From contig JALOOU010000001.1 in assembly GCA_025454255.1 (NCBI GenBank), positions 58,316 through 122,315 of the forward strand: 64,000 bases of DNA. Direction: 5' to 3'. How positions within the stretch are numbered: position 1 is the first letter of the stretch; every line of letters starts with the position of its first letter. The position numbers and the translations under genes are program-made. Positions 1-64,000 of the stretch are shown here, one piece after another. Under the pieces are notes generated by a model. That model was not told the origin of the DNA. It worked only from the letters and a program-made list of their open reading frames with translations, and did no database searches. This DNA is from Desulfobacterales bacterium (GTDB taxonomy: Bacteria; Desulfobacterota; Desulfobacteria; Desulfobacterales; SpSt-501).

Positions 1-99
1 GAAATTGTCCCAGATCGAGCTGTTGGCAGGCAAGTTGCTCTCTGTTTGATCAGCAGTACTCGCGGCCGCATCGACTATTACATTCCCGCTGTTTTTCAT
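1..99 (-). CDS. hypothetical protein, 5' end only (runs off window)
   Basis: ATG at 97-99 on the minus strand with GAGGTG about 5 nt upstream. The frame is open to the window edge (MKNSGNVIVDAAASTADQTESNLPANSSIWDNF...). 33 aa is too little to assign a family. Confidence 0.3.
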   Translation of the reverse strand, partial: MKNSGNVIVDAAASTADQTESNLPANSSIWDNF

Positions 100-133
100 A
101 AACACCTCGCCGTCAGGGGGTTAAAAGTTTCTG

Positions 134-166
134 TTGACAAATAGCACGTATTTTGAAAATATCGTG
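134..166 (+). promoter_or_regulatory. putative promoter (-35 TTGACA) overlapped by an imperfect inverted repeat, upstream of the TunR-like gene
   Basis: TTGACA at 134-139. There is a weak -10-like AAATAT at 157-162 with TG at 154-155. The imperfect inverted repeat CACGTATTTT-GA-AAATATCGTG at 145-166 matches 7 of 10 arm positions. Confidence 0.3.
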
Positions 167-262
167 TCTGTTAAGAATTTATCCTATCTGAATGTTCTGT
201 GTCAAGGGCAATTTTAAAAATGGAAGTTTACCCAGCATGAATGGGAAAAGGAGGCCAGACTC

Positions 263-1306
263 GTGATTTTTCCATCCAGCCACGCATCCATTCTGTCCGG
301 CAGACCCGAAAAAGTCATCGATCTGGTCCAGCTCCAACAGCTTGAACAGTCCTTCCGGACATGGGCAGGACCACCATCCGGTGGAAAGCGACAACTATCA
401 AGGCTGCGTATTGTCATAATATTCTTGATAATTCGGTACACTGGCGCACGGCTGAACGAGGTCCTGACGTTAAACCAAGCGGATATCGATTTAAAAAATC
501 AACGAATTCGATTCCGAAAAGAAGGGCAAGAGGGTGGTAGAGAAGTCCAGATACCGGAGCAACTTGCCAATGAGCTGATTTCAGCTATGGACTTACTGCG
601 GTCTCAGAATTTTCCGGGTGAGACTTTCAAAATCGATCCGGCTCATGTCAGGCGCAAGTTTTATGACTGCGCCGATCTGGCCGGCATTCCGCGCGAATTG
701 GGCACCCCTGAAGCCATCCGAAAATCAAGAGCGGTTGAGCTGATGCAGAGCAACGTGCCGCTGCCAGTGGTTCAGAGAATCATGGGGCACTCCACTCCAA
801 GCCTTGCCGCATCCTATGTCAAATTCTCCGAGGAGGAGATTCGCAGGGTGGAGCGTTTCCACCTCGAAAGAGAAACCAAGCGGAAGACGAGCGCCCGCAA
901 CCGGTTTTACGGCAAAATCGAAAAGGTTCACGTCGGGGATGTGCAGGCCAGCATCGAGTTGGTCTCGGTTGAAGGCCATCGGATCATTTCCGTTATTACG
1001 AAGCACAGCCAGAAACAACTTGGCTTAAAACCCGGCAGCCTGATCGGTGCCGAGGTCAAGGCGCCCTGGGTGTTGCTCTACAAGGGGACGGAAGCACCTA
1101 ACTGCACGGCGGAAAACAAGATTATTGGATTAGTCCTCAGGATCTCCAGGGGCAAGATCAACTCGGAGGTTGTCGTCCAGATTTCCGAGCATACCGAGTT
1201 GTGTTCGATCCTGACCGAGAAAAGCCGAACCGATTTAAAAATTATGGAAGGCGATACGGTTTGGGCGGTTTTCAACGCATTCTCGGTCGTGATCAACGTC
1301 GACTGA
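263..1306 (+). CDS. TunR-like regulator: tyrosine-recombinase-fold N-terminal domain fused to two Mop/TOBE molybdate/tungstate-binding domains
   Basis: GTG at 263 with AAAGGAGG 8 nt upstream. The N-terminal ~200 aa carries integrase catalytic-domain motifs (YTGARLNEVLTL, IMGHSTPSLAASYVKF). The C-terminal ~140 aa has two ModE-type Mop repeats (SARNRFYGKIEKVHVGDV..., AENKIIGLVLRISRGKINSEV...). Confidence 0.75.
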   Translation: MIFPSSHASILSGRPEKVIDLVQLQQLEQSFRTWAGPPSGGKRQLSRLRIVIIFLIIRYTGARLNEVLTLNQADIDLKNQRIRFRKEGQEGGREVQIPEQLANELISAMDLLRSQNFPGETFKIDPAHVRRKFYDCADLAGIPRELGTPEAIRKSRAVELMQSNVPLPVVQRIMGHSTPSLAASYVKFSEEEIRRVERFHLERETKRKTSARNRFYGKIEKVHVGDVQASIELVSVEGHRIISVITKHSQKQLGLKPGSLIGAEVKAPWVLLYKGTEAPNCTAENKIIGLVLRISRGKINSEVVVQISEHTELCSILTEKSRTDLKIMEGDTVWAVFNAFSVVINVD

Positions 1307-1389
1307 CCACGGAATGATGGTGAAAGGATCGATTATGGATTGGCTCTATATTCAACCCGGATATTGCGCCGCGATCAGGTATTGACCCC

Positions 1390-1465
1390 AAAAAGCACCC
1401 TTTAAAGATGATCCTGAGTAATTAACCGTGGTCGACCCGCGAGAAAGGGATCATCAAAAGGGTGC
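1390..1465 (-). terminator. long interrupted hairpin followed by a T5 run on the minus strand
   Basis: GCACCCTTTAAAGATGATCC (1395-1414) pairs with GGATCATCAAAAGGGTGC (1448-1465) as 9-bp and 8-bp helices with a small internal loop. The A5 run at 1390-1394 gives UUUUU after the stem on the minus strand. Confidence 0.4.
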
Positions 1466-1799
1466 AAGCACGACACAGCCGAAAAGGCCGTCCGCGTAAC
1501 GTCATCTCCCAAGGAAATGCCAAGATCGCCTTCACCGGAAAAGCGGTCACCTCGCAACCCGGGATGGCGCTGATTTCCCGGGCAAAGGTCCCCGCCGCCC
1601 GATGATTGACCGCCACGCCGCAAATCGCGCACCATGGGATGTCCGCCTGCTCGAGGCATGCGGCCGAACGCGTGCCATCGTCTGCACCGGCTGCCGTGCG
1701 CCAGCCACAAGGCTGTTCGGGGGGCATGGGTGGGGTTGACGGGATGGCCGCCGCATCTTTTAGGGGGCGCTTGACTCGAGGGCATCGGGCGAAGGCCGC

Positions 1800-3101
1800 T
1801 TACAGCGATCCCGCAGCGGTGCCGATAAAACAACCTCCGCCGCCTCCGGCCGAAGAGCCAGGGGTGTCGGCCGGCATTGCGGCCGAGGCCGAGAAAAGCT
1901 CAATTCTATCGTCCCCCGTAGCGGTCATCTGGCCGTTGATGCCCCCGTTCAGATTGATGAAGTCGGACGCCCCCCTCAGATGATCGCGCAACCCGGCGAA
2001 ACGGTCGGGATCGTGTTCGCCGGCGGGACTCCCGCCGAGCGGCAGCAGTACGTGCTTGGCGGCAAAATAGTCGAGGGCCACCGGGTCGGTTCCGGCCAGC
2101 AGCGTATCGGCGCGATAGGTCGCGGAGGGGGGGTACCCGCTCAAACTCTTCGGGCTTACCCAGATGCAGTCGAGAATGTTCAAATCCGGCGCCCGCACAA
2201 GGCTGATCATTTTCCCGCATTGCACGCCCGCTTGGCTGTAGTGGCGAATATCGGTGTAACCGTCGGCCATGGAGAGAATCCCGTAGCAGTGCTTCAGAGC
2301 GCCGGTAATGCCGGTGCCGCCATGGGTTTTCAAAACGGGCAGATTTATCAGCTTCAGGTTGCCATCGAATCCGGACCCGTTCCAGAGCCCCTCGCGCAGC
2401 TCGATGCGGTGTCCGCCGGCCGAAGTAAAACATGGGTACGAAACATCCGCTACACGGCGGTATCCGTCCGTCGTGTGGTCCGAACCCGAAATGAAAGTGC
2501 CGCGAATCGGATCCAGCAGGCAGGCAGAGACCGGGTCGTTCTTGAAAATCGTATTCACCAGATAGTCTACCGTCAGAAGCGTCTCTTTCTCCGCATTCAC
2601 GTGAATGCCGTTGTCGATCTCAGGCCAGGCGGAATAGCTCCCCCAGGCATGCGGGCGGCCGTCGAAGCTGCCCTGGCCCTGGCCGTTCTCGAAGATCACG
2701 ACTTCGCCCGAGAACCCGTCCGGATGCTGCAGCATGCGGTAAATCAACCCCTGCAATACGTCTGTATTGGTGGTGCCGCGGCATTTCCACTGGCAATTAA
2801 CTTTTATGAGCACGACATCGTCGCGGGCGACGATTCCCGCCGGTCCGGCCCATGGGTGCTCTGATTCGCTGCGGTACAGCCTGAGGCCGGTGGCCGCAAG
2901 AAGATCGAACAGGGCGTCGATTCCGCAGTGGCGAAGTCGGCCGTCGTGAACCGGGCAATCCTCAACCAGGTAGACCGCGGACCGGTCCTCACCCGCAGAG
3001 GCCGGATCGCCCCCCGCCCATCTGCCGGCAACGACCAGAGCCCCGGTTGCGGTCAGGGTCCGTATGAATTCGCGACGGCTCAGTAGTGGACGGTGCGCCA
3101 T
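1800..3101 (-). CDS. Tat-signal DUF362 domain protein
   Basis: Start moved to the ATG at 3101 (GAGGAG about 8 nt upstream). Twin-arginine leader LSRREFIRTLTATGALVVAG. DUF362-like motifs VVLIKVNCQW, LINLPVLKTHGGTGITGALKHCYG and LNILDCIWV. The C-terminus is GGGGGCFIGTAAGSL. Confidence 0.8.
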   Translation of the reverse strand: MAHRPLLSRREFIRTLTATGALVVAGRWAGGDPASAGEDRSAVYLVEDCPVHDGRLRHCGIDALFDLLAATGLRLYRSESEHPWAGPAGIVARDDVVLIKVNCQWKCRGTTNTDVLQGLIYRMLQHPDGFSGEVVIFENGQGQGSFDGRPHAWGSYSAWPEIDNGIHVNAEKETLLTVDYLVNTIFKNDPVSACLLDPIRGTFISGSDHTTDGYRRVADVSYPCFTSAGGHRIELREGLWNGSGFDGNLKLINLPVLKTHGGTGITGALKHCYGILSMADGYTDIRHYSQAGVQCGKMISLVRAPDLNILDCIWVSPKSLSGYPPSATYRADTLLAGTDPVALDYFAAKHVLLPLGGSPAGEHDPDRFAGLRDHLRGASDFINLNGGINGQMTATGDDRIELFSASAAMPADTPGSSAGGGGGCFIGTAAGSL

Positions 3102-3211
3102 TTTAGTTTCTCCTCGGAAACGAGTCTTATGTCGACGCTGTCCCCGGCAGCAGGGGAGCTGGGCCCCCAACAAACGATTGTACGATTACCGCTATCGGCG
3201 CCAGGTTTGCA

Positions 3212-3856
3212 TCAGGGCTTCTGCGATGCTTTCAGCTTCGCTGTTCGAGCGCGAAGGCTCTTTTGGTAGGACTCCAGCTGTCGGAACTCCACAATCCTCC
3301 GCCCCCGATCTCGCTCATATTCCCGAATGAATTCTTCAGTCGCAATGAATGGCCCGAAGATGTGTCCAGGCCGGTTTGAGTCGGCGAAAAAGTATTTCTG
3401 GCCGTCGCGTTCGAAGCTCACAAGCCAATGCCGGCGCAGCACATTTCCATCGATGGTTATGGGATTAAACTCGATCATCAGGTAGGTTGCATCACACTGC
3501 GGATCGACCACCCTCAACGTTTCCACTGCAAAACGCGACAGATCGACACACGTGCCTGATTTAGTATCAAATAGCTTAGACGGTGGGTAGATAGTGGGCT
3601 GCCCTTGCCGCGTCACCTGCGTTTCGGAAAGACGCATTGACCGGTTCATGTCATATGAAAAATTCGAGGCGATCCAGGCGTTGATCTCCTCCGGGGTTTT
3701 CCAGGCATGCAGAGCGTCCTGGTATGATGCCAACGTCTCTGATACGGTTGTTGAAACGTCCCTAAGCCCTTTTTCATCCGAAGAACCTTCCGCCGGCAGG
3801 AAACAATCAGACGCCAGCGCCAGGAAAATTAAAATGGGTGCAGATAGTTTCTTCAA
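3212..3856 (-). CDS. secreted transglutaminase-like (Cys-His-Asp) domain protein
   Basis: TTG start at 3856 with GAGGAG 7 nt upstream. Signal peptide MKKLSAPILIFLALASDC. Candidate triad elements are GTCVDLSRF (Cys), RRHWLVSF (His) and YFFADSN (Asp). GC content is lower than in the flanks. Confidence 0.55.
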   Translation of the reverse strand: MKKLSAPILIFLALASDCFLPAEGSSDEKGLRDVSTTVSETLASYQDALHAWKTPEEINAWIASNFSYDMNRSMRLSETQVTRQGQPTIYPPSKLFDTKSGTCVDLSRFAVETLRVVDPQCDATYLMIEFNPITIDGNVLRRHWLVSFERDGQKYFFADSNRPGHIFGPFIATEEFIREYERDRGRRIVEFRQLESYQKSLRARTAKLKASQKP

Positions 3857-4029
3857 GATTCAGCTCCTCGCAGGCAGCAGGACGTTCAACTTCATCCATA
3901 TTCCAAGCCGATACGCTTGGGGATGCGCCGGGGGTTGTTTTTGATGCCCGCCATCCATCAGCCACATCAGCGCGAATATCTCACTCTTTATTACAGCTGG
4001 CGGGGCGCCAGATTCGGCCGCTGCGGTCG

Positions 4030-4482
4030 TCAAACATCGGTCATGAAATAGTTCACCAACAAGTTTTCCCATGCGCCGATATATTCCTCGAACACCTTTT
4101 CGGTGAATTCGGAAACAAACCGCTCCCCATCTTTGGAGAGCGGGATGTATCGGTATGTCACCCGGACATCCGTTCTGCCCGTTTCCAGTTCGACACACTT
4201 GACTGATACCACGCCGATTTTAGCTTCCGGTTCGATCTTGTAGTACTGCACGAAATGGGAAGCGGGGTCATATCGCTTTACGATCCAAATGGCATTTGAA
4301 CTTCCATGATCGTGTTTTCTCGTCGAGAACACATAATCCTCGGACAGCTCGGGTGTTCCCATCATGCTCTCGTAATCCCAGCCCGGAACCCATTTCTTTT
4401 CGCCCTCGGGAGTAAACAACGGGAACAGCGTGTCGATGGGGGCGCATATTTTGAAAGTTTTGGTGTAGCTGATCGGTTTCAT
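4030..4482 (-). CDS. SRPBCC (START/polyketide-cyclase-like) superfamily protein
   Basis: 150-aa ORF with an SRPBCC-like beta-rich pattern (ICAPIDTLFPLFTPEGEKKWVPGWDY ... VRVTYRYIPLS ... IGAWENLL). It lies in the lower-GC patch. Confidence 0.55.
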   Translation of the reverse strand: MKPISYTKTFKICAPIDTLFPLFTPEGEKKWVPGWDYESMMGTPELSEDYVFSTRKHDHGSSNAIWIVKRYDPASHFVQYYKIEPEAKIGVVSVKCVELETGRTDVRVTYRYIPLSKDGERFVSEFTEKVFEEYIGAWENLLVNYFMTDV

Positions 4483-4558
4483 TCGCTTTATGCCAAAAAG
4501 GCGAGCGGGATTTTCAATCGCAACGACGCATCGGAAATTCGGCGGCGCGTTGATAAAT

Positions 4559-5572
4559 TCAGGTCCACACCCCTGTTATCGGCGTCCCGCATTTCACGCA
4601 GCGGCCCTCCTCGAGCCGCACGTTCGCCACCCGGAACCCCCAGCGCTCGATGAGCGCCTCGCCGCAGGCCGGGCAGAAGGTGTTCTCGCCCTCGTCGCCG
4701 GGAACGTTGCCGGTGTAGACGTGCGCGAGGCCGGCCTTCCGCCCGATCCGGCGCGCAGCGCTCAGCGTCTCGACCGGGGTGGGCGGCCGATCGGTCAACC
4801 GGTAGGTGGGGTGGAAGCGGCTGATGTGCCACGGCGTGTCGGGGCCCAGGTCCCGCACCAGAAACTCCGCGAGGGATTTCAGTTCGGCAGGGTCGTCGTT
4901 CAAGCCCGGCACGATGAGGGTCGTCACCTCCACGAACACCCCCAGGGACTTCATGCCCCGCAGGGTCTCCTGGACGTGCTCGAGCTTCGCCCCGCAGACC
5001 TCCGTGTAGTAGCTGCGGTTGAAGGCCTTTAAATCCACGTTGGCGGCGTCCAAAACGGGGGCGATCGTCTCGAGCGCCTCGCGCGTCATGTAGCCGTTGG
5101 TGACAAAGACGTTGTGGATGCCCTGGGCATGGGCCAGGCGGGCGGTCTCCAGGGCGAATTCGAAGAAGACGGTCGGCTCGGTGTAGGTGTAGGCGATGCT
5201 GCGGCACCCGCCGCGGGCGGCCGCCGCCACCACCGCCCGGGCATCGGTGGCCTCGCCCAGGATCCGCCCCCCGCGGTCGGCCGGCATCTGGGCGATGTCC
5301 GCGTTCTGGCAGAAGCGGCAGCGAAAGTTGCAGCCCACGGTGGCGATCGAATAGGAGAGCGATCCAGGCATGAAGTGGAACAGCGGCTTTTTTTCGATCG
5401 GGTCGATGTGGCCGGCGATGAGGCGGCCGTAGACCAGGGTGTGGAGCGTACCGTCCCGGTTCTCGCGCACCCCGCAGATCCCGCGCTTGCCGGCTGGGAT
5501 CAGGCAGCGGTGGCAGCACAGGGCGCACTCGACCCTGCGGTCGCTGCGCTTCTCGTAAAGGAGCGCCTCCAT
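4559..5572 (-). CDS. AmmeMemoRadiSam system radical SAM enzyme
   Basis: N-terminal Cys cluster (ECALCCHRCLIPAGKRGICGVREN), radical SAM CxxxCxxC motif (GCNFRCRFCQN) and C-terminal Cys motifs. Start set at the ATG (MEALLYEK) 8 nt after AAGGAGG; the track start at 5581 is a GTG overlapping the RBS. Confidence 0.85.
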   Translation of the reverse strand: MEALLYEKRSDRRVECALCCHRCLIPAGKRGICGVRENRDGTLHTLVYGRLIAGHIDPIEKKPLFHFMPGSLSYSIATVGCNFRCRFCQNADIAQMPADRGGRILGEATDARAVVAAAARGGCRSIAYTYTEPTVFFEFALETARLAHAQGIHNVFVTNGYMTREALETIAPVLDAANVDLKAFNRSYYTEVCGAKLEHVQETLRGMKSLGVFVEVTTLIVPGLNDDPAELKSLAEFLVRDLGPDTPWHISRFHPTYRLTDRPPTPVETLSAARRIGRKAGLAHVYTGNVPGDEGENTFCPACGEALIERWGFRVANVRLEEGRCVKCGTPITGVWT

Positions 5573-5586
5573 GGCGGCCACCTCCT

Positions 5587-6330
5587 TTATCCCGGCACGG
5601 TCCCCGGGGCCCCGCTGGCCTGGTAGCGCACGGTCAGCGGCCGGGTGCGAAACCGCGGCACCAGTACCACGACCATCCCCACAAAGGCCCCGAACGGGCA
5701 GCGCTGCAGGAGCGTCTGCTCCAGGCTGGCCGCGAATTTGCCCGAGGGCAGGGGCAGTTGGCAGACGCTGCGCCAGGAGATGGGCACATGCCCCACCAGG
5801 TCGTAGATCATGTGCTTGAGCTCCCAGACGCTGAAAAAGCGGGCGTGGTTGTAGATGGAGTGCGTGAACATCCCCTTCACCCAGCGCTCCAGCCCCTTGA
5901 TGGCGTACCGGTTCAGCACCCCGATGAACAACCGGTCCCGCGCCACGCGGCAGGCTTCGGCCAAGGCTTTTTTGGGGTCTTCCACGAATTCCAGGCTGGT
6001 GAAGAGGCAGGCGTGGTTGAAGGAGTTGTCCTCGAAGGGCAGGTCCTCGGCCACGCCGCGGTAGAGGTCGACCCGGTTGCCGACCCGGTGCAGCGCGAGG
6101 TCGAGCATGGTCGTTGACGGGTCGATGCCGGTCACCCTCAACCCCATCTCAACGAAGGCGTTCAGGCAGGCGCCGGTGCCGCAGCCGATGTCCAGAACCG
6201 ACTCGCCGGGGCGCGGCTGGAGCAACTCCCGCAGCAGCTGAATCTCCATCTCGAACGCCAGCCGGTTTTCCGGCTGCTGCATGGACTCTTCGTACGCCGT
6301 GGCGTCGTGGAAATCAAACACATGCCCCAT
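5587..6330 (-). CDS. class I SAM-dependent methyltransferase
   Basis: SAM-binding motif VLDIGCGTGACLNAF and the motif II-like DNSFNHACLFTSLEFV. Confidence 0.8.
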   Translation of the reverse strand: MGHVFDFHDATAYEESMQQPENRLAFEMEIQLLRELLQPRPGESVLDIGCGTGACLNAFVEMGLRVTGIDPSTTMLDLALHRVGNRVDLYRGVAEDLPFEDNSFNHACLFTSLEFVEDPKKALAEACRVARDRLFIGVLNRYAIKGLERWVKGMFTHSIYNHARFFSVWELKHMIYDLVGHVPISWRSVCQLPLPSGKFAASLEQTLLQRCPFGAFVGMVVVLVPRFRTRPLTVRYQASGAPGTVPG

Positions 6331-6459
6331 GGCGGTCAGCTCGGGGAGCCGGCTGGCGCCGGCGGAGGCGGCTCAGGTTCGGTGCGCGGCCGGTCATACG
6401 GCCGCAGGGTGACAAGGCCCCGTCACGGCGCGAGCCAAACGAAGATCGGGGCGGTCGGC

Positions 6460-8148
6460 TCAACCCGAAACCTCTGCCGGCGGCTCCGGAGGCAGCAGCG
6501 GCTCCGCTGCGGTGGCCGGTGCACCCGCCTCCGCATTGCCGGCCTCCGCCGCGGCGGGCTTCTTCTTGCGCCGTCGGCGCCGGCGTTTTTTCGGGCGCTC
6601 CGCGTCGGGGGTGCCGTTTTCCGCCGGGGCCGCTTTCTCACTTGCGGCGGCAGAAGGAGGCACCGGGTCGGGCGGGGCCGCAACCGCCTGAACGCCTTCC
6701 GGCGCCTGCGGCACATCCTCCTCGACCTCCGGTGGGCCGAAGCCGAAGAAAGCGCCGGGGACCCGCTTCTTTTTGGGCTTTTCCGGTGCGGTTGCGCGTC
6801 CGGGGCGCTCCCGTGCCGGGCGTTCGCGACCGCGCTCCCGGCCACGGCGGCCATCGGGCCGTTCCGGTCTTTCGCGTCGACCGCGGCGCTCGCGCCGCTC
6901 GCTCTCTTCGCGCGGCGACCGGTCCTCCGCAAACCAATCCTCCTCGGGCCAGACCACGGGGATCTTGTAGCCCAGCATCTCCTCGAGCGGTTCAAGGTGG
7001 TAAACGTACTCTTCGCAGGCGAAGGAGATGGACTTTCCGGACTTGCCGGCACGCGCCGTGCGACCGATGCGGTGGACGTAGTTTTCGGCGTCCTGGGGCA
7101 GGTCGTAGTTGACGACGTGGCTGATGTCCTCCACGTGGATGCCCCGGGAGGCAACGTCGGTTGCGACCAGGATCTTGAGATGGCCGCTTTTGAAACGCTC
7201 CATCAGCTGAAAGCGCTTGCGCTGGGGCAAATCCCCGGTGATACCTTCAGCCGGCAGGCCGTTGGCCTTGAGTTTGCGCGCGAGCCGCTCCGCGGCCATT
7301 TTCATGTTGACGAAAATCAGGATCCGGCTCCACTCCTCGCGCTTGAGGATGCCCAGCAGCAGCGAAAATTTGCGTACTTTCTCGATGTGGAACAGCGACT
7401 GCTCGATCCCCTCGACCGCGACCGTCTCCGGGGTCACCGCGATGAACTCCGGCAGGTTCATGAATTCGTAGGTCAGCTCCAGCACCCGGTGGGAGAGGGT
7501 CGCCGAGAAGAGCATGGACTGGCGCTTTTCGAAGTGCGGCAGCTTGCGCAGAATGAAGCGCATGTCCTTTTCGAAGCCCAGGTCCAGGAGCCGGTCGGCT
7601 TCGTCGATCACCAGGAACTTGATGTCCTGGGTCTTGAACACGCCCTGTTTATAGTAGTCGATGATCCGGCCCGGGGTGCCGATGACGATGTCCACCCCTT
7701 TGGAGAGACTGTCGGCCTGCTCGCGGTAATCGATGCCCCCGACCACCTCCAGAAACGATATGTCGGTGTGCCGGCCAAGCGCCAGGGCCTCTTCGTAGAT
7801 CTGGCGCGACAGTTCGCGGGTGGGGGCCATAATAAGGGCCTGGGGCCGGCCGCTCTTGCGCTCCGGCACCGCCAGCAGGCGTGAGAGGACGGTGACGAGA
7901 AACGCCGCGGTCTTTCCTGTCCCGGTCTGGGCCTGGCCCGCCACGTCCCGGCCCTGCAACAGCACCGGCAGGGCTTGAGCCTGGATCGGCGTGCAATATT
8001 CGAAGCCGGCATCCTTCAGCCCGGCCAGCACCTCGCCCGGCAGGCCGAAGTCGTCGAAGCGCTTTGCGGTCAGAAAGTCCGGTTTCTCGGCGCGATAGCT
8101 ATCTTCAGGCGCTCCAGGCGCCCCGGAATCATCCAGCATATGGTTCAA
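6460..8148 (-). CDS. DEAD-box ATP-dependent RNA helicase (RhlB-like) with an Arg/Glu/Pro-rich C-terminal tail
   Basis: Q-motif TPIQ, AQTGTGKT, DEAD (VIDEADRL), SAT, ATDVASRGIH and HRIGRTARAG. The start is uncertain (TTG at 8148 or ATG at 8139). Confidence 0.9.
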   Translation of the reverse strand: MNHMLDDSGAPGAPEDSYRAEKPDFLTAKRFDDFGLPGEVLAGLKDAGFEYCTPIQAQALPVLLQGRDVAGQAQTGTGKTAAFLVTVLSRLLAVPERKSGRPQALIMAPTRELSRQIYEEALALGRHTDISFLEVVGGIDYREQADSLSKGVDIVIGTPGRIIDYYKQGVFKTQDIKFLVIDEADRLLDLGFEKDMRFILRKLPHFEKRQSMLFSATLSHRVLELTYEFMNLPEFIAVTPETVAVEGIEQSLFHIEKVRKFSLLLGILKREEWSRILIFVNMKMAAERLARKLKANGLPAEGITGDLPQRKRFQLMERFKSGHLKILVATDVASRGIHVEDISHVVNYDLPQDAENYVHRIGRTARAGKSGKSISFACEEYVYHLEPLEEMLGYKIPVVWPEEDWFAEDRSPREESERRERRGRRERPERPDGRRGRERGRERPARERPGRATAPEKPKKKRVPGAFFGFGPPEVEEDVPQAPEGVQAVAAPPDPVPPSAAASEKAAPAENGTPDAERPKKRRRRRRKKKPAAAEAGNAEAGAPATAAEPLLPPEPPAEVSG

Positions 8149-8290
8149 TGACCTTCCGTGATCGGGGGAAAATAGGGCAGCCGCGACCTTGCCAAGCTGC
8201 GCGTGACGTTAGATTATATCCTGGTTTCGAGATTTTGCAAGCGTTGAGATTGACTTTGTATCGCCAATGCCTTTCTGGTATGCAGGGGAA

Positions 8291-9523
8291 ATGATGAAGG
8301 AATTTTTTACCGTCATGGATGTCGATCAGGTTCTGGCGCTGGTGGAGGGGTTTTCCCGGGCGCCTGCCGAAGCCGTCGGCCTGCAGGAGGCGACGGGCCG
8401 GGTGCTGGCCGAAGCGGTCCTCGCCGGCTGCGACCTGCCCGGTTTTGCCCGCTCCACCGTGGACGGCTATGCCGTGCAGGCCGCCTCGAGCTTCGGCGCC
8501 AGCGAGGGCAGCCCCGCCCTTTTCGACGTGATCGGGACCGTCGCCATGGGCGAGGAGGCCGGGGTCGCGGTCGCGCCGGCCCAAGCGGCCCGCATCGCCA
8601 CCGGCGGGGCCCTGCCCCCCGGCGCCGACAGTGTCGTCATGCTCGAGCATGCAGATGTGCTCGACGAGCGGACCATCGAGGTCTTCCGCAGCGTCGCGCC
8701 CGGCCAGCACGTCATCGCGGCCGACGAGGATTACCCGGCGGGGGCCGTCGTGGCCGCGGCCGGCCGCAGGCTGCGGCCCCAGGACACCGGCGTGCTCGCC
8801 GCCATCGGAACCGCCCGGGTCGATGTCCACCGTCGGCCGCGAGTGGCCATCATCTCCACCGGCGATGAAATCGTCCCCGTCGATGCCGTCCCGGCCCACG
8901 GCCAGATCCGCGATGTCAACAGCTTCACCCTGGCCGGGCTGGTCGCCGCCGCCGGTGCGACGCCGGTGGCGCTGGGGATCGTCCCGGACGATTTCGAGGC
9001 GCTGCGCGCGGCCTCCGCCCGGGCGCTCGCGGCGTGCGACATGGTGCTAATCTCCGGCGGCAGCTCCGTCGGGGCGCGGGATTTCACCGTCGAGGTCATC
9101 TCCTCCTTCGCCGATTCGCGGATCCTGGCCCACGGCATCAGCATCAGCCCCGGCAAGCCCACGATCCTCGCCCGCGTTCTGGACCGCCCGTTCTGGGGCC
9201 TGCCCGGCCACGTCGCCTCGGCGATGATCGTGTTCGCGCGCATCGTGAGGCCGTTCCTGCTCCACATCGGGGGCATCCGGGACCCGCTGGCGCAGGAGAT
9301 CCGGCTGCCCGCCCGCTTGAGCCGCAACCTGGCCTCGGCCCAGGGCCGCACCGATTTCGTGCGCGTGCGCGTGGTCGGCGGTGAGGAGGGCCTGTGGGCC
9401 GAGCCGGTTTTGGGCAAATCGGGGCTTCTCAACACCATGGTGAAGGGCGACGGGGTGATCGAGATCGGGAAAAACGTCGAAGGGTTGGAGGCCGGCGCAC
9501 GGGTCGAGGTGATCTTGTTTTGA
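8291..9523 (+). CDS. moeA: molybdopterin molybdenum/tungsten-transferase MoeA
   Basis: MoeA N-terminal pattern (DLPGFARSTVDGYAV, IATGGALPPGADSVVMLE), MoCF-binding domain (VAIISTGDE, ISGGSSVG) and C-terminal beta domain. Start set at the ATG at 8291. Confidence 0.9.
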   Translation: MMKEFFTVMDVDQVLALVEGFSRAPAEAVGLQEATGRVLAEAVLAGCDLPGFARSTVDGYAVQAASSFGASEGSPALFDVIGTVAMGEEAGVAVAPAQAARIATGGALPPGADSVVMLEHADVLDERTIEVFRSVAPGQHVIAADEDYPAGAVVAAAGRRLRPQDTGVLAAIGTARVDVHRRPRVAIISTGDEIVPVDAVPAHGQIRDVNSFTLAGLVAAAGATPVALGIVPDDFEALRAASARALAACDMVLISGGSSVGARDFTVEVISSFADSRILAHGISISPGKPTILARVLDRPFWGLPGHVASAMIVFARIVRPFLLHIGGIRDPLAQEIRLPARLSRNLASAQGRTDFVRVRVVGGEEGLWAEPVLGKSGLLNTMVKGDGVIEIGKNVEGLEAGARVEVILF

Positions 9524-9616
9524 CCGCCGGATGACGCCCCCCGGCCGCCGTCTGCGGCGCGCCCCGCCGCAAGCGACCCCGCGAACCCAACTTTATTTTA
9601 GGATTGGAAGGAAAAA

Positions 9617-11545
9617 ATGCCGCGCAACGTGTATCTGAAGATGAGAAGCCTGGAGGCGGCCCGCCGCATCGTGCTCGAGCAGCTGGCGCCGCTTCAATCG
9701 CTGGAGAGCGAAACGCTGTCGGTGCCGGAGTCGTGCGGGCGGGTGCTGGCGGAGCCGGTCTTTGCGGCCATCTCCGCGCCCAACTACCATGCGGCCGCCA
9801 TGGACGGAGTTGCGGTCAGGGCCGAGAGCACCTTCGGCGCCAGCGAATCGCGCCCGAGAGACCTGGCCGTGGGCCGGGAGGCCTTTTTCGTGAACACCGG
9901 CAATGTGCTGCCCGACGGGACGGATGCGGTCATCATGATCGAGGCGGTCCAGGTCTTGGACGGCGAGCGCGTCCGCATCGAGGCCCCGGCGTTTCCCTGG
10001 CAGCACGTGCGCCGGATCGGGGAGGACATCGTCGCCACCGAGCTGCTCTTTCCCCGCAACCACCGGGTCACGGCCCCCTGCATCGGGGCGATGCTGACCG
10101 CGGGCATTTTCTCCGTGCCGGTCAAACGCAAACCGCGGGTGCTGATCATCCCCACCGGCTCGGAGCTCGTCGACTGGCGCCGGGGCCGCCTCGAGGATCT
10201 CAAGCCCGGCCAGGTCCTGGAGACCAACTCCTACGTGCTGGGGGCCCTCGTGGAGTCCTGCGGCGGGGCCTTCACCCGACATGCCAGGCTCAGCGACGAC
10301 ATCGCCCGCATTCGGGCCGCCGTCGAGTCCGCCCCGGCCGAAGGCTTCCAGGTCGCCTTGATCTTAGGCGGCTCATCGGCCGGCTCCGAGGACTTTGCGC
10401 GCGCCGCGATCGCCGAAATCGGCGAGGTCCTCGTGCACGGGGTCACCATCATGCCTGGCAAACCGGTCGTCATCGGGCGGGCAGGCCGGACGGCTCTCTT
10501 CGGAATTCCGGGCTACCCGGTTTCGGCCTTCATCGTCTTCGAGCAGCTGGTCAAACCGCTGCTGTTCGCCCTCCAGGGCCAGGTGCCGCAGGCGCCGGCG
10601 ACCGTCCGGGTGGAGCCGACCCGCAAAATCGCCTCCAAGCTGGGGGTGGAGGAGTTCGTGCGCGTCAAGCTCGGCCGGGTGGGCGAGCGCATCGTCGCCA
10701 CCCCGCTGCCGCGGGGGGCGGGCCAGATCACCTCGCTCACCAGGGCCGACGGCATCATCCGCATCCCCGCCGACACCGAGGGGCTGCGCGAAAACGAGCC
10801 GGTCGCGGCCGAGCTGATGCGCGCCCCCGAGGAGCTGGACCGGACCATCGTCATCGTGGGCAGCCACGACAACACGCTGGATGTGCTCGCCGACCAGCTC
10901 AAGGCCGCCCACGGGGGCATCTCGCTCTCCTCCTCCCACGTCGGCAGCATGGGGGGGCTGATGGCCATCCGGCGCGGGGGATGCCATCTGGCCGGCTCCC
11001 ACCTGCTCGACAGCGAGGACGGCTCCTACAACGTCGCCTACATCCGCAAGTATCTGCCCGGCCGCGCCGTGCGTCTCGTCAACCTGGTGCTGCGCGAAAA
11101 CGGGTTGATCGTGCCGCGCGGCAACCCCAAATCCATCCGCGGCATCGAGGATTTGATGCGCCCGGAGGTCACCTTCATCAACCGCCAGGCCGGCTCCGGG
11201 ACCCGCATCCTGCTCGACTACCGGTTGAAGGCGCTGGGGCTCGACCCCGCACGCATCCGCGGCTACGGCGTCGAGGAGTTCACCCACATGGCCGTGGCGG
11301 TCGCCGTGCTCACCGGCAGCGCCGACGCCGGCCTCGGCATCTATGCCGCCGCCAAGGCACTGGGCCTGGACTTCATTCCCGTGGTCACCGAGCAGTACGA
11401 CCTGGTCATCCCGGCCGAGCATTTCGAAACCGAGGCCATCCAGGCGCTCATGGGGGTCGTCCGCTGCGCCGATTTCAAGAGTCGGGTGGAATCGCTGGGA
11501 GGCTACCGCACGCGTTTAACGGGCAACGTAACAGAGCTGGGCTGA
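9617..11545 (+). CDS. moeA: MoeA fused to a C-terminal PBP-like (molybdate/tungstate-binding-type) domain
   Basis: The first ~400 aa are MoeA-like (AAMDGVAVRA, VLIIPTGSEL, ILGGSSAGSEDF, IPGYPVSA). The last ~230 aa resemble a periplasmic-binding-protein-like fold (VIVGSHDNTLDVL ... NRQAGSGTRILLD ... GSADAGLGI). RBS GGAAGGA lies upstream. Confidence 0.85.
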   Translation: MPRNVYLKMRSLEAARRIVLEQLAPLQSLESETLSVPESCGRVLAEPVFAAISAPNYHAAAMDGVAVRAESTFGASESRPRDLAVGREAFFVNTGNVLPDGTDAVIMIEAVQVLDGERVRIEAPAFPWQHVRRIGEDIVATELLFPRNHRVTAPCIGAMLTAGIFSVPVKRKPRVLIIPTGSELVDWRRGRLEDLKPGQVLETNSYVLGALVESCGGAFTRHARLSDDIARIRAAVESAPAEGFQVALILGGSSAGSEDFARAAIAEIGEVLVHGVTIMPGKPVVIGRAGRTALFGIPGYPVSAFIVFEQLVKPLLFALQGQVPQAPATVRVEPTRKIASKLGVEEFVRVKLGRVGERIVATPLPRGAGQITSLTRADGIIRIPADTEGLRENEPVAAELMRAPEELDRTIVIVGSHDNTLDVLADQLKAAHGGISLSSSHVGSMGGLMAIRRGGCHLAGSHLLDSEDGSYNVAYIRKYLPGRAVRLVNLVLRENGLIVPRGNPKSIRGIEDLMRPEVTFINRQAGSGTRILLDYRLKALGLDPARIRGYGVEEFTHMAVAVAVLTGSADAGLGIYAAAKALGLDFIPVVTEQYDLVIPAEHFETEAIQALMGVVRCADFKSRVESLGGYRTRLTGNVTELG

Positions 11546-11570
11546 CCCCGCGGCGGATCGCAGGGGCAAA

Positions 11571-11598
11571 TTGACTTTCAGCATGCTTGAGTTAGAAT
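11571..11598 (+). promoter_or_regulatory. putative sigma70-type promoter of dnaJ
   Basis: TTGACT (11571-11576), a 16-nt spacer, then TAGAAT (11593-11598), about 57 nt upstream of the dnaJ ATG. Confidence 0.45.
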
Positions 11599-11654
11599 GA
11601 TAAAGTCGACGTGCACCGATGCCCATCGGTGATTTCAACGATCAACGGGATGCC

Positions 11655-12770
11655 ATGGCTGCCAAACGGGACTACTACGACGTCCTCGGGGTCAACCGCA
11701 ACGCCTCCGAGGACGAACTCAAATCCAACTACCGCAAACTCGCGCTGAAGTTCCACCCCGACCGCAACCCCGGCGACAAAGAGGCCGAGGAGAAATTCAA
11801 GGAGGCCGCGGAAGCCTACGAGGTGCTGCGGGACCGCGAGAAGCGGGCCCTCTACGACCAGTTCGGCCACGCCGGCCTCGAGGGCGCGGGCTTCTCCGGG
11901 TTCGGCGGCTTCGAGGACATTTTTTCGAGCTTCGGCGACATCTTCGAGGACTTCTTCGGCTTCGGCGGCCGCGGCCGCTCGCGCTCGCGGGCCCAGCGGG
12001 GCTCGGATCTGCGCTTTGACTTGAACCTAAGCTTCATGCAGGCCGCATTCGGGACCGAAACGGAGATCGACGTCGCCAAATACGAGGCCTGCGCCGAGTG
12101 CGGCGGCAACGGGGGCGAAAAGGGCCACCCGCCCGAAACCTGCCGGCAGTGCGGGGGGTCCGGCCAGCTGTCGCGCTCCCAGGGGTTCTTCACGGTGCGG
12201 ACCACCTGCCATGTCTGCCGCGGCAACGGCCAGGTCATCGCGCATCCCTGCCCGACATGCGCCGGAAACGGCCGGGTGCGGGTCAGCAAGCGCGTCTCCG
12301 TCAAGATCCCCGCCGGCGTCGACAACGGCTCGCGGCTGCGGCTGAACGGCGAGGGCGAACCCGGCCACCAGGGCGGGCCGTCCGGCGATCTTTATGTCTT
12401 CATCCACGTCCAGCCTCATGATTTCTTCGAGCGCCGCGACAACGACATCATCTGCCAGGTCACCATCTCATTCGTCCAGGCCGCCCTCGGCGGCGCGATC
12501 ATGGTGCCCACCCTGGAGGGTGAGCGGCAGCTGGAGATCCCCAAGGGGACTCAGCCCGGCGATGTGTTCTACTTCCACGGCGAGGGCATCCCGTCGCTGC
12601 GCACCCGCAAGCGCGGCGAGCAGATCATCCAGGTCATGATCAAGACCCCGACCAACCTCTCCAAGAAGCAGGAGGAGCTCCTTCGGGAGTTTGCCAAGCT
12701 CGAAAAAAGCAAGTTTTCAACCAAGCTCAAGAATATGCTCAAGGGGGGCTCCTCGAGCGCCCTCCATTAG
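11655..12770 (+). CDS. dnaJ: molecular chaperone DnaJ
   Basis: J domain (DYYDVLGV...HPDRNP), G/F-rich region, four CxxCxGxG zinc motifs and the C-terminal substrate domain. Start set at MAAKRDYY. Confidence 0.95.
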
Positions 12771-12824
12771 GAGCGCTCTCGCGTCCCGTTTGGCAGCCGC
12801 GCCCGATGCGCGCAGGTGGCTTGC

Positions 12825-13196
12825 ATGTATGAACTCAAGGTGGTGACCCGGTTTGCGGCCGCCCACCGGCTGACGATGGTGGGCGCCAAGTGCGAAAACA
12901 TGCACGGGCACAACTGGAAAATCGAGGTCTGCCTGGTCGGCCCGGAGTTGGATGATGCCGGGGTGCTGATGGATTTCGGCGAGATCAAGGCCCGCCTGCG
13001 CGAGATCATCGCCCGCGTGGACCACCAGTTTCTGAACGAGTTGGAGATGTTCCAGGGACGGCAGCCCTCATCCGAACGCATCGCCGCCTTCATCGCCGGC
13101 GAGCTGCAGCAGGCGATCGCCACCCCCGCCGTGCGGGTCAGCCGGGTCAGCGCCTGGGAATCCGAGGACTCCTGTGCGACCTATGTGGTAGGCTGA
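12825..13196 (+). CDS. queD: 6-carboxy-5,6,7,8-tetrahydropterin synthase QueD
   Basis: About 124 aa with the QueD CxxxHGH motif (KCENMHGHNWKIEV) and the N-terminal FAAAHRL pattern. Confidence 0.85.
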   Translation: MYELKVVTRFAAAHRLTMVGAKCENMHGHNWKIEVCLVGPELDDAGVLMDFGEIKARLREIIARVDHQFLNELEMFQGRQPSSERIAAFIAGELQQAIATPAVRVSRVSAWESEDSCATYVVG

Positions 13197-13224
13197 ACCC
13201 TCTCCTGCCCCCCCGCTTGCCGCT

Positions 13225-13788
13225 TCATCGGTGAATCTCCCGCCAGCGGGCGAGCAGCTCATCGCGCGTGACGATCGCGGAGGCCTCCGCCACCCGGCCG
13301 CGGATGGCATCGAGCCCGCCCTCCTGCCGATCCACCAAGACGACGGCCCTGACGACATCGAGCCCTTCGGCCCGCGCGCGCTCGATCGCCGTGATGGTGG
13401 AGCCGCCGGTGGTGGCCACATCGTCCACGATGGCCACCCGCTCTCCGGGCTGGATGTCGCCTTCCACCCAGCGCACGATGCCGTGGTCCTTCTGGGTTTT
13501 GCGGATTGAAAACGCCTTGATGGGACGCCCCCCGAGCTCCGAGGCAAAGGACGCCGCCATGGCCACCGGGTCGGCCCCGAAGGTGAGGCCGCCGACCGCC
13601 GACACGCTTTCGTCCCGGAGGTGCTCGAAGAGCAGGTGTCCGACCAGGAACATGCCCCGGGGATGCAAGGTGGTCGGTTTGCAGTTGACATAGTAGTTGC
13701 TCATGCGGCCGGAGACGAGCTTGAAGACGGCCTCTTCGCTGAATTGGAAGGACTTGCGGCAAAGCATGTCGATCAGTTCGCGCTTCAT
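13225..13788 (-). CDS. pyrE: orotate phosphoribosyltransferase
   Basis: PRPP-binding loop [13 protein letters not shown] plus PyrE-like N-terminal [12 protein letters not shown]. Start set at MKRELIDML. Confidence 0.9.
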
Positions 13789-13864
13789 GATCCCCCCTTC
13801 CGGCAAGCCCCCGCCGCAGAGCGTTTCCGGAGTCGAAAAGGTTGATTTCAATCGGGTGATCGGG

Positions 13865-13926
13865 TATAAAAAAAGCCTCCACCGGATTGGAAGAAGCCAG
13901 GTTTAACCGGGATTGGGTGGAGGCTT
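13865..13926 (-). terminator. terminator-like hairpin plus U-tract in the pyrE leader (candidate attenuator)
   Basis: On the minus strand, an 11-bp stem AAGCCTCCACC/GGTGGAGGCTT (13873-13883 pairing with 13916-13926) encloses a 32-nt loop. It is followed by TTTTTTTAT and lies about 80 nt upstream of the pyrE ATG. Confidence 0.4.
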
Positions 13927-14033
13927 GAGCAAGAAAAACCGCGGTCGGCCCTCCTTGAACTCGGCCGAACCATAGCAGGTTAGGGCGCCTGGGTCAACCG
14001 GTTCACCGGTAGGCGTCTCTCTGAAAGGCCGCC

Positions 14034-15365
14034 ATGAAACAGCTGGGTATTGGGTTTCAGATTGCACTCCTCACCGTTATTGCCGGCACCGCCATCGTCT
14101 TCGCGCAACCTTCCTCCCCGCCGCTCACGCTTCCGGATGCCGTTGAACTCGCGCTGACGGCCAACCTCGGGATCAAACGCTCCCAGGAAGAGATCAACGC
14201 CGCCGAGGCAGCCCGCAACGCCAGTCGGACCGGCTTCCTGCCGAGCCTCGGCACCAGCTACACCTACCTGCACCGCAACGACGAGCGGACCACCCGCAGC
14301 CCCGTAACGGGGCTGGCCACCGTCGCCCTGCCCCAGGACCAGTACACCTGGAACACCTCCCTGCGCCAGCCGATTTTCACCGGCTTCAAGCTGCTCAACG
14401 AGTACCGGCTCTCCGAGCTCGGGCTCGACCGGGCCGAAGTCGAGGCGAAGCTGACCCGCCAGGACGTGATCCTCGATGCCAAGAACGCCTATTACACGGT
14501 ACTGAAAACCCTGAAACTCCTGGACGTTGCTGAGCAGCAGGTGACTTCGATCGCCGCCCAGCGGGACGTGGCCGAGAATTTCTACAAGGTGGGGTTGAGC
14601 CCCCTCAACGACCTTCTCCAGGCCCAGGTTCAACTGGCCAACGCCGTCCAACGGCGGACCGTGGCCATAAACGATTTAGAAATCGCCCGGGCCCAGCTCA
14701 ACACCGTGCTGCGCCGCCCGGTGAACACCCCCGTGGCCTTGGTCGACGATGCCGCGCATGCCACGTACCGTCCAAGCTTGGAGGAGTGCCTCGAAGAGGC
14801 CCAGAAAAACCGCTTGGAGATCCGGGTGGCCAACCTCGACGTCGACATCGCCGAGCGGCAGGTCAAGCTCACCGAAAAGGACTATTTCCCCTCCGTGGAT
14901 CTGGTCGGCTCCTACGTCCGCATCGGCGACGACTGGCAGGTGGACGGGGGCGTCGGCATCAGCGACGCCGCCGGCTGGAACATCCAGGCCACCGCCACCT
15001 GGAGCCTCTGGGAGTGGGGACGGACCGGGTACGGCCGCAAGGAGAAGCTCTCCCGCATGGCCCAATCCCGATACCGCCGATCCGAACTGCTGGACACCAT
15101 CAATCTCCAGGTCAAGCAGGCCTACCTGCGGACCAAGGAGGCCGAACAGAACATCGCCACCGTCGAGCAGGCGGTCGAACAGGCCAAGGAGAACCTGCGC
15201 ATCACCGAGGAGCAGTACAAGGAGCAGGTGGCCACCCAGACCGATGTCCTGGTCGCCCAGACCCTGCTGACCCAGACCGAGACCAACTTCACCAACGCGC
15301 TGTTCGATTTCAAAATCGCCAAGGCCTTCTTGCTGCGGGCGATCGGCCAGGAAACGCTGGAATGA
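14034..15365 (+). CDS. TolC-family outer membrane efflux protein
   Basis: Signal peptide, then the TolC repeat pattern (LTLPDAVELALTANLGIKRSQEEINAAEAA ... second repeat LEECLEEAQKNRLEIRVANLDVDIAERQV). 443 aa. Confidence 0.85.
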   Translation: MKQLGIGFQIALLTVIAGTAIVFAQPSSPPLTLPDAVELALTANLGIKRSQEEINAAEAARNASRTGFLPSLGTSYTYLHRNDERTTRSPVTGLATVALPQDQYTWNTSLRQPIFTGFKLLNEYRLSELGLDRAEVEAKLTRQDVILDAKNAYYTVLKTLKLLDVAEQQVTSIAAQRDVAENFYKVGLSPLNDLLQAQVQLANAVQRRTVAINDLEIARAQLNTVLRRPVNTPVALVDDAAHATYRPSLEECLEEAQKNRLEIRVANLDVDIAERQVKLTEKDYFPSVDLVGSYVRIGDDWQVDGGVGISDAAGWNIQATATWSLWEWGRTGYGRKEKLSRMAQSRYRRSELLDTINLQVKQAYLRTKEAEQNIATVEQAVEQAKENLRITEEQYKEQVATQTDVLVAQTLLTQTETNFTNALFDFKIAKAFLLRAIGQETLE

Positions 15366-16078
15366 CCGACGCCGATGCGGAAGCGCCGATCATCCGCCTG
15401 GTCCGCGTGCAGCACGCCTACGGTCGCCACCAGGCCCTTGCCGACCTGAACGTCGACATCGCCAAAAACGAATGGGTGTTCATCACCGGCCCGAGCGGGG
15501 CCGGCAAGAGCACGTTGCTCAAGCTGCTCTATTTCGGAGCGAAGGCGACCGCCGGCGAGGTGCTCATCGACGGCGTCAATCCGGCACGGCTTGCGCCCCG
15601 CCGCATTCCCCTGCTGCGCCGCCGGTGCGGGGTGATCTTCCAGGATTACAAATTGATCCCCGGCCGCAGTGTTTTCGACAACGTCGCCCTGGTGCTGGAG
15701 GCGGGCGGCTACCGACGATCCCTGATCCCCCAGAAAGTGCGCGCGGTGCTGCGCCTGGTGGGCATGGAGGCGCAGGCGGACAGCCTGCCCCCCCGGCTCT
15801 CGGGCGGGGAACAGCAGCGGGTGGCCGTGGCGCGGGCGCTCGTCGGCGACCCCACGATCATCCTGGCGGATGAGCCGACCGGCAGCCTGGACGAGGTGTC
15901 CGCCCGGGCCGTCCTCGAATTGCTGCGCACGGCCTTCATCCGCGGCGCCACCGTCGTGATCGCCACCCACGACCAGGGGCTCATCCGAGAGACCGGCGGA
16001 CGAGTGCTGCGCTTGGACCGGGGGAGGCTGGCGCACTCGGAACACGTGGAAAAGCGCCATGATCGCAGGGCACATTAA
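15362..16078 (+). CDS. ftsE: cell-division ABC ATPase FtsE
   Basis: Walker A GPSGAGKST, signature LSGGEQQRVAVARAL and Walker B ILADEPTGSLD. The ATG overlaps the tolC stop (ATGA at 15362-15365). Confidence 0.85.
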   Translation: MTDADAEAPIIRLVRVQHAYGRHQALADLNVDIAKNEWVFITGPSGAGKSTLLKLLYFGAKATAGEVLIDGVNPARLAPRRIPLLRRRCGVIFQDYKLIPGRSVFDNVALVLEAGGYRRSLIPQKVRAVLRLVGMEAQADSLPPRLSGGEQQRVAVARALVGDPTIILADEPTGSLDEVSARAVLELLRTAFIRGATVVIATHDQGLIRETGGRVLRLDRGRLAHSEHVEKRHDRRAH

Positions 16079-16928
16079 GCGCGCGCTCGATGACCTGTCG
16101 GCCAACCGCATTCTCAGCCTCCTCGCCGTCGCCACCATCGCCCTCTCCGTTCTGATGGTCAGCCTGGCGGCCCTGATAGCGCTGAACACGGATCGCGCCT
16201 TGAGGCAATGGCAGAAAAGCGCGCGGATCATGGCCTATCTCAATGCCGACGGCAGCGCGGGTGCAGCGGAGCTCGCCCGGTCGATCCGGGCCGTCCCGGG
16301 CGTCGATTCGGCCCGCTTCATCGCGCGCGACGAGGCCCTGTCCGATCTCAAGGCCCGGATGGCCCATGGCGCATCGCTGCTCGCGAACCTTGCCGAGAAC
16401 CCTCTGCCGGATGCGTTTGAGATCAGCCTGCGCCCCGACGAGGAAGGCTGGGAGCGCCTGGAGGGCGTGGCCGGCCGCATCCGCTTGCTGCCGGGGATCG
16501 AGGAGGTCGAATACGGGCAGCAGTGGTTCGGGGCGCTGCGGGACCTCGCCCGCCTGCTGCGGACGGCGAGCCTCGTGATGACCGGGCTGTTTTTCATCGC
16601 CGCGCTCGCCATCGTCGCCAACACCATCCGCCTGGTCGTCGCCTCCCGCCGGGAAGAGGTGGACATCATGCGGCTGGTCGGGGCTTCGGAGGGGTTCATT
16701 CGGGCCCCGTTCTACATTTCGGGTATGATCCAGGCGCTGGCGGGCGCGGCGATCGGGCTCGCGGGGCTGTTTGCGCTGTTCGATGCGCTTGCCGCGCGCG
16801 CCGAACTCGGGTGGCTGACGGAGCTCGTCCAGCTTCGCTTTTTGTCTCCCGCGATGATGGGTGCCATCATCGCGGCCAGCATGGTCGTGGGCGCGCTGGG
16901 GTCTCACCTGTCCCTGCGCCGGAATTGA
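16059..16928 (+). CDS. ftsX: cell-division permease-like protein FtsX
   Basis: 289 aa with one N-terminal TM helix, a periplasmic domain and three C-terminal TM helices (FtsX topology). It overlaps the ftsE end by 20 nt. Confidence 0.8.
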   Translation: MIAGHIKRALDDLSANRILSLLAVATIALSVLMVSLAALIALNTDRALRQWQKSARIMAYLNADGSAGAAELARSIRAVPGVDSARFIARDEALSDLKARMAHGASLLANLAENPLPDAFEISLRPDEEGWERLEGVAGRIRLLPGIEEVEYGQQWFGALRDLARLLRTASLVMTGLFFIAALAIVANTIRLVVASRREEVDIMRLVGASEGFIRAPFYISGMIQALAGAAIGLAGLFALFDALAARAELGWLTELVQLRFLSPAMMGAIIAASMVVGALGSHLSLRRN

Positions 16929-16978
16929 CCGGCCGAACGGGTCGCGCCGATCGCCACGGGCCCACCGGCACGGAGCAG

Positions 16979-18166
16979 ATGCCACGGATCAACTTCATAG
17001 GGTGTTGGACGGCGGCAGCCTGGATCGCTCTGTCTGCGGGCGCCGCCGGACAAGTTCCGCCGCATGCCCCCCGATCGGACACCGCCCCCCCCCTGGCGCG
17101 GCAGGAGGCGGAGGCGCTGAGGCAGGACATCCGCCGGCAGGAGGCGGAAGTCGACCTCTTTGAGCGCGACGAGAGCGATATCGCCGCCGCACTGGAGAGC
17201 GCCGGCCGGGCGCTCCAACGCTATCGCCGCCAGGCCGCGGCCCTGCAGCGGGAGATCGCCGAAATCGGCCGGAACATCGCCAGCACCGAGGTCGTTGCAG
17301 AAGACCTGCAGCACCGGATCCGCACCGGCGAGGCGAACCGCGCCCAGCGGCTGGTCGCGCTCTACAAGACCCATGCCCTGGGAATCGCGCTGCATCCCTT
17401 CCCGGCGGATTCGCTGCATGCGTGGCTTCAGCGCCGCAGGGCCCTCGAGCAGATTTCAGCCTACGACGAGCGGCTCCTGCGGGCGCTGCTGGCCCACCAC
17501 GCCGACCTGCAGCGGGTGCAGGACCGGCTGGAGCGGCAGCGGGGTCTTCTCCGGCAGCGTTTGCAGGAACAAGAGGCCCAGTTCGCCGGCGCCGCACGCG
17601 AATCGGCCAACCGGGAGCATCTTCTGGCCCAGATTCGCAGCCGCAAGGAACTCCAGAGGGCCGTGCTCGAAAACCTGAAGCAGGCCGCGGCGGAATTGGA
17701 CCAGGCCATCGATGGGCTGAGCCTGCACGCACGCTCCGAGACCCATCGTCCCCCGATCCCCTTTGCGGAGGCGAAAGGCTTGCTTATCTTTCCCGTAAAG
17801 GGTAAGATTGTAAAAAAGTTCGGGCCGTTCAACCATTCCGCACCCCATGTTCAGGCCTACCGCGGCGGTGTCGAAATCGCCGCGGACCGGGGAGAGCCGG
17901 TCAGGGCCGTGCATGCCGGGCGGGTGGTGTACGCCGGCTGGTTCAAGGGATACGGCAACGTCCTCATTATCGACCACGGGCAGCACTACTACACCGTGCA
18001 CGCCTTTCTGGAAGACCTCTTCATACCGGTCGGCAGCCCCGTGGACGCCGGCGATGTGGTTGCGACAGTCGGGGACTCCGGAACCATGGGGAGCTCCGTA
18101 TTCTATTTTGAGCTGCGCCATCGCGACACTCCGCTCGACCCGCTGGAGTGGTTCAAACAGCGCTGA
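16979..18166 (+). CDS. EnvC-like murein hydrolase activator (coiled coil plus degenerate LytM/M23 domain)
   Basis: Start set at MPRINFIGCW (signal-like). A long Gln/Arg/Glu/Leu-rich coiled coil precedes the C-terminal M23 fold. The metal ligands are replaced (YRGGVEIAA instead of HxxxD, VFYFELRH instead of HLHFE). Confidence 0.75.
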   Translation: MPRINFIGCWTAAAWIALSAGAAGQVPPHAPRSDTAPPLARQEAEALRQDIRRQEAEVDLFERDESDIAAALESAGRALQRYRRQAAALQREIAEIGRNIASTEVVAEDLQHRIRTGEANRAQRLVALYKTHALGIALHPFPADSLHAWLQRRRALEQISAYDERLLRALLAHHADLQRVQDRLERQRGLLRQRLQEQEAQFAGAARESANREHLLAQIRSRKELQRAVLENLKQAAAELDQAIDGLSLHARSETHRPPIPFAEAKGLLIFPVKGKIVKKFGPFNHSAPHVQAYRGGVEIAADRGEPVRAVHAGRVVYAGWFKGYGNVLIIDHGQHYYTVHAFLEDLFIPVGSPVDAGDVVATVGDSGTMGSSVFYFELRHRDTPLDPLEWFKQR

Positions 18167-18267
18167 CCTTCTCTTCGAAACCAAATTCTCGAATGATCGA
18201 AACGCCGGAGAAATGGGGCGGCAGCAAGCCCCGCCGGCGAGGGAGATCAAGTCAAAGGAGCAACCCC

Positions 18268-19632
18268 ATGAAGGGCATTGTCAACCGGCCCGTAAAAATC
18301 TGGCTTGTCATGGTGACCGCCGTCGTCTTTTGGATGATGGGCGCGGGGCTTCAAAAAGCCAACTCGGCCAACCCTGAGGATCTATACGAGGGGCTGAAAC
18401 TGTTTTCCGATGTCATTGAGCTGATCCAGCGGGAGTATGTGGACGATGTCGATCCCAAGGAGCTCATCCAAAAGGCCATTCAGGGCATGGTGCAGGGCCT
18501 GGACCCCCACTCCTCGCTGCTGCCGCAGGACGCCTTCGAGGATCTCCAGATCGACACCAAGGGGAAGTTCACCGGCATCGGCATCCACATCACCATGCGC
18601 AACGGTTTCGTCACCGTCATCTCGCCGATCGAGGACACGCCGGCGCACAAAGCAGGGATCGAAGCCGGGGACCGCATCATCAAGGTGGACGGCCAGTTAG
18701 CCAAGGACCTGCGGGAGGCCGTGCGGATGATGCGGGGGCCGAAGGGCTCCAAGGTGGCGGTCACGATCATGCGCGAAGGCATCAAAAAACCCCTCGAATT
18801 CGAACTGGTGCGGGATGAAATCCCGATTCTGAGCGTAAAATCCATCGTGCTCAAACCGGGGTATGCCTATGTGCGCCTGTCCAATTTTACGGGGACCACG
18901 ACCCAGGAGTTCGAAAAGGCGCTCGAAAAACTCGAGGCGGAGGCCGCCCCGATGAAGGGGTTGATATTGGACCTGCGCAACAACGGGGGCGGGCTGCTCA
19001 ACCAGGCGATCAGCATCGCGGATATTTTCATCGACAAGGGGCAGATCCTTTCCATCAAGGGCCGGGAGAAGAAGAACACCAAGGTGTTCAACGCGACGCC
19101 CTCGGCCGTGCAACGCAGCTACCCGATCGTGGTGCTCATCAACGGCGGCACCGCCAGCGCATCGGAGATTGTCGCCGGCGCCCTTCAGGACCACAAACGC
19201 GCGCTCGTTTTAGGCGCCGCATCCTTCGGCAAGGGGTCGGTGCAAACCGTGGAGACCCTGCGCGACGGCTCGGGCTTGAAGCTCACCATCGCGCGCTACT
19301 ACACGCCCAGCGGGCGCTCCATCCAGGCCAAGGGGATCGAGCCCGACATCGTTCTCAAGTTCAAACGCCTGGACACGGCGGAGGCCCCCGAAAAGGACGA
19401 CGGCTTCTTCAAGGAGAAGGACCTGGAGAACCACCTCGAAGCCGAGGGCGACGGGGACAAGACCGCCCCGCAGACGCCGCCGAAACCGGACGCGAAAAAA
19501 ACCGACAGCATCAAGGATGCCGAATCCCGGGTCGGACCGCTTAAACTGGAAGCGCTGCAAACCGACAATCAGATCATGCGCGCGCTCGAAATCCTGACCG
19601 GGTTCGAGGTGCTCCGCCATGTCAAAGGCTGA
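18268..19632 (+). CDS. S41 family C-terminal processing peptidase (Ctp/Prc-like)
   Basis: ATG at 18268 after AAAGGAG. TM/signal segment, PDZ domain (GIGIHITMRNGFVTVISPIEDTPAHKAGIEAGDRIIKVDG) and S41 catalytic motifs (NGGGLL, GGTASASEIVAGALQD, GKGSVQT). Confidence 0.9.
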   Translation: MKGIVNRPVKIWLVMVTAVVFWMMGAGLQKANSANPEDLYEGLKLFSDVIELIQREYVDDVDPKELIQKAIQGMVQGLDPHSSLLPQDAFEDLQIDTKGKFTGIGIHITMRNGFVTVISPIEDTPAHKAGIEAGDRIIKVDGQLAKDLREAVRMMRGPKGSKVAVTIMREGIKKPLEFELVRDEIPILSVKSIVLKPGYAYVRLSNFTGTTTQEFEKALEKLEAEAAPMKGLILDLRNNGGGLLNQAISIADIFIDKGQILSIKGREKKNTKVFNATPSAVQRSYPIVVLINGGTASASEIVAGALQDHKRALVLGAASFGKGSVQTVETLRDGSGLKLTIARYYTPSGRSIQAKGIEPDIVLKFKRLDTAEAPEKDDGFFKEKDLENHLEAEGDGDKTAPQTPPKPDAKKTDSIKDAESRVGPLKLEALQTDNQIMRALEILTGFEVLRHVKG

Positions 19633-19665
19633 TCCCGGCGGGCATCCCTCTGCCGGCGCATCGCC

Positions 19666-20748
19666 ATGGCCAAGTCCACGCCCACCCGCAAGGGTAAACG
19701 CCGCCCCGCGAAAGGCCGCAGCAAGAAGGCCCCCGGGCTGAGCTGGAAGGCGCTGGGGGCGATCGCCGTTGTCGGCCTGCTGGTCCTCGGCGCGGTGGCG
19801 CTGATGCGCATGTGGGCTCCCGCGGAGCGCCGGCCGGCCGCGGCCGAGCGCGCCAAACCGCCGCTCAGAGAGCCTGCCGCCGCGGCCCGGGTTCAGCCCG
19901 CCGAAAAACAGCCGAAGGCCCCTGCGGCACCCTCCCGCCCGACCGAGCAGCCGGCCCCGCCACAAAGGCCGGCTTCCGAAACCCCGACGGCGAAGCCGCC
20001 CCCTGCGCCGTCGACCGAACCGGATGGCCTGCGCGCTGCGCTGCCACCGCCGGCACCGGATCTGCCGCCGGTCAAGAAGCGTCCGCGCGTGGCGATCATC
20101 ATCGACGATATGGGCCATGACCGGCAGATGGCCGAAAAATTTGTCGGACTCCATGCGCCGGTCACCTTCGCCATTCTGCCGCACAGCCCCTACCAGGAGG
20201 CGATCGCCCGCCTGGCGTATGAACGCGGCCTGGAGGTCATGCTGCACCTGCCCATGGAACCTATCGAATACCCGGAGGTCAACCCCGGGCCGGGCGCGCT
20301 TCTGACATCGATGGATCCGGACGAGCTGCTGCGCGTACTCGAGAAGAACCTCAAGGCGGTGCCTCACATCAAAGGCGTCAACAACCACATGGGCTCCCGG
20401 CTGACGGCCAACTCCGAGCAGATGTACCAGGTCTTTACGGTGCTAAAGCGCCACGGGCTTTATTTCGTGGACAGCCGCACCACCGAGGAGAGCGTCTGCC
20501 GGCCGTCGGCGCGGCTGTTTCAGCTGCCCTTCGCCCAGCGGGATGTGTTCCTGGACCACGCCCAAGACCCGGCATCCATTCGCAAACAGCTCCGGGAGCT
20601 GGTGCGCATCGCCCTGCGCAGGGGCGAGGCGCTGGGGATCGGCCATCCGCACCCGAACACCTATCAGGTCCTCAAGGAGGAGCTGCCGGCGCTACGCGAG
20701 CAGCTGGAGCTCGTGCCCGCCTCGAGCCTGACCCGGCCGGTCGGGTAG
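19666..20748 (+). CDS. divergent polysaccharide deacetylase family protein (YibQ-like)
   Basis: N-terminal basic segment plus one TM helix, a Pro/Ala-rich linker, then a YibQ-like domain (VAIIIDDMGHD ... FAILPHSPY ... MLHLPMEP ... NNHMGSRLT). Confidence 0.8.
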   Translation: MAKSTPTRKGKRRPAKGRSKKAPGLSWKALGAIAVVGLLVLGAVALMRMWAPAERRPAAAERAKPPLREPAAAARVQPAEKQPKAPAAPSRPTEQPAPPQRPASETPTAKPPPAPSTEPDGLRAALPPPAPDLPPVKKRPRVAIIIDDMGHDRQMAEKFVGLHAPVTFAILPHSPYQEAIARLAYERGLEVMLHLPMEPIEYPEVNPGPGALLTSMDPDELLRVLEKNLKAVPHIKGVNNHMGSRLTANSEQMYQVFTVLKRHGLYFVDSRTTEESVCRPSARLFQLPFAQRDVFLDHAQDPASIRKQLRELVRIALRRGEALGIGHPHPNTYQVLKEELPALREQLELVPASSLTRPVG

Positions 20749-20888
20749 AGCGCGGGTTGAGCGGATTGGGGGAAACGGCGGAAGTCCCGCGGCGGCATGA
20801 TGAGAAGCGCCCCTCCCGAAACGGCCGGCAGCTGCCGGGCATGGCGCCCTCGCGGGGCTAAACCGTCTTGCGGGGCAACGGTGTCCCG

Positions 20889-21542
20889 TCAGGCCGGTTG
20901 GAGGGTCGCGTACAGAGCCTCCGGTGACAGAAAGCTGAATTCGTAGCGGGCAAAACTGATGAGCGCCCCGTCGTGAAGCCTCACCGGCTTGCCCTCCAAC
21001 CGCTCCCCATTCAGCGTCGTCCCGTTGGTGGACCCGCAGTCTCTCAGCAGATAGTCCCCGCCGCGGATTTCAATCAGCGCATGCTTCTTGGATATGGCGT
21101 AGTCGGGTATGATGAGGTCGTTGGAGTCGCTGCGACCGATCGAAAAGAGCATGCCGGCGGAGGCGGCAAACTCGCCCTTCACCAACGGGTAGATGGCATG
21201 CTGCAGGCTCTCTGAGGCCGAGGCGCCGTCCGATCCCTCCTCGACCGGCTCGAAGAGGACCGTCCGGTTCAGCTCGCGCCTCCCCGCGGCGGAAGCCGCC
21301 GCCAAGCTGCCGAGGCGGATCCCCGAACCGGCCAGCACCGGCCGCTGCATGAACCGGAGAAACTCCTCCCGGCCTGTGGCGGCGACCATCCGCTGCAGCA
21401 GCGGCAACCCGATCCGCCCCGAGGAATTGACCAGTTTCGCCACCCCACCGGCGGGCGGGACCCTATCCTCGCCGCGCTTCTGGGCGTTCGCTTCAGCCGG
21501 CTCGCTGCGTCCGGACAACTTGCTCAAGGATCTAAACAGCAT
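20889..21542 (-). CDS. FHA domain-containing protein
   Basis: C-terminal FHA motif (IGRSDSNDLIIPDYAISKKHALIEIRGGDYLLRDCGSTNGTTLNGERL). Confidence 0.8.
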   Translation of the reverse strand: MLFRSLSKLSGRSEPAEANAQKRGEDRVPPAGGVAKLVNSSGRIGLPLLQRMVAATGREEFLRFMQRPVLAGSGIRLGSLAAASAAGRRELNRTVLFEPVEEGSDGASASESLQHAIYPLVKGEFAASAGMLFSIGRSDSNDLIIPDYAISKKHALIEIRGGDYLLRDCGSTNGTTLNGERLEGKPVRLHDGALISFARYEFSFLSPEALYATLQPA

Positions 21543-21623
21543 ACCCGTGCGATTCCTGCATCCTCAAATAAATGGAGATGGGCGACACCGGCGGCGGCCG
21601 GCGATCGGAGGCGCCGGTGCAAT

Positions 21624-21652
21624 TTGACTCACCGCGCGAAGGCTTATATGAT
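21624..21652 (+). promoter_or_regulatory. putative sigma70-type promoter of the 7TM-HD gene
   Basis: TTGACT (21624-21629), a 17-nt spacer, then TATGAT (21647-21652). Confidence 0.45.
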
Positions 21653-21711
21653 CCTGCCCCTGAGATCGATCATCGGCCGTCCGCGTGAAAACTTGAGCCT
21701 TCGGCCCAAGA

Positions 21712-23445
21712 ATGCCTCGGGTCATACACCCGGCGCCAACACAGGCTCGAATGATACGGCTTTTCCTCAACGTCAGTCTGATCCTCACCGTCTTCATCGC
21801 ATGCTACCTCGAGGATGTCGTCCTCTCTTTCCGGCCGCCGCGGGAGGGTCAGCGGGCCCTGTTCACGCTGCGGTATCTGAACCCGGCGCCCCCGGGCCAA
21901 CCCTCCGTCGCCCCGGGCGGGGTGGACGACGAAGCCACGCCGAGACCGCCGCCCGCCCCCGCGTCGCTCTCGGCCCGCTGGCCGCCCTCGGGCCCCTGGG
22001 TGATCGCCCCCGGCGAGACGATCATTCCGTTTTTGAGGCTCTTGGACGAGCAGGACGTCCGGCTGATCCAAAGCGCCTACCGATCCGACGGGGCGGCGGC
22101 CCATCATTACTTAAGCGGCCCCCTGCTCCTGTTCACCATGGTCTTCGTGGCGGGGTTCCTGGCCGTGTTTCGCGCCGCTCTGCCCCAGACCCGATCCCGG
22201 CGCACCGGTTCGCAAAACCTGGTGCTGGCGCTCCTGATCCTGCACCTGGCCCTGATGAAGGCGCTGCTTCTGTTTACTCCGCTGCCCGCGCACATGCTCC
22301 CCTACGGGCTCTTGCCGCTGCTGATGGTGGGTTTGAACCAGAGCCGAGCGCTGGCGGTGGGCGCCGCTGTCTCAGCGGCCATTCTGTCGGCGCTTTTCGT
22401 CGACCCGACCTTTACAAGCCTGATCGGCCTGCTGGTGGCCGGGTTGACGGCAGCGCTGGCGGCCAACGCCATGACCCGCGCGGGCGACGCGGTCCTGCCC
22501 GGACTGTTGATCGGCCTCGCCGGCGCGGCGTTTTTTTCCGTTGCGAATTTTTCGGCCTGGCAGGCCGTGGCCGACCCGCTCGAAGGCCCGCTGCGGCTCT
22601 CCAGCCTCAGTGCGATCGCAACCCAGCCGGTGGTCGCCGCAACGGCGCTGACGTTCGGCGGGGCCTTCCTGGCGGTGCTTTTGGCCCTGGTTCTCCTGCC
22701 GCTGCTGCGCACGACCCGGTATTTGTCGACCACCCTCAAGCTCAGACGCTTCGCGGATTTGGACCACCCCAGCCTGAAAAAACTGTTCAACGAGGCCCCC
22801 GGGACCTACCAGCACTCGCTGGGGGTGGCCTATCTGGCCCAATCCGCCGGAGATGCCACCGGCGCGGACGCCCTGCTGCTCAGAATCGGCGGCTACTACC
22901 ACGACATCGGCAAAGTACTGAGCCCCGGGGAATTCGCCGAAAACCAGTTCAACGGGCCCAACCCCCACGACCGCCTCGACCCCGCAGAGAGCGTGAGCCG
23001 CATCATCCGGCACGTCGGCGACGGGGCGAGGCTCGCGGCGGAACTGCGGATTCCCAAAATGGTGCTCGACCTCATCCCCCAGCATCACGGGACTCAGCTG
23101 GTCGAGTATTTCTACGACAAGGCGCTGAAGGCTAAATCCGAGCCCCCTGCCCGGGAGATCGACTTCCGCTACCCCGGCCCCAGACCCCAGAGCCTGGAGG
23201 CCGCCGTTCTGATGATCGCCGATGCGGTGGAAGCCGCCGCCCGAACCCTAAAAGACCCCTCCCGCGCCGCCTTCGACAAGCTGGTTCGCATGATCATCGT
23301 CAAGCGCATCGCGGACGGCCAGTTCAGCGAGTGCGATCTGGACACCCGCGAGATCGAGAAGATCACCGCGGCCCTGGTCGACTGCCTGGAGGCCATGTTC
23401 CACTCCCGCATTCGCTACCCGTGGCAAAAAAGGCAAGCCCATTAG
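21712..23445 (+). CDS. 7TM receptor with intracellular HD hydrolase domain (PgpH/YqfF family)
   Basis: Multi-TM central region followed by an HD/HDIG domain (YQHSLGVAYLAQ ... GGYYHDIGK ... IPQHHGT). The start may be the internal ATG at 21751. Confidence 0.8.
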   Translation: MPRVIHPAPTQARMIRLFLNVSLILTVFIACYLEDVVLSFRPPREGQRALFTLRYLNPAPPGQPSVAPGGVDDEATPRPPPAPASLSARWPPSGPWVIAPGETIIPFLRLLDEQDVRLIQSAYRSDGAAAHHYLSGPLLLFTMVFVAGFLAVFRAALPQTRSRRTGSQNLVLALLILHLALMKALLLFTPLPAHMLPYGLLPLLMVGLNQSRALAVGAAVSAAILSALFVDPTFTSLIGLLVAGLTAALAANAMTRAGDAVLPGLLIGLAGAAFFSVANFSAWQAVADPLEGPLRLSSLSAIATQPVVAATALTFGGAFLAVLLALVLLPLLRTTRYLSTTLKLRRFADLDHPSLKKLFNEAPGTYQHSLGVAYLAQSAGDATGADALLLRIGGYYHDIGKVLSPGEFAENQFNGPNPHDRLDPAESVSRIIRHVGDGARLAAELRIPKMVLDLIPQHHGTQLVEYFYDKALKAKSEPPAREIDFRYPGPRPQSLEAAVLMIADAVEAAARTLKDPSRAAFDKLVRMIIVKRIADGQFSECDLDTREIEKITAALVDCLEAMFHSRIRYPWQKRQAH

Positions 23446-23580
23446 CTTGGTTCATGTTTGGGCTTGCGGAGCGCGGCGAGCCCTGCTAAAGAGCCGGATG
23501 CATAAAGGCGCCTCGCCCGAGGCGGGTGCCGAAAACCGTCGTCACTACCCCATCATCCTCAGCGCTCGAAAGGAATGCAA

Positions 23581-24702
23581 ATGCCACTGACCTTGATGGA
23601 GGGCAACGAGGCCATCGCCCGCGGCGCGGTGGCAGCCGGCTGCCGTTTTTTTGCGGGTTATCCGATCACCCCGGCCACCACCATCCTCAACCACATGCTG
23701 GCCATGCTGCCGCCCCTGGGCGGGGTCTGCATCCAGGGCGAGGACGAAATCGCCTCCATCGGGTTTTGCCTGGGCGCTTCCATGGCGGGAATGAAGGTGA
23801 TGACGGCCACCTCGGGCCCCGGCATCAGCCTCTACAGCGAGCAGATCTCCTTTGCCGTCGGCAGTGAAATCCCCATCGTGATCGTCGACATCCAGCGGCT
23901 GGGCCCCTCCACGGGCTCGGCCACCCGCGGTGCCGACGGCGACGTCCAATTTCTGCGCTGGGGCAACAGCGGCGGAATGCCGGTGATCGTGCTCGCCCCG
24001 ACCGACGTGCACGATTGCTTCACCCTGACCGTGCAGGCCTTCAACCTGGCCGAACACTACCGCTGCCCGGTGTTCGTGGCCTCCAACAAGGAGATCGCCA
24101 TGACCCGCGAGACGGTGCCGCTCGATGCGTTGCAGCCGCCGGCGCTGGTCGAGCGCAAGCCGCCGTCCTCCTCCGGCCCGTATCTGCCGTTTCAGGCCGC
24201 ACCCGGCGATGAGGTCCCGGGGTTTCTGCCCATCGGCGGCCGGACCCTGGTGCGGCAGACCTCCTCCACCCACGGGCCCGACGGCTACATCGCCACCGAC
24301 CCGGCCGCCATCGCGGCCATGCTCGCGCGCATGCAGCGCAAGATCGAGGGCGCCGTCGAGCGCTTTTCCTTCGTCGCACACCGGCCCGCACCCGGCGCCG
24401 ACACCCTGGTGCTCTCCTACGGGGTCAGCGCCCGGGCCGCCGACGTGGCGGCCGGCCGGCTCACCCGCCAGGGGCGGCCCGTCTCCTCGCTCGTGCTCAA
24501 GACCCTCTGGCCCGTTCCGGAGGCGGCCATCCGCCGCGCCGCCGCCGGCATCCGACGCGTCCTGGTGGTGGAGATGAACCTGGGCCAGTACGTCCACGAA
24601 ATCGCGCGGGTGCTGCCGGGCGTCGCGATCGCCCTGGTCGGCCAGATGGACGGGCGGTTGATCACCCCGGAGACGATCATGGAGGCGATTACCCATGGAT
24701 AG
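23581..24702 (+). CDS. 2-oxoacid:ferredoxin oxidoreductase, alpha subunit
   Basis: KorA/VorA-like N-terminus (MEGNEAIARGAVAAGCRFFAGYPITPAT). Two in-frame ATGs are possible (23575, 23581); the second is better spaced from GAAAGGA. Confidence 0.85.
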   Translation: MPLTLMEGNEAIARGAVAAGCRFFAGYPITPATTILNHMLAMLPPLGGVCIQGEDEIASIGFCLGASMAGMKVMTATSGPGISLYSEQISFAVGSEIPIVIVDIQRLGPSTGSATRGADGDVQFLRWGNSGGMPVIVLAPTDVHDCFTLTVQAFNLAEHYRCPVFVASNKEIAMTRETVPLDALQPPALVERKPPSSSGPYLPFQAAPGDEVPGFLPIGGRTLVRQTSSTHGPDGYIATDPAAIAAMLARMQRKIEGAVERFSFVAHRPAPGADTLVLSYGVSARAADVAAGRLTRQGRPVSSLVLKTLWPVPEAAIRRAAAGIRRVLVVEMNLGQYVHEIARVLPGVAIALVGQMDGRLITPETIMEAITHG

Positions 24703-26005
24703 CCTGTTGAACGCAACGCGGCCGCCGGTCTTCTGCCCGGGCTGCTCCCACGAGCGCATCACCCACACCCTGGACCAGGCCTTCCACAAGATGGGCCTGG
24801 CGGGGGCCGATATCTGCATGGTGAGCGACATCGGCTGCTCGGGTCTTTTCGACACCTTTTTCAACACCCACGCCCTGCACGGCCTGCACGGCCGGGCTCT
24901 GACCTATGCGGCCGGGGTCAAACTCGCCCGTCCGGAGCTCAACGTGGTGGTGACCATGGGCGACGGGGGCCAGGGCATCGGCGGGGCCCACCTGCTGGCG
25001 GCCTGCCGGCGCAATCTGGACCTGACGCTGCTGGTGCTGAACAATTTCAACTTCGGCATGACCGGCGGCCAGTACTCCGCCACCACGCCGCCGGAAGCCG
25101 AGGTGGGTTCGGGTTTTTTGAACCGCCTGGAGCGGCCGCTCGACATCGGCGGGGTGGCGCGGGCGGCCGGAGCTCCCTACGTGGTGCGCTGCTCGGCCTA
25201 CCGCAGCGACCTGCCCGATGTGATCGCTCGCGCCGTGGCGTTCAAGGGGTTTGCGGTGGTGGACATCTGGGGAATTTGCCCGGGACGCTTTTCGAAACGC
25301 AACCGGCTCACCCCGAAGCTCATCGAGGAGATGCTCGCCCGGCTGCCGGCGATGGAGGGCGAGGTGGTCGAGAACCGCCGCCCGGAATACGGGGAGCTTT
25401 ACCGCCAAACGGCCGCAGCGCTGAACCCGGTACCGGAGCCGGCCGCCATCGAGCCCCGCTTCGCCCCGCCCGGCGGCGCCCGCGAGGAGGTCATCATGCT
25501 GGGCAGCGCCGGCCAGCGCATCATCACGGCCGGAGAGATCCTGTGCCTGGCCGCCCTCCACGCCGGCCTCAACGCCACCCAGAAAAACGACTACGACATC
25601 ACCGTGCTGAGGGGCCCTTCGATCAGCGAGCTGATCCTCTCCCCGGAGCCGATCGATTTCAGCGGGATCGCCCAGCCCTCGCTGGTGGTGGCCCTGGCGC
25701 CCGAAGGGGTAGCCCGGCGCCGGAAGGCGTTCGAAGCCCTGAGCTCCGGCAGCGTCGTCATCCAAGCCGCCGGCGTCGAGGTCGCCCCCGGTCCGGCCCG
25801 AATCCACCGGGTGGACTTCAAGGCCCAGGGGATCAAACCGCCGGACTGGGCCCTGGCGAGCTTAGGCGTGCTGGCCAAGCTGGGTCTTGTGATTCGGCCG
25901 GAGATGCTGGAGGCTGCGCTGGGGTCGCGGCTGCGCGGGGCGAGCCTGGCGGGGGCATTGGAGCTGGTGCGGCGGGTCGCGCCCGGCCAGTGGGCCAACG
26001 CATAG
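24695..26005 (+). CDS. 2-oxoacid:ferredoxin oxidoreductase, beta (TPP-binding) subunit fused to a gamma-like domain
   Basis: Beta motifs (FCPGCSHERI, GDGGQGIGGAHL, NNFNFGMTGGQ). The C-terminal ~170 aa are gamma-like (VIMLGSAGQRIITAGEIL ... VLRGPSISELILSPEPIDF). The ATG overlaps the alpha subunit stop. Confidence 0.85.
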   Translation: MDSLLNATRPPVFCPGCSHERITHTLDQAFHKMGLAGADICMVSDIGCSGLFDTFFNTHALHGLHGRALTYAAGVKLARPELNVVVTMGDGGQGIGGAHLLAACRRNLDLTLLVLNNFNFGMTGGQYSATTPPEAEVGSGFLNRLERPLDIGGVARAAGAPYVVRCSAYRSDLPDVIARAVAFKGFAVVDIWGICPGRFSKRNRLTPKLIEEMLARLPAMEGEVVENRRPEYGELYRQTAAALNPVPEPAAIEPRFAPPGGAREEVIMLGSAGQRIITAGEILCLAALHAGLNATQKNDYDITVLRGPSISELILSPEPIDFSGIAQPSLVVALAPEGVARRRKAFEALSSGSVVIQAAGVEVAPGPARIHRVDFKAQGIKPPDWALASLGVLAKLGLVIRPEMLEAALGSRLRGASLAGALELVRRVAPGQWANA

Positions 26006-26095
26006 TCGGCCGCCCAGGGCAACGACCCCGCACTGGCAGGCGCATTCGTCTGTCGATCTTTAAAAAAAGCAGCGGGAAAAACGGCCGGCAGCGGG

Positions 26096-26311
26096 CTACT
26101 CCAGTTCGATCAACACCTGCTGGGTGACCACCGTGTCGTCTTTCTTGACGTTGATCTTCTTGATCTTTCCGGCCTCCGGCGCAGGGATGGCATTCTCCAT
26201 TTTCATCGCCTCCAGCACCAGCACATCCTGATACTCCAAAACCTCCTCGCCTTCCTTCACCAGGATGTCGATCACCTTCCCCGGCATCGGTGCCATGATC
26301 TGTTTGGCCAT
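26096..26311 (-). CDS. biotin carrier (biotinyl/lipoyl attachment) domain protein, GcdC-like, 71 aa
   Basis: Only the last 71 codons of the 774-aa track ORF are credible. ATG at 26311 with AAGGAGG 9 nt upstream and the biotinylation motif EAMKMEN. Confidence 0.8.
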   Translation of the reverse strand: MAKQIMAPMPGKVIDILVKEGEEVLEYQDVLVLEAMKMENAIPAPEAGKIKKINVKKDDTVVTQQVLIELE

Positions 26312-26569
26312 AACGTCGAACCTCCTTGAAAGATAGCGCTGGATTGCACTCGCACGGCGCGAATGGCGGCAAACGGACGGAGTGCGTTTGATACTGGATG
26401 CCGCCGCGAATGTCAAGGCTGCCGAAAGCGCCGGCATCCGCGAATCGGTCCTTGACGCGCCAGGCGCCTTTCCGATAATAGATGCGCTGGAGATCGGTCG
26501 CACGGCACCGTAGGAAGTATCGCATCCAGCCAATCGCAGCGGACCCATCGAGGAGGGAGAGGAGCACAG

Positions 26570-28303
26570 ATGAAACCGTACTTTGAAAAAATGAGCCCCT
26601 TCGGAAGCACGCTTCCCGCCGGAAAAATCAAGAGCGGCGAACCCAACGTCCAGCGGATCAAGACGGCGGAGGCCGATGTGGACGAGGCCGTCGCCAAGGT
26701 CAAAAATGCCGGCCTGCCGGAGAAGGTGATCAACCAGCGCGGCCAGCTCACGGTGTGGCAGCGGATCGCGTATCTGGTCGACCCCGGAACGTGGAGCCCG
26801 CTCAACACGCTCTACAATCCCAACGACAACGTGGAGGGGACCAACAACGTCTGCCACGGCCTGGCCAAGATTTCGGGCAAGTGGGCCGTGGTGATCGGCT
26901 TCGACAACAAGGTGATCGCCGGAGCCTGGCTCCCGGGGCAGGCCGAGGAGGTTTTCCGGGCCACCAACCTCTCCAAGCGGCTGAACATCCCGCTCGTCTG
27001 GCTGGTGAACTGCAGCGGCGTCAAGCTGCCCGAGCAGGAGAAGTTCTACGGGGACCGCCGCGGTTCCGGGACCACGTTTTTCCGGCATGCCGAGCTCGAG
27101 CAGGCCGGGATCCCGATCCTGGCCGGCATTTACGGCACCAACCCCGCGGGCGGCGGCTACCAGGGCATCAGCCCCACCATCCTCTTCGCCCACAAGGACG
27201 CCAACATCGCGGTGGGCGGCGGCGGCATCCTGAGCGGCATGTCCCCCAAGGGCTTTTTCGACCTGGAGGGCGCCGAACAGTTGATCGCGGCCGCCAAACA
27301 ATTCAAGGCCGAGCCCCCCGGGTCGGTCAAGATCCATCATGACGCCACGGGGTTCTTCCGCTACGTCTTCGACACCGAACAGGGGGTGCTCGACGGCATC
27401 AAGGACTACATGAAAGACATGCCGGCCTACCACTCCAAGTTCTTCCGCGTGGCGCCGCCGGCCGAACCGCGCTTCCCGGCCGAGGATATCTATTATCTGG
27501 TACCCTTCAATCAGAAGCAGATGTACAACTTCGACGAGGTGCTCGCGCGCCTGGTGGACGGCAGCGAGCACATGGAGTACCGGCCTGGCTACGGCCCCGA
27601 GGTCTACACGGGGCTGGTCAAGGTCGACGGCTTTCTGCTGGGTGTCATCGCCAACCGCCAGGGGTTTCTGGGCGAGGACTACCCCGAGTACGCCCCCTAC
27701 CCCGGAATCGGCGGCAAGCTCTACCGCCAGGGGCTCATCAAGATGAACGAGTTCGTCGTGCACTGCGGCCGCGACCGCGTGCCGGTCGTCTGGTTCCAGG
27801 ACACCAGCGGCATCGACGTCGGCGACATCGCCGAGAAGGCGGAGCTCCTCGGGCTGGGCCAATCGCTCATTTACTCGATCCAGCAGACCGATGTCCCGAT
27901 GATGCTCGTGGTGCTGCGCAAGGGCACGGCCGCCGCCCACTACATCATGGGCGGGCCGACCGCCAACCGCCACAACGCCTTCACGCTGGGCACCGCCACC
28001 ACCGAGATCTACGTCATGCACGGCGAGACGGCGGCCGCGGCGAGCTATTCGCGCCGGCTGGTGAAAGAAAAGGAGAGCGGCAAACCGCTCGAGCCGGTCA
28101 TCGAGGAGATGAACCGGCTGGTCAAGAGCTACAACGACAACTCCCGTCCGGTCTATTGCGCCCAGCACGGACTGGTGGACGAGGTGGCCCGGATGACGGC
28201 CATCCGCGACTACCTGAAGGCCTTTGCCGGCGCCGCCTACCAGAACCCGCGCTCGATCTGCCCGCAGCATCAGATGATGCTGCCCAGGATCATCAAAGGC
28301 TGA
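26570..28303 (+). CDS. gcdA: glutaconyl-CoA decarboxylase subunit alpha (carboxyltransferase)
   Basis: Close motif-by-motif resemblance to GcdA as I recall it (GIYGTNPAGGGY, GGKLYRQGLIKMNEFV, AEKAELLGLGQSLIYSIQ, LRKGTAAAHYIMGGP, AAYQNPRSICPQHQMMLPR). 577 aa. Confidence 0.85.
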   Translation: MKPYFEKMSPFGSTLPAGKIKSGEPNVQRIKTAEADVDEAVAKVKNAGLPEKVINQRGQLTVWQRIAYLVDPGTWSPLNTLYNPNDNVEGTNNVCHGLAKISGKWAVVIGFDNKVIAGAWLPGQAEEVFRATNLSKRLNIPLVWLVNCSGVKLPEQEKFYGDRRGSGTTFFRHAELEQAGIPILAGIYGTNPAGGGYQGISPTILFAHKDANIAVGGGGILSGMSPKGFFDLEGAEQLIAAAKQFKAEPPGSVKIHHDATGFFRYVFDTEQGVLDGIKDYMKDMPAYHSKFFRVAPPAEPRFPAEDIYYLVPFNQKQMYNFDEVLARLVDGSEHMEYRPGYGPEVYTGLVKVDGFLLGVIANRQGFLGEDYPEYAPYPGIGGKLYRQGLIKMNEFVVHCGRDRVPVVWFQDTSGIDVGDIAEKAELLGLGQSLIYSIQQTDVPMMLVVLRKGTAAAHYIMGGPTANRHNAFTLGTATTEIYVMHGETAAAASYSRRLVKEKESGKPLEPVIEEMNRLVKSYNDNSRPVYCAQHGLVDEVARMTAIRDYLKAFAGAAYQNPRSICPQHQMMLPRIIKG

Positions 28304-29346
28304 TGCGCCGCCGGGCGCCGGTGAAGGCCGGCGCCCCTGCACGCCTTCGACCCATCGCGATGCGTCCCCCGACCCCCAGAAACGGCCCGCTGCCGGCCAT
28401 CGTCCTGCGATCGGCCGCAATCCCCGCCGGCCGCTTGCCCCTGCTCCGTGCGGCGCTTTTAGCGAGCCTGCTTACCCTCGCTCTGGCCGCGGCCCTCCCG
28501 GAGCGGCTGCGCGCCGAGGCGGCCCCGCCCCGGATAACCCTCTTTCCCGCCAGCGTTGAGACCGGGGATGCGTTGGTGGTCGAGATCGACGGCCGGCCGC
28601 TGCAACGCGCGGCCCAGGAGTATACGGTCTCTTTCGCCGAGCAGCGGCTCGCGCTTTTTGCGCACCCCGTCAAGGGTCGCGGCGTCCATGTCGGGCTCGC
28701 CGCCGTCCCGCTCAGCGCCCCCCCGGGAACAGCCTCGCTGACCGTGGCCTGGGTCGACGGCGGGCGGCCGCAATCGCGCCGCATCCCGTTTCACATCACC
28801 GCCGGCGCCTACGGCGAGGAGCGTCTCAGGGTGGACCCCCGCCATGTGCAGCCGAGCCCGCCGGATCTTGAACGCATCCGGCGCGAGCAGGAGAAGCTCA
28901 AGCGGGTCTACGCCTCCGGCAGCCCCTCGCGCTTGTGGAGCGAGGGGTTCCAACTCCCGGTGCCCGGGGAGGTGAGCGGCCCGTTCGGCACCCGCCGGGT
29001 TTTCAACGGCGAGCTGCGCAGCCAGCACTCCGGGCTCGATTTCCGTTCGCAAACCGGGGAGCCCGTGCACGCCTCCGGCGCCGGGGTGGTGAAGCTGGCC
29101 GAGGAGCTTTTCTATTCCGGCAACGCCGTGATCGTCGACCATGGCGCCGGCGTGTTCTCCTCCTACTCCCACCTCAGCCGCATCCAGGTCGGCGTCGGCC
29201 AGCGCGTGGAGCGCGGCCAGCGCGTCGGCCTGATCGGCGCCACCGGCCGCGCCACCGGACCGCACCTGCACTGGGGGGTGAAGGTCAACTCCGTCAACGT
29301 CAACCCCCTGTCCTTTATAAGAGCGACGGCCGCCCTTTCCCCTTGA
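28303..29346 (+). CDS. M23 family metallopeptidase (intact LytM active site)
   Basis: HSGLDF (HxxxD) and GPHLHWGV (HxH) are both present, with a hydrophobic N-terminal signal/anchor. The start is either the ATG at 28303 (TGATG overlap with the gcdA stop) or the ATG at 28360. Confidence 0.8.
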   Translation: MRRRAPVKAGAPARLRPIAMRPPTPRNGPLPAIVLRSAAIPAGRLPLLRAALLASLLTLALAAALPERLRAEAAPPRITLFPASVETGDALVVEIDGRPLQRAAQEYTVSFAEQRLALFAHPVKGRGVHVGLAAVPLSAPPGTASLTVAWVDGGRPQSRRIPFHITAGAYGEERLRVDPRHVQPSPPDLERIRREQEKLKRVYASGSPSRLWSEGFQLPVPGEVSGPFGTRRVFNGELRSQHSGLDFRSQTGEPVHASGAGVVKLAEELFYSGNAVIVDHGAGVFSSYSHLSRIQVGVGQRVERGQRVGLIGATGRATGPHLHWGVKVNSVNVNPLSFIRATAALSP

Positions 29347-29432
29347 CACCCCCCTGCCTTTCTCCTATAAACCGGCGCGTCCGATTTTCGAGAGGCGAGT
29401 CGCGGCCGAGGCCCGACCCGGACCGAGCCATA

Positions 29433-30119
29433 ATGAAAATGCCCCACCCCCACAACCTACTGCTCTACCCCGCAACCCGTGCCGGCGTCCCGGGCCTTCG
29501 TCCGACAGACACGAAAACCGCGCTCAGCGCGGCCGCCCTCACCCTTTTCGTGGAGTCCCAGGACGCCTACACCCGCGAGCACGGGCGCCGGGTCGCCGCC
29601 TACGCCGAGCGGATCGCCCGGCAGCTCGGTCTTGCGCAGGCGGATGTCGAGGCCGTGCGCTGCGGCGGCCTGCTGCATGACATCGGCAAGATCGCCTTCA
29701 GCCCCAACCTGGTGTGCAACACCCAAACGACGCTTTCGGCGGCCATGCGCGCCGAGATCCGCCGCCACCCGGAAATCGGGCGAGCCATTCTGGAAACGCT
29801 GCATGTCGCCCGCCCGGTGGTCGAGTGCGTGCACTACCACCACGAGCGCCTGGATGGGTCGGGATACCCCTGCGGACTTGCGGCCGACCGGATCCCCCTG
29901 GGGGCCCAGATCATCAGCGTGGCCGACTGTTTCGACGCGCTGACCACCGACCGACCCTACCAGAAGGGCAAACGCCCGGAGGAGGCGCTGTCGATTTTGG
30001 AAACGCTGGCGGGCCGCGCCCTCAGCGCCGAGTTGATCCAAGCCCTCTGCCGGGAGCTGCCGCCAGCCGCAGGTGCGTCCGCGGCGCATTTACATTCCGG
30101 CCGAACCGGGTTACACTAA
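29433..30119 (+). CDS. stand-alone HD-GYP domain protein (c-di-GMP phosphodiesterase-type)
   Basis: HD (LLHDIGK) and HHERLDGSGYP motifs. There is no receiver or sensor domain. Confidence 0.85.
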   Translation: MKMPHPHNLLLYPATRAGVPGLRPTDTKTALSAAALTLFVESQDAYTREHGRRVAAYAERIARQLGLAQADVEAVRCGGLLHDIGKIAFSPNLVCNTQTTLSAAMRAEIRRHPEIGRAILETLHVARPVVECVHYHHERLDGSGYPCGLAADRIPLGAQIISVADCFDALTTDRPYQKGKRPEEALSILETLAGRALSAELIQALCRELPPAAGASAAHLHSGRTGLH

Positions 30120-30152
30120 AGCAGTGCCAATCTCGCCCGCGGAGCGACCATC

Positions 30153-30260
30153 TTGACCCGTAAGAGCCTCGAAGGCTGGTTCAAAACGATTTTTTCGATG
30201 GTTTTTTACATCGGCGTCTTCAGCGGGATCGGTTATCTGATCCAGCTGACGCTCTTCTGA
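30153..30260 (+). CDS. possible 35-aa hydrophobic small protein (not in the ORF track)
   Basis: TTG at 30153 with GGAG 8 nt upstream. The translation TRKSLEGWFKTIFSMVFYIGVFSGIGYLIQLTLF has one predicted TM helix. TGA at 30258-30260. Confidence 0.2.
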   Translation: MTRKSLEGWFKTIFSMVFYIGVFSGIGYLIQLTLF

Positions 30261-30323
30261 CCCCGCTCGTCCAGCCTCCCTCTCTGCCTGCATCCCGTGT
30301 TTGCGGCCTTCTGAAAAAAAGCA

Positions 30324-30354
30324 TTGACATGCCCGGGGCAAGTTTGTATGACAA
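30324..30354 (+). promoter_or_regulatory. putative promoter with a GntR-type palindrome upstream of the GntR gene
   Basis: TTGACA (30324-30329), a 17-nt spacer, then TATGAC (30347-30352). The palindrome TTGT-ATG-ACAA (30344-30354) overlaps the -10 and has the GT-N-AC core typical of GntR-family operators. Confidence 0.35.
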
Positions 30355-30399
30355 TCTAACCATCTGATCATCATCTCTATCTGCTTCGCGGGAGATCCG

Positions 30400-31200
30400 A
30401 TGAACCGGGTCGTCAAAAGAAGACTCTCCGACTCCGTGCTGGACGAAATCGCGCGCATGTTCGACCGCGGCGAGCTCAAGGAGGGCGACAAGCTGCCCAA
30501 CCAGAACGAGCTGGCCGCTCAACTCGGGGTTTCGCGCGCATCCCTGAGGGAGTCCCTGCACACTCTCGCCCTGATGGGGGTTCTCGAGCAGCGGCCGGGT
30601 TTCGGGACCGTGGTGCGCGGTCGGATGCCCGCCAATTTTTCCGACTTTCTGAACCTGCCCTTGATCTCCGACGCCAAGGAAACCATCGAACTGGTCGAGG
30701 CCCGCCGTTTCATCGAAATCTCCAACGTGGAACTCGCCGTAAAAAACATCACCGCTGAGGACCTCGCGGAGATGGGCCGGATCGTCGAGTCCATGCAAAC
30801 GGCGGTGGCGGAAGACCGCCTGGCCGACTATGTGCGCAAGGACGCCGATTTCCACCACCTCCTGGCCAAAGCGACCGGCAACCGCTTCATGGTGCACCTG
30901 TTTCTGACCATCCGGCGCATCATGGAACAGTTCATCACCGAATCCTTCAGCGCGCTCCCGCGCATGCTGGGCCGCTCCCTGTCGGACCACCAGCGCATCC
31001 ACGCAGCCCTGCTGCGCAAAGACGAGGCCCGCGCGGTGACGGAAATGAAGCGGCACATGGAGAACATCCGCAAAGCCATGGAGAATCTCTACACCCAGGG
31101 CCCGCCGGAACAGACACCGCCGGACGGGCCCGTTGCGGCTGCGAACCTAAAACCGAGGACTACGCCCAAGACCCAGGAGGACTGGCATCATGCGGATTGA
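30400..31200 (+). CDS. GntR/FadR-family transcriptional regulator (wHTH plus FCD domain)
   Basis: N-terminal wHTH (KLPNQNELAAQLGVSRASLRESLHTLALMGVLEQRPGFGTVV) and an all-helical FCD-like C-terminal domain. Confidence 0.85.
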   Translation: MNRVVKRRLSDSVLDEIARMFDRGELKEGDKLPNQNELAAQLGVSRASLRESLHTLALMGVLEQRPGFGTVVRGRMPANFSDFLNLPLISDAKETIELVEARRFIEISNVELAVKNITAEDLAEMGRIVESMQTAVAEDRLADYVRKDADFHHLLAKATGNRFMVHLFLTIRRIMEQFITESFSALPRMLGRSLSDHQRIHAALLRKDEARAVTEMKRHMENIRKAMENLYTQGPPEQTPPDGPVAAANLKPRTTPKTQEDWHHAD

Positions 31201-31930
31201 AAAAGACCGCTGCGTGTGCTGCGGGGAATGCATCGCCGTCTGCCCGGTCGGAGCCATCCGGCTGCGCAAAAAGGATAAAGCCACCGGCGCCAAAGCGGTT
31301 GCGGAAATCGAGCGCGACGAGTGCGTGGAGTGCGGGGCATGCTTCCGCTACAACATCTGTCCGGAAAACGCCATCGCGGAGGAAGCGCTCGCATGGCCGC
31401 GCATCCTGCGCAAGGCCTTTTCCGACCCGGTCTACACGCACGAGGGCACCGACATCCCCGGCCGGGGCACCGAGGAGATGAAAACCAACGACGTCACCGG
31501 CCGCTTCAAGGACGGCTACGTCGGCATCGGCCTGGAGTTCGGCCGGCCGGGCATCGGCACCCGCTTCCGCGAAGCCGAAAAAGCGATCAAAAAACTGGTC
31601 CCCCTCGGCGTTCACCTCGAGCCGAACAACCCCCTGACCCAACTCATCGCCAACCCGCACACCGGGGAGCTCAAACCGGAGATCCTGGACGAGCGGGTGC
31701 TCTCCACCATCGTCGAGGCCATCATTCCGCTGGATAAGTTCCAGCAGGTGATGGCCGCGGTGCGCGAAATCGCCGCCGAGGTGGACACGGTCTTCAGCTT
31801 CGATGTGATCGGAAAAGTGGCGCCGGACGGCTCGATCCCGGCCGCGCAGGAAATGCAGAAGGCCGGGCTGACGCCCTCCATCAACGGCAAGGTCAACGTG
31901 GGCCTGGGGCGGCCGTCGTTCCCGTTTTAA
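31190..31930 (+). CDS. 4Fe-4S dicluster domain protein with an uncharacterised ~170-aa C-terminal domain
   Basis: Two ferredoxin-type Cys motifs (CVCCGECIAVCP, CVECGACFRYNICP). RBS GGAGGA upstream. The ATG overlaps the GntR gene end by 11 nt. Confidence 0.7.
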   Translation: MRIEKDRCVCCGECIAVCPVGAIRLRKKDKATGAKAVAEIERDECVECGACFRYNICPENAIAEEALAWPRILRKAFSDPVYTHEGTDIPGRGTEEMKTNDVTGRFKDGYVGIGLEFGRPGIGTRFREAEKAIKKLVPLGVHLEPNNPLTQLIANPHTGELKPEILDERVLSTIVEAIIPLDKFQQVMAAVREIAAEVDTVFSFDVIGKVAPDGSIPAAQEMQKAGLTPSINGKVNVGLGRPSFPF

Positions 31931-31950
31931 CGATATCATTAGGAGGATTC

Positions 31951-32568
31951 ATGTCGCACACACTGCATCGCTGCGGAAAACACGACGACCTCAAAAACGA
32001 CTTCGTCGTCTTCTGCATGTCCGCCAAAACCGTCAATGTTAAGGGCTCCGGCGCCAAGATGAGACGGTTTTTCGAAATCCTCAGGAAATACCCCGCCGTC
32101 AATTTCGGGGATGTAAAGACCGGCAGCCGGTTCAACTCCGATTGGCAGACCATCCATGACGGCTACAAGGACCAGTCGGTCGCCCATTATGTTTTTTCCG
32201 ACGCCGCCGCGGTGGGTGAGATCCTCAAGGAGCTCAAACAGGCCGATCTGGGCGTCTCCGTGATTGTCAGCGGGGTCTTCGACCGGGTGGAGGAGCTCTG
32301 CCGCCAGGCCGGCCTGAAGATGCACACGGTGGAGTATTCCGGCGGGGTCATGGGCAAGACCGAGCGCCTGCCGGAGGGCCCGGTGCTGGCGATCACGACG
32401 ATGTGCGGCCACGGGCTGGTGTCGGCGAACCTGGTGCAGAAGATGGCAACCCAGGTCAAGAAGGGCAAGAAAAGCCTCGCCGAGGCGGCCGCCGACCTCG
32501 CCAAACCCTGCATGTGCGGCATTTTCAACGTCGAGAGAGCCGAGCGGCTGCTGATGGAGTTGAGCTGA
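31951..32568 (+). CDS. hypothetical protein (205 aa) with conserved-looking Cys/His positions
   Basis: Strong RBS AGGAGG 4-5 nt upstream. I recognise no family. C-terminal segment TTMCGHGLVSANLV...KPCMCGIFNVERAERLL. Confidence 0.6.
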   Translation: MSHTLHRCGKHDDLKNDFVVFCMSAKTVNVKGSGAKMRRFFEILRKYPAVNFGDVKTGSRFNSDWQTIHDGYKDQSVAHYVFSDAAAVGEILKELKQADLGVSVIVSGVFDRVEELCRQAGLKMHTVEYSGGVMGKTERLPEGPVLAITTMCGHGLVSANLVQKMATQVKKGKKSLAEAAADLAKPCMCGIFNVERAERLLMELS

Positions 32569-32634
32569 ACGATCTTCTGCCGCGCCCGACCGGCGCTGCG
32601 GCCAAACCCCTGTTGACGCGAAGGAGGCGAACGC

Positions 32635-34131
32635 ATGACGGAAACCATTACCCCCGTGAAGGGCTGGAAAGAGGGCGTGGGCCGGGTCAAGATGATCATC
32701 GACGGCGAGGGGGCCGAGGCGGCTTCCGGCCGCTGGCTGGCGGTGGAAAACCCCGCCCACAAGGGCACCGATGCCGGCCAGGTCCCCCAAGGCGGGGCTG
32801 CCGAAGTCGATCGGGCGGTCGCAGCCGCGCTGGCGGCCTTCGCCTCCTGGAAGAAGGTGCCGGCCAGAGAACGCGGCAAGGCCCTTCTGAAAGTTGCCGA
32901 CGCCCTGGAAACAGAGAAGGAGGAGTTCGCACGGCTCTACTCCCTTGAAACCGGCAATGCCATCGCCACCCAGTCGCGCGGCGAGGTCATGCTGACCGCG
33001 GACATGATCCGCTACTTCGGCGGGGTGGCGAGCGAAATCAAAGGCGAGGTCATTCCGATGGGCGAGCAGCTCTTCAGCTACACCCGCCGCGAGCCCTTGG
33101 GGGTGGTGGGCGGCATCGTGCCCTGGAACGCGCCGCTCGCCTTGAGCGCGCTCAAGATCTCCATGGCGCTCACCTCCGGCAACACGCTGGTACTCAAACC
33201 CTCCGTGGAGGCCCCGCTCACCGCCGTCAAGCTGGTGGAGCTCTGCAACCGTTTCCTGCCCAAGGGGGTGCTCAACGTGGTCACCGGAAACGGGTCGGAG
33301 TGCGGCCAGGCGCTGATCGACCATCCGCGGGTGGCCAAGCTCTCCTTCACCGGCTCCACCGAGGTGGGGCGCAGCATCATGCGGGCCGCAGCCAACCGCA
33401 TCATACCCGTCTCTTTGGAGTTGGGCGGCAAGAGCCCCCAAATCGTCTTCCCGGACGCGAACGACGACGCCACCGTGGCCAACGTCATCAACGGCATGCG
33501 CTTCGTGCGCCAGGGCCAGTCCTGCACGGCCGGTTCGCGGTTGTTGCTCCATGCCTCGATCTTCGACGCGTTTATGGCGAAGCTGGTGGCCAAGCTCAAG
33601 GCCTTCAAGATCGGCGAGCCCCTGGACGAAGCGACCCAGGTGGGGGCCATCGTCAACGAAAAACAGTACCGCACCGTGGTGGGCTTCATTGCCGACGGCC
33701 TCAAGCAGCCCGGCGCGAAAATCCTCTGCGGCGGCCTGCCGCCTGCAACCCCGCCCTTCTCCGAGGGCTTTTTCGTGGAGCCGACCGTATTTGCCGGAGT
33801 CGATCCCGGCTGGCGCATCGCTCGCGAAGAGGTGTTCGGGCCCGTGCTCGTCGCCATCCCCTGGACGGACGAGGCCGAGGCCATTCGCATGGCCAACGAC
33901 AGCCACTACGGGCTGGCGGCCTTCATCTACACCCACGACATCGCCAAGGCCCTGCGGACGGCCCACGAAATCGAGTCCGGCTTCGTGCAGGTCAACCAGG
34001 GCGGCGGCATCCTACCCGGCCAGTCCTACGGCGGGTTCAAGACCAGCGGCATCGGCCGCGAGTGGTCGCTCGAGGGCATGCTGGATTCGTTCACCCAACG
34101 AAAAAGCGTTACCGTCAACCTGACCTATTGA
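32635..34131 (+). CDS. NAD(P)+-dependent aldehyde dehydrogenase
   Basis: ALDH motifs (GGIVPWNAPL, FTGSTEVGR, catalytic ELGGKSP and QGQSCTAGSR). RBS GAAGGAGG upstream. Confidence 0.9.
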   Translation: MTETITPVKGWKEGVGRVKMIIDGEGAEAASGRWLAVENPAHKGTDAGQVPQGGAAEVDRAVAAALAAFASWKKVPARERGKALLKVADALETEKEEFARLYSLETGNAIATQSRGEVMLTADMIRYFGGVASEIKGEVIPMGEQLFSYTRREPLGVVGGIVPWNAPLALSALKISMALTSGNTLVLKPSVEAPLTAVKLVELCNRFLPKGVLNVVTGNGSECGQALIDHPRVAKLSFTGSTEVGRSIMRAAANRIIPVSLELGGKSPQIVFPDANDDATVANVINGMRFVRQGQSCTAGSRLLLHASIFDAFMAKLVAKLKAFKIGEPLDEATQVGAIVNEKQYRTVVGFIADGLKQPGAKILCGGLPPATPPFSEGFFVEPTVFAGVDPGWRIAREEVFGPVLVAIPWTDEAEAIRMANDSHYGLAAFIYTHDIAKALRTAHEIESGFVQVNQGGGILPGQSYGGFKTSGIGREWSLEGMLDSFTQRKSVTVNLTY

Positions 34132-34154
34132 TTGCCAGAGAAAGGAATTTTCCC

Positions 34155-34652
34155 ATGAACGCAGACCCACGCTTTTTTGAAAACGTCGACCTCTCCGAGG
34201 TGATTCTCACCCGGTTCCACCCCGGAGACGATCTGTTCCCCACACTGGTCAAAACCGTCAGGGACCGGGGGTGGGAGCGGGCCGTGATCCTCTCGGGCAT
34301 CGGCAGCCTCGAGGAGGTCGTCTTCGTCGCCCCCAAGCCCGCCTTCAAGATACCGGTCCAGCCGGCGGAGAACTTGAACAAAATCGAAATGAAGGGGCCC
34401 TTCGAGCTGATGAGCGTCGAGGGCAACATCGTGCCCCTGGTGGGCGAATTCGGGGCCATGAAGCACGGCGACCCGGTGCTGCACGTGCACTGTCTCCTCT
34501 CGCACGGCACGGGCGAGCTGACCGGCGGCCACATGATTTCCGCCAAGGTGTTCACCACCACCGAAATCTTCATCGCGCACGTGAAAAATTCGAAGGTCAG
34601 GAAAAAGAAGAGCGAGGTCACCGGGCTGCTGGAGTTCCGCAACGATCTATAG
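34155..34652 (+). CDS. PPC (DUF296) domain protein
   Basis: About 165 aa with a PPC-like pattern (AVILSGIGSLEEVVF ... GPFELMSVEGNI ... LHVHCLLSHGTGELTGGHM). Confidence 0.6.
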   Translation: MNADPRFFENVDLSEVILTRFHPGDDLFPTLVKTVRDRGWERAVILSGIGSLEEVVFVAPKPAFKIPVQPAENLNKIEMKGPFELMSVEGNIVPLVGEFGAMKHGDPVLHVHCLLSHGTGELTGGHMISAKVFTTTEIFIAHVKNSKVRKKKSEVTGLLEFRNDL

Positions 34653-34710
34653 CCGCCCGCGGGTCCGCACCCACCCACCACCCAACCCATCATCACGACA
34701 GGAGGCAGGT

Positions 34711-35973
34711 ATGAAACGAAACGGACTGAAGTCGCTGGCCATGGCGATGCTGCTCATGGGAGTCCTCGCCGTTGCCGCTCCCGCAGGGGCTGCCGACACG
34801 GTGAAAATCGGCGTCATGTTTTCCACGACCGGCCCCGGGGCCGTCATCGGCGTGGGCCAGATGGAAGGGGCCAAAATGGCCATCGAGGAGGTCAACAAGG
34901 CCGGGGGGGTTTCCATCGGCGGCAAAAAGATGAAGCTCGAGGGCGTTTTCCGCGACGACGAGACCAACCCCCAGGTGGCGGTGGGCCGTTTCAAGGAGAT
35001 CGTGAAGGACCAGGGCGCCTCCGCGCTGGTCGGCGGGACCTTCGGCAACGTCTCGATGGCCCTCAATGAGGAGGCCAAGAAATCGGGCACTTTTTTCATG
35101 GCCACCAACGGCGTTCCGGAGGGTTTTTTTAAGAAGGACGTGAAGGCGCCCACTTCGCTATGCATCGTCGCCGCCTCCGAGTGGGCCGGCCGCGGCGCTG
35201 CCGCCTACATGGCCGACCAGATGAAAGCCAAACGCATCGCCTGCTTCATGCCCGACTACGCCATCGGCAAGGGGACGATGAAAGGATTCGAAGAGGTGAT
35301 CAAGGCCCGCCCGGGGGTCGAGTACACCGCGATCTGGCACCCGGTCCAGAGCCCGGACATGACCAGCTATCTCATCAAGGCCCTTGAGTTCAACCCCGGC
35401 GTCGTTTTTGTGGGCTCCTGGGGCGGGGACGCCGTCAACGCCCTGAAGCAGGCCCTGGAAACGGGGGTCGCCAAGAAGGCGCCCCTCTTTCATTTCTGGC
35501 TGATGAACGCCTTTGCCACCGGCATCCCGGCCAACGCCATGCAGGGGGTGAAAGGCCAGATGTTCTGGTACCACGACATGCGCGGGTTCAAGGACGCCGA
35601 GGTGGTCGCCGCTTCCGAGGAGTTCGTAAAAAAATGGATGGCGGGCCGCAGCGAACCGCCCGATCCCTACGCCATGAGCACCTATTACGGCGTCATGGAG
35701 ACCGTCCGCGCGATGGAGCTGTCCAAGTCGACGGACCCCGAAAAGATGGTCGCCGCCCTGATGGCCCACCCGGAGTGGAAGGGCGCAAAGGGGCCGGCCA
35801 AGTGGCGCCAGGACGGGGCCTGCATCTACAAGTACTCGACATGGATCGTGGAAGGCAAGGGGGAGGCCGAGCGCACGAGCGACCGCTACCCGGCCAAATT
35901 CGACTTCGCCAAGATTGTCGATGTCTATGCCGGCGACGCCTTCGTTCCGCCGCTGAGTGCGTTGGGGTACTAG
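34711..35973 (+). CDS. ABC transporter substrate-binding protein (Liv/branched-chain amino acid type, family I PBP)
   Basis: Signal peptide (AVAAPAGAADTVKIGVM), then a LivK-type pattern. 420 aa. Confidence 0.85.
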   Translation: MKRNGLKSLAMAMLLMGVLAVAAPAGAADTVKIGVMFSTTGPGAVIGVGQMEGAKMAIEEVNKAGGVSIGGKKMKLEGVFRDDETNPQVAVGRFKEIVKDQGASALVGGTFGNVSMALNEEAKKSGTFFMATNGVPEGFFKKDVKAPTSLCIVAASEWAGRGAAAYMADQMKAKRIACFMPDYAIGKGTMKGFEEVIKARPGVEYTAIWHPVQSPDMTSYLIKALEFNPGVVFVGSWGGDAVNALKQALETGVAKKAPLFHFWLMNAFATGIPANAMQGVKGQMFWYHDMRGFKDAEVVAASEEFVKKWMAGRSEPPDPYAMSTYYGVMETVRAMELSKSTDPEKMVAALMAHPEWKGAKGPAKWRQDGACIYKYSTWIVEGKGEAERTSDRYPAKFDFAKIVDVYAGDAFVPPLSALGY

Positions 35974-36056
35974 CAGCTCCTTCCGGGGATGCGTGCCGCC
36001 GGGCCCCTCGGGCGCCGGCGGCACGCGCACCCCGCTGCGCGCAGAGAGTCGGGCAC

Positions 36057-36821
36057 ATGACCGAGTTGATCGCCACCCACGGTCTAACCAAGCGCTTCAA
36101 CGGCCTTACCGCCGTCCATCAGGTCGATTTCCGGGTCAACGCCGGTCAGACCTCCGGAATCATCGGACCGAACGGCTCGGGCAAGACCACTCTCTTCAAC
36201 CTTCTCTCGGGATATTTCGCGCCGACGGAAGGCGCCATATCCTTTCAAGGCCGCGACATCACCCGCACGCAGCCTCATGCCCGGGTCGCCTTGGGGATCG
36301 GGCGAACCTTCCAGCTGGTTTCGGTGTTCACCTCCCTCACGGTGTGGGAAAACCTGGTCCTGGCCAATTTGCGCTTCCAGCCCGGCGAAACCTCGCTTGG
36401 CCGTTTTTTTTTCCGCACGGCGCGCCGCGCCCGGGTCCTCGCGGATTGCGCCCGGGCGCTCGAGTGGGTCGGGTTGGCCGACCAGGCGGGCGCGGGAGTG
36501 GATGAGCTCTCCTATGGCGACAAGCGCATGCTGGAGATCGGCATCGTCGCCTCTCTCAAACCCCGCCTGCTGCTCTTGGACGAGCCGCTTGCCGGCCTGA
36601 GCGACCATGAGATCAACCGCGTGGTGGAGATGATCGAGGGAATCCGCAAGCGGGTCACCGTGGTGATCATCGAGCACAAAATATCGAAAATCGTGGACGT
36701 GGTGGAGCGTCTGAGCGTGATGAACGAGGGCCGGCTGATCTGCGAGGGCACGCCGGAGGAGGTGCTCTGCAACCCCCAGGTCCGAGAGTGCTATTGGGGC
36801 AAGGAGGGCGAGGCGTGCTAG
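36057..36821 (+). CDS. ABC transporter ATP-binding protein (LivG-like)
   Basis: Walker A GPNGSGKTT, signature LSYGDKRMLEIG and Walker B LLLLDEPLAGL. Confidence 0.9.
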   Translation: MTELIATHGLTKRFNGLTAVHQVDFRVNAGQTSGIIGPNGSGKTTLFNLLSGYFAPTEGAISFQGRDITRTQPHARVALGIGRTFQLVSVFTSLTVWENLVLANLRFQPGETSLGRFFFRTARRARVLADCARALEWVGLADQAGAGVDELSYGDKRMLEIGIVASLKPRLLLLDEPLAGLSDHEINRVVEMIEGIRKRVTVVIIEHKISKIVDVVERLSVMNEGRLICEGTPEEVLCNPQVRECYWGKEGEAC

Positions 36822-37504
36822 AGATCAGCCAGTTGCACGTAGCCTATGGTCACGCCCACGTCATCCACGGAATCGACCTCGTGGTGAAACCCGGGGAGAT
36901 GGTCTTCATCGTCGGCCGCAACGGCGCCGGAAAGAGCACCCTGCTCAAAACCATCGCCGGCCTGATCAAACCGGCCAGCGGCGGGATTCGCTTCGAGGGC
37001 CGCTCGGTGGTCGGCGAAGCGCCCGAAAAACTGGCCCGCAGCGGCTTTCGCTTCGTGGCCCAGGACAAAAAGGTGTTCAGCAACCTATCGGTCCGCGCCA
37101 ACATCGCGCTCGCCGCCCACGGGTCCGGAACCCCCGTGGAGCAGGCCTGGTCCAAGGCGGTGCAGCTCTACCCGAAGCTGGATGAATTTCGCGAGCTTCC
37201 CGCCGGCCGGCTCTCCGGCGGCCAGCGGGAAATTCTGCTGATCGGCCGGGCGCTGACCGGCACCCCGCGGCTGCTGCTCATCGACGAGCCGACCGAGGGT
37301 CTCGCCGCCATCGTCATCGAGGACATTTTCAGGATTCTGAACGGCATGCGCCACACGCTCTCCTTCATCATCGTCGAACAGAACCTGTCGGTCGTAACCC
37401 GGTTGGCCGACCGGATCTACGTGATGAAGGAGGGTCAGATCATCCGCGAGATCACCCACCGGGGTGAACTCACCGACACCGCCCAATTGGAGGCTTATCT
37501 GTGA
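36815..37504 (+). CDS. ABC transporter ATP-binding protein (LivF-like)
   Basis: Start set at the GTG at 36815, after AAGGAGGG and overlapping the upstream stop. Walker A GRNGAGKST, signature LSGGQREILLIGRAL and Walker B LLLIDEPTEGL. Confidence 0.9.
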   Translation: MLEISQLHVAYGHAHVIHGIDLVVKPGEMVFIVGRNGAGKSTLLKTIAGLIKPASGGIRFEGRSVVGEAPEKLARSGFRFVAQDKKVFSNLSVRANIALAAHGSGTPVEQAWSKAVQLYPKLDEFRELPAGRLSGGQREILLIGRALTGTPRLLLIDEPTEGLAAIVIEDIFRILNGMRHTLSFIIVEQNLSVVTRLADRIYVMKEGQIIREITHRGELTDTAQLEAYL

Positions 37505-38523
37505 ATCCCTCCGATGGATCCAACTGCCGCGGCATCCGGCCCGCATCTCCGTGGGGACTGGGTGGGGAGCTCGCGCTCATCGCCGCCGCCCTGACGCTGT
37601 TGAGCCTCGTCATCAAAGTTCACTGGATGACGGACTTCATGATCTTCATCATTTTTGTGCTCAGCTTCGACCTGCTCTACGGCTACATGGGCCACCTCAG
37701 CTTCGGGCACATGCTTTACTTCGGAACCGGCGCCTATGGCACGGCGTTGTGGCTGGTCTACGGCGGAAAAGACCCGCTGGCCGCCTTGGCGGTGGGGTTG
37801 ATGGCCGCAGCGGGCCTGGCGGCGGTGCTGGGGATGATCGTCATGCGCACGCACGGGGCCTCTTTCGCCTTGATCAACATGGCGTTCAATGAAATCGGCC
37901 ATTTCATGGTCCAGTCGCCGCTGGCCGGCGTCACCCACGGCGAGGACGGTTTGAGCTGCTCGGCCGGCAAGCTTTTCGGCGTGATCAATTTCTACAAGGA
38001 CGAGTGGGCCTTCGCCGTCACGGCGGCCACCCTTCTGGCCGTGTTCGCTCTGCTGCGGGTGCTGACGGGCTCTCCTTACGGACTTTTGGTGCGCTCGATC
38101 AAGGAAAACGAGAAGCGGGTCAAATTCCTGGGCTTCAGCACCCTGCGCTATAAGTGGGCCACCTTCATCATCGCCTCCACGGTGGCCGCACTTGCCGGCG
38201 GGATGTTCACCCTGGTGCAGGGATTCGTCAGCCCGCGGGTGATCAGCCCCTTCGGCAACGTGGACGTTATTTTCGCGGTCCTGATCGGCGGGGCCGGAGG
38301 GCTCTACGGCGCGCTGATCGGCGGCATGGTGTTCATGTTGATCAAAAACTTTCTGCCCGTGATGATCCCGGAGCTGTCGAAGCTGCTGAACGTCAAGCTG
38401 CCTCAGTGGGAGATGTGGCTGGGGATCGTGCTGCTGATCATTGTCTTCTCGGTTCGGAAGGGCATCGTGGGTGCGATCCGCGCCCAGTGGCAGGCCCGGC
38501 GGCCTTCAGGGAGTCCGGCATGA
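37501..38523 (+). CDS. branched-chain amino acid-type ABC permease (LivM-like)
   Basis: Polytopic membrane protein with LivM-like motifs (LSFGHMLYFGTGAYG, GGAGGLYGALIGG). The GTG overlaps the upstream stop (GTGA). Confidence 0.85.
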   Translation: MNPSDGSNCRGIRPASPWGLGGELALIAAALTLLSLVIKVHWMTDFMIFIIFVLSFDLLYGYMGHLSFGHMLYFGTGAYGTALWLVYGGKDPLAALAVGLMAAAGLAAVLGMIVMRTHGASFALINMAFNEIGHFMVQSPLAGVTHGEDGLSCSAGKLFGVINFYKDEWAFAVTAATLLAVFALLRVLTGSPYGLLVRSIKENEKRVKFLGFSTLRYKWATFIIASTVAALAGGMFTLVQGFVSPRVISPFGNVDVIFAVLIGGAGGLYGALIGGMVFMLIKNFLPVMIPELSKLLNVKLPQWEMWLGIVLLIIVFSVRKGIVGAIRAQWQARRPSGSPA

Positions 38524-39356
38524 TCCAGACCATCGTCTACGGCTTCACCATCGGCGCCATCCTCTATTTTTTTTCGATCGGGCTGGCCCTGACCTTCGGC
38601 ACCATGCACATCATCAACTTCGCCCACGGCATGGTCTATGCCTTGGGGGTCTACCTGTTCATCAGCTTCTTGAAAGCTTTCGGCAACTCCTTCCTCGTTT
38701 CGCTGGTCGCGAGCGTAGTCTGCATGCTGCCGGTGGCCTACATCGTGGAGCGCTTCGTGATTCGCCGGCTCTACGGCGAGAGCCTCGACTATGCCATCAT
38801 CGCCACCTACGGGGTCCTTCTCATCGGCACCGACCTCATCAAACTGGTCTGGGGAACCACCCCCCATCCGGTGAACGACCCGATCGGCCTCTCCGTTCCG
38901 CTGGCCGGGCTGGACCTGCCGGTCTACCGCATTCTCATCGTCGTCAGCGCCGTGCTGCTGTTTCTGGCGCTGCGGCTCTTTTTCAAGCGGTCGATCATCG
39001 GCCAGATCGTCATCGCCTCCCTGGAGGACAGCGACGGGGTGCGCTGTCTGGGGCTCGACGTCAACCGCTATTTCAGCATCATCTTCGTGCTTGGAAGCGC
39101 CCTGGCCGTCCTGGGGGGCATCCTCTATGCGCCGATATCGACGGCGGAGCCCTACATGGGCTTCCACATCCTGCTCTTGGCCTTCGCCGTGGTGATCGTG
39201 GGCGGAATGGGCAACATCAACGGCACCTTCGCGGCCGCCATGGTGCTCGGCATGGTCATGGCCGTCACCGGACGCCTCTGGTCCCAGGCGGCCACCACCA
39301 TGGTGTTCATCGTCATGGCGCTGGTGCTCATCTTCAGACCGATGGAATCCGACTGA
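38520..39356 (+). CDS. branched-chain amino acid-type ABC permease (LivH-like)
   Basis: The ATG at 38520 overlaps the upstream stop. LivH-like N-terminus MIQTIVYGFTIGAILYFFSIGLALTFG and GGMGNINGTF. Confidence 0.85.
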   Translation: MIQTIVYGFTIGAILYFFSIGLALTFGTMHIINFAHGMVYALGVYLFISFLKAFGNSFLVSLVASVVCMLPVAYIVERFVIRRLYGESLDYAIIATYGVLLIGTDLIKLVWGTTPHPVNDPIGLSVPLAGLDLPVYRILIVVSAVLLFLALRLFFKRSIIGQIVIASLEDSDGVRCLGLDVNRYFSIIFVLGSALAVLGGILYAPISTAEPYMGFHILLLAFAVVIVGGMGNINGTFAAAMVLGMVMAVTGRLWSQAATTMVFIVMALVLIFRPMESD

Positions 39357-39366
39357 GGAAGACTCG

Positions 39367-39765
39367 ATGCTCAAAGGGATCGGCCACATCGCACTCACGG
39401 TGCGCAAAATCGAGGAGGTGGTGGCGGCGCTCTGCGGGGCGCTCGGAATTCCACTGCCGCCGATTCGAGACCTGCCGGAGCGCAAGGTGAAAGTGGCGCT
39501 GGTGGAGGTCGGCAACCTACAGCTCGAAATCCTGGAGGACACCTCCGCCGAGGGCTTCATCGCCCGCCACACCGCGGCGCACGGCAACGCCATCCACCAT
39601 TTCTGCCTTCTCAGCGACGACCTCGATGCAGACTTGGAGGGCCTGGAACGGAAGGGGGTCCCGCTGATGGACCGCCGGCCGCGGATGGGGGTGCGCGGCA
39701 AGCGCATCGCCTTCATCTCCCCTGATTTGCTGAACGGCATACCGATCGAGCTGTCGGAGCCTTAA
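39367..39765 (+). CDS. VOC-family protein, methylmalonyl-CoA epimerase-like
   Basis: 132 aa following the epimerase pattern (IGHIALTV ... VKVALVEVGNLQLEILE ... IHHFCLLSDDLD ... KRIAFISPDLLNGIPIELSE). Confidence 0.7.
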   Translation: MLKGIGHIALTVRKIEEVVAALCGALGIPLPPIRDLPERKVKVALVEVGNLQLEILEDTSAEGFIARHTAAHGNAIHHFCLLSDDLDADLEGLERKGVPLMDRRPRMGVRGKRIAFISPDLLNGIPIELSEP

Positions 39766-39790
39766 CCCGTAAAAACGGAGGAACGTGGAC

Positions 39791-41665
39791 ATGAAAGGGG
39801 TATGGAACAAGATCCTCAAGGTCGATCTCACCGCGAAGAAAGCGGCCACCGAGCACGTACCGGATGAGGTTTACGCCTATTTCCTCGGCGGCGAGGGTCT
39901 GGCCGCCTGGGTGCTGAACAAGGAGTGCCCGCGCGGCACCAGCGCCTTCGACCCGGCCAACCGGCTGACCTTGGCCGTCGGGCCGATGCAAGGCATCAAG
40001 CAAAGCGGCGCCGCCAAGTGGGCGGTCGGCGGGATCTCGCCGTCCATCAACATGAACGCCGGCTCGGCCATCACCCATGCCTTCGGCATCGAAATGAAGC
40101 AGGCCGGCTATGATGCGGTGGTGGTCCACGGGCGTGCGGAAAAGCCCGTTTACATCGTGATCGACGACGACAAGGTCCGTGTCAAGGATGCCGCGCGGCT
40201 GTGGGGCAAAGACTCCTACGACGCCCACGACCTCATCCAGGAGAAGGAAGGCGACGGGTTTGAGGTGGTCACCACCGGCCAGGCCGGGGAACGCCTGGTC
40301 CGGTACGCCAACATCCAGACCGCGCACAAATCCTTCGCCGGCCGCTGCGGGTTCGGAGCGGTCATGGGCTCCAAACTGCTGAAGGGCATCGCCGTGCGCG
40401 GCAGCCAGACCTGCCCGATCGCCGACCCCATGGCCAACGACGCGCTCAACAAGGCGATCAACAAGCGCCTGGCGGAGGTCAATGCCTCCAAGCCCGAGCT
40501 GTTCCGGATCTCCCACCTCGGCACGGCGATGGCGACCGCGCTTTTCGCGCCCCAAGGCAATCTGCCCGTCAAAAACTACCAACTGGCCTCGCACCCCGAG
40601 GGAGAGACCAATCTGGGGGGGCAGTCCTATGTCGAAAAATTGAACGCCAAGCCGTGGGCCTGCCGCTACTGCGTCATCAAGTGCCACAACAAGTGCGAGG
40701 TCAAAAACGGCCCGTATGCCTACAAGGGCAAGGGGCCGGAGTACGAGTCCTTCGCCATGATGGGCTTCAACCTCTTGATTGCGGACCAAGAGGCGGTGGC
40801 CTATGCCGGCGAGCTGGCCAACCGCTACTCGATGGACACGATCTCTTTGGGCGGCGTCCTAGCCTGGGCGATGGAATCTTATGAAAAGGGCGTACTCACC
40901 CAGGAGGACACCTACGGCATCGATCTCGCCTGGGGCAATGCGGCGGCCATGGTGGAGATGGTGAGAAAAATCGGCGAGCGGGCCCCGGGCCTGGGGTATC
41001 TCCTGGGAGAGGGCTGCAAGATCGCCTCCGAGCGCATCGGGCAGGGCTCCGAGCAGTGGGCCATCCAGATGAAGGGCCAGGAGATCGCCGCCCACAACTG
41101 GCGCGCCCAGTACATCTCCGCGCTGAACTACTGCACCGGCGTTGCTTCCGGCCCCAACCACGAGCGCGGCAACTCCCAGCACATCTGGGTCGGCCACATC
41201 CTGCTGCCGGAGTGGGGCATCGACCACGTGGAAAACGCCGAGCGCTGGTCCTGGGAGAAGGCGGCGGAGCGCAACGCCAAATTCCACGACTACTGCAACG
41301 TCATCAACTCGGCCGTGCACTGCAAGTTCCAGGAGTTCGCAAGCTACAACCTGACCGACCTGCTCGCCACCATCAACACCTGCACGGGCCTGAACTGGAG
41401 CCAGGAGGAGCTGCGCCGCTGCGGGGAGCGCATCACCAACCTGCAGAAGCTGCTCAACATCCGCTACGGCTGGAAAACGGCCGACGATTTCAACTACCCC
41501 AAACGGTTCATGGAACCCGTGAGCGAGGGGGTGGCGGCCGGCAAGATCCCGGCCGGGCTCGATGAGGCCATCGTCGACTATTACCGGCACCGGGGATGGG
41601 ACGACAAGGGCTACCCCACCGCGGCCAAGCTCAGGGAGCTCGGGCTGGAGAGCGTCCCGGGCTGA
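39791..41665 (+). CDS. tungsten-type aldehyde:ferredoxin oxidoreductase (AOR family)
   Basis: AOR N-terminal pattern (GVWNKILKVDLTAKKAATEHVPDEVYAYFLGGEGLAAWVL), Fe-S Cys residues (CRYCVIKC) and a length of about 624 aa. ATG at 39791, 9 nt after GGAGGA. Confidence 0.9.
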   Translation: MKGVWNKILKVDLTAKKAATEHVPDEVYAYFLGGEGLAAWVLNKECPRGTSAFDPANRLTLAVGPMQGIKQSGAAKWAVGGISPSINMNAGSAITHAFGIEMKQAGYDAVVVHGRAEKPVYIVIDDDKVRVKDAARLWGKDSYDAHDLIQEKEGDGFEVVTTGQAGERLVRYANIQTAHKSFAGRCGFGAVMGSKLLKGIAVRGSQTCPIADPMANDALNKAINKRLAEVNASKPELFRISHLGTAMATALFAPQGNLPVKNYQLASHPEGETNLGGQSYVEKLNAKPWACRYCVIKCHNKCEVKNGPYAYKGKGPEYESFAMMGFNLLIADQEAVAYAGELANRYSMDTISLGGVLAWAMESYEKGVLTQEDTYGIDLAWGNAAAMVEMVRKIGERAPGLGYLLGEGCKIASERIGQGSEQWAIQMKGQEIAAHNWRAQYISALNYCTGVASGPNHERGNSQHIWVGHILLPEWGIDHVENAERWSWEKAAERNAKFHDYCNVINSAVHCKFQEFASYNLTDLLATINTCTGLNWSQEELRRCGERITNLQKLLNIRYGWKTADDFNYPKRFMEPVSEGVAAGKIPAGLDEAIVDYYRHRGWDDKGYPTAAKLRELGLESVPG

Positions 41666-41755
41666 CATTCGCCCCCAGGCGTGGATGCAATTCAAGCGCC
41701 GGCTTGCAACGCCGCCCCAGACCCGGCCGGCGCATCGAGGCGAGGCGGTTTGGTC

Positions 41756-42001
41756 ATGAAAATCACCGTCAGCGGCAAACCCCAGGAGATCGCGCCGGGC
41801 ACTCGGCTGATCGCCCTGGTCAACCAATTGGAGGCGCGGGTCAAAAACGACCCGATGATCGTCAGCCTGATCCAGAAGACCGGCAGGAGCCACCTGCTCT
41901 ACATTCTCAACGGAACGGTCGTCAAAGCCGAAGACCACCCCACGATCGAGATGCAGGAAGGCGACGACCTGCGCTATGTTCACCCCTTCTTCGGCGGGTG
42001 A
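41756..42001 (+). CDS. MoaD/ThiS-family ubiquitin-like small protein ending in Gly-Gly
   Basis: 81 aa, MKITVSGKPQEI ... LNGTVVKAEDHPTIEMQEGDDLRYVHPFFGG. The size, beta-grasp-like pattern and terminal GG all fit. Confidence 0.7.
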   Translation: MKITVSGKPQEIAPGTRLIALVNQLEARVKNDPMIVSLIQKTGRSHLLYILNGTVVKAEDHPTIEMQEGDDLRYVHPFFGG

Positions 42002-42047
42002 ACCCTGACTGCGGATGCGAACGTCACCACCACAAGGAGAACTGCGA

Positions 42048-42896
42048 ATGGCCAAGAAGAAATTGATGATTCACGACTTTTACCGAATGAAAAAGGACGG
42101 GGAAAAGATCACCTTTCTCACCTCCTACGACTACCCCACGGCGCAGTTCGCCGAGGCCGCCGGCATGGACATGCTGCTCGTGGGCGACTCCCTGGGGATG
42201 TGCGTCTACGGCTACCCCGGCACGGTGCCGGTCACCATGGACCAGTGCATTTGCCATGCCGAGGCCGTGCGCCGCGGGGCGCCGAACACCTTCGTCGTGG
42301 GCGACATGCCCTTCATGTCCTATCAGAGCTCGATTGAAAAGGCCGTGGAAAATGCCGGCCGTTTCCTCAAGCAGGCCGGCTGCGACGCCATCAAGCTCGA
42401 GGGCGGGGTGCGGGTGGCGCCGCAAATCAGGGCGATCGTGGATGCGGGCATCATCGTCATGGGCCACATCGGGCTCACCCCGCAGAGCTCCGGGCAGCTG
42501 GGCGGCCACAAGGCCCAGGGCCGGACGGTTGAGTCGGCCCGGGCGGTCGTGGAGGATGCGCTCGCGGTGCAGTCGGCCGGCGCCCACATGATCCTGCTCG
42601 AGGCGATCCCGCCGGAGGTCGCCGGCTATATCCGCCGCAAGCTGGCCATCCCGGCGCTTTCCATCGGCGCGGGGCTGGACTGCGACGGGCAGCTTCTGAT
42701 CGTCTCGGACATGATCGGCCAGTTCCAGGCCTTCACCCCCAAGTTCGTCAAGAAATACTGCAACGTGGCCGAGGTGGTCACCAGCGCCATGAGGCAATAT
42801 GTGGCCGAGGTGCGAGGCGGAGCGTTCCCGGAGGATGAGCACTGCTATCACATGCTGCCCGGCGAGCTCGAAAAATTCCAGTCCGAATACAAATAG
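42048..42896 (+). CDS. panB: 3-methyl-2-oxobutanoate hydroxymethyltransferase (PanB) or close paralog
   Basis: PanB motifs (ITFLTSYDYPTA, LLVGDSLGMCVYGY, VVGDMPFMSY, AIKLEGG, MGHIGLTPQS). Confidence 0.8.
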   Translation: MAKKKLMIHDFYRMKKDGEKITFLTSYDYPTAQFAEAAGMDMLLVGDSLGMCVYGYPGTVPVTMDQCICHAEAVRRGAPNTFVVGDMPFMSYQSSIEKAVENAGRFLKQAGCDAIKLEGGVRVAPQIRAIVDAGIIVMGHIGLTPQSSGQLGGHKAQGRTVESARAVVEDALAVQSAGAHMILLEAIPPEVAGYIRRKLAIPALSIGAGLDCDGQLLIVSDMIGQFQAFTPKFVKKYCNVAEVVTSAMRQYVAEVRGGAFPEDEHCYHMLPGELEKFQSEYK

Positions 42897-42932
42897 CCGG
42901 GTGACGGTCCCCCACCCGAAAAGGAGATAGGC

Positions 42933-44189
42933 ATGACAAATTTGCACGAGCTTCTTAAAATTTCGTCCCGGCGCCTGGATGAGATCAATGCGCTCTTGAC
43001 CGACCCCAAGAACGAGACCGTCGCCGCCCTGCTCAAGGTGGTCGAGCGCCACGGCGGGCCGCAGGAGATCAACCGCAAGGCGGCCGAAGCCGCCACGCTC
43101 GAGAACCTCATGGCCCGCCTGGAGAAGGCGAAGTCCCCCTACCTTAAGGACCTTCACTGGCTGATCGAACAGCGCGACAAAAAGGCCTTCATTTCGATCC
43201 AGGACTACGTCCAAAAGGTCGCGGGGGCTTCGACGGCGCTGGATCAGAAGAACGCCGTCACGCTTGAGATCAGCGCCCTGCAGTATTTCCCCTGGCTGAT
43301 CACCGAGGCCAAACACTGCCTTGCGCAGGGCGAGTTGATGCCGGGCCGGTTCATCCGCGTTCGCAAAATGGTCGAACAGGAAACCGACAACGGGGACATC
43401 ATGGCAGTGGCGGCGGCCATGCAGATCATCGGCGCCAGCTACGTGGAGACGTTGGACACCAAGGGCACGGACGGCTCCAACGTCCACCTGGGCGGACCCG
43501 AGACCATCACCGGATACTTCGGCGGCATCGGCCAGCCCAACCACTACCCCCTGAAATGGGCCGATGAGTTTTTGAAATACTACACCACGTACGGCGTGCG
43601 CCAGGTGCTCAACATCAACCCGGGCACGGTGCTGGTCGGCTATCTCATGCACCGCCTCGGGATCGACAACGAGTTCAAGATTTCGGTCTTCATGGGCAAC
43701 GACAACCCCTTTGCCATTCTGTGGACGCTGTTGGCGGCAAGGCTCTTCGCGCGCGAGGACGGCAAGACCTCGCTGATCGGCTTCAATCTGTCCAACTCCG
43801 CCGACAACGACACCCTGCGCCAGGCCTCTTATCTGCGCCGGGCCCTGGGCCTCGAGGAGGTCGTCCGTTTCGAGCACCACATCACCGAGACCTGGAAATC
43901 CATCGTGCGCCAACCCTACAACCGCCGCGCCGAGCTGGTGGAAATCGCCAAGGAGGTGCCCAACATCTCCGCCAAGCACGAGGGCGGGGAGCCGGAAATC
44001 GAACAGGGGCTGCCGCATCCCTCGGACATCCTCGACTACTTTCTCGCCAAGGCCGATGCGGAGAAGGCCGGCCTGATGCCGGCGCTGGAGAAAAACTACA
44101 TGGAAAAGCACCGGTCGGTGGGGCTGACCGCCCAGGCGCTGGTCAAGGCCGGCATCGGCGTGGTCTGCGCCGCCAGGCTGCACCTCTAG
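42933..44189 (+). CDS. hypothetical protein (418 aa), no recognisable family
   Basis: RBS AAGGAG 6 nt upstream. Normal-looking composition with no low-complexity stretches or TM helices. It lies in the same operon-like run as PanB and the E1. Confidence 0.6.
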   Translation: MTNLHELLKISSRRLDEINALLTDPKNETVAALLKVVERHGGPQEINRKAAEAATLENLMARLEKAKSPYLKDLHWLIEQRDKKAFISIQDYVQKVAGASTALDQKNAVTLEISALQYFPWLITEAKHCLAQGELMPGRFIRVRKMVEQETDNGDIMAVAAAMQIIGASYVETLDTKGTDGSNVHLGGPETITGYFGGIGQPNHYPLKWADEFLKYYTTYGVRQVLNINPGTVLVGYLMHRLGIDNEFKISVFMGNDNPFAILWTLLAARLFAREDGKTSLIGFNLSNSADNDTLRQASYLRRALGLEEVVRFEHHITETWKSIVRQPYNRRAELVEIAKEVPNISAKHEGGEPEIEQGLPHPSDILDYFLAKADAEKAGLMPALEKNYMEKHRSVGLTAQALVKAGIGVVCAARLHL

Positions 44190-44249
44190 CCGCTCGCCGC
44201 CGCCGGCGAAAGCAGCGCCTTTCGCCGGCGGCGGCCGCTGAAGCTGCCG

Positions 44250-45017
44250 ATGCCGACCGCTGAACAGGAGAAACGCTACAGCCGCCAGATCCGGCTGCCC
44301 GCCATCGGCCCCGCGGGTCAGGACCGCTTGGGCCGCTCGCGCGTGGCGGTGGTGGGCTGCGGCGGATTGGGCTCGGTCCTGGCCCACGTCATGGTGCGCA
44401 TGGGCGTCGGGCGGGTCACCGTGATCGACGGCGACCGGCCCGAGGCCTCCAACCTGCATCGGCAGATACTCTATGACGAGGATGACGTCGCCGCTGGAAA
44501 ACCCAAAGCCCTGGCGGCCTGTGAAAAGCTCCGCCGGATCAACGCCCTGGTCGAGGTCGCGGGGAGGGCCGAGCGGCTGGAGGCGGCGAATGCCGATCGG
44601 CTCCTGGCCGACCACGAGGTGATTCTCGACGGAACGGACAATCTTGACACCCGCCTTTTGGTCAACGAGTGGAGTGTCGCCAGTGGCGTCCCGTGGGTGT
44701 ACGGCGCTGTCGCGCATGCGCAGGGCATGGTGCTCGCGGTGCGGCCCGACAATGGGCCCTGCCTGGTCTGCCTTTTCCCGGAGACGGCGGCCGAGTCGGC
44801 TGCGGAGGAGCCCCTGCCGATCTTTCCCCCTGCCCCCGTCGCCGTCGCCTGCCTGCAGGCGACCGAGGCCGTCAAACTCCTGCTCGAACCGGCGCAGGTG
44901 AACCCGAACCTCCTCGTTTTGGATCTCTGGAGCGGCAGCTGCCAGCAGATCCCCTTGCAGCGCAACAGCGCGTGCCGCTGTTGCGCGCATCGCCGCTTTT
45001 TTTATTTAACCCGCTGA
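44250..45017 (+). CDS. ThiF/MoeB/HesA-family E1-like adenylyltransferase
   Basis: RYSRQIRL, nucleotide loop VAVVGCGGLGS, DGDRPEASNLHRQ and two Cys pairs (CLVC, CRCC). Confidence 0.85.
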   Translation: MPTAEQEKRYSRQIRLPAIGPAGQDRLGRSRVAVVGCGGLGSVLAHVMVRMGVGRVTVIDGDRPEASNLHRQILYDEDDVAAGKPKALAACEKLRRINALVEVAGRAERLEAANADRLLADHEVILDGTDNLDTRLLVNEWSVASGVPWVYGAVAHAQGMVLAVRPDNGPCLVCLFPETAAESAAEEPLPIFPPAPVAVACLQATEAVKLLLEPAQVNPNLLVLDLWSGSCQQIPLQRNSACRCCAHRRFFYLTR

Positions 45018-45161
45018 TTCCGATGGAAAAGCCGAAGATAGATTCTGCCCCAGTTAAGCGGGATGACACCCGGCATTGATTTCAACATAATGGAATGATA
45101 TTGGATTTTTATCGGGGGTGCGGAACGGCCTCCGGCATCAACTCCTGCGCAGGCGCATCCC

Positions 45162-46490
45162 ATGAAGAAACCCCTGTTCGAAAAAATGAAGTCGATGTTC
45201 CACCTGATGGAGCACGACTACCAGGAGATCAGCCCCCTGGAAATGCTGATCTACCGGCTGGCAAGGGGCAACACCTACAACATGCGCGTGGTGGGGCTGG
45301 AGGGCATCAAGCGCTTTCGCCGCGACAATCCCGATTGCGCCATCACCTTCAAGTCCAACCACCTGAGCGAAGCCGATTTCGTGCTGCTGGCGGTGCTCTT
45401 CCGGGACCACGGACTGCGTCTTCTGATCGAGGGCGGGAGCAACCTTTTTTTGGAGAACATCGACATTTTCGAGGACCTTCTGCCCAAGCTGCTCGGCCCC
45501 TCCTTTCGCACCTTGGCGCAGAGCCGGCGCCTCACGGTGGCGCAATACCTCTCCCAGCGCGGGGCCTTCAAGGTGTTTCGCAACCCCGTCAGCCTGACGC
45601 AGCCGAACGGGGAGGAGATCAAGCTCGGCCGCAAGGAGATCCTCTCCCTCGCCCGCGCCTACCGCCAGCAGCTGGTCATGGGAAAAGAGATGTATCTGAC
45701 GTTTCCCGGCTTCTCCACCGTGCGCTCGGGCCTGCTCGACCTGCTCAAGATGGACAGCGTGAAAACCGGCCGATCCTACACGGGCAAGATCGACGGGTTT
45801 CACCACCTGCCGTTTCAAATGGACATCGAGGCGTCGCTGGACACCGGCATCGACGTCTACATCGTCGGGGTCAACGTCGCCTACGAGCGCGTGCTCGAGG
45901 ACGACAATTTCCAGGAACTGACCCGCCTGCATGAAGCCGGCGCCGACCCGCAGGAGATTTACCTGAAGGACCTCGGATACGTGGTCAACCGCTTTCTGGA
46001 GGACAAACGCAAGGCGGACCTCTCTATCAAGTTCACGGTGCCCCGCAAAGTCGACACCAAGCCCATGCGCGGCGATGTCCTCGGCGCGAAAATCAAGTTC
46101 GCCGCGCACGCCTGCGCCCGCGAGACGTTCGAGCAGGTCATGGGGATGCAGCCGGTCTTCCCGGCCAACATCTTCTTTTCAGCCTTCGATGAGCAGTTCA
46201 GCCGGATGTCGGTGGGCGTCATGCGCGAAAAGATCGACGATCTGCGGGAGCATCTGCGCCACCTCGCCTGGGGCCGGCATAAGCGGCGCGTGGATTTGCA
46301 TTTCGTGCTCGGCTACAATCACCAGATCATGTCGGCCGACGAGATCATCAATCGCACGTTTGAGATCTTCACCGCCACGGAGCAGCCGGCCACATCGCTC
46401 GACGGAAACATGTTCGTGGTTCACAACCGGGACGTCGCCGCCCAATACCGCAACCACATCGGGCATTTTTTCGGCGAAGCCAAAAAGTGA
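45162..46490 (+). CDS. PlsB/GPAT-like acyltransferase family protein
   Basis: Acyltransferase block I HxxxxD (KSNHLSEADFVLL) and block III-like IEGGSNLF. 442 aa. Confidence 0.65.
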   Translation: MKKPLFEKMKSMFHLMEHDYQEISPLEMLIYRLARGNTYNMRVVGLEGIKRFRRDNPDCAITFKSNHLSEADFVLLAVLFRDHGLRLLIEGGSNLFLENIDIFEDLLPKLLGPSFRTLAQSRRLTVAQYLSQRGAFKVFRNPVSLTQPNGEEIKLGRKEILSLARAYRQQLVMGKEMYLTFPGFSTVRSGLLDLLKMDSVKTGRSYTGKIDGFHHLPFQMDIEASLDTGIDVYIVGVNVAYERVLEDDNFQELTRLHEAGADPQEIYLKDLGYVVNRFLEDKRKADLSIKFTVPRKVDTKPMRGDVLGAKIKFAAHACARETFEQVMGMQPVFPANIFFSAFDEQFSRMSVGVMREKIDDLREHLRHLAWGRHKRRVDLHFVLGYNHQIMSADEIINRTFEIFTATEQPATSLDGNMFVVHNRDVAAQYRNHIGHFFGEAKK

Positions 46491-46509
46491 ACCTTCCTCT
46501 TCGCCGGCA

Positions 46510-47055
46510 TCAAGAGGGCTTGGCCGGGCGTAGTTTGAAGCTCTCCAACACCATCTCGAAGGTCTTCAGGTCCTTCTCGAAATACTCCTCCTGGGTGGCC
46601 GCATACCGGATGTTGAAGAAACTGTCGCCGCTGATGACTCCGTAATAGATGGTCTTGAAATTGAAACCGTCCGCATCCGTGTAGATAAAGGTGAGCCGGA
46701 AGCCGCTGAGGCCGGCCACGCGGGCGGGGGTCCTCTCCAGCAGGCTGAAATTGCGGATGTTGGTGTCGGAGATGATCTCGCTGACGACGATCTCGGCCGC
46801 CTCCTCCGGCATCATGCCTTTGCGCATCGAGCGCTGCGTGAACTGAAACGGTTCGGACAAAGGGCGCTCCCGAATGAGCACGAACTGCTTGTAGCCGCCG
46901 TCCTTGGTCATAAACAGCATGGGGTCGTCCGAGTCGATCGTTTTCCAGCCCTCGGGGAGCGCCGCGTTGAAGTTGTAGGCCGGCTTGCCGCCTCCATGCG
47001 CGCAGGATATCAGTACTACCGACAACACGACAAAGGTCCAAAAGCGGGTCGTCAT
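46510..47055 (-). CDS. lipoprotein, function unknown
   Basis: Lipobox VLISC after a hydrophobic leader. RBS AAGGAG upstream. Lower GC than the flanks. Confidence 0.6.
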   Translation of the reverse strand: MTTRFWTFVVLSVVLISCAHGGGKPAYNFNAALPEGWKTIDSDDPMLFMTKDGGYKQFVLIRERPLSEPFQFTQRSMRKGMMPEEAAEIVVSEIISDTNIRNFSLLERTPARVAGLSGFRLTFIYTDADGFNFKTIYYGVISGDSFFNIRYAATQEEYFEKDLKTFEMVLESFKLRPAKPS

Positions 47056-47354
47056 GGGTGTTCTCCTTGCAGCGATAAGCTTACTTTATTGAATTGATTA
47101 ATATTTCAATCTCAATTGGCGATCATAGAAGGCATCGGCAACCGTGTCAAGGATCAGCCGGAAAACCTCCCGCGCCGCAATCCATATCGGAGAAACCGGC
47201 CGGGAACTTTAGCGGAATTTCGGCCGGTCCGCCGCCGGCGACAACCCGCAGCCGGATGATTCTTTTTTTGTGGACAAACGCCGGCGCATGGTTATAATAC
47301 GGCAGATAATTAAAGCGGGGTCGAACTTAAAATTCAAAAAGGAGGATTTTGAGA

Positions 47355-47561
47355 ATGAAAAGACTGATGTTGGTTTTGATGGCTGTCTTGCTGATCGCCG
47401 GTTGCACCTCTGAATTCTACAAACACGACTCGCTCTTCAAAACAAACTCCCACGCCGCTTTCAGCTGGTGGGGCTACAAGAGCGTCAATGCCGATCATGC
47501 CAAGATGTCGGCCGAGCAGGGCTGGTGGGGCAAGGAAATCCCGTACGTCCCCGCCAAGTAA
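47355..47561 (+). CDS. small lipoprotein (68 aa), function unknown
   Basis: ATG at 47355, 9 nt after GGAGG. Leader MKRLMLVLMAVLLIAGC (lipobox LIAGC). Trp/Gly-rich mature part. Confidence 0.55.
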   Translation: MKRLMLVLMAVLLIAGCTSEFYKHDSLFKTNSHAAFSWWGYKSVNADHAKMSAEQGWWGKEIPYVPAK

Positions 47562-47590
47562 TCCCATTCGCGCAGAACCCGCTGATCGAT

Positions 47591-47627
47591 AAAAAGAGGC
47601 CGGATCGTTCGATCCAGCCTCTTTTTG
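47591..47627 (+). terminator. rho-independent terminator after the small lipoprotein gene
   Basis: Stem AAAGAGGCCGGATC / GATCCaGCCTCTTT with a GTTC loop, followed by TTTG. Confidence 0.6.
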
Positions 47628-47711
47628 CGTGCGGTCTTGCCCCCCGGCATGCACCGACCCGTGCATCGGCGGCGAGGCCGGCGACGATCGCAGGTTGCCG
47701 GGTACATACGC

Positions 47712-47868
47712 GAAAAGTGGCTTCAAAACCCCGTCTAGCGGCTGGGGGTCCCGCCCCGGCGGGATGGCGGGCCCCGCGAACGTGCGCACCACCGATCAAG
47801 GTCGCGGCGCGTTCGATTCGGCCTCCCGTTTTGCCAGCAACCGTGATCCGAGATTGAGATCACTTCTA
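47712..47868 (+). repeat. copy A of a ~155-nt intergenic repeat element (possible structured RNA or MITE-like unit)
   Basis: Aligns with the reverse complement of 54981-55136 at roughly 84% identity over ~145 nt with one 1-nt indel. The ends are mutually complementary (AAGTGG...CACTT). Confidence 0.6.
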
Positions 47869-47885
47869 CCCATCGAGGATGGCAC

Positions 47886-50741
47886 ATGCGAAGGCGTTCT
47901 TGGATAGGCCTGTGCGCGGGTCTTTTCGTTATGGCGGCCGCTCCGGCGCCGGCCTCGGACCTCATCCAGGTTTCGACCCCCGGCCTGCCATCGGCGATCA
48001 GCGTCGAGCGCCTGGCGGGCCCGCAGCAGGCGGTTCTGTCGGTGCGCGACCCGAACGGCGAACCGATAGTGGGGCTCGGCCCCCGGAGCTTCGCGCTGGG
48101 GCATGGAATCCGCAAGGCGCGGGTGCTTTCCGCCGAACCGATTCAAGCCGACCAAGCCCTTCCCGTCAACCTGGTGCTGGTGATCGACAACTCCTTTTCC
48201 ATGCAGGAGCGGGGGGCGATCCCGCCCCTGCTGGCTGGGCTGGATGACCTTTTGAAGGATGTGCGGCCGATCGACAACATCCACGCGGTTGTCTTCAGCG
48301 AGCGGGGGATGAGCGTCGCGGGACGCAGCCTGAACGTGCGCACCTTCACCTCCAGCAGGGCATCGGAATGGAGCCGCTTTTTCGCCGAGGCCTTCGACAA
48401 GGGCATCACGCGCCGGACCTTCCTCTATGAGGCCGTCGCGGCCGGTTTGGAGATCGTTAAAACCATGCCGGCCGACGAGCAGAAGCTGATGATGGTCTTT
48501 TCGGACGGGGAGGATCTGAACAGCAAGATCGGCGCGGCGGCGGTCGCCGCCGGCCTGCCCGACCTCAAAAAATTTTGGGCGTTTGCCATCGACTATATGC
48601 CCGGGGAGAAGACGGACGCTTTTTTATCGAGCTTTGCCGCAAGCCATGGCGGACGGATCTGGAAAGCTCGCTCCGCCGCTGAGCTGAGCCCGATCTTTCG
48701 CTCATTCAAGACCGCCGTGCGACACAACTACCTGCTGACCTATGAACTGCTGAACCCGGTCGCGCTGGAGCCCAAGCGCCTGAGCTTCGAGCGGCTCACC
48801 ACCTCCACGGGCCGCCCGGCGGCCGCCATGGTGTTTTTCCATACCCATCGCGATCAACTTCCTGAGGCCTATGCCCTGCTCGGCTCTCCCGCCGCGGCGG
48901 ACGCCTTCCGGCCCGACGACCTGAAGGGCGCCCTGGAACGCTATTTCAATGTCCTGAACATCATCGGCAAAACGTTGCGCGAGGCGCCGGGGTCACGGAT
49001 AGGGATCATCGGCTGCACGTCGGACACCGGGCCCGAAAAAAACAACCTTGCGCTGGCCCAAGGCCGCGCCGAGGCCGTGAAAACCTACCTTGAGCGCATT
49101 TGGGGCATCGCCCCGGAGCGCATGCGGGTTGAAGCCCGCGGTCTGCCGGCCGATCCATCACCCTCCGACACCCGCGCAGGGCGGCTGGAAAACCAGCGGG
49201 TCGAGTTCATCTTCAGCTCGGAGGCCGCCCGCGCGCGCGTTCTCGGCGGCCTGATCGCAGAGGCCGAAAATCAACGCGCACTCTCCGTGAGACTCGACCT
49301 TCACCCTCTGCCGGGGATCGCCGGCTTCGAAGTCACGCTGCGGGGCGAAGAGCGGGTGCTGCACACCCTGGCTGCCGCCGCCGGACCCCAGCCCGCCTAT
49401 TCCATTCCGCTGGATGCCATCGGCCGGGAGCGGCTCGCGTCCCTGAATGCGATCGAGGCCGTGCTGCGCGTCACGGACGCATCGGGCCGGGTGCACGAGG
49501 CCGCCTCGGACCTCTGCCACCTCAAAACCGCCTCACGGGAGCTGATCCATGAAATCGGGCACCCCCCCTACGGCACGATCCGGCTGGAGCCGAGCCCTCT
49601 GACGGTGGAGGAAATCACCGTGGTCGAAAGCTCCCCCCTGCTTCACCACGTCTATTTCGAAGCCGGCCGCGCCGACATCCCGGAACGCTACCATCGGTTC
49701 ACCTCAGCCGCAGCCGCCTCCGGCTTTGATGAAAAAACGCTCCAGGGCACGATGGATAAGTACCGCCACGTGCTCGACATCATCGGCAAGCGCGCCGCGG
49801 AGCGTCCGCGGGCGCGGATCACGCTCACCGGCTGCCACTCCGATTCCGGGGAAGAGAAAGGCGATCTTAGGCTCTCGCGCCGCCGGGCAGAATCGGTCAG
49901 CGCCTATTTGAAAACCGTCTGGGGCATCGATTCGTCGCGGTTGCAGATAGAGGCCCGCGGGCTACCGGCGGCGGCGAGCACCCCCGGTAGCGCGGAGGGG
50001 CGGGCCGAAAACCAGCGGGTCGAAATCGCAGCGGACGACCCAGCCGTCCTCGACACCGTCCAAAGCACCCGCCTCGAGGCTGCCAGCGACACCGATCGCG
50101 TCCGGATCATCCCCGCAGTGGAAGAGGGCCTGCGCTTGAAGCGCTGGCGCATCGCGATCTACGGCGATGGAAACCGCCTCGAAGCCCTCGACGGCGAGGG
50201 GGATCTGGAGCCAAGCTATGTTCTGGCGCTGAAGGACGTGGGGCTGTTGAATCTCGGCCGGCACCAGACGATCACCGCTGAGCTGGAAGGCGAAGATGCC
50301 GCGGGCCGGCGGCTGCAGGTGCAGGACCGGGCCGAAGTGCGCCTTGTTCGGCGCGAAGAGCTTCGCGCGCGCCGGGAGGGCTACCGGGTGATCGAAAAAT
50401 ATGCGCTCATTCTCTTCGACTTCAACCGCGCCGATATCAAGGAGCGCAACCGGGTGCTGGTCGACCGCATCGGCGCGCGGCTGGGGCAGCAGCCTGCGGC
50501 CGTGGTCAAGATCGTGGGCCACACCGACCACATCGGCGGCGGCGACTACAACCTGGCGCTCTCCGCCAGGAGGGCCAAGGCCGTCTTCGACCTGCTGGCG
50601 GCCGGGGGCGCCTCCGCGCAGGGACGCATCTCCCATGAGGGCAAGGGGTCGGCCGACCCGCTTTATGACAACCGCCTGCCTGAAGGCCGGGCCTACAATC
50701 GCACGGTATCCGTGACCCTGGAATATGGGCAGAAACCGTAG
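47886..50741 (+). CDS. secreted VWA-domain protein with three OmpA-like (peptidoglycan-binding) domains
   Basis: Signal peptide (GLFVMAAAPAPASD). VWA MIDAS-like LVIDNSFSM and VFSDGED. Three OmpA-like modules at about nt 48936-49215, 49752-50030 and 50413-50725 (NLALAQGRAEAV...NQRVEF; LRLSRRRAESV...NQRVEI; GHTDHIGGGDYNLALSARRAKAV...NRTVSV). Confidence 0.85.
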   Translation: MRRRSWIGLCAGLFVMAAAPAPASDLIQVSTPGLPSAISVERLAGPQQAVLSVRDPNGEPIVGLGPRSFALGHGIRKARVLSAEPIQADQALPVNLVLVIDNSFSMQERGAIPPLLAGLDDLLKDVRPIDNIHAVVFSERGMSVAGRSLNVRTFTSSRASEWSRFFAEAFDKGITRRTFLYEAVAAGLEIVKTMPADEQKLMMVFSDGEDLNSKIGAAAVAAGLPDLKKFWAFAIDYMPGEKTDAFLSSFAASHGGRIWKARSAAELSPIFRSFKTAVRHNYLLTYELLNPVALEPKRLSFERLTTSTGRPAAAMVFFHTHRDQLPEAYALLGSPAAADAFRPDDLKGALERYFNVLNIIGKTLREAPGSRIGIIGCTSDTGPEKNNLALAQGRAEAVKTYLERIWGIAPERMRVEARGLPADPSPSDTRAGRLENQRVEFIFSSEAARARVLGGLIAEAENQRALSVRLDLHPLPGIAGFEVTLRGEERVLHTLAAAAGPQPAYSIPLDAIGRERLASLNAIEAVLRVTDASGRVHEAASDLCHLKTASRELIHEIGHPPYGTIRLEPSPLTVEEITVVESSPLLHHVYFEAGRADIPERYHRFTSAAAASGFDEKTLQGTMDKYRHVLDIIGKRAAERPRARITLTGCHSDSGEEKGDLRLSRRRAESVSAYLKTVWGIDSSRLQIEARGLPAAASTPGSAEGRAENQRVEIAADDPAVLDTVQSTRLEAASDTDRVRIIPAVEEGLRLKRWRIAIYGDGNRLEALDGEGDLEPSYVLALKDVGLLNLGRHQTITAELEGEDAAGRRLQVQDRAEVRLVRREELRARREGYRVIEKYALILFDFNRADIKERNRVLVDRIGARLGQQPAAVVKIVGHTDHIGGGDYNLALSARRAKAVFDLLAAGGASAQGRISHEGKGSADPLYDNRLPEGRAYNRTVSVTLEYGQKP

Positions 50742-50972
50742 CATCGGCCAGCGGCCGGTGTCGAACGCGGAGGCACTGGCCCCCTGACCGCCCGCGCTGC
50801 AGCTGAAAACCGCCCTTGCCCCCCGAACGGACCCCTCCCCTTCACCGTCGGCACGGAATCTAACCTTAAGATCATCTGCAGGTCATCCTGCGGCGAACTT
50901 GAGCGCTTATCATCCGTGCGTGTATCGTATGCGAACCGCACGACCTACAAAAAAATCAGGAGGCGACACACC

Positions 50973-52403
50973 ATGAACATCGGCATCTTCAGCAAAATTT
51001 CGACGGCGGCGGCCTTGCTGGCCCTTTTCGGTTTCACCTGGGCCGGCGGCCCGATCGAAGCGCACGCCCAGGCGGCGGGCGACGCTTCGAAACAGCTGGT
51101 GCTTCCCAACTTCTCGGCACTGGCCAAACAGGTCCAACCCGGGGTGGTCAACATCAGGACCGTCAAGACCATCAAGGGAGGCGGCCCGGTGTTTCGGCAC
51201 TTCTTCGGGCCCTTCGACCCACGCAGGCCGACGCCCCCCTTCGGCGAGGGGATGCCCGGCAACGAACAGCGGCAACGCAGCCTGGGCAGCGGGTTTATCA
51301 TGGACGCCGAGGGGTTCATCATCACCAACAACCATGTGGTCGAAGACGCCGACCAGATCAAGGTCCGCCTGGCCGACGAACGGGAGTTCGACGCCCGCAT
51401 CATCGGGCGGGACTCCAAGACCGACCTGGCGCTGATCAAAATCGACGCGAAGGACCTTTTCCCACTGAGGCTGGGGGACTCGGACCGGCTCGAGGTCGGC
51501 AGCTGGGTGTTAGCCGTCGGCAGCCCCTTCGGGTTGGAGCAGACCGTCACCGCCGGCATCGTCAGCGCCAAGGGGCGCTTCATCGGGGCGGGGCCCTATG
51601 ACGATTTCATCCAGACGGATGCCTCGATCAATCCCGGCAACAGCGGCGGACCGCTGCTCAACATGAACGGGGAGGTCGTCGGGATCAACACGGCCATCGT
51701 TGCTCAGGGCCAGGGCATCGGCTTCGCCATACCCGTCAACCTGGCGCGCGACATCGCGGCTCAGCTCAAAGACCACGGCAGCGTCACCCGCGGGTGGATG
51801 GGTGTGGGGATCCAGGATTTGACCCCGGAGCTCGCCGAGTACTACGGAATCAAGAACCAGAAAGGGGTGCTCGTCACACAGGTGTTTCCCGACAACCCGG
51901 CCGACAAAGCCGGCATCAAGCCCAAGGACGTCATCGTGGCTGTGGACGGCAAGCCGGTGGCTACCGGGCGGGAGCTCTCCGCCGCCGTGGCCGGGTTTCC
52001 GGTGGGCAAAGAGATCCCGGTCAAACTCATCCGCGACGGCAAGGAGCTTTCGGTGAAGGTCCGAATCGCGGAACGCAAGGAGGCAGAACCGACGGCGTCC
52101 GAACCGGCGGCGGATCCCACCGACCTCGGCATCCGGGCGATGGATCTCACCCCCGAGGCCGCCCGCCGCTTTGGAATCGACGAGAGTGAAAAAGGGGCCC
52201 TGGTCGCGGCGGTCCAGCCCGGCAGCAAAGCCGAGCAGGCCGGCCTGCGGCAGGCAGATGTGATCAAGGAGGTGAACCGCACCCCGGTTCAAACCACCGC
52301 CGAGCTGAGAGCCCAGCTCGGCAAGGCCAAGACCGGCGACACCCTTCAGCTGCTCGTCAAGCGGGGCAGCAGCGGGTTCATCGTCGTCAAACTCACCAAA
52401 TGA
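50973..52403 (+). CDS. DegP/HtrA (Do family) periplasmic serine protease with two PDZ domains
   Basis: ATG at 50973 after AGGAGG, followed by a signal peptide. Catalytic motifs (TNNHVV, DLALIK, GNSGGPL) and two PDZ segments. Confidence 0.9.
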   Translation: MNIGIFSKISTAAALLALFGFTWAGGPIEAHAQAAGDASKQLVLPNFSALAKQVQPGVVNIRTVKTIKGGGPVFRHFFGPFDPRRPTPPFGEGMPGNEQRQRSLGSGFIMDAEGFIITNNHVVEDADQIKVRLADEREFDARIIGRDSKTDLALIKIDAKDLFPLRLGDSDRLEVGSWVLAVGSPFGLEQTVTAGIVSAKGRFIGAGPYDDFIQTDASINPGNSGGPLLNMNGEVVGINTAIVAQGQGIGFAIPVNLARDIAAQLKDHGSVTRGWMGVGIQDLTPELAEYYGIKNQKGVLVTQVFPDNPADKAGIKPKDVIVAVDGKPVATGRELSAAVAGFPVGKEIPVKLIRDGKELSVKVRIAERKEAEPTASEPAADPTDLGIRAMDLTPEAARRFGIDESEKGALVAAVQPGSKAEQAGLRQADVIKEVNRTPVQTTAELRAQLGKAKTGDTLQLLVKRGSSGFIVVKLTK

Positions 52404-52406
52404 TGG

Positions 52407-53429
52407 TCAACCATCCGCGGCAGGGCATTCGGCGTCGCCGGATGCCCTGCCAGGCGTTACCGCCACCCATTGGGCCTCCTCCTCGAAAAAGCGCGCCACC
52501 AGCTCGAGATACGCGGGCAGGTGGTAGGTGCGATGAATGCGCTTGCAGAGCGCGGCGCCCTTTTGGAAATGAACTCCGAAGTAGGTCCAGAACCCCTTCA
52601 TGCGGTCCAGCAGGTGTCCGGGGCCGCTCAGCGCCTCGCGGTAGCGGCCGAAAAGGTCCTCGTAAAAGGCCTGGAACCGTTGGACGTTGAACGAGGCGGC
52701 CTCCGCGCCGGAGGTGATGGCTTCCGGAAGAAAGGGGTCGGACAAGGCGCCGCGGCCGATCATCCAGCCAGCGACGTCCGTGAAGCGGGCCGACAGCTCG
52801 TTATACGTGCGCAAACTGACGATGTCCCCGTTGTAGACGACCGGGTGCCTGGAGGCTTGCGCGCAGAGCTCGAAGGCCTCGAGGTCCGGTCGGCCCCCAT
52901 ACATCTGGCGGGCGGTGCGCGGATGGATGACGATCTCGCGCAGCGGGTGGCGGTTCAACACGGGCAGCAGCTTTAGGATCTCCAGCGGCGACTTCAGCCC
53001 GAGGCGCAGCTTGACCGAAAGCCGGCCGGGGATGGCGGGCAGGACCTTCTCCAGAAAATCCCCGACCTGCTCGGGGAATGGAAGCAAACCCGCGCCGCGG
53101 CGCTTCTTGGTCACCGGGCGGAACGGGCAGCCGAGGTTCCAGTTCACATCCGGGTAGCCCAAGTCGCCGAGGCGGCGGCCCACCAGGATGAAACCCTCGA
53201 CGTCGTTGCCGAGGATCTGAGGCTCGATGCGCAGGCGCTGGTTGCGCTCGGGCAGAAGGTCACGGAAATACCGATCGTGGATGCGCTCGGCCGGCATCGT
53301 CGCCACAAAGGGCGCCAGCGCCGAGTCGAACCCCGTGAAGTGCTCCGCAAAGGTCGTGCGGAAAACGGCATCGGTGAAGCCCTGCAACGGCGCCAGGATG
53401 AGCCGGGGGGCATTGGCATCGAGTCGCAT
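52407..53429 (-). CDS. tRNA-dihydrouridine synthase (Dus family)
   Basis: Dus motifs (LILAPLQGFTDAVFR, DVNWNLGCP, SVKLRLG, VIHPRTARQMYGG). Confidence 0.85.
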   Translation of the reverse strand: MRLDANAPRLILAPLQGFTDAVFRTTFAEHFTGFDSALAPFVATMPAERIHDRYFRDLLPERNQRLRIEPQILGNDVEGFILVGRRLGDLGYPDVNWNLGCPFRPVTKKRRGAGLLPFPEQVGDFLEKVLPAIPGRLSVKLRLGLKSPLEILKLLPVLNRHPLREIVIHPRTARQMYGGRPDLEAFELCAQASRHPVVYNGDIVSLRTYNELSARFTDVAGWMIGRGALSDPFLPEAITSGAEAASFNVQRFQAFYEDLFGRYREALSGPGHLLDRMKGFWTYFGVHFQKGAALCKRIHRTYHLPAYLELVARFFEEEAQWVAVTPGRASGDAECPAADG

Positions 53430-53535
53430 ACGGAAACTATACCGGCGAAGCCGTGCGAAGTAAACTCAAAGACGCCCCTCCCGCGCCGGGAGCCGGTTTG
53501 CCCCGCTGCCGCAAATACGGTATGGAGCGGTCAGC

Positions 53536-54939
53536 ATGGCTGCTTTAGCGAAACATGAGACCGCTTCCACGGCGGACGAGCGCTGGTCGGCGTTGGCGGT
53601 GGCCTCGCTGGGCTCGTTTCTGACCCCCTTCATGCTCTCATCGGTCAACATCGCGCTGCCGACCATCGGCCGGGAATTTGAGGTCGACGCCGTGCTCCTG
53701 AGCTGGGTGGCCACCTCCTACCTTCTCGCCGCCGCCGTGGCGCTTCTGCCGTTCGGCAGGCTAGCCGACATCCACGGCCGCAAGAGGGTGCAGCTGTGCG
53801 GCATGGCGCTTTTCACCCTCTCCTCCCTTCTCGCCGGGCTGGCGGGGTCGGTGCACAGCCTGATCCTGTTCCGTGTTTTCCAGGGGACGGGGATCGCCAT
53901 GATCTTTGCCACCGGCATCGCCATTTTGGCATCGGTCTTTCCGGTCGGCGAACGCGGGCGGGTGCTGGGCATCACCGTGGCGGCGGTCTACTCCGGGCTC
54001 GCCTGCGGACCGCTGGCGGGCGGGTGGCTGACCCAGCAGTTCTCGTGGCGCGCGGTCTTCCTGATCAGCGCCCTGACGGGGCTTGTGCCGATCGGATTGA
54101 TCCTGTGGAAGCTGAAGGGCGAGTGGGCCGACGCCCGGGGCGAATCCTTCGACCTCACCGGCGCGCTCATCTACGGGGGCGCGGTCGTCGCCTTCATGGT
54201 GGGCGCCTCGGACCTGCCGCGCCCCCGGGGCGCCGCCCTGGCCCTCGGGGGGCTATTCGCTTTCGGCGCGTTCGCGTGGTGGGAGCTGCGGGTGCGGCAC
54301 CCCGTGTTCGAGGTGCGCCTGCTCCTTGGCAACCGCGTGTTCGCCTTTTCGTGTCTAGCGGCGCTGGTCCACTACAGCGCGACCTTCGGCGTGACGTTTC
54401 TCATCAGCCTTTTTCTTCAGTACGTTCAGGGGCTCTCGCCGCAGGGCGCCGGTCTGGCCCTGATCGCCCAGCCGGTCATGATGGCCCTCTTCTCGCCCTT
54501 CGCCGGCAGGCTCTCCGACCGGGTGGAACCCCGGGTGATCGCCTCCCTCGGCATGGGGATCACGGCGGCCGGGCTGCTGCTGTTGTGCACGGTGTCCGCG
54601 GGCACGAGCACCGCCTTTGTTGTCGGCTGCCTGACGGCGCTGGGCTGCGGGTTCGGCCTGTTTTCATCCCCCAACATGAACGCCATCATGGGCTCGGTGG
54701 AGCGCAAGCACTACGGGATCGCCTCCGGGTCGGTCGGCACGATGCGGCTGTTGGGGCAGATTTTGTCGATGGCCATAGCGACGCTGATGTTCGCCGTTTT
54801 TATCGGCCGGGAGCAGATCACCCCCGCACACCAGACGGCGTTCATACACAGTGTGCGCATGGCGCTCTTGGTTTTTTTCGGGCTCTGCCTGTGCGGGGTC
54901 TTCTTCTCGTTGTCGCGGGGGCGCCTGCATGCGAGGTAG
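53536..54939 (+). CDS. MFS transporter (DHA2/EmrB-like, about 14 TM helices)
   Basis: Polytopic protein with MFS motif A-like GRLADIHGRKRV. The 467-aa length is typical of 14-TMS drug:H+ antiporters. Confidence 0.85.
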   Translation: MAALAKHETASTADERWSALAVASLGSFLTPFMLSSVNIALPTIGREFEVDAVLLSWVATSYLLAAAVALLPFGRLADIHGRKRVQLCGMALFTLSSLLAGLAGSVHSLILFRVFQGTGIAMIFATGIAILASVFPVGERGRVLGITVAAVYSGLACGPLAGGWLTQQFSWRAVFLISALTGLVPIGLILWKLKGEWADARGESFDLTGALIYGGAVVAFMVGASDLPRPRGAALALGGLFAFGAFAWWELRVRHPVFEVRLLLGNRVFAFSCLAALVHYSATFGVTFLISLFLQYVQGLSPQGAGLALIAQPVMMALFSPFAGRLSDRVEPRVIASLGMGITAAGLLLLCTVSAGTSTAFVVGCLTALGCGFGLFSSPNMNAIMGSVERKHYGIASGSVGTMRLLGQILSMAIATLMFAVFIGREQITPAHQTAFIHSVRMALLVFFGLCLCGVFFSLSRGRLHAR

Positions 54940-54980
54940 CCGGCCGCGCCCGGACGTCGCCGGCGCGCCGTTTGGAGGCT

Positions 54981-55136
54981 ATAAGTGGTTTCCCAACCCC
55001 GGATCACGGTTGCGGGCAAAGGGCAGGCCGAATCGAAAGCGCAGCAACCTTAACGGGTTGTGAGCACGTTCGCGAGGCCTGCAATCCCGCCACGGCGGGC
55101 CCCCCCGCCGTCAGACGGGGTGATGAAGCCACTTCT
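54981..55136 (-). repeat. copy B (inverted) of the ~155-nt intergenic repeat element
   Basis: The reverse complement aligns with 47712-47868 (see copy A). The element starts at the TAG stop of the HD gene at 55135-55716. Confidence 0.6.
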
Positions 55137-55716
55137 ATGCAACGTTTCCCTTGAGGCCAATCTCGCCGGCCGCGGTCCGCATCCCGCGGATCGTCTCGGT
55201 GATGAGCTCGGTCAGGTCCACCCCCAGCATCGCCGCCCCCTTCTCGATGATGGAGCGGTCCACACCGGCGGCGAAGCGCTTGTCCTTCCACTTCTTCTTC
55301 ACCGATGCCGCCTCCAGGTCGAGGACGCTTTTGGAGGGCCGGACCAACGCTGCGGTGGCAACCAGCCCGGTGAGCTCATCGACGGCGAAAAGCACCTTTT
55401 CCAGTTCGCTGCGCGGTTCGACCTCCGAGCAGATCCCCCAGCCGTGGCTCACCACGGCGCGAATGATCTCCTCCGGCCAGCGGCGCCGGCGCAGGATCTC
55501 TTCGCTCTTGCGGCAATGCTGGTCGGGGAATTGCTCATAGTCCAGATCGTGGACGAGGCCCACGATTGCCCATTTTTCTTCGTCCTCGCCCCGCCGCCGG
55601 GCGAAGTGGCGCATGACCGCCTCGACCGAAAGCGCGTGCCGGATCAGGCTCTCACTGCGGTTGTACTCCCGCAGGAGCGCCAGCGCGTCCTCGCGGGTCG
55701 GTTCCTCAGAACTCAT
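55135..55716 (-). CDS. HD superfamily phosphohydrolase (about 190 aa, HDIG-like)
   Basis: HALSVEAVMRHF ... GLVHDLDYE ... SHGW. Start set at MSSEEP (GGGAGGGG RBS 4-5 nt upstream). Confidence 0.75.
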   Translation of the reverse strand: MSSEEPTREDALALLREYNRSESLIRHALSVEAVMRHFARRRGEDEEKWAIVGLVHDLDYEQFPDQHCRKSEEILRRRRWPEEIIRAVVSHGWGICSEVEPRSELEKVLFAVDELTGLVATAALVRPSKSVLDLEAASVKKKWKDKRFAAGVDRSIIEKGAAMLGVDLTELITETIRGMRTAAGEIGLKGNVA

Positions 55717-55734
55717 CCATCCCCTCCCGGGCAC

Positions 55735-55775
55735 ACCTTCGTGCCGGGGCATTCAGGATGCCCCGGCACGAAGGT
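55735..55775. repeat. perfect 18-bp inverted repeat with a 5-nt spacer in the divergent HD / IMPase intergenic region
   Basis: ACCTTCGTGCCGGGGCAT-TCAGG-ATGCCCCGGCACGAAGGT, read directly from the sequence. Confidence 0.75.
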
Positions 55776-55897
55776 ATGCCGGGGTCCCGCGCATTTGTCA
55801 AGCGCCGGCCGAGCTTAGGACCTTTGCTCTTGATCCTTCGGCCGGCGCCGGGTATTCTCTTGCCGCTGTTGAAACCATCAGGACCAAGGAGGCTCGC

Positions 55898-56698
55898 ATG
55901 AGCGATCGGAACAAACCGGGGATCGACGACCTGATCGGGTTCGGTATGGATTTCATCCACCAGGCCGGCGAAAAAGCCATGATGTTCTACGGCAAAGGCA
56001 GGCCGCAAGTGAAATTCGACCAGGCCGTGGTCACCGAAGCCGAAATTCAGCTGACCGAATTTTTCAAAGCACAGCTCCATCGCCACTTCCCCGGGCACAG
56101 GCTATTCAGCGTGGACGAGGTCAACGAGGAGTACTCGCACGAGGGAAAACGCTATCTGTGGGCCTTCGACCCTCTTGAGGGGGTCGCCAATTTTCAGGCG
56201 GGGATACCCCTCTGGGGTTTGTCGATGGCCCTGCTGGAGAACTTCTGGCCGGTGTTCGGGGTCTTTTTCATGCCGGCGACGGGCGATCTGTTTCACGCCC
56301 GGGCAGGCTGCTGCGCCTACTGGGGGCGGCGCGAGATCACCATTCCCGTCTCCGACGGCATCAACGACGAAAGCGTCCTGTTGACCTATTCGCGTTTTCA
56401 CCAGCACTACCACTCCTCTTTCCCCGGCAAGATCCGCTCGCTCGGCTGCACGTCCGCCCACATCTGCTATGTCGCCATGGGCCGGGCCGACGCCGCCTTG
56501 ATCGCCAATGAATCCTTTCAGGGGCTTGCCGCCGCACGGGTCATCGTCGAAGCCGCCGGCGGCAAGCTTTCCAAGACCGACGGCGGCGAGTTCTATCTGA
56601 ATGAGTATCTGAACGGGCAAAAAATCGACGACCACCTCATCGTCGCCGCCCCCGACAACCTGGCCGTGGTGAGTGCATGCCTCAACCGGGTGGAGTAG
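55898..56698 (+). CDS. inositol monophosphatase family protein
   Basis: ATG after AAGGAGG. IMPase motifs (variant WAFDPLEGVANF, GCTSAHICYVAMGRADA). Confidence 0.8.
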   Translation: MSDRNKPGIDDLIGFGMDFIHQAGEKAMMFYGKGRPQVKFDQAVVTEAEIQLTEFFKAQLHRHFPGHRLFSVDEVNEEYSHEGKRYLWAFDPLEGVANFQAGIPLWGLSMALLENFWPVFGVFFMPATGDLFHARAGCCAYWGRREITIPVSDGINDESVLLTYSRFHQHYHSSFPGKIRSLGCTSAHICYVAMGRADAALIANESFQGLAAARVIVEAAGGKLSKTDGGEFYLNEYLNGQKIDDHLIVAAPDNLAVVSACLNRVE

Positions 56699-56768
56699 GT
56701 TCAACGCCGCGGGCGCAACGCGACGGGGGGGAGGGCGCACGCGGCCCGAAGGCGATGGAGGCCGACCG

Positions 56769-58892
56769 GTGAAAATCCGCCCGAAGCTCTTCCTGGTCCT
56801 TGTCGTCTTCAGCCTGGTTCCGCTCGTCGGGGTGACCCTCATCAACCAATACGGGACGCGGCGCATGGGGGCCGTCATTTCCGAAAACGTCGGCCAGACC
56901 TTCACCCACATCGCCGACCGCGCCCTCAATCTGACCGCGCAAAAGTCGGCCGCCTCGCTTGCCAGCAGCAAACTTGCGGTCGAGTTTGCGCTGATGGGCC
57001 TGGTCGAAGCGGCCGAGGCCGCGCTGGCACGCGAGCCTTCCTTGCCGACGGCGGTTTTTTTCGCCCGGGATTTCGAAAACGCGGCGACGGCGCCGCCGGA
57101 TAGCGGACCCCACCCCGCACTCAGCCCTGCCTCCGTCGACAGCCGCGCCTCTTTGGGCCGCGTGAGCCTCGGCCAGCCTTCATTTTGGCTCCCCGCCGGG
57201 GCGCCGCGGGAGGGGTTCGACGAGGAGATCGGCCGGCTCTCGACCCTGACCGGGTATCTGCAGAAAAGCTTCGATCGCCTCGGGAAAAAGATGCTTTGGT
57301 CCTATGTCAGCCTGGAAAGCGGGCTGCACATGGCCTTCCCGGGACACGGGGGATACCCGGCTGGCTACGACCCTCGCCGACGGCCCTGGTACCAGGGGGC
57401 CGCGCGCCAAACTGCGTGGAGCTTTCCCATGGTCGACGCCACCACCGGCCAGGTGATCATGACCGCCTACCAGCAGATCCGCCGCGGGGACGGCACGTTG
57501 GCCGGAGCGGCGGCCATCGACATCCTCATCAGCGAAATGCTGCAGGTCGCGGATTTGTCGGCGGTCTGGTCCCCGCAGATGCGCTCCTTCCTGGTCACGC
57601 TCCAGAACAGCGACCCGCCCTCCTCCCCCGGATTGCTGATCATCGCGCAGATGGATTACCAGGCATCGGCCCCCTGCTGGGAGGGCGCCATCCGCCCGGA
57701 GATGCTGAGCACGGATCGGCCGGAGCAGTTGGCCCGCTTGACCAGCGAAATCGACAGCGGCAGGTCCGGATTCATGCAAATGCCCTTCAAAGGGGTCGAC
57801 TCGCTCTGGGCCTTCGCACCGATCGGCGCGAAAACATCGTTTGTGATCGTCGTCCCCACCGCGCTGATCGAAGGGTTCAAGGAAAACAACCTCGAGCTCG
57901 TTCGAGCCTATACGCGCGAGGAGCTGGTGGCGACCGCGCTCGCCGCACTCGTGCTGATCGGCCTCGCGACGCTGGCCGCCTATTTTGGCTCGCGCAACAT
58001 CACCCAACCCATCCTCGCCCTGGCCGCCGCCGCCGAGCGTTTGAGCCGGGGCGACTTTTCCACGCGCATCGGCCTTCGCACCGGCGACGAGCGCGACCAT
58101 GTCATCCAGGCCTTCAACGAAATGGTTCCCCGCCTGGAGGACAATCTACGATTGTCCGAATCGCTCAGACTGGCCACCGAAGTGCAGCAAAACCTCCTGC
58201 CCGGCAAAGACCCCTGCGTGCCGGGTTTAGACATTTCCGGCATCAGCCTCTATTGCGATGAAACCGGGGGGGACTATTTCGATTTTCTTGACATCCGCGA
58301 AGACCGGCCCGGCAGGATCGGGATTGCGGTCGGGGACGTTTCGGGCCACGGTTTGTGTTCCGCCCTGCTGATGGCCTCGGCCCGAGCCTCCCTGCGGCTG
58401 CGCTCCGACATGCCCGGAACGCTGTCGCTGGTGATCGCCGACGTGAACCGCCGGTTCTGCCAGGATGTGGCCGATTCCGGCGCCTTCATGACCCTGTTCT
58501 ATCTGGTTGCCGATTCCAGGCGGCAGTCGCTCTCCTGGGTGCGGGCCGGCCACGATCCGGCGATAGTGTATGACCCTGCGGCCGACCGCATCGAGCTGCT
58601 TTCCGGCCGCGGAGCCGCCCTGGGGCTGTCGCCCGGATTGGTTTTCGAGGAGAACGAAAAACTGGGCCTCCGCCCCGGGCAGGTGGTGTTTGTCGGAACC
58701 GACGGCATCTGGGAAACCGTGGACCCGGAGGGCCAGCTCTTCGGTCGCCAACGGTTGCACGATCTCCTGCGACGCCACCACAGCCTCGCCGCCCGGCAGA
58801 TTGTGGAGCGTGTCGCCCACGAGCTGGAAGCGTTCCGCCGCCCCCTGCGGGCCGCGGACGACATCACCATGGTGGTGGTCAAGATCGCTTGA
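56769..58892 (+). CDS. membrane sensor phosphatase: Cache-like periplasmic domain, HAMP and PP2C/SpoIIE (RsbU-type)
   Basis: GTG at 56769, 7 nt after GGAGG. One N-terminal TM helix, the Cache signature DPRRRPWYQGA, a second TM helix plus HAMP (ITQPILALAAAAERLSRGDFSTRI) and PP2C motifs (GGDYFDF, GDVSGHG, TDGIWE, DDITMVVVK). Confidence 0.85.
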   Translation: MKIRPKLFLVLVVFSLVPLVGVTLINQYGTRRMGAVISENVGQTFTHIADRALNLTAQKSAASLASSKLAVEFALMGLVEAAEAALAREPSLPTAVFFARDFENAATAPPDSGPHPALSPASVDSRASLGRVSLGQPSFWLPAGAPREGFDEEIGRLSTLTGYLQKSFDRLGKKMLWSYVSLESGLHMAFPGHGGYPAGYDPRRRPWYQGAARQTAWSFPMVDATTGQVIMTAYQQIRRGDGTLAGAAAIDILISEMLQVADLSAVWSPQMRSFLVTLQNSDPPSSPGLLIIAQMDYQASAPCWEGAIRPEMLSTDRPEQLARLTSEIDSGRSGFMQMPFKGVDSLWAFAPIGAKTSFVIVVPTALIEGFKENNLELVRAYTREELVATALAALVLIGLATLAAYFGSRNITQPILALAAAAERLSRGDFSTRIGLRTGDERDHVIQAFNEMVPRLEDNLRLSESLRLATEVQQNLLPGKDPCVPGLDISGISLYCDETGGDYFDFLDIREDRPGRIGIAVGDVSGHGLCSALLMASARASLRLRSDMPGTLSLVIADVNRRFCQDVADSGAFMTLFYLVADSRRQSLSWVRAGHDPAIVYDPAADRIELLSGRGAALGLSPGLVFEENEKLGLRPGQVVFVGTDGIWETVDPEGQLFGRQRLHDLLRRHHSLAARQIVERVAHELEAFRRPLRAADDITMVVVKIA

Positions 58893-58923
58893 GGCCCGAT
58901 CCCTCCGATTCAGCCGCGCGACG

Positions 58924-59517
58924 TTAGAAGGCTTCGATGATTTCCCCTTTCTCCACGAAGAGCTCGATGCCTCTGCAGGTCTCTTCGAAATTGGCCACGG
59001 CCGCTTCCAGCCAACCCGTGACCGGGTCTTCCTCGCCGAGCTGAGCCCTGGCCTGCGCAAGCAGATGGCGTCCTCGCTTCGCTTGATTGCGGAGCTCTTC
59101 GAGCAGGCTCTTGCGGCGCCGGTGCTTTTCGCGCTCCCGTTCAATGACCGGGAGCAGCCGCTGAATGGAGTACTCCACCAATGCGTCACGCGGCGTGCTG
59201 GACTGCCGGGCGATATCCTCGAGGCAATTCAGCGTGCGGCGGCTGATCACAAACGTTTTCTGCACGCGTTGGAGGGCTCTGAAATCCTCGGCCTCCACAT
59301 CCTTGGCAATAAGGGTCAGCGACTGGGCGTCCTCGATCAGATGGTCGAAAAGGCTTTTCTGCTTGATGCCCAGGTGAACGGCAACGATGCTCAGGGCCTC
59401 GATCGCGCGGCTCGACAGCTTGAAGGTCGCGCGAACAGACTGCCTGCCGCGCAAATCCTGCGCTTCCGGCTGGCGTAATCTTTGACTCTCGACCGGGCGA
59501 GTTTTCTTGTTGTTCAT
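58924..59517 (-). CDS. hypothetical protein with two tandem ribbon-helix-helix-like repeats
   Basis: Internal duplication: VRATFKLSSRAIEALSIVAVHLGIKQKSLFDHLIED versus VQKTFVISRRTLNCLEDIARQSSTPRDALVEYSIQR. Each repeat shows a beta-alpha-alpha pattern. The C-terminal third is helical and charged. Confidence 0.5.
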   Translation of the reverse strand: MNNKKTRPVESQRLRQPEAQDLRGRQSVRATFKLSSRAIEALSIVAVHLGIKQKSLFDHLIEDAQSLTLIAKDVEAEDFRALQRVQKTFVISRRTLNCLEDIARQSSTPRDALVEYSIQRLLPVIEREREKHRRRKSLLEELRNQAKRGRHLLAQARAQLGEEDPVTGWLEAAVANFEETCRGIELFVEKGEIIEAF

Positions 59518-59584
59518 TTTCCGACCTGCCTCTTGTTCAAACTTATTATCTTTAAAAAAAATTCATTTTAGTAATATGAGTGTA

Positions 59585-59612
59585 TTGACAAAAAAATAAA
59601 CGATTTTATTAT
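59585..59612 (+). promoter_or_regulatory. putative sigma70-type promoter of hsp20 in an AT-rich intergenic region
   Basis: TTGACA (59585-59590), a 16-nt spacer, then TATTAT (59607-59612), about 70 nt upstream of the hsp20 ATG. Confidence 0.45.
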
Positions 59613-59681
59613 TGTGGCGAATGGATAGAAAGATAATAGAGGAAAAAGCAAAAAAAACAAGATCTAAAATGGAAGGGGGAA

Positions 59682-60131
59682 ATGAACATGATGGACCTCA
59701 TTCGATGGAATCCCTGGAAGGAACTGTCGCTGCTCCGAAACCGGACCCACGGCCTTTTCACCGATCCTTTTCTGGCCCGCATCGACGGCGCTGAAAACCA
59801 CCCGGCGGCGCTCAACCCGGCGGTCGACGTTTTCGAAAAGGACGACAAACTGGTGATCAAGGCCGAGCTGCCCGGGATGGACAAAAATGACATCCAGCTG
59901 GACGTCAAGAACGACGTGCTCACTCTGCGGGGAGAGCGCAAACACGAAGAGGAGGTCAAGGAGGATTGCTTTTACTGCAAAGAGATCGCCTCGGGCGCTT
60001 TCGTCCGCTCTTTCGCCCTGCCGGGCGGCGTGAACGCAGAAAAGATCCTGGCCGAGTTCAAGGACGGCATCCTGACGGTTGAAGTTCCCAAGCCCGAAAG
60101 CCACCGGCCGAAACAGATACGCGTCAATTAG
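59682..60131 (+). CDS. Hsp20/alpha-crystallin family small heat-shock protein
   Basis: Alpha-crystallin domain (PAVDVFEKDDKLVIKAELPGMDKNDIQLDVKNDVLTLRGERK ... FVRSFALP ... AEFKDGILTVEVPK). Confidence 0.9.
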   Translation: MNMMDLIRWNPWKELSLLRNRTHGLFTDPFLARIDGAENHPAALNPAVDVFEKDDKLVIKAELPGMDKNDIQLDVKNDVLTLRGERKHEEEVKEDCFYCKEIASGAFVRSFALPGGVNAEKILAEFKDGILTVEVPKPESHRPKQIRVN

Positions 60132-60282
60132 CACCCGATGGGAACCGGCGGATCTCGGTTCAGGCCGGCGCTCAAGCGATGTCGCAGCCGCGGGGGTCTT
60201 TTCCGCCGCCGGCGACATGCGCCGCGCACGAACGCCGGCACAACCGATGGATGCCGGGTGCGGATGAACATGGCGGTATGAC

Positions 60283-60317
60283 CAGCGGCACCGAGCCCCG
60301 GTGCCGCTGCCTTTCTG
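60283..60317 (+). terminator. possible terminator downstream of hsp20
   Basis: Perfect 11-bp stem CAGCGGCACCG/CGGTGCCGCTG with the 5-nt loop AGCCC, followed by a weak U-tract (CCTTTCT). Confidence 0.35.
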
Positions 60318-60449
60318 ATCGACCGGGAAAAAGCCGCGCCGCGTTTCCCTCCGGTTTACAAATATCGTTCAGTTGTTATATTTTCAACTTAAACACGATC
60401 TTAACAGCCATTTCCACCAGAGCTTGCAACAGGGGCGGATGTCGATACG

Positions 60450-62294
60450 ATGAAACGGCTCTTCAGATGGGTGGGCAGGTGCATCGCCGGCGGCTGGCGG
60501 TTTCTAACCTTTTGCCGCACGGCTGCGGTCAACCTGATGTTCGTCGTGCTGGTTGCAATCGCCCTGGTCGCGCTCTTCAGCGACAGAAGCCCGAAACTTC
60601 CGGACCGTGCGGCCCTGGTGCTCTCTCCGTCCGGAACGATTGTCGAGCAGCAAACCGAGTTCCGATTGGGCAAGCAGCTTTTGGACGACGAGGGCCCTTC
60701 GGAAACCCTGCTGCAGGACATCATCGACGCAGTCGATCACTCCGCCGGCGACCCGCGCATCCAAGCCATCTACCTCGATTTGCGCAAGCTGGAAAACGCC
60801 GGGCTCAGCAAGCTGCAGGAGATCGGCTCGGCGTTGAAGCGCTTTCGCGGGTCGGGTAAGCCTGTCATCGCCTGGGCGGACTACTACAATCAACGCCACT
60901 ATTACCTCGCAGCCCATGCCAACCGCGTTTATGTCAATCCCCTGGGAGGGGTGTTGTTGACGGGTTTGGGCGTGTACCAAAACTACTACAAGTCAGCGCT
61001 CGAAAAGCTGCGGATCCAATTCCACGTTTTTCGCGTCGGCCAATACAAATCGGCCCTGGAGCCGGTTCTGCGCGACGACATGTCGGAGTTCGACCGCGAA
61101 GCCAACAGGGCGATGTTGGGAGTGCTCTGGAGCGCCTACACCGCAGATGTCGCAGGTATGCGTGGGGTTGAGCCGGCATCGCTGGATGACTACATCAACA
61201 GCTTTCCGGCCCACCTGGCCGCGTCCGGCGGGCAACTGGGGGTGCTGGCGCAGAATTACCGGCTGGTGGACGGGCTTAAAACGCGCGACCAGTTGCGCGA
61301 GGAGATGATCCAGTTGGTGGGCGAGGACCGCAGCCGGAAGACCTTCAACCAGGTCGCCTTCGCCGACTACATACGCTACGTGCGCTCGGCGGCGCCAGCG
61401 GCGGCGGATGCCGAAAAAATAGGCGTGATCGTGGCTCAGGGCGTGCTCCTGGAAGGGTCCCAGCCGGCCGGCAGAATCGGCGGCGATTCTCTCTCCGGGC
61501 TGATCCGGCAGGCCCGCAGCGACAACCGCCTTCGGGCCCTGGTGCTGCGGATCGACAGCCCGGGAGGCAGCGCGTTCGCCTCGGACCAGATTCGACGCGA
61601 AGTGGAGCTCGCGCGCCTGGCCGGTTTGCCGGTGGTGGTTTCCATGAGCTCCGTGGCAGCCTCGGGCGGCTACTGGATCGCCGCTGCAGCCGACGAGATT
61701 TGGGCCGCGCCGACGACCGTCACCGGCTCGATCGGTATTTTCAGTGCGTTTCCGACATTCGAAAGAAGCCTGGACACCATCGGGGTGCGCAACGACGGCG
61801 TCGGCACCACCCGACTGGCCGACGCGTTCAACCCCAACCGCCCCATGAACCCGCTGCTGGCCCAATCCCTTGACCAACTCATGCAGCAGGGCTACCGGGT
61901 TTTCATCGAACGCGTGGCCACGGGCCGCAACATGCCGACAGGCGAGGTCGAAAAAATCGCTGCAGGCCGGGTGTGGGCGGGCCAACATGCCCAGGCCATC
62001 GGCCTGGTCGACAAGCTCGGAGACGCCCGGGATGCCATCGCCGCTGCCGCGCAGCGCGCCGGGCTGGTGCACTACCAGGTTGAGATCATCCAGCCGCCAT
62101 TGTCCCGCAGAGAGCGGCTCTTGCGCCACCTCGGCGACCTTGTGACCGCTGCCCTGCGCGGCCCGCTGGAATACCTGATCCCGGAGCAGCTGAGCTGGCT
62201 GAAGAGACAACTGGCGCTACCGGAAACGGAATGGCTGAACTTGAAGGACCCCGGCGGACTGTATGCGTACTGCCTGGGCTGCGGCAGCCTTTGA
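60450..62294 (+). CDS. sppA: signal peptide peptidase SppA, 67K type
   Basis: N-terminal TM helix and two ClpP/crotonase-like S49 domains (second domain [17 protein letters not shown] ... [15 protein letters not shown]). 614 aa. Confidence 0.9.
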
Positions 62295-62385
62295 CCTGAG
62301 CGTTCGGGCGCGCGCGGCAGTTAGGCGGGCCGCCCAGCGCACAAGCGGCCACAACCGCGGGTCTCTGAAAACCGAGGAGGGTTGA

Positions 62386-62706
62386 GTGAGAGATAAAAAA
62401 ACCATCAAGCGCGAAATTCTGGACAAGTTCCGGTCCCTGAACGCGGTCAGCGACGAAATGCTTCCCCCGCACTGGCTTGAGCTGGTCTACCTCAAAAAGC
62501 TCTCCGCCGACGACAAGAAAATTTTCAAGCGGGCGGTCCAGGAGTTGATGGCAGTGGGAATCGTGGAAAACGTCGAAGGCGCAGGGCTTAACCTGAGGCT
62601 CACCCAAAAAGGCGAGAACCTGATCTATTCGGGCGACGTTCAGAAATCGGGCCGTGAACCGGGGCCCGACGGCGGCGCGTTCCAATCGACCGGTTCGGAG
62701 GCGTGA
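62386..62706 (+). CDS. hypothetical small protein (106 aa)
   Basis: GTG at 62386, 5 nt after GAGGAGG. Helical N-terminal ~80 aa and a disordered Gly/Pro-rich tail. No family recognised. Confidence 0.5.
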   Translation: MRDKKTIKREILDKFRSLNAVSDEMLPPHWLELVYLKKLSADDKKIFKRAVQELMAVGIVENVEGAGLNLRLTQKGENLIYSGDVQKSGREPGPDGGAFQSTGSEA

Positions 62707-62737
62707 GATCGGCGGTCGCATCCGCACCGTTTGGCTC

Positions 62738-62781
62738 AAAAAAAGCAAAAGGCGGCTCGCGCTGCGCCGGCAAGCCGCCTT
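62738..62781 (-). terminator. rho-independent terminator of flgM
   Basis: On the minus strand, a 9-bp stem AAGGCGGCT/AGCCGCCTT (62749-62757 pairing with 62773-62781) is followed by TTTTGCTTTTTTTGAG. It lies about 20 nt after the flgM stop. Confidence 0.6.
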
Positions 62782-62801
62782 CCAAGAAGGCCGCGATCTG
62801 A

Positions 62802-63116
62802 TTATTTCAACAGGTCGTTCAGCAACGATTCCCGAATCATTCTGCCTGCAATCGCATCCGGCTTGATCGCGTAGCTTCCGTTTTCGATCTGGGCTCTCAG
62901 CTCGGCGACCTTGTCGATCCGCACATCCGGGATCGCCTGAAGCTGTTTTTGGGCCTCTTGGATGCGCCGGGCCGCATCGGAGATCACCACGGTATCCGCA
63001 TTGATCCCCTGCTGGCGGCCGGCCCGCTCCGCGACGGGCTCGGCCTTCTGCTTCGCCTGCACCTGACTGACATACGCATCAACCGAAACGGTTTGGTTTT
63101 TATCTGTAATCTGCAT
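62802..63116 (-). CDS. flgM: anti-sigma-28 factor FlgM
   Basis: 104 aa with AAAGGAG 7 nt upstream. The C-terminus is FlgM-like (DVRIDKVAELRAQIENGSYAIKPDAIAGRMI). Confidence 0.8.
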   Translation of the reverse strand: MQITDKNQTVSVDAYVSQVQAKQKAEPVAERAGRQQGINADTVVISDAARRIQEAQKQLQAIPDVRIDKVAELRAQIENGSYAIKPDAIAGRMIRESLLNDLLK

Positions 63117-63218
63117 CGATGATCTCCTTTAGCCCCCCATGCGAACCGCCCGCAGGGGGATGTTCATACGTTTACCGAAGCGCGTGGCGCAAGTCAAACG
63201 TCGCCGCTGTTTGATACC

Positions 63219-63245
63219 TATATCGGCCTTTCGGTTTTGGACTTT
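63219..63245 (-). promoter_or_regulatory. sigma-28 (FliA)-type promoter upstream of flgM
   Basis: The minus strand reads TAAA-N15-GCCGATAT, against the consensus TAAA-N15-GCCGATAA. It lies about 100 nt upstream of the flgM ATG. Confidence 0.55.
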
Positions 63246-63552
63246 AGCTTTTTTTTCACAATTCGTTGCATTTTTCAAAAACCACGCGATTGCCTTCCGG
63301 ATACATTTTCGATATTATTCCGGCAGCAAAGCACCTTTCACGCACGCTAGGCGTATTCCTGCGGAAATCCCGCCGGGGCGGGACCGCGATCGGATCGCGG
63401 CTGCAAGCCGCTGCCAAAAAATCCGAAATTGCCTGCCGACGAACCGCCGGCGCAGGCGGCGTGCAACGCTTCAAACGGCCCATCGGCAGCCCAGGCCGGT
63501 GGCAGAGAGGCCCCCGACATGCGCAACACTCCACCAGCGAACATCGAAGGGT

Positions 63553-64000
63553 ATGCCACCCGAAAATGACGCCGCATACCGCAAGGCGTTGCGCAGAGCC
63601 CTGCACCTCCTTGCACGCCGGGATCACTCCGTCTGGGAGCTGCGCGGCAAACTGGAGGCCAAGGGGGTTTCGGTTGAAGCCGCCCAGCGCGTTGTCGCCG
63701 AGTGCCTGCGGGCGGGCTACCTGAATGATGAGCGTGCGGCTTGCGCGTTGATCGAGCGTTTCAAACACAAGGGGTGCGGCATCCGACGCATCCGTTTTGA
63801 GCTGCGGCAGCGGGGGCTTTCCGGCGACCCCTTCACCCGCCTGCTGGCAAGCCGACTCGGCCCGGAGGAGGAGCTCGGTCTGGCCCGCCGGGCGCTTGAA
63901 CGAAAATCAAAGGCGCTCGCCGCCGGGGAGGGATGGCCGGCCCAAAAGAGCCGTTTCTATCGGTTCCTGTCCGGTCGGGGCTTCACGGAGAGCAGCATTC
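63553..64000 (+). CDS. recX: recombination regulator RecX (3' end beyond the window)
   Basis: ATG at 63553; the frame is open to the window edge and absent from the ORF track because it has no stop. Translation MPPENDAAYRKALRRALHLLARRDHSVWELRGKLEAKGVSVEAAQRVVAECLRAGYLNDERAACALIERF... shows the RecX three-helix repeat pattern. Confidence 0.85.
   Translation, partial: MPPENDAAYRKALRRALHLLARRDHSVWELRGKLEAKGVSVEAAQRVVAECLRAGYLNDERAACALIERFKHKGCGIRRIRFELRQRGLSGDPFTRLLASRLGPEEELGLARRALERKSKALAAGEGWPAQKSRFYRFLSGRGFTESSI

Follow-up and report, generated by a model that had tools for sequence, protein, structure and literature searches.

The window analysed here is a stretch of 64,000 nucleotides from a Desulfobacterales contig, and it carries a co-directional gene cluster on the + strand. 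The upstream section of this cluster (30400-34652), which shares its direction with the aldehyde:ferredoxin oxidoreductase (AOR) gene, encodes a GntR/FCD regulator (30400-31200), a 4Fe-4S protein (31190-31930), an aldehyde dehydrogenase (32635-34131) and a PCC-domain protein (approximately 34155-34652), as assigned from Pfam and NCBIfam matches together with the gene table of an identical contig. The gene table also lists a 205-aa ORF without assignment (31951-32568). The same sources place a Liv-type (HAAT family) ABC transporter at 34711-39356, comprising a Peripla_BP_6 binding protein, two ATPases and two BPD_transp_2 permeases. A VOC/glyoxalase-fold protein follows at 39367-39765 (PF13669, E = 2e-17), with a sub-threshold resemblance to methylmalonyl-CoA epimerase (TIGR03081 scores 89.7 bits where the cut-off is 115). 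The core of the locus consists of a tungsten-type AOR (39785-41665), an 81-aa ubiquitin-like protein (Ubl) of the ThiS/MoaD fold (41756-42001), a 3-methyl-2-oxobutanoate hydroxymethyltransferase (PanB; 42048-42896, in an ORF open from 42015), a 418-aa protein here called U418 (42933-44189) and a MoeB/ThiF-type E1 of 255 aa (44250-45017). The unannotated 442-aa U442 (45162-46490), without a Pfam or NCBIfam match, lies downstream.

The gaps separating AOR, Ubl, PanB, U418 and E1 measure 90, 46, 36 and 60 nt, and none contains a terminator-like site on the + strand. The five genes are thus probably co-expressed, and the whole co-directional cluster is probably co-transcribed. Third-position GC of 0.79-0.89 and the presence of homologues elsewhere for every ORF indicate real genes. 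A long antisense ORF (42024-44990) was rejected as a high-GC artefact. An earlier note on this DNA had described the four ORFs from Ubl to E1 with the same coordinates, strand, motifs and spacing, and its identification of the AOR, Ubl, PanB-like and E1 genes agrees with profile searches (AFOR_N/AFOR_C, PF02597, TIGR00222 and PF00899, respectively). The lack of a MoaE-like gene in the window also held: tblastn of the 64 kb with three queries, the window's PanB and E. coli MoaE and MoaC, detected neither a MoaE- or MoaC-like sequence nor a second one resembling PanB. Two MoeA genes are present at 8267-11545.

Profile matches (AFOR_N, E = 1e-62; AFOR_C, E = 1e-101) assign the AOR as an AOR/WOR large subunit of the single-subunit type, and among solved structures it is closest to P. 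furiosus AOR (1aor, 281 bits) and FOR (1b25, 249 bits). The Ubl ends in LRYVHPFFGG, and hence in Gly-Gly, and narrowly exceeds the cut-off of the ThiS family PF02597 (23.1 versus 22.5 bits). It scores higher on the ThiS model than on any MoaD model, yet stays below the NCBIfam cut-off for ThiS. We regard it as a putative sulfur carrier of the AOR-linked 'WorX'/AorD-like kind. Its clade is narrow, with 41 homologues that are all at least 70% identical, and the gene lies directly 3' of an AOR gene in all five contigs checked (three homologues), and likewise in loci L022 and L035. The E1 matches PF00899 (ThiF) at 220 bits and shows the Rossmann GxGxxG with the loop VAVVGCGGLGS and two CxxC pairs (CLVC and CRCC). 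It lacks a rhodanese domain and scores under every NCBIfam equivalog cut-off, MoeB and ThiF included. Among solved structures it is nearest to E. coli MoeB (1jw9, 115 bits); ThiF scores lower, at 101 bits.

MoaD genes have been described as 'strictly adjacent' to AOR genes, often together with MoeB, and were read as tungsten-cofactor-specific (Iyer, Burroughs & Aravind 2006; PMC1779556). Class I tungsten oxidoreductases are accompanied by a ThiS-like 'WorX' and thiF, with CsWOR87 as an example (PMC13328260; 2026), and aorD and aorE of Aromatoleum aromaticum encode MoaD-like putative maturation factors (PMC6365974). The function of AOR-linked Ubl proteins has been predicted rather than demonstrated (PMC13328260, PMC6365974). 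The association of AOR, Ubl and E1 is ordinary and represents a neighbourhood previously described beside tungsten AOR genes. The window shares with it the single-subunit AOR followed by a small Gly-Gly gene of the ThiS/MoaD fold, and the MoeB/ThiF-type E1 in the cluster; Desulfobacterota-type anaerobes are among the groups listed for it. The window differs in that the unrelated PanB and U418 genes split Ubl from E1, in the narrowness of the Ubl clade, and in having no MoaE in the window and no MoaA or pyridine-disulfide oxidoreductase nearby.

The PanB scores well above the TIGR00222 cut-off (318 versus 207 bits) and matches M. tuberculosis PanB (1oy0) at 249 bits. It contains the motifs DSLGMCVYGY, GDMPFMSY and KLEGG, and alignment with E. 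coli PanB shows the motif residues of DSLG, D-x-P, K-x-EGG and GH-GLTPQS as well as a later Glu to be invariant. By HMM score and catalytic residues the enzyme is a canonical PanB, and the label 'PanB paralog' given earlier is not shown to apply.

U418 is the real lead of the locus. The protein had been called unclassifiable, and searches of Pfam, NCBIfam and PDB sequences indeed returned no match. It has at least 8000 homologues, all labelled 'hypothetical', and is a member of a new, large, highly conserved and unannotated family. The earlier note had proposed structure prediction and a structural search. The AlphaFold2 model (pLDDT 91.7) predicts an N-terminal helical bundle (residues ~1-97) and a (beta/alpha)8 TIM barrel (~104-412), with a conserved glycine-rich loop of low model confidence at residues 178-199. 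Lysines K249 and K348 are invariant, and the protein has no invariant cysteine. Foldseek with a barrel-only model found class II fructose-bisphosphate aldolases as the best PDB matches (E = 1.5e-5, TM ~0.40-0.46), followed by 2,3-dimethylmalate lyase and a structure of the beta-keto acid cleavage enzyme family. Class II fructose/tagatose-bisphosphate aldolases and ICL/PEP-mutase-superfamily lyases thus provide the best, albeit weak, matches (E 1.5e-5 to 1e-3). Enzymes of these families typically have mobile active-site loops, with which the long glycine-rich loop may be compared. U418 differs from them in its N-terminal helical bundle, and the matches reach TM values of only 0.36-0.46 at 9-15% identity, which makes an aldolase-type assignment a lead rather than a finding. 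PanB itself belongs to the ICL/PEP-mutase superfamily, but the sequence profiles of U418 and PanB show no similarity (hhalign probability 0.2%).

Neighbourhoods of U418 were compared mainly across 80 species-level loci, one set that serves for the adjacency counts (L-numbers denote loci). PanB adjoins U418 in 50 of the 80, directly upstream in 47 and directly downstream in three; where the upstream flank was adequate, it lies directly upstream in 46 of 68 loci. The pair spans about eight phylum labels (Desulfobacterota, Spirochaetota, Planctomycetota, Chloroflexota, Synergistota, Bacillota, Myxococcota and Vulcanimicrobiota), two gene orders and two PanB lineages, with 66-94% and 47-50% identity to the window's PanB. 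The two lineages indicate that the PanB-U418 link arose more than once. An Lrp gene lies within 2 kb upstream of U418 in 24/80 loci, and an aminotransferase or an ELFV-CBS (Glu/Leu/Val-type) dehydrogenase is encoded directly 3' in 23/63. In a clade of 38% identity, U418 sits between PanB and an authentic IlvD directly downstream, and Liv-type transporter genes adjoin U418 or lie near it (L083, L123). Chloroflexota loci L060 and L069 encode two DapA-like aldolases after U418, each fused to a formaldehyde-activating-enzyme domain. In Calothrix the gene beside U418 encodes a DHDPS, and the cluster also contains an ELFV dehydrogenase, an ApbA-family reductase and a 2-oxoacid decarboxylase. In six unrelated loci (L043, L048, L050, L073, L124 and L125), AOR-family genes from other clades lie no more than about 8 kb from U418, alongside a DHDPS-type aldolase in the last two, and this recurrence suggests that a metabolic link of AOR and U418 may exist. 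Such neighbours (PanB, Lrp, aminotransferases or dehydrogenases, IlvD, Liv transporters, DHDPS aldolases and AORs) point to chemistry of 2-oxoacids of the 2-oxoisovalerate/ketopantoate type. A divalent-metal-dependent C-C lyase or aldolase-type enzyme acting on such 2-oxoacids is our leading, still tentative proposal for U418, and one more likely to prove wrong than right.

The complete order Ubl-PanB-U418-E1 is restricted to a narrow Desulfobacterales lineage. At least three other assemblies (L118, L119 and L121) keep the exact order AOR-Ubl-PanB-U418-E1, although the downstream flank differs in L118 and L119 and the ThiF gene of L121 is called at 129 aa only. These and the window's species are the only ones with E1 at this position. 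The synteny of the four genes, which the earlier note had proposed to test, exists within this lineage and breaks down across the 80 U418 loci. E1 is next to U418 in none of the 80, the sole E1 match among them being 30% identical and more than 5 kb away (L025), and AOR with Ubl is present in two only (L022 and L035), both without E1. The U418 of L001 is 91% identical, and no E1 follows it. In L002, an 83-kb contig without E1, the AOR is cut to residues 329-620 and the Ubl to residues 52-81, and PanB (94%), U418 (88%), U442 and U181 are intact. U442 lies directly 3' of U418, without E1, in L002, L003, L005, L022 and L035, which places the window's E1 between two otherwise adjacent genes. The order carboxyltransferase-M23-HD ... 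U418-U442-U181 is common to L002, L005-L008 and L081, and the genes immediately upstream of U418 vary among them.

We consider it reasonably probable that the locus combines, as a mosaic, two units of separate function, AOR with Ubl and E1 on the one hand and PanB with U418 on the other, in one co-directional cluster. In the former, the MoeB-like E1 would adenylate the C-terminal Gly-Gly of the Ubl, a persulfide donor would turn the adenylate into a thiocarboxylate, and the sulfur would build the pyranopterin dithiolene of the AOR's tungsten cofactor. We infer this chemistry from the MoaD/MoeB paradigm. As in E. coli MoaD-MoeB-MoaE, the Ubl ends in the GG that adenylation and thiocarboxylation require, and the E1, for which MoeB is the closest solved structure, carries both CxxC pairs and the nucleotide-binding loop; here, however, the window yielded no MoaE partner, the Ubl is nearer to ThiS than to MoaD models and the E1 falls under the MoeB and ThiF equivalog cut-offs. 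In the other unit, PanB would act as an ordinary enzyme converting 2-oxoisovalerate and methylene-tetrahydrofolate to ketopantoate, and U418 would be a TIM-barrel enzyme of the cytoplasm that represents a new family and stands outside the sulfur relay. In other genomes, its product or substrate would be converted to and from an amino acid by the neighbouring aminotransferase or dehydrogenase. Within the Desulfobacterales lineage, AOR-Ubl genes and PanB probably came to sit upstream of a resident U418, and E1 lies between U418 and U442, the gene that usually follows it. The PanB-U418 pair recurs in many phyla where neither Ubl nor E1 accompanies it. An AOR-dedicated cofactor-maturation module, as proposed in the earlier note, is therefore retained for Ubl and E1, which fit the described neighbourhood, and given up for PanB and U418. 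Points counted against the separation are the order kept in at least three assemblies, the probable co-expression, the recurrence of AOR near U418, the lack of MoaE in the window, and the predicted rather than demonstrated function of AOR-linked Ubl proteins (PMC13328260, PMC6365974).

A distinct sulfur-carrier pathway of all four genes, also proposed earlier, is very improbable. Here, E1 would generate the Ubl thiocarboxylate and a ThiG-like U418 would sulfurate a PanB-derived 2-oxoacid to a thio-compound. The tight co-directional spacing and the order kept in L118, L119 and L121 would fit, as would the predicted TIM barrel with invariant K249 and K348, which is superficially ThiG-like, and the ThiS-ThiF-ThiG thiazole synthase likewise combines Ubl, E1 and a TIM-barrel protein in a single cluster. 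However, U418 and ThiG share no sequence similarity, ThiG is outside the top 50 structural matches of U418 in both searches, and U418 lacks an invariant cysteine. Hundreds of species carry U418 without an adjoining Ubl or E1. E1 adjoins it in 0/80 loci, Ubl is found in L022 and L035 only, E1 is absent from both, and L002 lost Ubl and retains PanB and U418. The literature accounts independently for the AOR-Ubl-E1 association (PMC1779556, PMC13328260, PMC6365974). A less remote but still unlikely reading joins PanB and U418 in pantoate synthesis, with U418 as a non-orthologous replacement of ketopantoate reductase or of another missing pantothenate or valine step, e.g. the isomerase half of ketol-acid reductoisomerase. 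Canonical PanB adjoins U418 in 50/80 species, the divergent clade places U418 between PanB and authentic IlvD, and other neighbours are valine-node enzymes and the Lrp regulator. Apart from the Calothrix ApbA gene, no PanE or IlvC was found in the U418 loci, so that the reductase step is never otherwise encoded nearby. This Calothrix cluster holds both the reductase and U418, though, and some operons (L026, L064, L072, L079) lack PanB but combine U418 with Lrp and either a dehydrogenase or an aminotransferase. U418 has neither a Rossmann fold nor a recognisable NAD(P)-binding motif, and no aldo-keto reductase is among its top 50 structural matches. As in the classical panB-panC-panD operon (with panE or ilvC), the PanB here is canonical by HMM score and motif residues, but it is paired with U418 rather than with PanC or PanD. 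PanC and PanD never adjoin U418, no PanC, PanD or IlvC occurs within about 8 kb of it in ~120 loci, and the upstream sequence yielded neither a pan RNA motif nor a match to any other Rfam family.

An aldehyde-linked single operon carries more weight, although we consider it rather unlikely. PanB and an aldolase-like U418 would make or cleave a 4-hydroxy-2-oxoacid, releasing or consuming an aldehyde, possibly a formaldehyde unit, which AOR and the upstream aldehyde dehydrogenase would oxidise; Ubl and E1 would mature the AOR only, and the Liv-type transporter and VOC protein would serve the same pathway. The six unrelated loci with AOR-family genes, two of them with a DHDPS-type aldolase, the aldolase fusions of L060 and L069, the Calothrix cluster, and the aldehyde dehydrogenase and GntR regulator upstream in the window's cluster all favour such a link. 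The modelled U418 barrel resembles class II aldolases, and the window's AOR scores almost equally against formaldehyde:ferredoxin oxidoreductase and AOR. On the other hand, such anaerobes probably carry several AOR genes, and AOR within 8 kb in ~7/90 unrelated loci represents only a modest enrichment, a rough estimate rather than a computed statistic. The majority of U418 loci have no AOR, L002 lost its AOR and retains PanB and U418, and the aldehyde-forming role of U418 is putative.

The genes upstream of the AOR also have counterparts near U418 elsewhere. Liv-type transporter genes lie about 2 kb downstream of U418 in L001, L008 and L011, and a VOC homologue is directly beside U418 in four of the 80 loci (L005, L028, L049 and L071).

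The finding at this locus is real, and what is new in it is a conserved, unannotated TIM-barrel family associated with PanB. On the + strand, genes for a tungsten aldehyde oxidoreductase (AOR, 39785-41665), an 81-aa ThiS/MoaD-fold protein (Ubl, 41756-42001), PanB (42048-42896), a 418-aa protein (U418, 42933-44189), a 255-aa MoeB/ThiF-type protein (E1, 44250-45017) and a 442-aa protein with no Pfam or NCBIfam match (U442, 45162-46490) follow one another. The earlier note had placed the four open reading frames from Ubl to E1 and their motifs exactly there, and its intergenic gaps of 90, 46, 36 and 60 nt hold. Third-position GC in the cluster genes (0.79-0.89) indicates that the open reading frames are real genes; a 988-aa antisense open reading frame was rejected as a high-GC artefact. 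The gaps among the AOR, Ubl, PanB, U418 and E1 genes contain no terminator-like sites on the + strand. Contigs of two Desulfobacterales metagenome-assembled genomes (GCA_025490975.1 and GCA_025490995.1) are identical to the window. The five genes lie close to the end of a longer co-directional run, which opens with a GntR/FCD regulator, a 4Fe-4S protein, an unknown 205-aa open reading frame, an aldehyde dehydrogenase and a PCC-domain protein, continues with a Liv-type ABC transporter (five genes) and a VOC/glyoxalase-fold protein, and ends at U442. The segment from the GntR/FCD regulator to the PCC-domain protein (30400-34652, +) lies upstream of the transporter. The aldehyde dehydrogenase scores under every equivalog cut-off. 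Since it and other genes precede the transporter on the same strand, AOR may belong to a more extensive catabolic operon in which two enzymes oxidise aldehydes.

Ubl and E1 belong to AOR. AOR is full length and of the tungsten family by sequence (Pfam AFOR_N 210 bits, AFOR_C 341 bits; 281 bits against structure 1aor). Ubl passes the ThiS profile PF02597 marginally over its full length (23.1 bits, cut-off 22.5), stays under the cut-off of TIGR01683 thiS (29.3 bits, cut-off 37.45) and ends in HPFFGG directly before a TGA. Its clade is narrow, with 41 homologues that are each at least 70% identical, and the C-terminal GG is kept in every full-length homologue whose sequence was read (L022, L035 and L118-L122, all loci in other genomes). 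The gene starts 90 nt past AOR on the same strand; the adjacency recurs at the same seven loci, and Ubl directly follows an AOR gene in five of the five contigs looked up for three homologues. E1 matches PF00899 (219.7 bits, residues 10-244), with the nucleotide loop GxGxxG present as VGCGGLGS and two CxxC pairs, CLVC and CRCC, in its C-terminal half. Two such pairs form a structural zinc site in MoeB and ThiF. Assigning E1 to one named orthologue (MoeB, ThiF, UbaA or MoeZ) was rejected because no equivalog cut-off is reached; scores against 26 NCBIfam models all fall below cut-off, the best being 206 bits against cut-offs of 449-510. The nearest solved structure is E. coli MoeB (115 bits), with ThiF slightly behind (101 bits). 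A metagenome scan with E1 returned generic ThiF/MoeB homologues only (at most 47% identity), with AOR, Ubl and U418 not nearby.

In its sulfur-carrier part, the locus has an AOR accessory module of known kind with an unusual, interleaved gene arrangement. MoaD/ThiS-like genes have been described as strictly adjacent to AOR genes, often with MoeB, and a tungsten-cofactor-specific role was proposed, with many deltaproteobacteria named (Iyer 2006, PMC1779556). A ThiS-like gene termed WorX lies beside Class I tungsten oxidoreductases, with thiF adjoining in Cetobacterium, and its function is still predicted only (PMC13328260, 2026). The aor operon of Aromatoleum contains two genes of MoaD-like proteins, aorD and aorE, and neither product is found in the purified enzyme (PMC6365974). 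The window resembles these tungsten-cofactor neighborhoods in the strict adjacency of Ubl to AOR and in the close vicinity of E1, whose start lies 2.2 kb past Ubl within the cluster they share. E1 is missing at L022 and L035, in agreement with the "often" rather than "always" of PMC1779556. By analogy with the MoaD/MoeB paradigm, E1 would adenylate Ubl, Ubl would then be turned into a thiocarboxylate, and its sulfur would pass to the pyranopterin dithiolene of the AOR tungsten cofactor. This part adds little beyond one more case of AOR with MoaD/ThiS and MoeB, whose biochemical role is so far a prediction. The earlier observation that the window has no MoaE-like gene stands, as tblastn with E. 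coli MoaE and MoaC sequences was negative across the 64 kb; a search of the window for MoaD and ThiS likewise found none. Two MoeA genes lie ~30 kb upstream of AOR (8267-9523 and 9617-11545, +), the second fused to a PBP-like domain (NF011068, 764 bits), and a 6-pyruvoyl-tetrahydropterin synthase gene follows (12816-13196, +). Pterin-cofactor metal-insertion genes are thus present in the window, though MoaE is not.

The locus contains two separable gene units. The complete order of Liv transporter, (VOC), AOR, Ubl, PanB, U418 and ThiF was found, beyond the window's own species, at L118, L119 and L121 only, all of the window's lineage; outside this lineage the check proposed in the earlier note, whether the four genes co-occur beside AOR across genomes, came out negative. 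The ThiF gene of L121 is called at 129 aa only. Downstream, L118 and L119 carry a short-chain dehydrogenase and malate synthase and no U442; with this different flank, the AOR-to-ThiF block is kept within the window's lineage. At L002, an 83-kb contig of a related Desulfobacterales (L002:6106-7065), AOR is cut to residues 329-620 and Ubl to residues 52-81, and E1 is absent. The intact genes there remain close to those of the window (PanB 94%, U418 88%, U442 90% and the downstream gene U181 83% identical). AOR and Ubl are thus both truncated and E1 is absent while PanB and U418 persist, a pattern suggestive of natural decay confined to the AOR module. An arrangement of carboxyltransferase-peptidase M23-HD protein, then U418-U442-U181, is common to the window, L002, L005-L008 and L081, and the genes just upstream of U418 vary among an ABC-F protein, a VOC protein, an AOR remnant with PanB, or the whole GntR-to-PanB block. 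E1 separates U418 from U442 in the window's sub-lineage alone. Given constant surroundings and varying upstream genes, U418 looks like a resident gene with the AOR-Ubl-PanB block placed upstream, judging from these gene orders. The earlier note had proposed a cofactor-maturation module dedicated to AOR. This holds for Ubl and E1, which match the neighborhood already described for AOR genes, but not for PanB and U418, which form a separate unit.

The value of the finding lies in U418, a protein that is confidently modelled as a TIM barrel and whose unnamed family keeps 60-90% identity between phyla. A word-indexed search returned at least 8000 homologues; the best 120 of these are 76-92% identical and every one is labelled "hypothetical", and "hypothetical protein" is the source name throughout. 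Relatives are encoded at no fewer than 570 loci in a collection of species-level genomes. The best 80 of them are 62-91% identical to U418 and are labelled, by the records' own taxonomy, as Desulfobacterota, Chloroflexota, Spirochaetales, NC10, Planctomycetota, Synergistia, Bacillota, Myxococcota and Vulcanimicrobiota. Members also occur in cyanobacteria and archaea. The protein had been considered unclassifiable from sequence, and Pfam and NCBIfam searches at default thresholds indeed give no match. Searching 61 members against Pfam with E up to 10 yielded scattered noise and nothing consistent, and neither phmmer nor a profile search found a relative in the PDB. Among 1.8 billion cluster representatives, an exhaustive phmmer search detected only a handful of full-length clusters at up to 50% identity and no bridge to a known family. 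A JGI label of "YihD/DUF1040" was dropped (match E = 0.34). Several apparent domain fusions among database proteins (P0132, P0210, P0125 and P0146) look like chimeric or frameshifted gene calls and were rejected; P0210 strings together AFOR_N, PanB and U418 fragments and risks being misread as a fusion. P0135 and P0187, which match U418, are frameshifted gene calls. We found no description in the literature searched of the family or of a family adjoining panB. U418 thus defines a large, unnamed and conserved TIM-barrel family and is the new element of the locus.

An AlphaFold2 model of U418 built from a 61-sequence alignment (pLDDT 91.7, pTM 0.90) predicts a helical bundle (residues 1-97) followed by a (beta/alpha)8 barrel (residues 104-412). 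The sole low-confidence segment, residues 178-199, is a strongly conserved glycine-rich loop. Foldseek with the full model returned only generic TIM-barrel matches in the PDB (TM up to 0.35). A barrel-only model (pLDDT 88.3) best matched class II fructose- and tagatose-bisphosphate aldolases, weakly (E 1.5e-5 to 1e-3, TM 0.38-0.46, identity 9-13%), followed by 2,3-dimethylmalate lyase, 3lot of the beta-keto acid cleavage enzyme family (TM 0.46), methylenetetrahydrofolate reductase and sugar epimerases, with 9-15% identity overall. Isocitrate lyase and dimethylmalate lyase structures gave weak matches only. The 62 invariant residues include many arginines as well as D175, H185, K249, D257, E314, H316, K348, H349 and E350, and no cysteine. 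H185, H316, H349 and D175 could not be mapped to a metal site. Model and conservation pattern fit a metal-dependent enzyme that would bind an anionic substrate. Two relationships were rejected. Homology to the ICL/PEP-mutase superfamily, to which PanB belongs, did not show in a profile-profile comparison with PanB (hhalign against a PanB alignment, probability 0.2%, E 0.35). A ThiG-type barrel is disfavored by the lack of a Pfam ThiG match, by the position of ThiG outside the top 50 structural matches and by the absence of Ubl and E1 at nearly all U418 loci.

Gene neighborhoods were compared by tblastn with all window genes in the 80 loci and by clustering of adjoining open reading frames; the frequencies rest on the 80 closest of at least 570 loci and describe relatives at least 62% identical. 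PanB lies directly upstream of U418 on the same strand at 47 of 80 loci (46 of the 68 with enough flank) and directly downstream at three (Synergistia, Vulcanimicrobiota and Bacillota). The U418-adjacent PanB proteins are of two lineages, 66-94% or 47-50% identical to that of the window. PanB and U418 are hence associated in two different orders, and two lineages of PanB take part. In genomes with U418, panB is tied more tightly to U418 than panC or panD are to panB. An Lrp/AsnC regulator is found within 2 kb upstream of U418 at 24 of 80 loci. Directly downstream, a class I/II aminotransferase (11 loci) or a CBS-fused Glu/Leu/Phe/Val-type dehydrogenase (12 loci) follows, together at 23 of the 63 loci whose downstream flank is long enough. 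Lrp, U418 and an aminating enzyme occur without PanB at four loci (L026, L064, L072 and L079). The dehydrogenase, of 625 aa with a C-terminal CBS pair (L073:8748-10625 and 11 other loci), alternates with the aminotransferase after U418 and matches glutamate dehydrogenase models weakly (91 bits, cut-off 750). Small GG-ending open reading frames beside an AOR near U418 are absent at L043, L048, L073, L124 and L125 and present at L050. Searches of the window and ten loci for the pan motif, Moco motif and THF riboswitch detected no riboswitch or other Rfam family at gathering thresholds, and relaxing the limit to E = 1 added no credible match.

Contexts farther afield are in keeping with a 2-oxoacid theme. 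In a clade at 38-40% identity, U418 is found with PanB, five Liv-type ABC genes, a bona fide IlvD (TIGR00110, 641 bits, cut-off 618), a metallo-hydrolase, DhaK, DhaL and IclR. A Calothrix contig carries an indole/phenylpyruvate-type 2-oxoacid decarboxylase, an ApbA-family reductase, an ELFV dehydrogenase and a DHDPS-family aldolase ahead of U418. L124 combines PanB, an FGGY kinase and U418, and its opposite strand encodes DHDPS, AOR and a member of the galactarate dehydratase family; DHDPS and AOR again accompany U418 at L125. At two Chloroflexota (Anaerolineae) loci (L060:3372-6488 and L069:9271-12166), two tandem DapA-like (DHDPS-family) aldolase genes directly follow U418, with a Nudix gene next. 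Each aldolase is fused to a formaldehyde-activating-enzyme domain (TIGR03126, cut-off 118; 119 bits, a pass, and 108 bits, just under). We found no description of such DapA-Fae fusions in the literature searched.

PanB itself is canonical by sequence (TIGR00222, 318 bits, cut-off 207.55; NF001452, 358 bits, cut-off 272) and present as one copy in the 64-kb window. In an alignment with E. coli PanB, D47, S48, D86, K116, E118, H140 and E185 are invariant, and these seven residues correspond to catalytic and metal-binding positions of the E. coli enzyme. Overall identity to E. coli PanB is just 41%. For a housekeeping enzyme, the 74-83% identity of U418-adjacent PanB among L032, L033, L039 and L046, labelled in their own records as Desulfobacterota, Spirochaetales, Chloroflexia and Planctomycetota, therefore seems high across phyla. 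The PanB-U418 pair may have been transferred horizontally, or the bins may be mislabelled.

Based on context and fold, we tentatively propose as the substrate of U418 a 2-oxoacid resembling 2-oxoisovalerate or ketopantoate; its likeliest role would be that of a metal-dependent lyase of carbon-carbon bonds or an aldolase-like enzyme. The adjoining aminotransferase or dehydrogenase would interconvert that substrate, or the product, with an amino acid. Possible, if doubtful as a whole, is the wider proposal of an undescribed pathway at the 2-oxoisovalerate/ketopantoate node, with U418 as its signature enzyme. One partner would be a one-carbon-transferring 2-oxoacid aldolase, mostly PanB and in some Chloroflexota the DHDPS-formaldehyde-activating enzyme, and the other an aminating enzyme, either the aminotransferase or the ELFV-CBS dehydrogenase. 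Such a pathway would make or break 4-hydroxy-2-oxoacids. It could possibly serve as a folate-linked cycle of formaldehyde capture and release with 2-oxoisovalerate as carrier, or alternatively provide a non-orthologous step in pantoate or valine synthesis. The U418 module appears to have been carried between phyla. To our knowledge, pantothenate and branched-chain 2-oxoacid metabolism is regarded as fully mapped. Should U418 work at this node, in anaerobes of sediment and groundwater and in some cyanobacteria and archaea, this conserved enzyme would point either to a non-orthologous substitute for a known step or to a use of ketopantoate/2-oxoisovalerate not yet described.

A link of U418 to AOR through aldehydes or formaldehyde would be compatible with other readings and is rather unlikely; AOR accompanies U418 at L124 and L125 and formaldehyde-activating domains follow it in Anaerolineae, and at L002 U418 outlasts AOR. 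We consider it improbable that U418 replaces a ketopantoate-reductase-type enzyme. With E. coli queries, PanC, PanD and IlvC were not found within ~8 kb of U418 at any locus or in the window, and the Calothrix ApbA gene was the only PanE match nearby. Membership of U418 in the PanE, IlvC or PanG families was rejected, as no ApbA, KARI or other profile matches at E up to 10 and the model, a TIM barrel, lacks a Rossmann domain; these negatives exclude membership of ketopantoate reductase families, not reductase activity. Very unlikely is a single four-gene sulfur pathway, the other possibility raised in the earlier note. E1 adjoins U418 at none of the 80 loci, the sole E1 match being 30% identical and ~5 kb off (L025), and AOR with Ubl occurs only at L022 and L035, where U442 and no E1 follows U418.

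Two further genes of the window deserve mention. A 951-aa OmpA-domain protein (47886-50741, +) looks internally duplicated, with two similar halves each closed by an OmpA-like segment, and has no relation to the AOR-Ubl-PanB-U418-E1 finding. U442 is a conserved gene downstream of U418 in relatives (L002, L003, L005, L022 and L035) and contains SNHLSEAD, which may fit the H-x4-D motif of glycerolipid acyltransferases.

Follow-up and report, generated by a model that had tools for sequence, protein, structure and literature searches.

A G+C-rich, TA-duplicating repeat of uncultured Desulfobacterales with the organization of a bacterial MITE

The window analyzed here, a 64,000-nucleotide stretch of one contig from a Desulfobacterales bacterium, contains two copies of a short element in inverted orientation. 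We conclude, with a probability of about 0.88, that the element is a non-coding MITE and that the two copies are independent insertions rather than examples of a new RNA gene. An earlier note, made from the letters of the window, had described the pair and had offered two readings: a structured small RNA or cis-regulatory leader, or a REP/MITE-like repeat family. The MITE part of the second reading is borne out by inverted termini, TA duplication, dispersed copies, and polymorphism among relatives; the REP part does not fit the long non-palindromic interior. The note had also named many copies with target-site duplications as an outcome favoring a MITE over an RNA, and that is the outcome we obtained.

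The repeat itself is real. When positions 47690-47890 of the forward strand were aligned with the reverse complement of 54960-55160 using MAFFT, 47712-47868 (+) matched 54980-55137 (-) at 85% column identity. All of the identical blocks listed earlier were recovered in this alignment, and similarity had sharp edges at the AAGTGG start and the CACTT end, the termini being inverted. The 22-nt head motif AAGTGGCTTCANNACCCCGTCT occurs exactly twice in the window (0.00 expected from shuffles), and an nhmmer profile found no third copy there. Open reading frames called across the copies (e.g., 47468-47857, 47629-47907, 54711-55019, and 55004-55291) are spurious, as had been suspected. The description of both copies as non-coding holds as far as their intergenic location is concerned, but it needs one amendment: the 5' TA of copy B (55137-55136) falls within the TAG stop codon of an HD-domain gene. 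The boundaries are given in Table 1.

Table 1. Coordinates of the two element copies and of a third, unoccupied site in the window
Feature	Positions	Strand	Remarks
Third site, unoccupied TA (approximate)	45110..45111		Upstream of 442-aa gene; filled in L038
Copy A, degenerated 5' target-site duplication	47712..47713	+	GA, consensus TA; all other aligned copies have TA
MITE copy A, body	47714..47866	+	153 bp, 65% GC; termini matching at 13/24
Copy A, 5' terminal inverted repeat	47714..47732	+	AAAGTGGCTTCAAAACCCC
Copy A, 3' terminal inverted repeat	47848..47866	+	Degenerate: ...GAGATTGAGATCACTTC
Copy A, 3' TA target-site duplication	47867..47868	+	17 nt upstream of OmpA-like ATG (47886)
Copy B, 3'-end TA target-site duplication	54980..54981	-	From filled/empty site alignment
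MITE copy B, body	54982..55135	-	154 bp, 64% GC; termini matching at 17/24
Copy B, 5'-end TA target-site duplication	55136..55137	-	With first element base G (55135) forms TAG stop of HD-domain gene

Copy A is flanked upstream by a small lipoprotein-like gene (47349-47561, +) with its conserved intrinsic terminator and downstream by a gene for a 951-aa protein with three OmpA domains; the reported gap of 17 nt between the end of the copy and the OmpA-like start codon was confirmed. Across the four syntenic relatives described below, the terminator (47590-47625, GAGGCCGGATCGTTCGATCCAGCCTCTTTTT) hardly varies, although the remaining spacer has diverged. A search of the region 47300-48000 found no sigma-70 promoter or intrinsic terminator consensus inside copy A; in an informal look for sigma-54 by eye, the spacing was one base off. 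Because copy A is located between the upstream terminator and the ribosome-binding site, and because no sigma-70-like promoter was detected, it probably lies in the 5' untranslated region (UTR) of the OmpA-like gene. It is the older, more diverged of the two copies, and at its 5' edge the copy alignment shows a change of T to G in the TA followed by a change of G to A at the next base. Copy B lies between the convergent genes of an MFS transporter (53536-54939, +) and the HD-domain protein (55135-55752, -), probably in the 3' UTRs of both, and the convergence of these genes leaves it with no downstream gene to regulate on its own strand.

Taken across copies, the layout of the element is TA|GAAGTGGYTTCA...TGAAACCACTTC|TA. 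The terminal inverted repeats are about 19 bp long, perfect or near-perfect in consensus copies (GAAGTGGYTTCAWAACC) and identical at the two ends of the L009 copy (TAGAACTGGTTTCAAAACC), and a weaker inverted repeat continues beyond them to about 35 bp. In copies from elsewhere, similarity stops sharply at TA-GAAGTGG and CCACTTC-TA. The base inside the TA is constant (G or C) across 13 junctions or copies and the base outside varies, from which it follows that the duplicated target is exactly TA. The body is about 152 bp, and five of the six consensus frames hold stops; the sole stop-free frame (antisense, 52 aa) had no homologue among 5.8 billion proteins, and that search harvested no further copies. 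Element G+C content (64 to 65%) matches that of the window (64%), and the A+T-rich composition that is typical of MITEs, but does not define them, is absent.

Two further features of the interior can be recorded here. The central hairpin shares only a 9-nt exact match (TCACAACCT) with the terminus, and its interpretation as a nested terminus-like pair was unconvincing, given that 46 of 1,000 shuffles scored as well. A GC hairpin of the form CCCGCC-NN-GGCGGG is present three times in the window (0.08 expected); two occurrences (47750-47763 and 55086-55099) are an optional 11-nt module inside the MITE copies, and the third (63369-63382) stands alone and matches copy A exactly over 19 nt.

Contigs from close relatives made it possible to compare filled and empty sites. 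Four syntenic contigs (L038 to L041) with shared gene order were found via homologues of the OmpA-like protein (81 to 85% amino acid identity), and both window sites are empty in them. The intergenic region upstream of the OmpA-like gene measures 324 nt in the window versus 174 to 216 nt in these relatives, and the spacer between the MFS and HD-domain genes measures 195 nt versus 38 to 41 nt. At site B, the window reads GGAGGC-TA-element-TA-TGCAACGTTTCCC, and the empty site reads GC-TA-CGTGGCGTTTCCC in L038 and GC-TA-CGAGGCGCTCCC in L039. A single TA at the empty site, compared with TA-element-TA at the filled one, identifies the TA as the target-site duplication. Site B is a precise insertion with TA duplication, and the dinucleotide that it targeted belonged to the TAG stop of the HD-domain gene; since the first base of the element is G, the stop codon was rebuilt and the insertion was neutral for the protein. 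Site A is likewise empty in all four relatives, but mutation of its 5' TA to GA and divergence of the intergenic DNA of the relatives make its junction less clean than that of site B.

A third site shows the opposite pattern. L038 carries a copy (L038:1-56) about 45 nt upstream of a 442-aa gene, at a site left unoccupied in both the window and L039; L038 reads ...GGGGTTATGAAACCAGTTC-TA-GTGGTGCGGTTCGG, and the window reads TTTTTA-TCGGGGGTGCGGAACGG. One junction is visible at this site because the L038 contig begins inside the element. The L038 copy is absent from the window and the window copies are absent from L038, so that presence and absence differ in both directions. These contigs differ in gene content as well: an extra GNAT acetyltransferase gene is found between the OmpA-like and HtrA-like protease genes in L040 (7311-7832) and L041 (4339-4860) and is absent from the window, L038, and L039.

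The same relatives bear on the idea that the two copies are the ends of a composite transposon or of an invertible 7.4-kb segment holding the OmpA-like, protease, Dus, and MFS genes. Inverted copies do bracket 47.7 to 55.1 kb, as such a unit would have it, but in relatives with neither copy the genes of the segment and of its flanks are arranged in the same order and direction. Moreover, two termini and a pair of TA duplications are counted separately for each copy, and identity between the copies is no higher than 85%. Unchanged synteny in the relatives and separate duplications indicate that the copies are not a composite or invertible unit, and we hold this explanation to be extremely improbable.

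Beyond the immediate relatives, a genome scan with an exact two-block pattern (one genome per species) detected six true copies, spread over four other Desulfobacterales/Desulfobacteraceae MAGs, and a metagenome scan (JGI) with a different two-block pattern detected six true copies among 27 matches. Three genome-scan matches (L002, L004, and L006) and the other 21 metagenome-scan matches had no wider similarity to the element and were due to chance, as were nine of ten terminus matches on viral contigs. BLASTN searches of PLSDB plasmids and INPHARED phages in distant mode returned no match to the consensus. Altogether, the element occupies at least 14 loci in four further MAGs and several metagenomes, among them metagenomes from sediment, in unrelated surroundings. 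Within one metagenome set, the elements on L015, L016, L027, L034, and L036 are 100% identical, and no fewer than five different sequences flank them; several contigs also have their break within the element; identical copies with different flanks and contigs that end inside the element are typical of a recently amplified repeat.

Neighboring genes are not constant, and copies occur in both orientations relative to them. One copy (L009:6699-6932) abuts the first nucleotide of a tRNA-Arg(CCG) gene in the opposite orientation and is therefore located between that gene and whatever promoter it had; another, on L027, lies about 30 nt upstream of a start codon. On L005, the upstream open reading frame ends in a TAA that starts in the TA of the element and runs into the first element bases, which, with copy B, makes two stop-codon insertions. 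TA dinucleotides in the window are at 0.42 of expectation, and CTAG occurs 8 times in the 64 kb versus 212 expected. This scarcity of TA may cause insertions to cluster at gene boundaries and stop codons.

Several size variants were also found. Forms of 145 or 146 nt (L034, L008, L038, and L064) are without the 11-nt GC hairpin, and a 100-nt form (L027:1691-1792) has the same termini and a different interior. A 143-nt, A+T-richer form with the same termini was found on L054. The termini are thus the common denominator of variants that differ inside, as expected if a transposase recognizes the termini. A 111-nt form, again with the same termini and a different interior, is present on an IMG/VR contig classed as viral (UViG_3300033149_003895; L049:2848-2958). 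On L010, a 75-nt 3' remnant lies between birA and a gene for a PEP-utilizing enzyme; this locus had been considered as the end of a parent insertion sequence (IS) and was rejected as such.

How do these observations fit an RNA reading of the kind first proposed in the earlier note? Under it, a small RNA gene with a defined structure, or the 5' leader of the OmpA-like gene, would have undergone a single duplication in this genome. In its favor, copy A ends 17 nt ahead of a start codon, a stable multi-stem fold is predicted (a long closing stem plus interior hairpins in each copy), and there is some covariation. However, the same gene in four syntenic relatives has a 5' region without the element, no gene follows copy B on its own strand, and copies at other loci border unrelated genes in one orientation or the other. 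Sharp edges with TA duplication, and identical copies with different flanks, also count against a gene or leader. Rfam gave no match at gathering thresholds over the whole window, in line with what had been noted before, and only chance-level matches (E > 4) to each copy at permissive thresholds; for copy A, the absence of promoter and terminator consensus in 47300-48000 points the same way. Fold z-scores were -3.8 (sense) and -5.3 (antisense) for copy B and -1.8 on either strand for copy A. That the antisense strand folds as well or better is expected of inverted-repeat DNA, not of a strand-specific RNA. The RNA gene or leader is largely refuted by these results, and we consider it very improbable.

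A subtler possibility is that the element is a MITE whose interior is under selection, as a fold-back or hairpin at the RNA or DNA level or as extra protein-binding sites; one example would be a UTR structure processed by RNase III, as in the Correia elements of Neisseria. If so, the window copies would affect expression of the OmpA-like and HD/MFS genes. Conservation within the element is uneven in a way that agrees with this: mean pairwise identity is 0.83 to 0.84 in the termini, 0.94 to 0.95 in the central hairpin arms and 3' interior, and 0.56 in the 6-nt loop, and among non-window copies none of the 38 hairpin-arm columns vary compared with five of the six loop columns. Both scans demanded exact interior blocks, however, and this ascertainment has partly inflated the interior conservation.

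The divergent copy L064, which came to light next to an IS and without a DNA-pattern filter, keeps its central hairpin through two-sided changes (CAACC/GGTTG to CATAC/GTATG) and its subterminal helix likewise (ACGGCTG/CAACCGT to ACACCCG/CGGGCGT). Over eight sequences the covariation score is 0.098, versus 0.052 ± 0.010 in shuffles (reached in 0 of 500) and at most 0.038 in slid controls. Together with the sense z-score of copy B, these values speak for a functional interior, and neither the conserved 3' interior nor the compensatory changes are predicted by a model of pure junk between two ends. Against this, two-sided changes affect six of 52 pairs, two of them in the termini and the other four, which make up all of the interior compensation, in L064; the count of six is equaled by the control slid by +1. 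Three of the six helices (helices 3 to 5) have no compensatory change, the RNAalifold covariation term is unfavorable (+1.4 to +2), and both strands fold equally well. Concerted change in two arms would also be expected if one protein bound both of them, or if a quasi-palindrome underwent template-switch repair, and variants with unrelated interiors share the termini, which means that this particular interior is unnecessary for mobility.

On balance, we consider a MITE with a selected functional interior unlikely; a selected fold-back in particular is a possibility to which we give the same or slightly less weight. A narrower version, in which the roughly 75-nt 3' interior (the invariant-arm hairpin, its hypervariable loop, and the tail GCCTGCGCCTTGCCCGCAACCGTGATCC) is a selected cargo spread by the MITE, seems to us likewise unlikely. 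If it were true, the cargo could be a portable UTR hairpin or processing site that alters expression of, for example, the OmpA-like gene, or it could be a recognition site; it could also be a landing pad for the IS630-family ISs that often abut the termini.

With a non-coding MITE as the preferred reading, the question becomes which transposase moves it. Strict TA duplication is a hallmark of IS630/Tc1-mariner elements, and we postulate that a DDE transposase of this type mobilizes the element in trans. The TA duplication and the inverted termini are what point to this family, and no parent IS was found: none of the contigs examined carried an autonomous IS with GAAGTGGYTTCA termini, and tblastn found no IS630-type transposase in the window. 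IS630-family elements are nevertheless close at hand, as a 1.15-kb IS encoding a 365-aa protein with DDE_3 and HTH domains lies directly against copies on L027 and L034 and shares the TA with them. Relatives of this IS are very abundant in metagenomes, where they insert at C-TA-G. The termini of the adjoining ISs (TAGTGTTRTGTCCCA, GTGTTRTGTCCCA, and TAGTGTTATGTCCCA) differ from GAAGTGGYTTCA of the element, with which they align unconvincingly, and the neighboring IS (L027/L034 and the P0150 and P0122 variants) was therefore rejected as the parent.

An alternative hypothesis is that the MITE is mobilized from outside IS630/Tc1-mariner, for example by an IS5-family subgroup that makes 2- to 3-bp duplications. 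The missing parent and the differing termini of the adjacent ISs would be compatible with this, but the duplication is strictly TA in 13 of 13 informative junctions and IS630-family elements are active in the same populations. We regard such a mobilizer as improbable.

Several properties of the neighboring ISs deserve description in their own right. They were located at L027:527-1692, at L034:151-1315 (reverse), and on L052 to L061 and L062 to L071, and encode transposases of 362 to 365 aa. In the P0150 and P0122 versions, the transposase open reading frame has no stop of its own, and the TAG is formed by the duplicated TA plus a flanking G. At right-hand junctions of the P0150/L027-type IS, six of seven distinct flanks open with a terminus of the MITE type (GAAGTGGTTTCAAAA; 12/15 or more positions identical), and left-hand flanks are mostly unrelated. 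The junctions with such termini are L054:1187-1329, L058, L059, L060, L027:1691, and L034:132-150, and they were compared with L062 to L071; the P0122 variant has a MITE-type terminus at only one of eight junctions. One possible explanation for this orientation bias is that MITE ends, at which the rare CTAG sites are created, are preferred as targets. In addition, L034:1-150 (reverse complement) consists of a MITE-type terminus, about 113 nt of unrelated sequence, and then GGAGGTGATCCA-ATGGCGCGAACTACCTCG at the contig end, where a ribosome-binding site and ATG are reached about 130 nt into the piece. It could represent the left-hand extremity of the autonomous element that was not found.

The history that we envisage is a simple one. 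The inverted termini would be bound by a transposase encoded at another place in the genome; this enzyme would cut the element out and paste it into a TA, with duplication of the TA on both sides; the duplication is the step that the filled and empty sites show. We read copies A and B as separate insertions of some age, 85% identical and with decayed termini, whose inverted orientation and 7-kb spacing are coincidental. Copy A appears to have inserted downstream of the promoter region of the OmpA-like gene and ahead of its ribosome-binding site, where it would either be transcribed within the 5' UTR or supply the promoter of that gene.

The family, a G+C-rich, TA-duplicating MITE of uncultured Desulfobacterales, is apparently undescribed. 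It is an ordinary kind of genomic parasite and leaves the current understanding of mobile elements unchanged. For annotation, we recommend masking the element as a repeat; its presence explains why contigs in these MAGs break at its sequence, and it can serve as a clean presence/absence marker for telling close relatives apart. In a TA-poor genome it provides an example of insertion at gene boundaries, with the G of copy B visibly rebuilding a TAG stop. Copy A, which would place a fold-back of about 150 nt in the 5' UTR of a conserved outer membrane protein gene, may amount to a natural experiment on UTR structure.

Among known systems, REPs are imperfect palindromes of 20 to 40 nt (REPINs are doublets of these) that have neither TA duplication nor inverted termini. 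The element is like the RAYT-mobilized REPs and REPINs in being short, intergenic, palindromic, and present in many copies, and unlike them in its defined 19-bp inverted termini, TA duplication, and non-palindromic interior of about 110 nt. Palindrome-associated elements derived from IS200/IS605, with subterminal hairpins, have no inverted termini and no duplication, in contrast to the element, which has both. With IS630/Tc1-mariner elements it shares the TA target-site duplication and inverted termini; it differs from them in having no transposase gene, and its GAAGTGGYTTCA termini differ from GTGTTRTGTCCCA of the IS seen.

Bacterial MITEs have been reviewed as elements of <200 bp with inverted termini, 5'-TA-3' ends, and target duplication, and as A+T-rich (PMC2229807). 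Small size, non-coding sequence, inverted termini, duplication seen in filled and empty sites, and dispersed copies were all found here, and a G+C content of 65% sets the family apart from that description. RUP of pneumococcus, a non-coding intergenic element of 107 bp, has inverted termini and duplicates the TA into which it inserts; mobilization by IS630-Spn1 has been proposed for it, and it is often found in or beside IS elements (PMC2229807). The organization is similar in our family, copies of which abut IS630-family ISs, whereas RUP belongs to a different phylum, is A+T-rich, and has termini that match a known IS630 member, whereas a search for a matching IS found none here. Correia elements (NEMIS) of Neisseria come in long (about 155-bp) and short (about 107-bp) forms that differ by an internal block, have TA termini, TA duplication, and inverted repeats of about 24 bp, were defined by filled and empty sites, and give transcripts that fold into long hairpins (PMC2229807). 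The family described here differs from them in its Desulfobacterales hosts and G+C-rich composition, and neither an IHF site nor an outward promoter was identified in 47300-48000. In organization it is like them, with forms of 152 to 158 nt and of 145 nt that differ by an 11-nt internal hairpin, and the probable placement of copy A in a 5' UTR likewise recalls the Correia elements in Neisseria.
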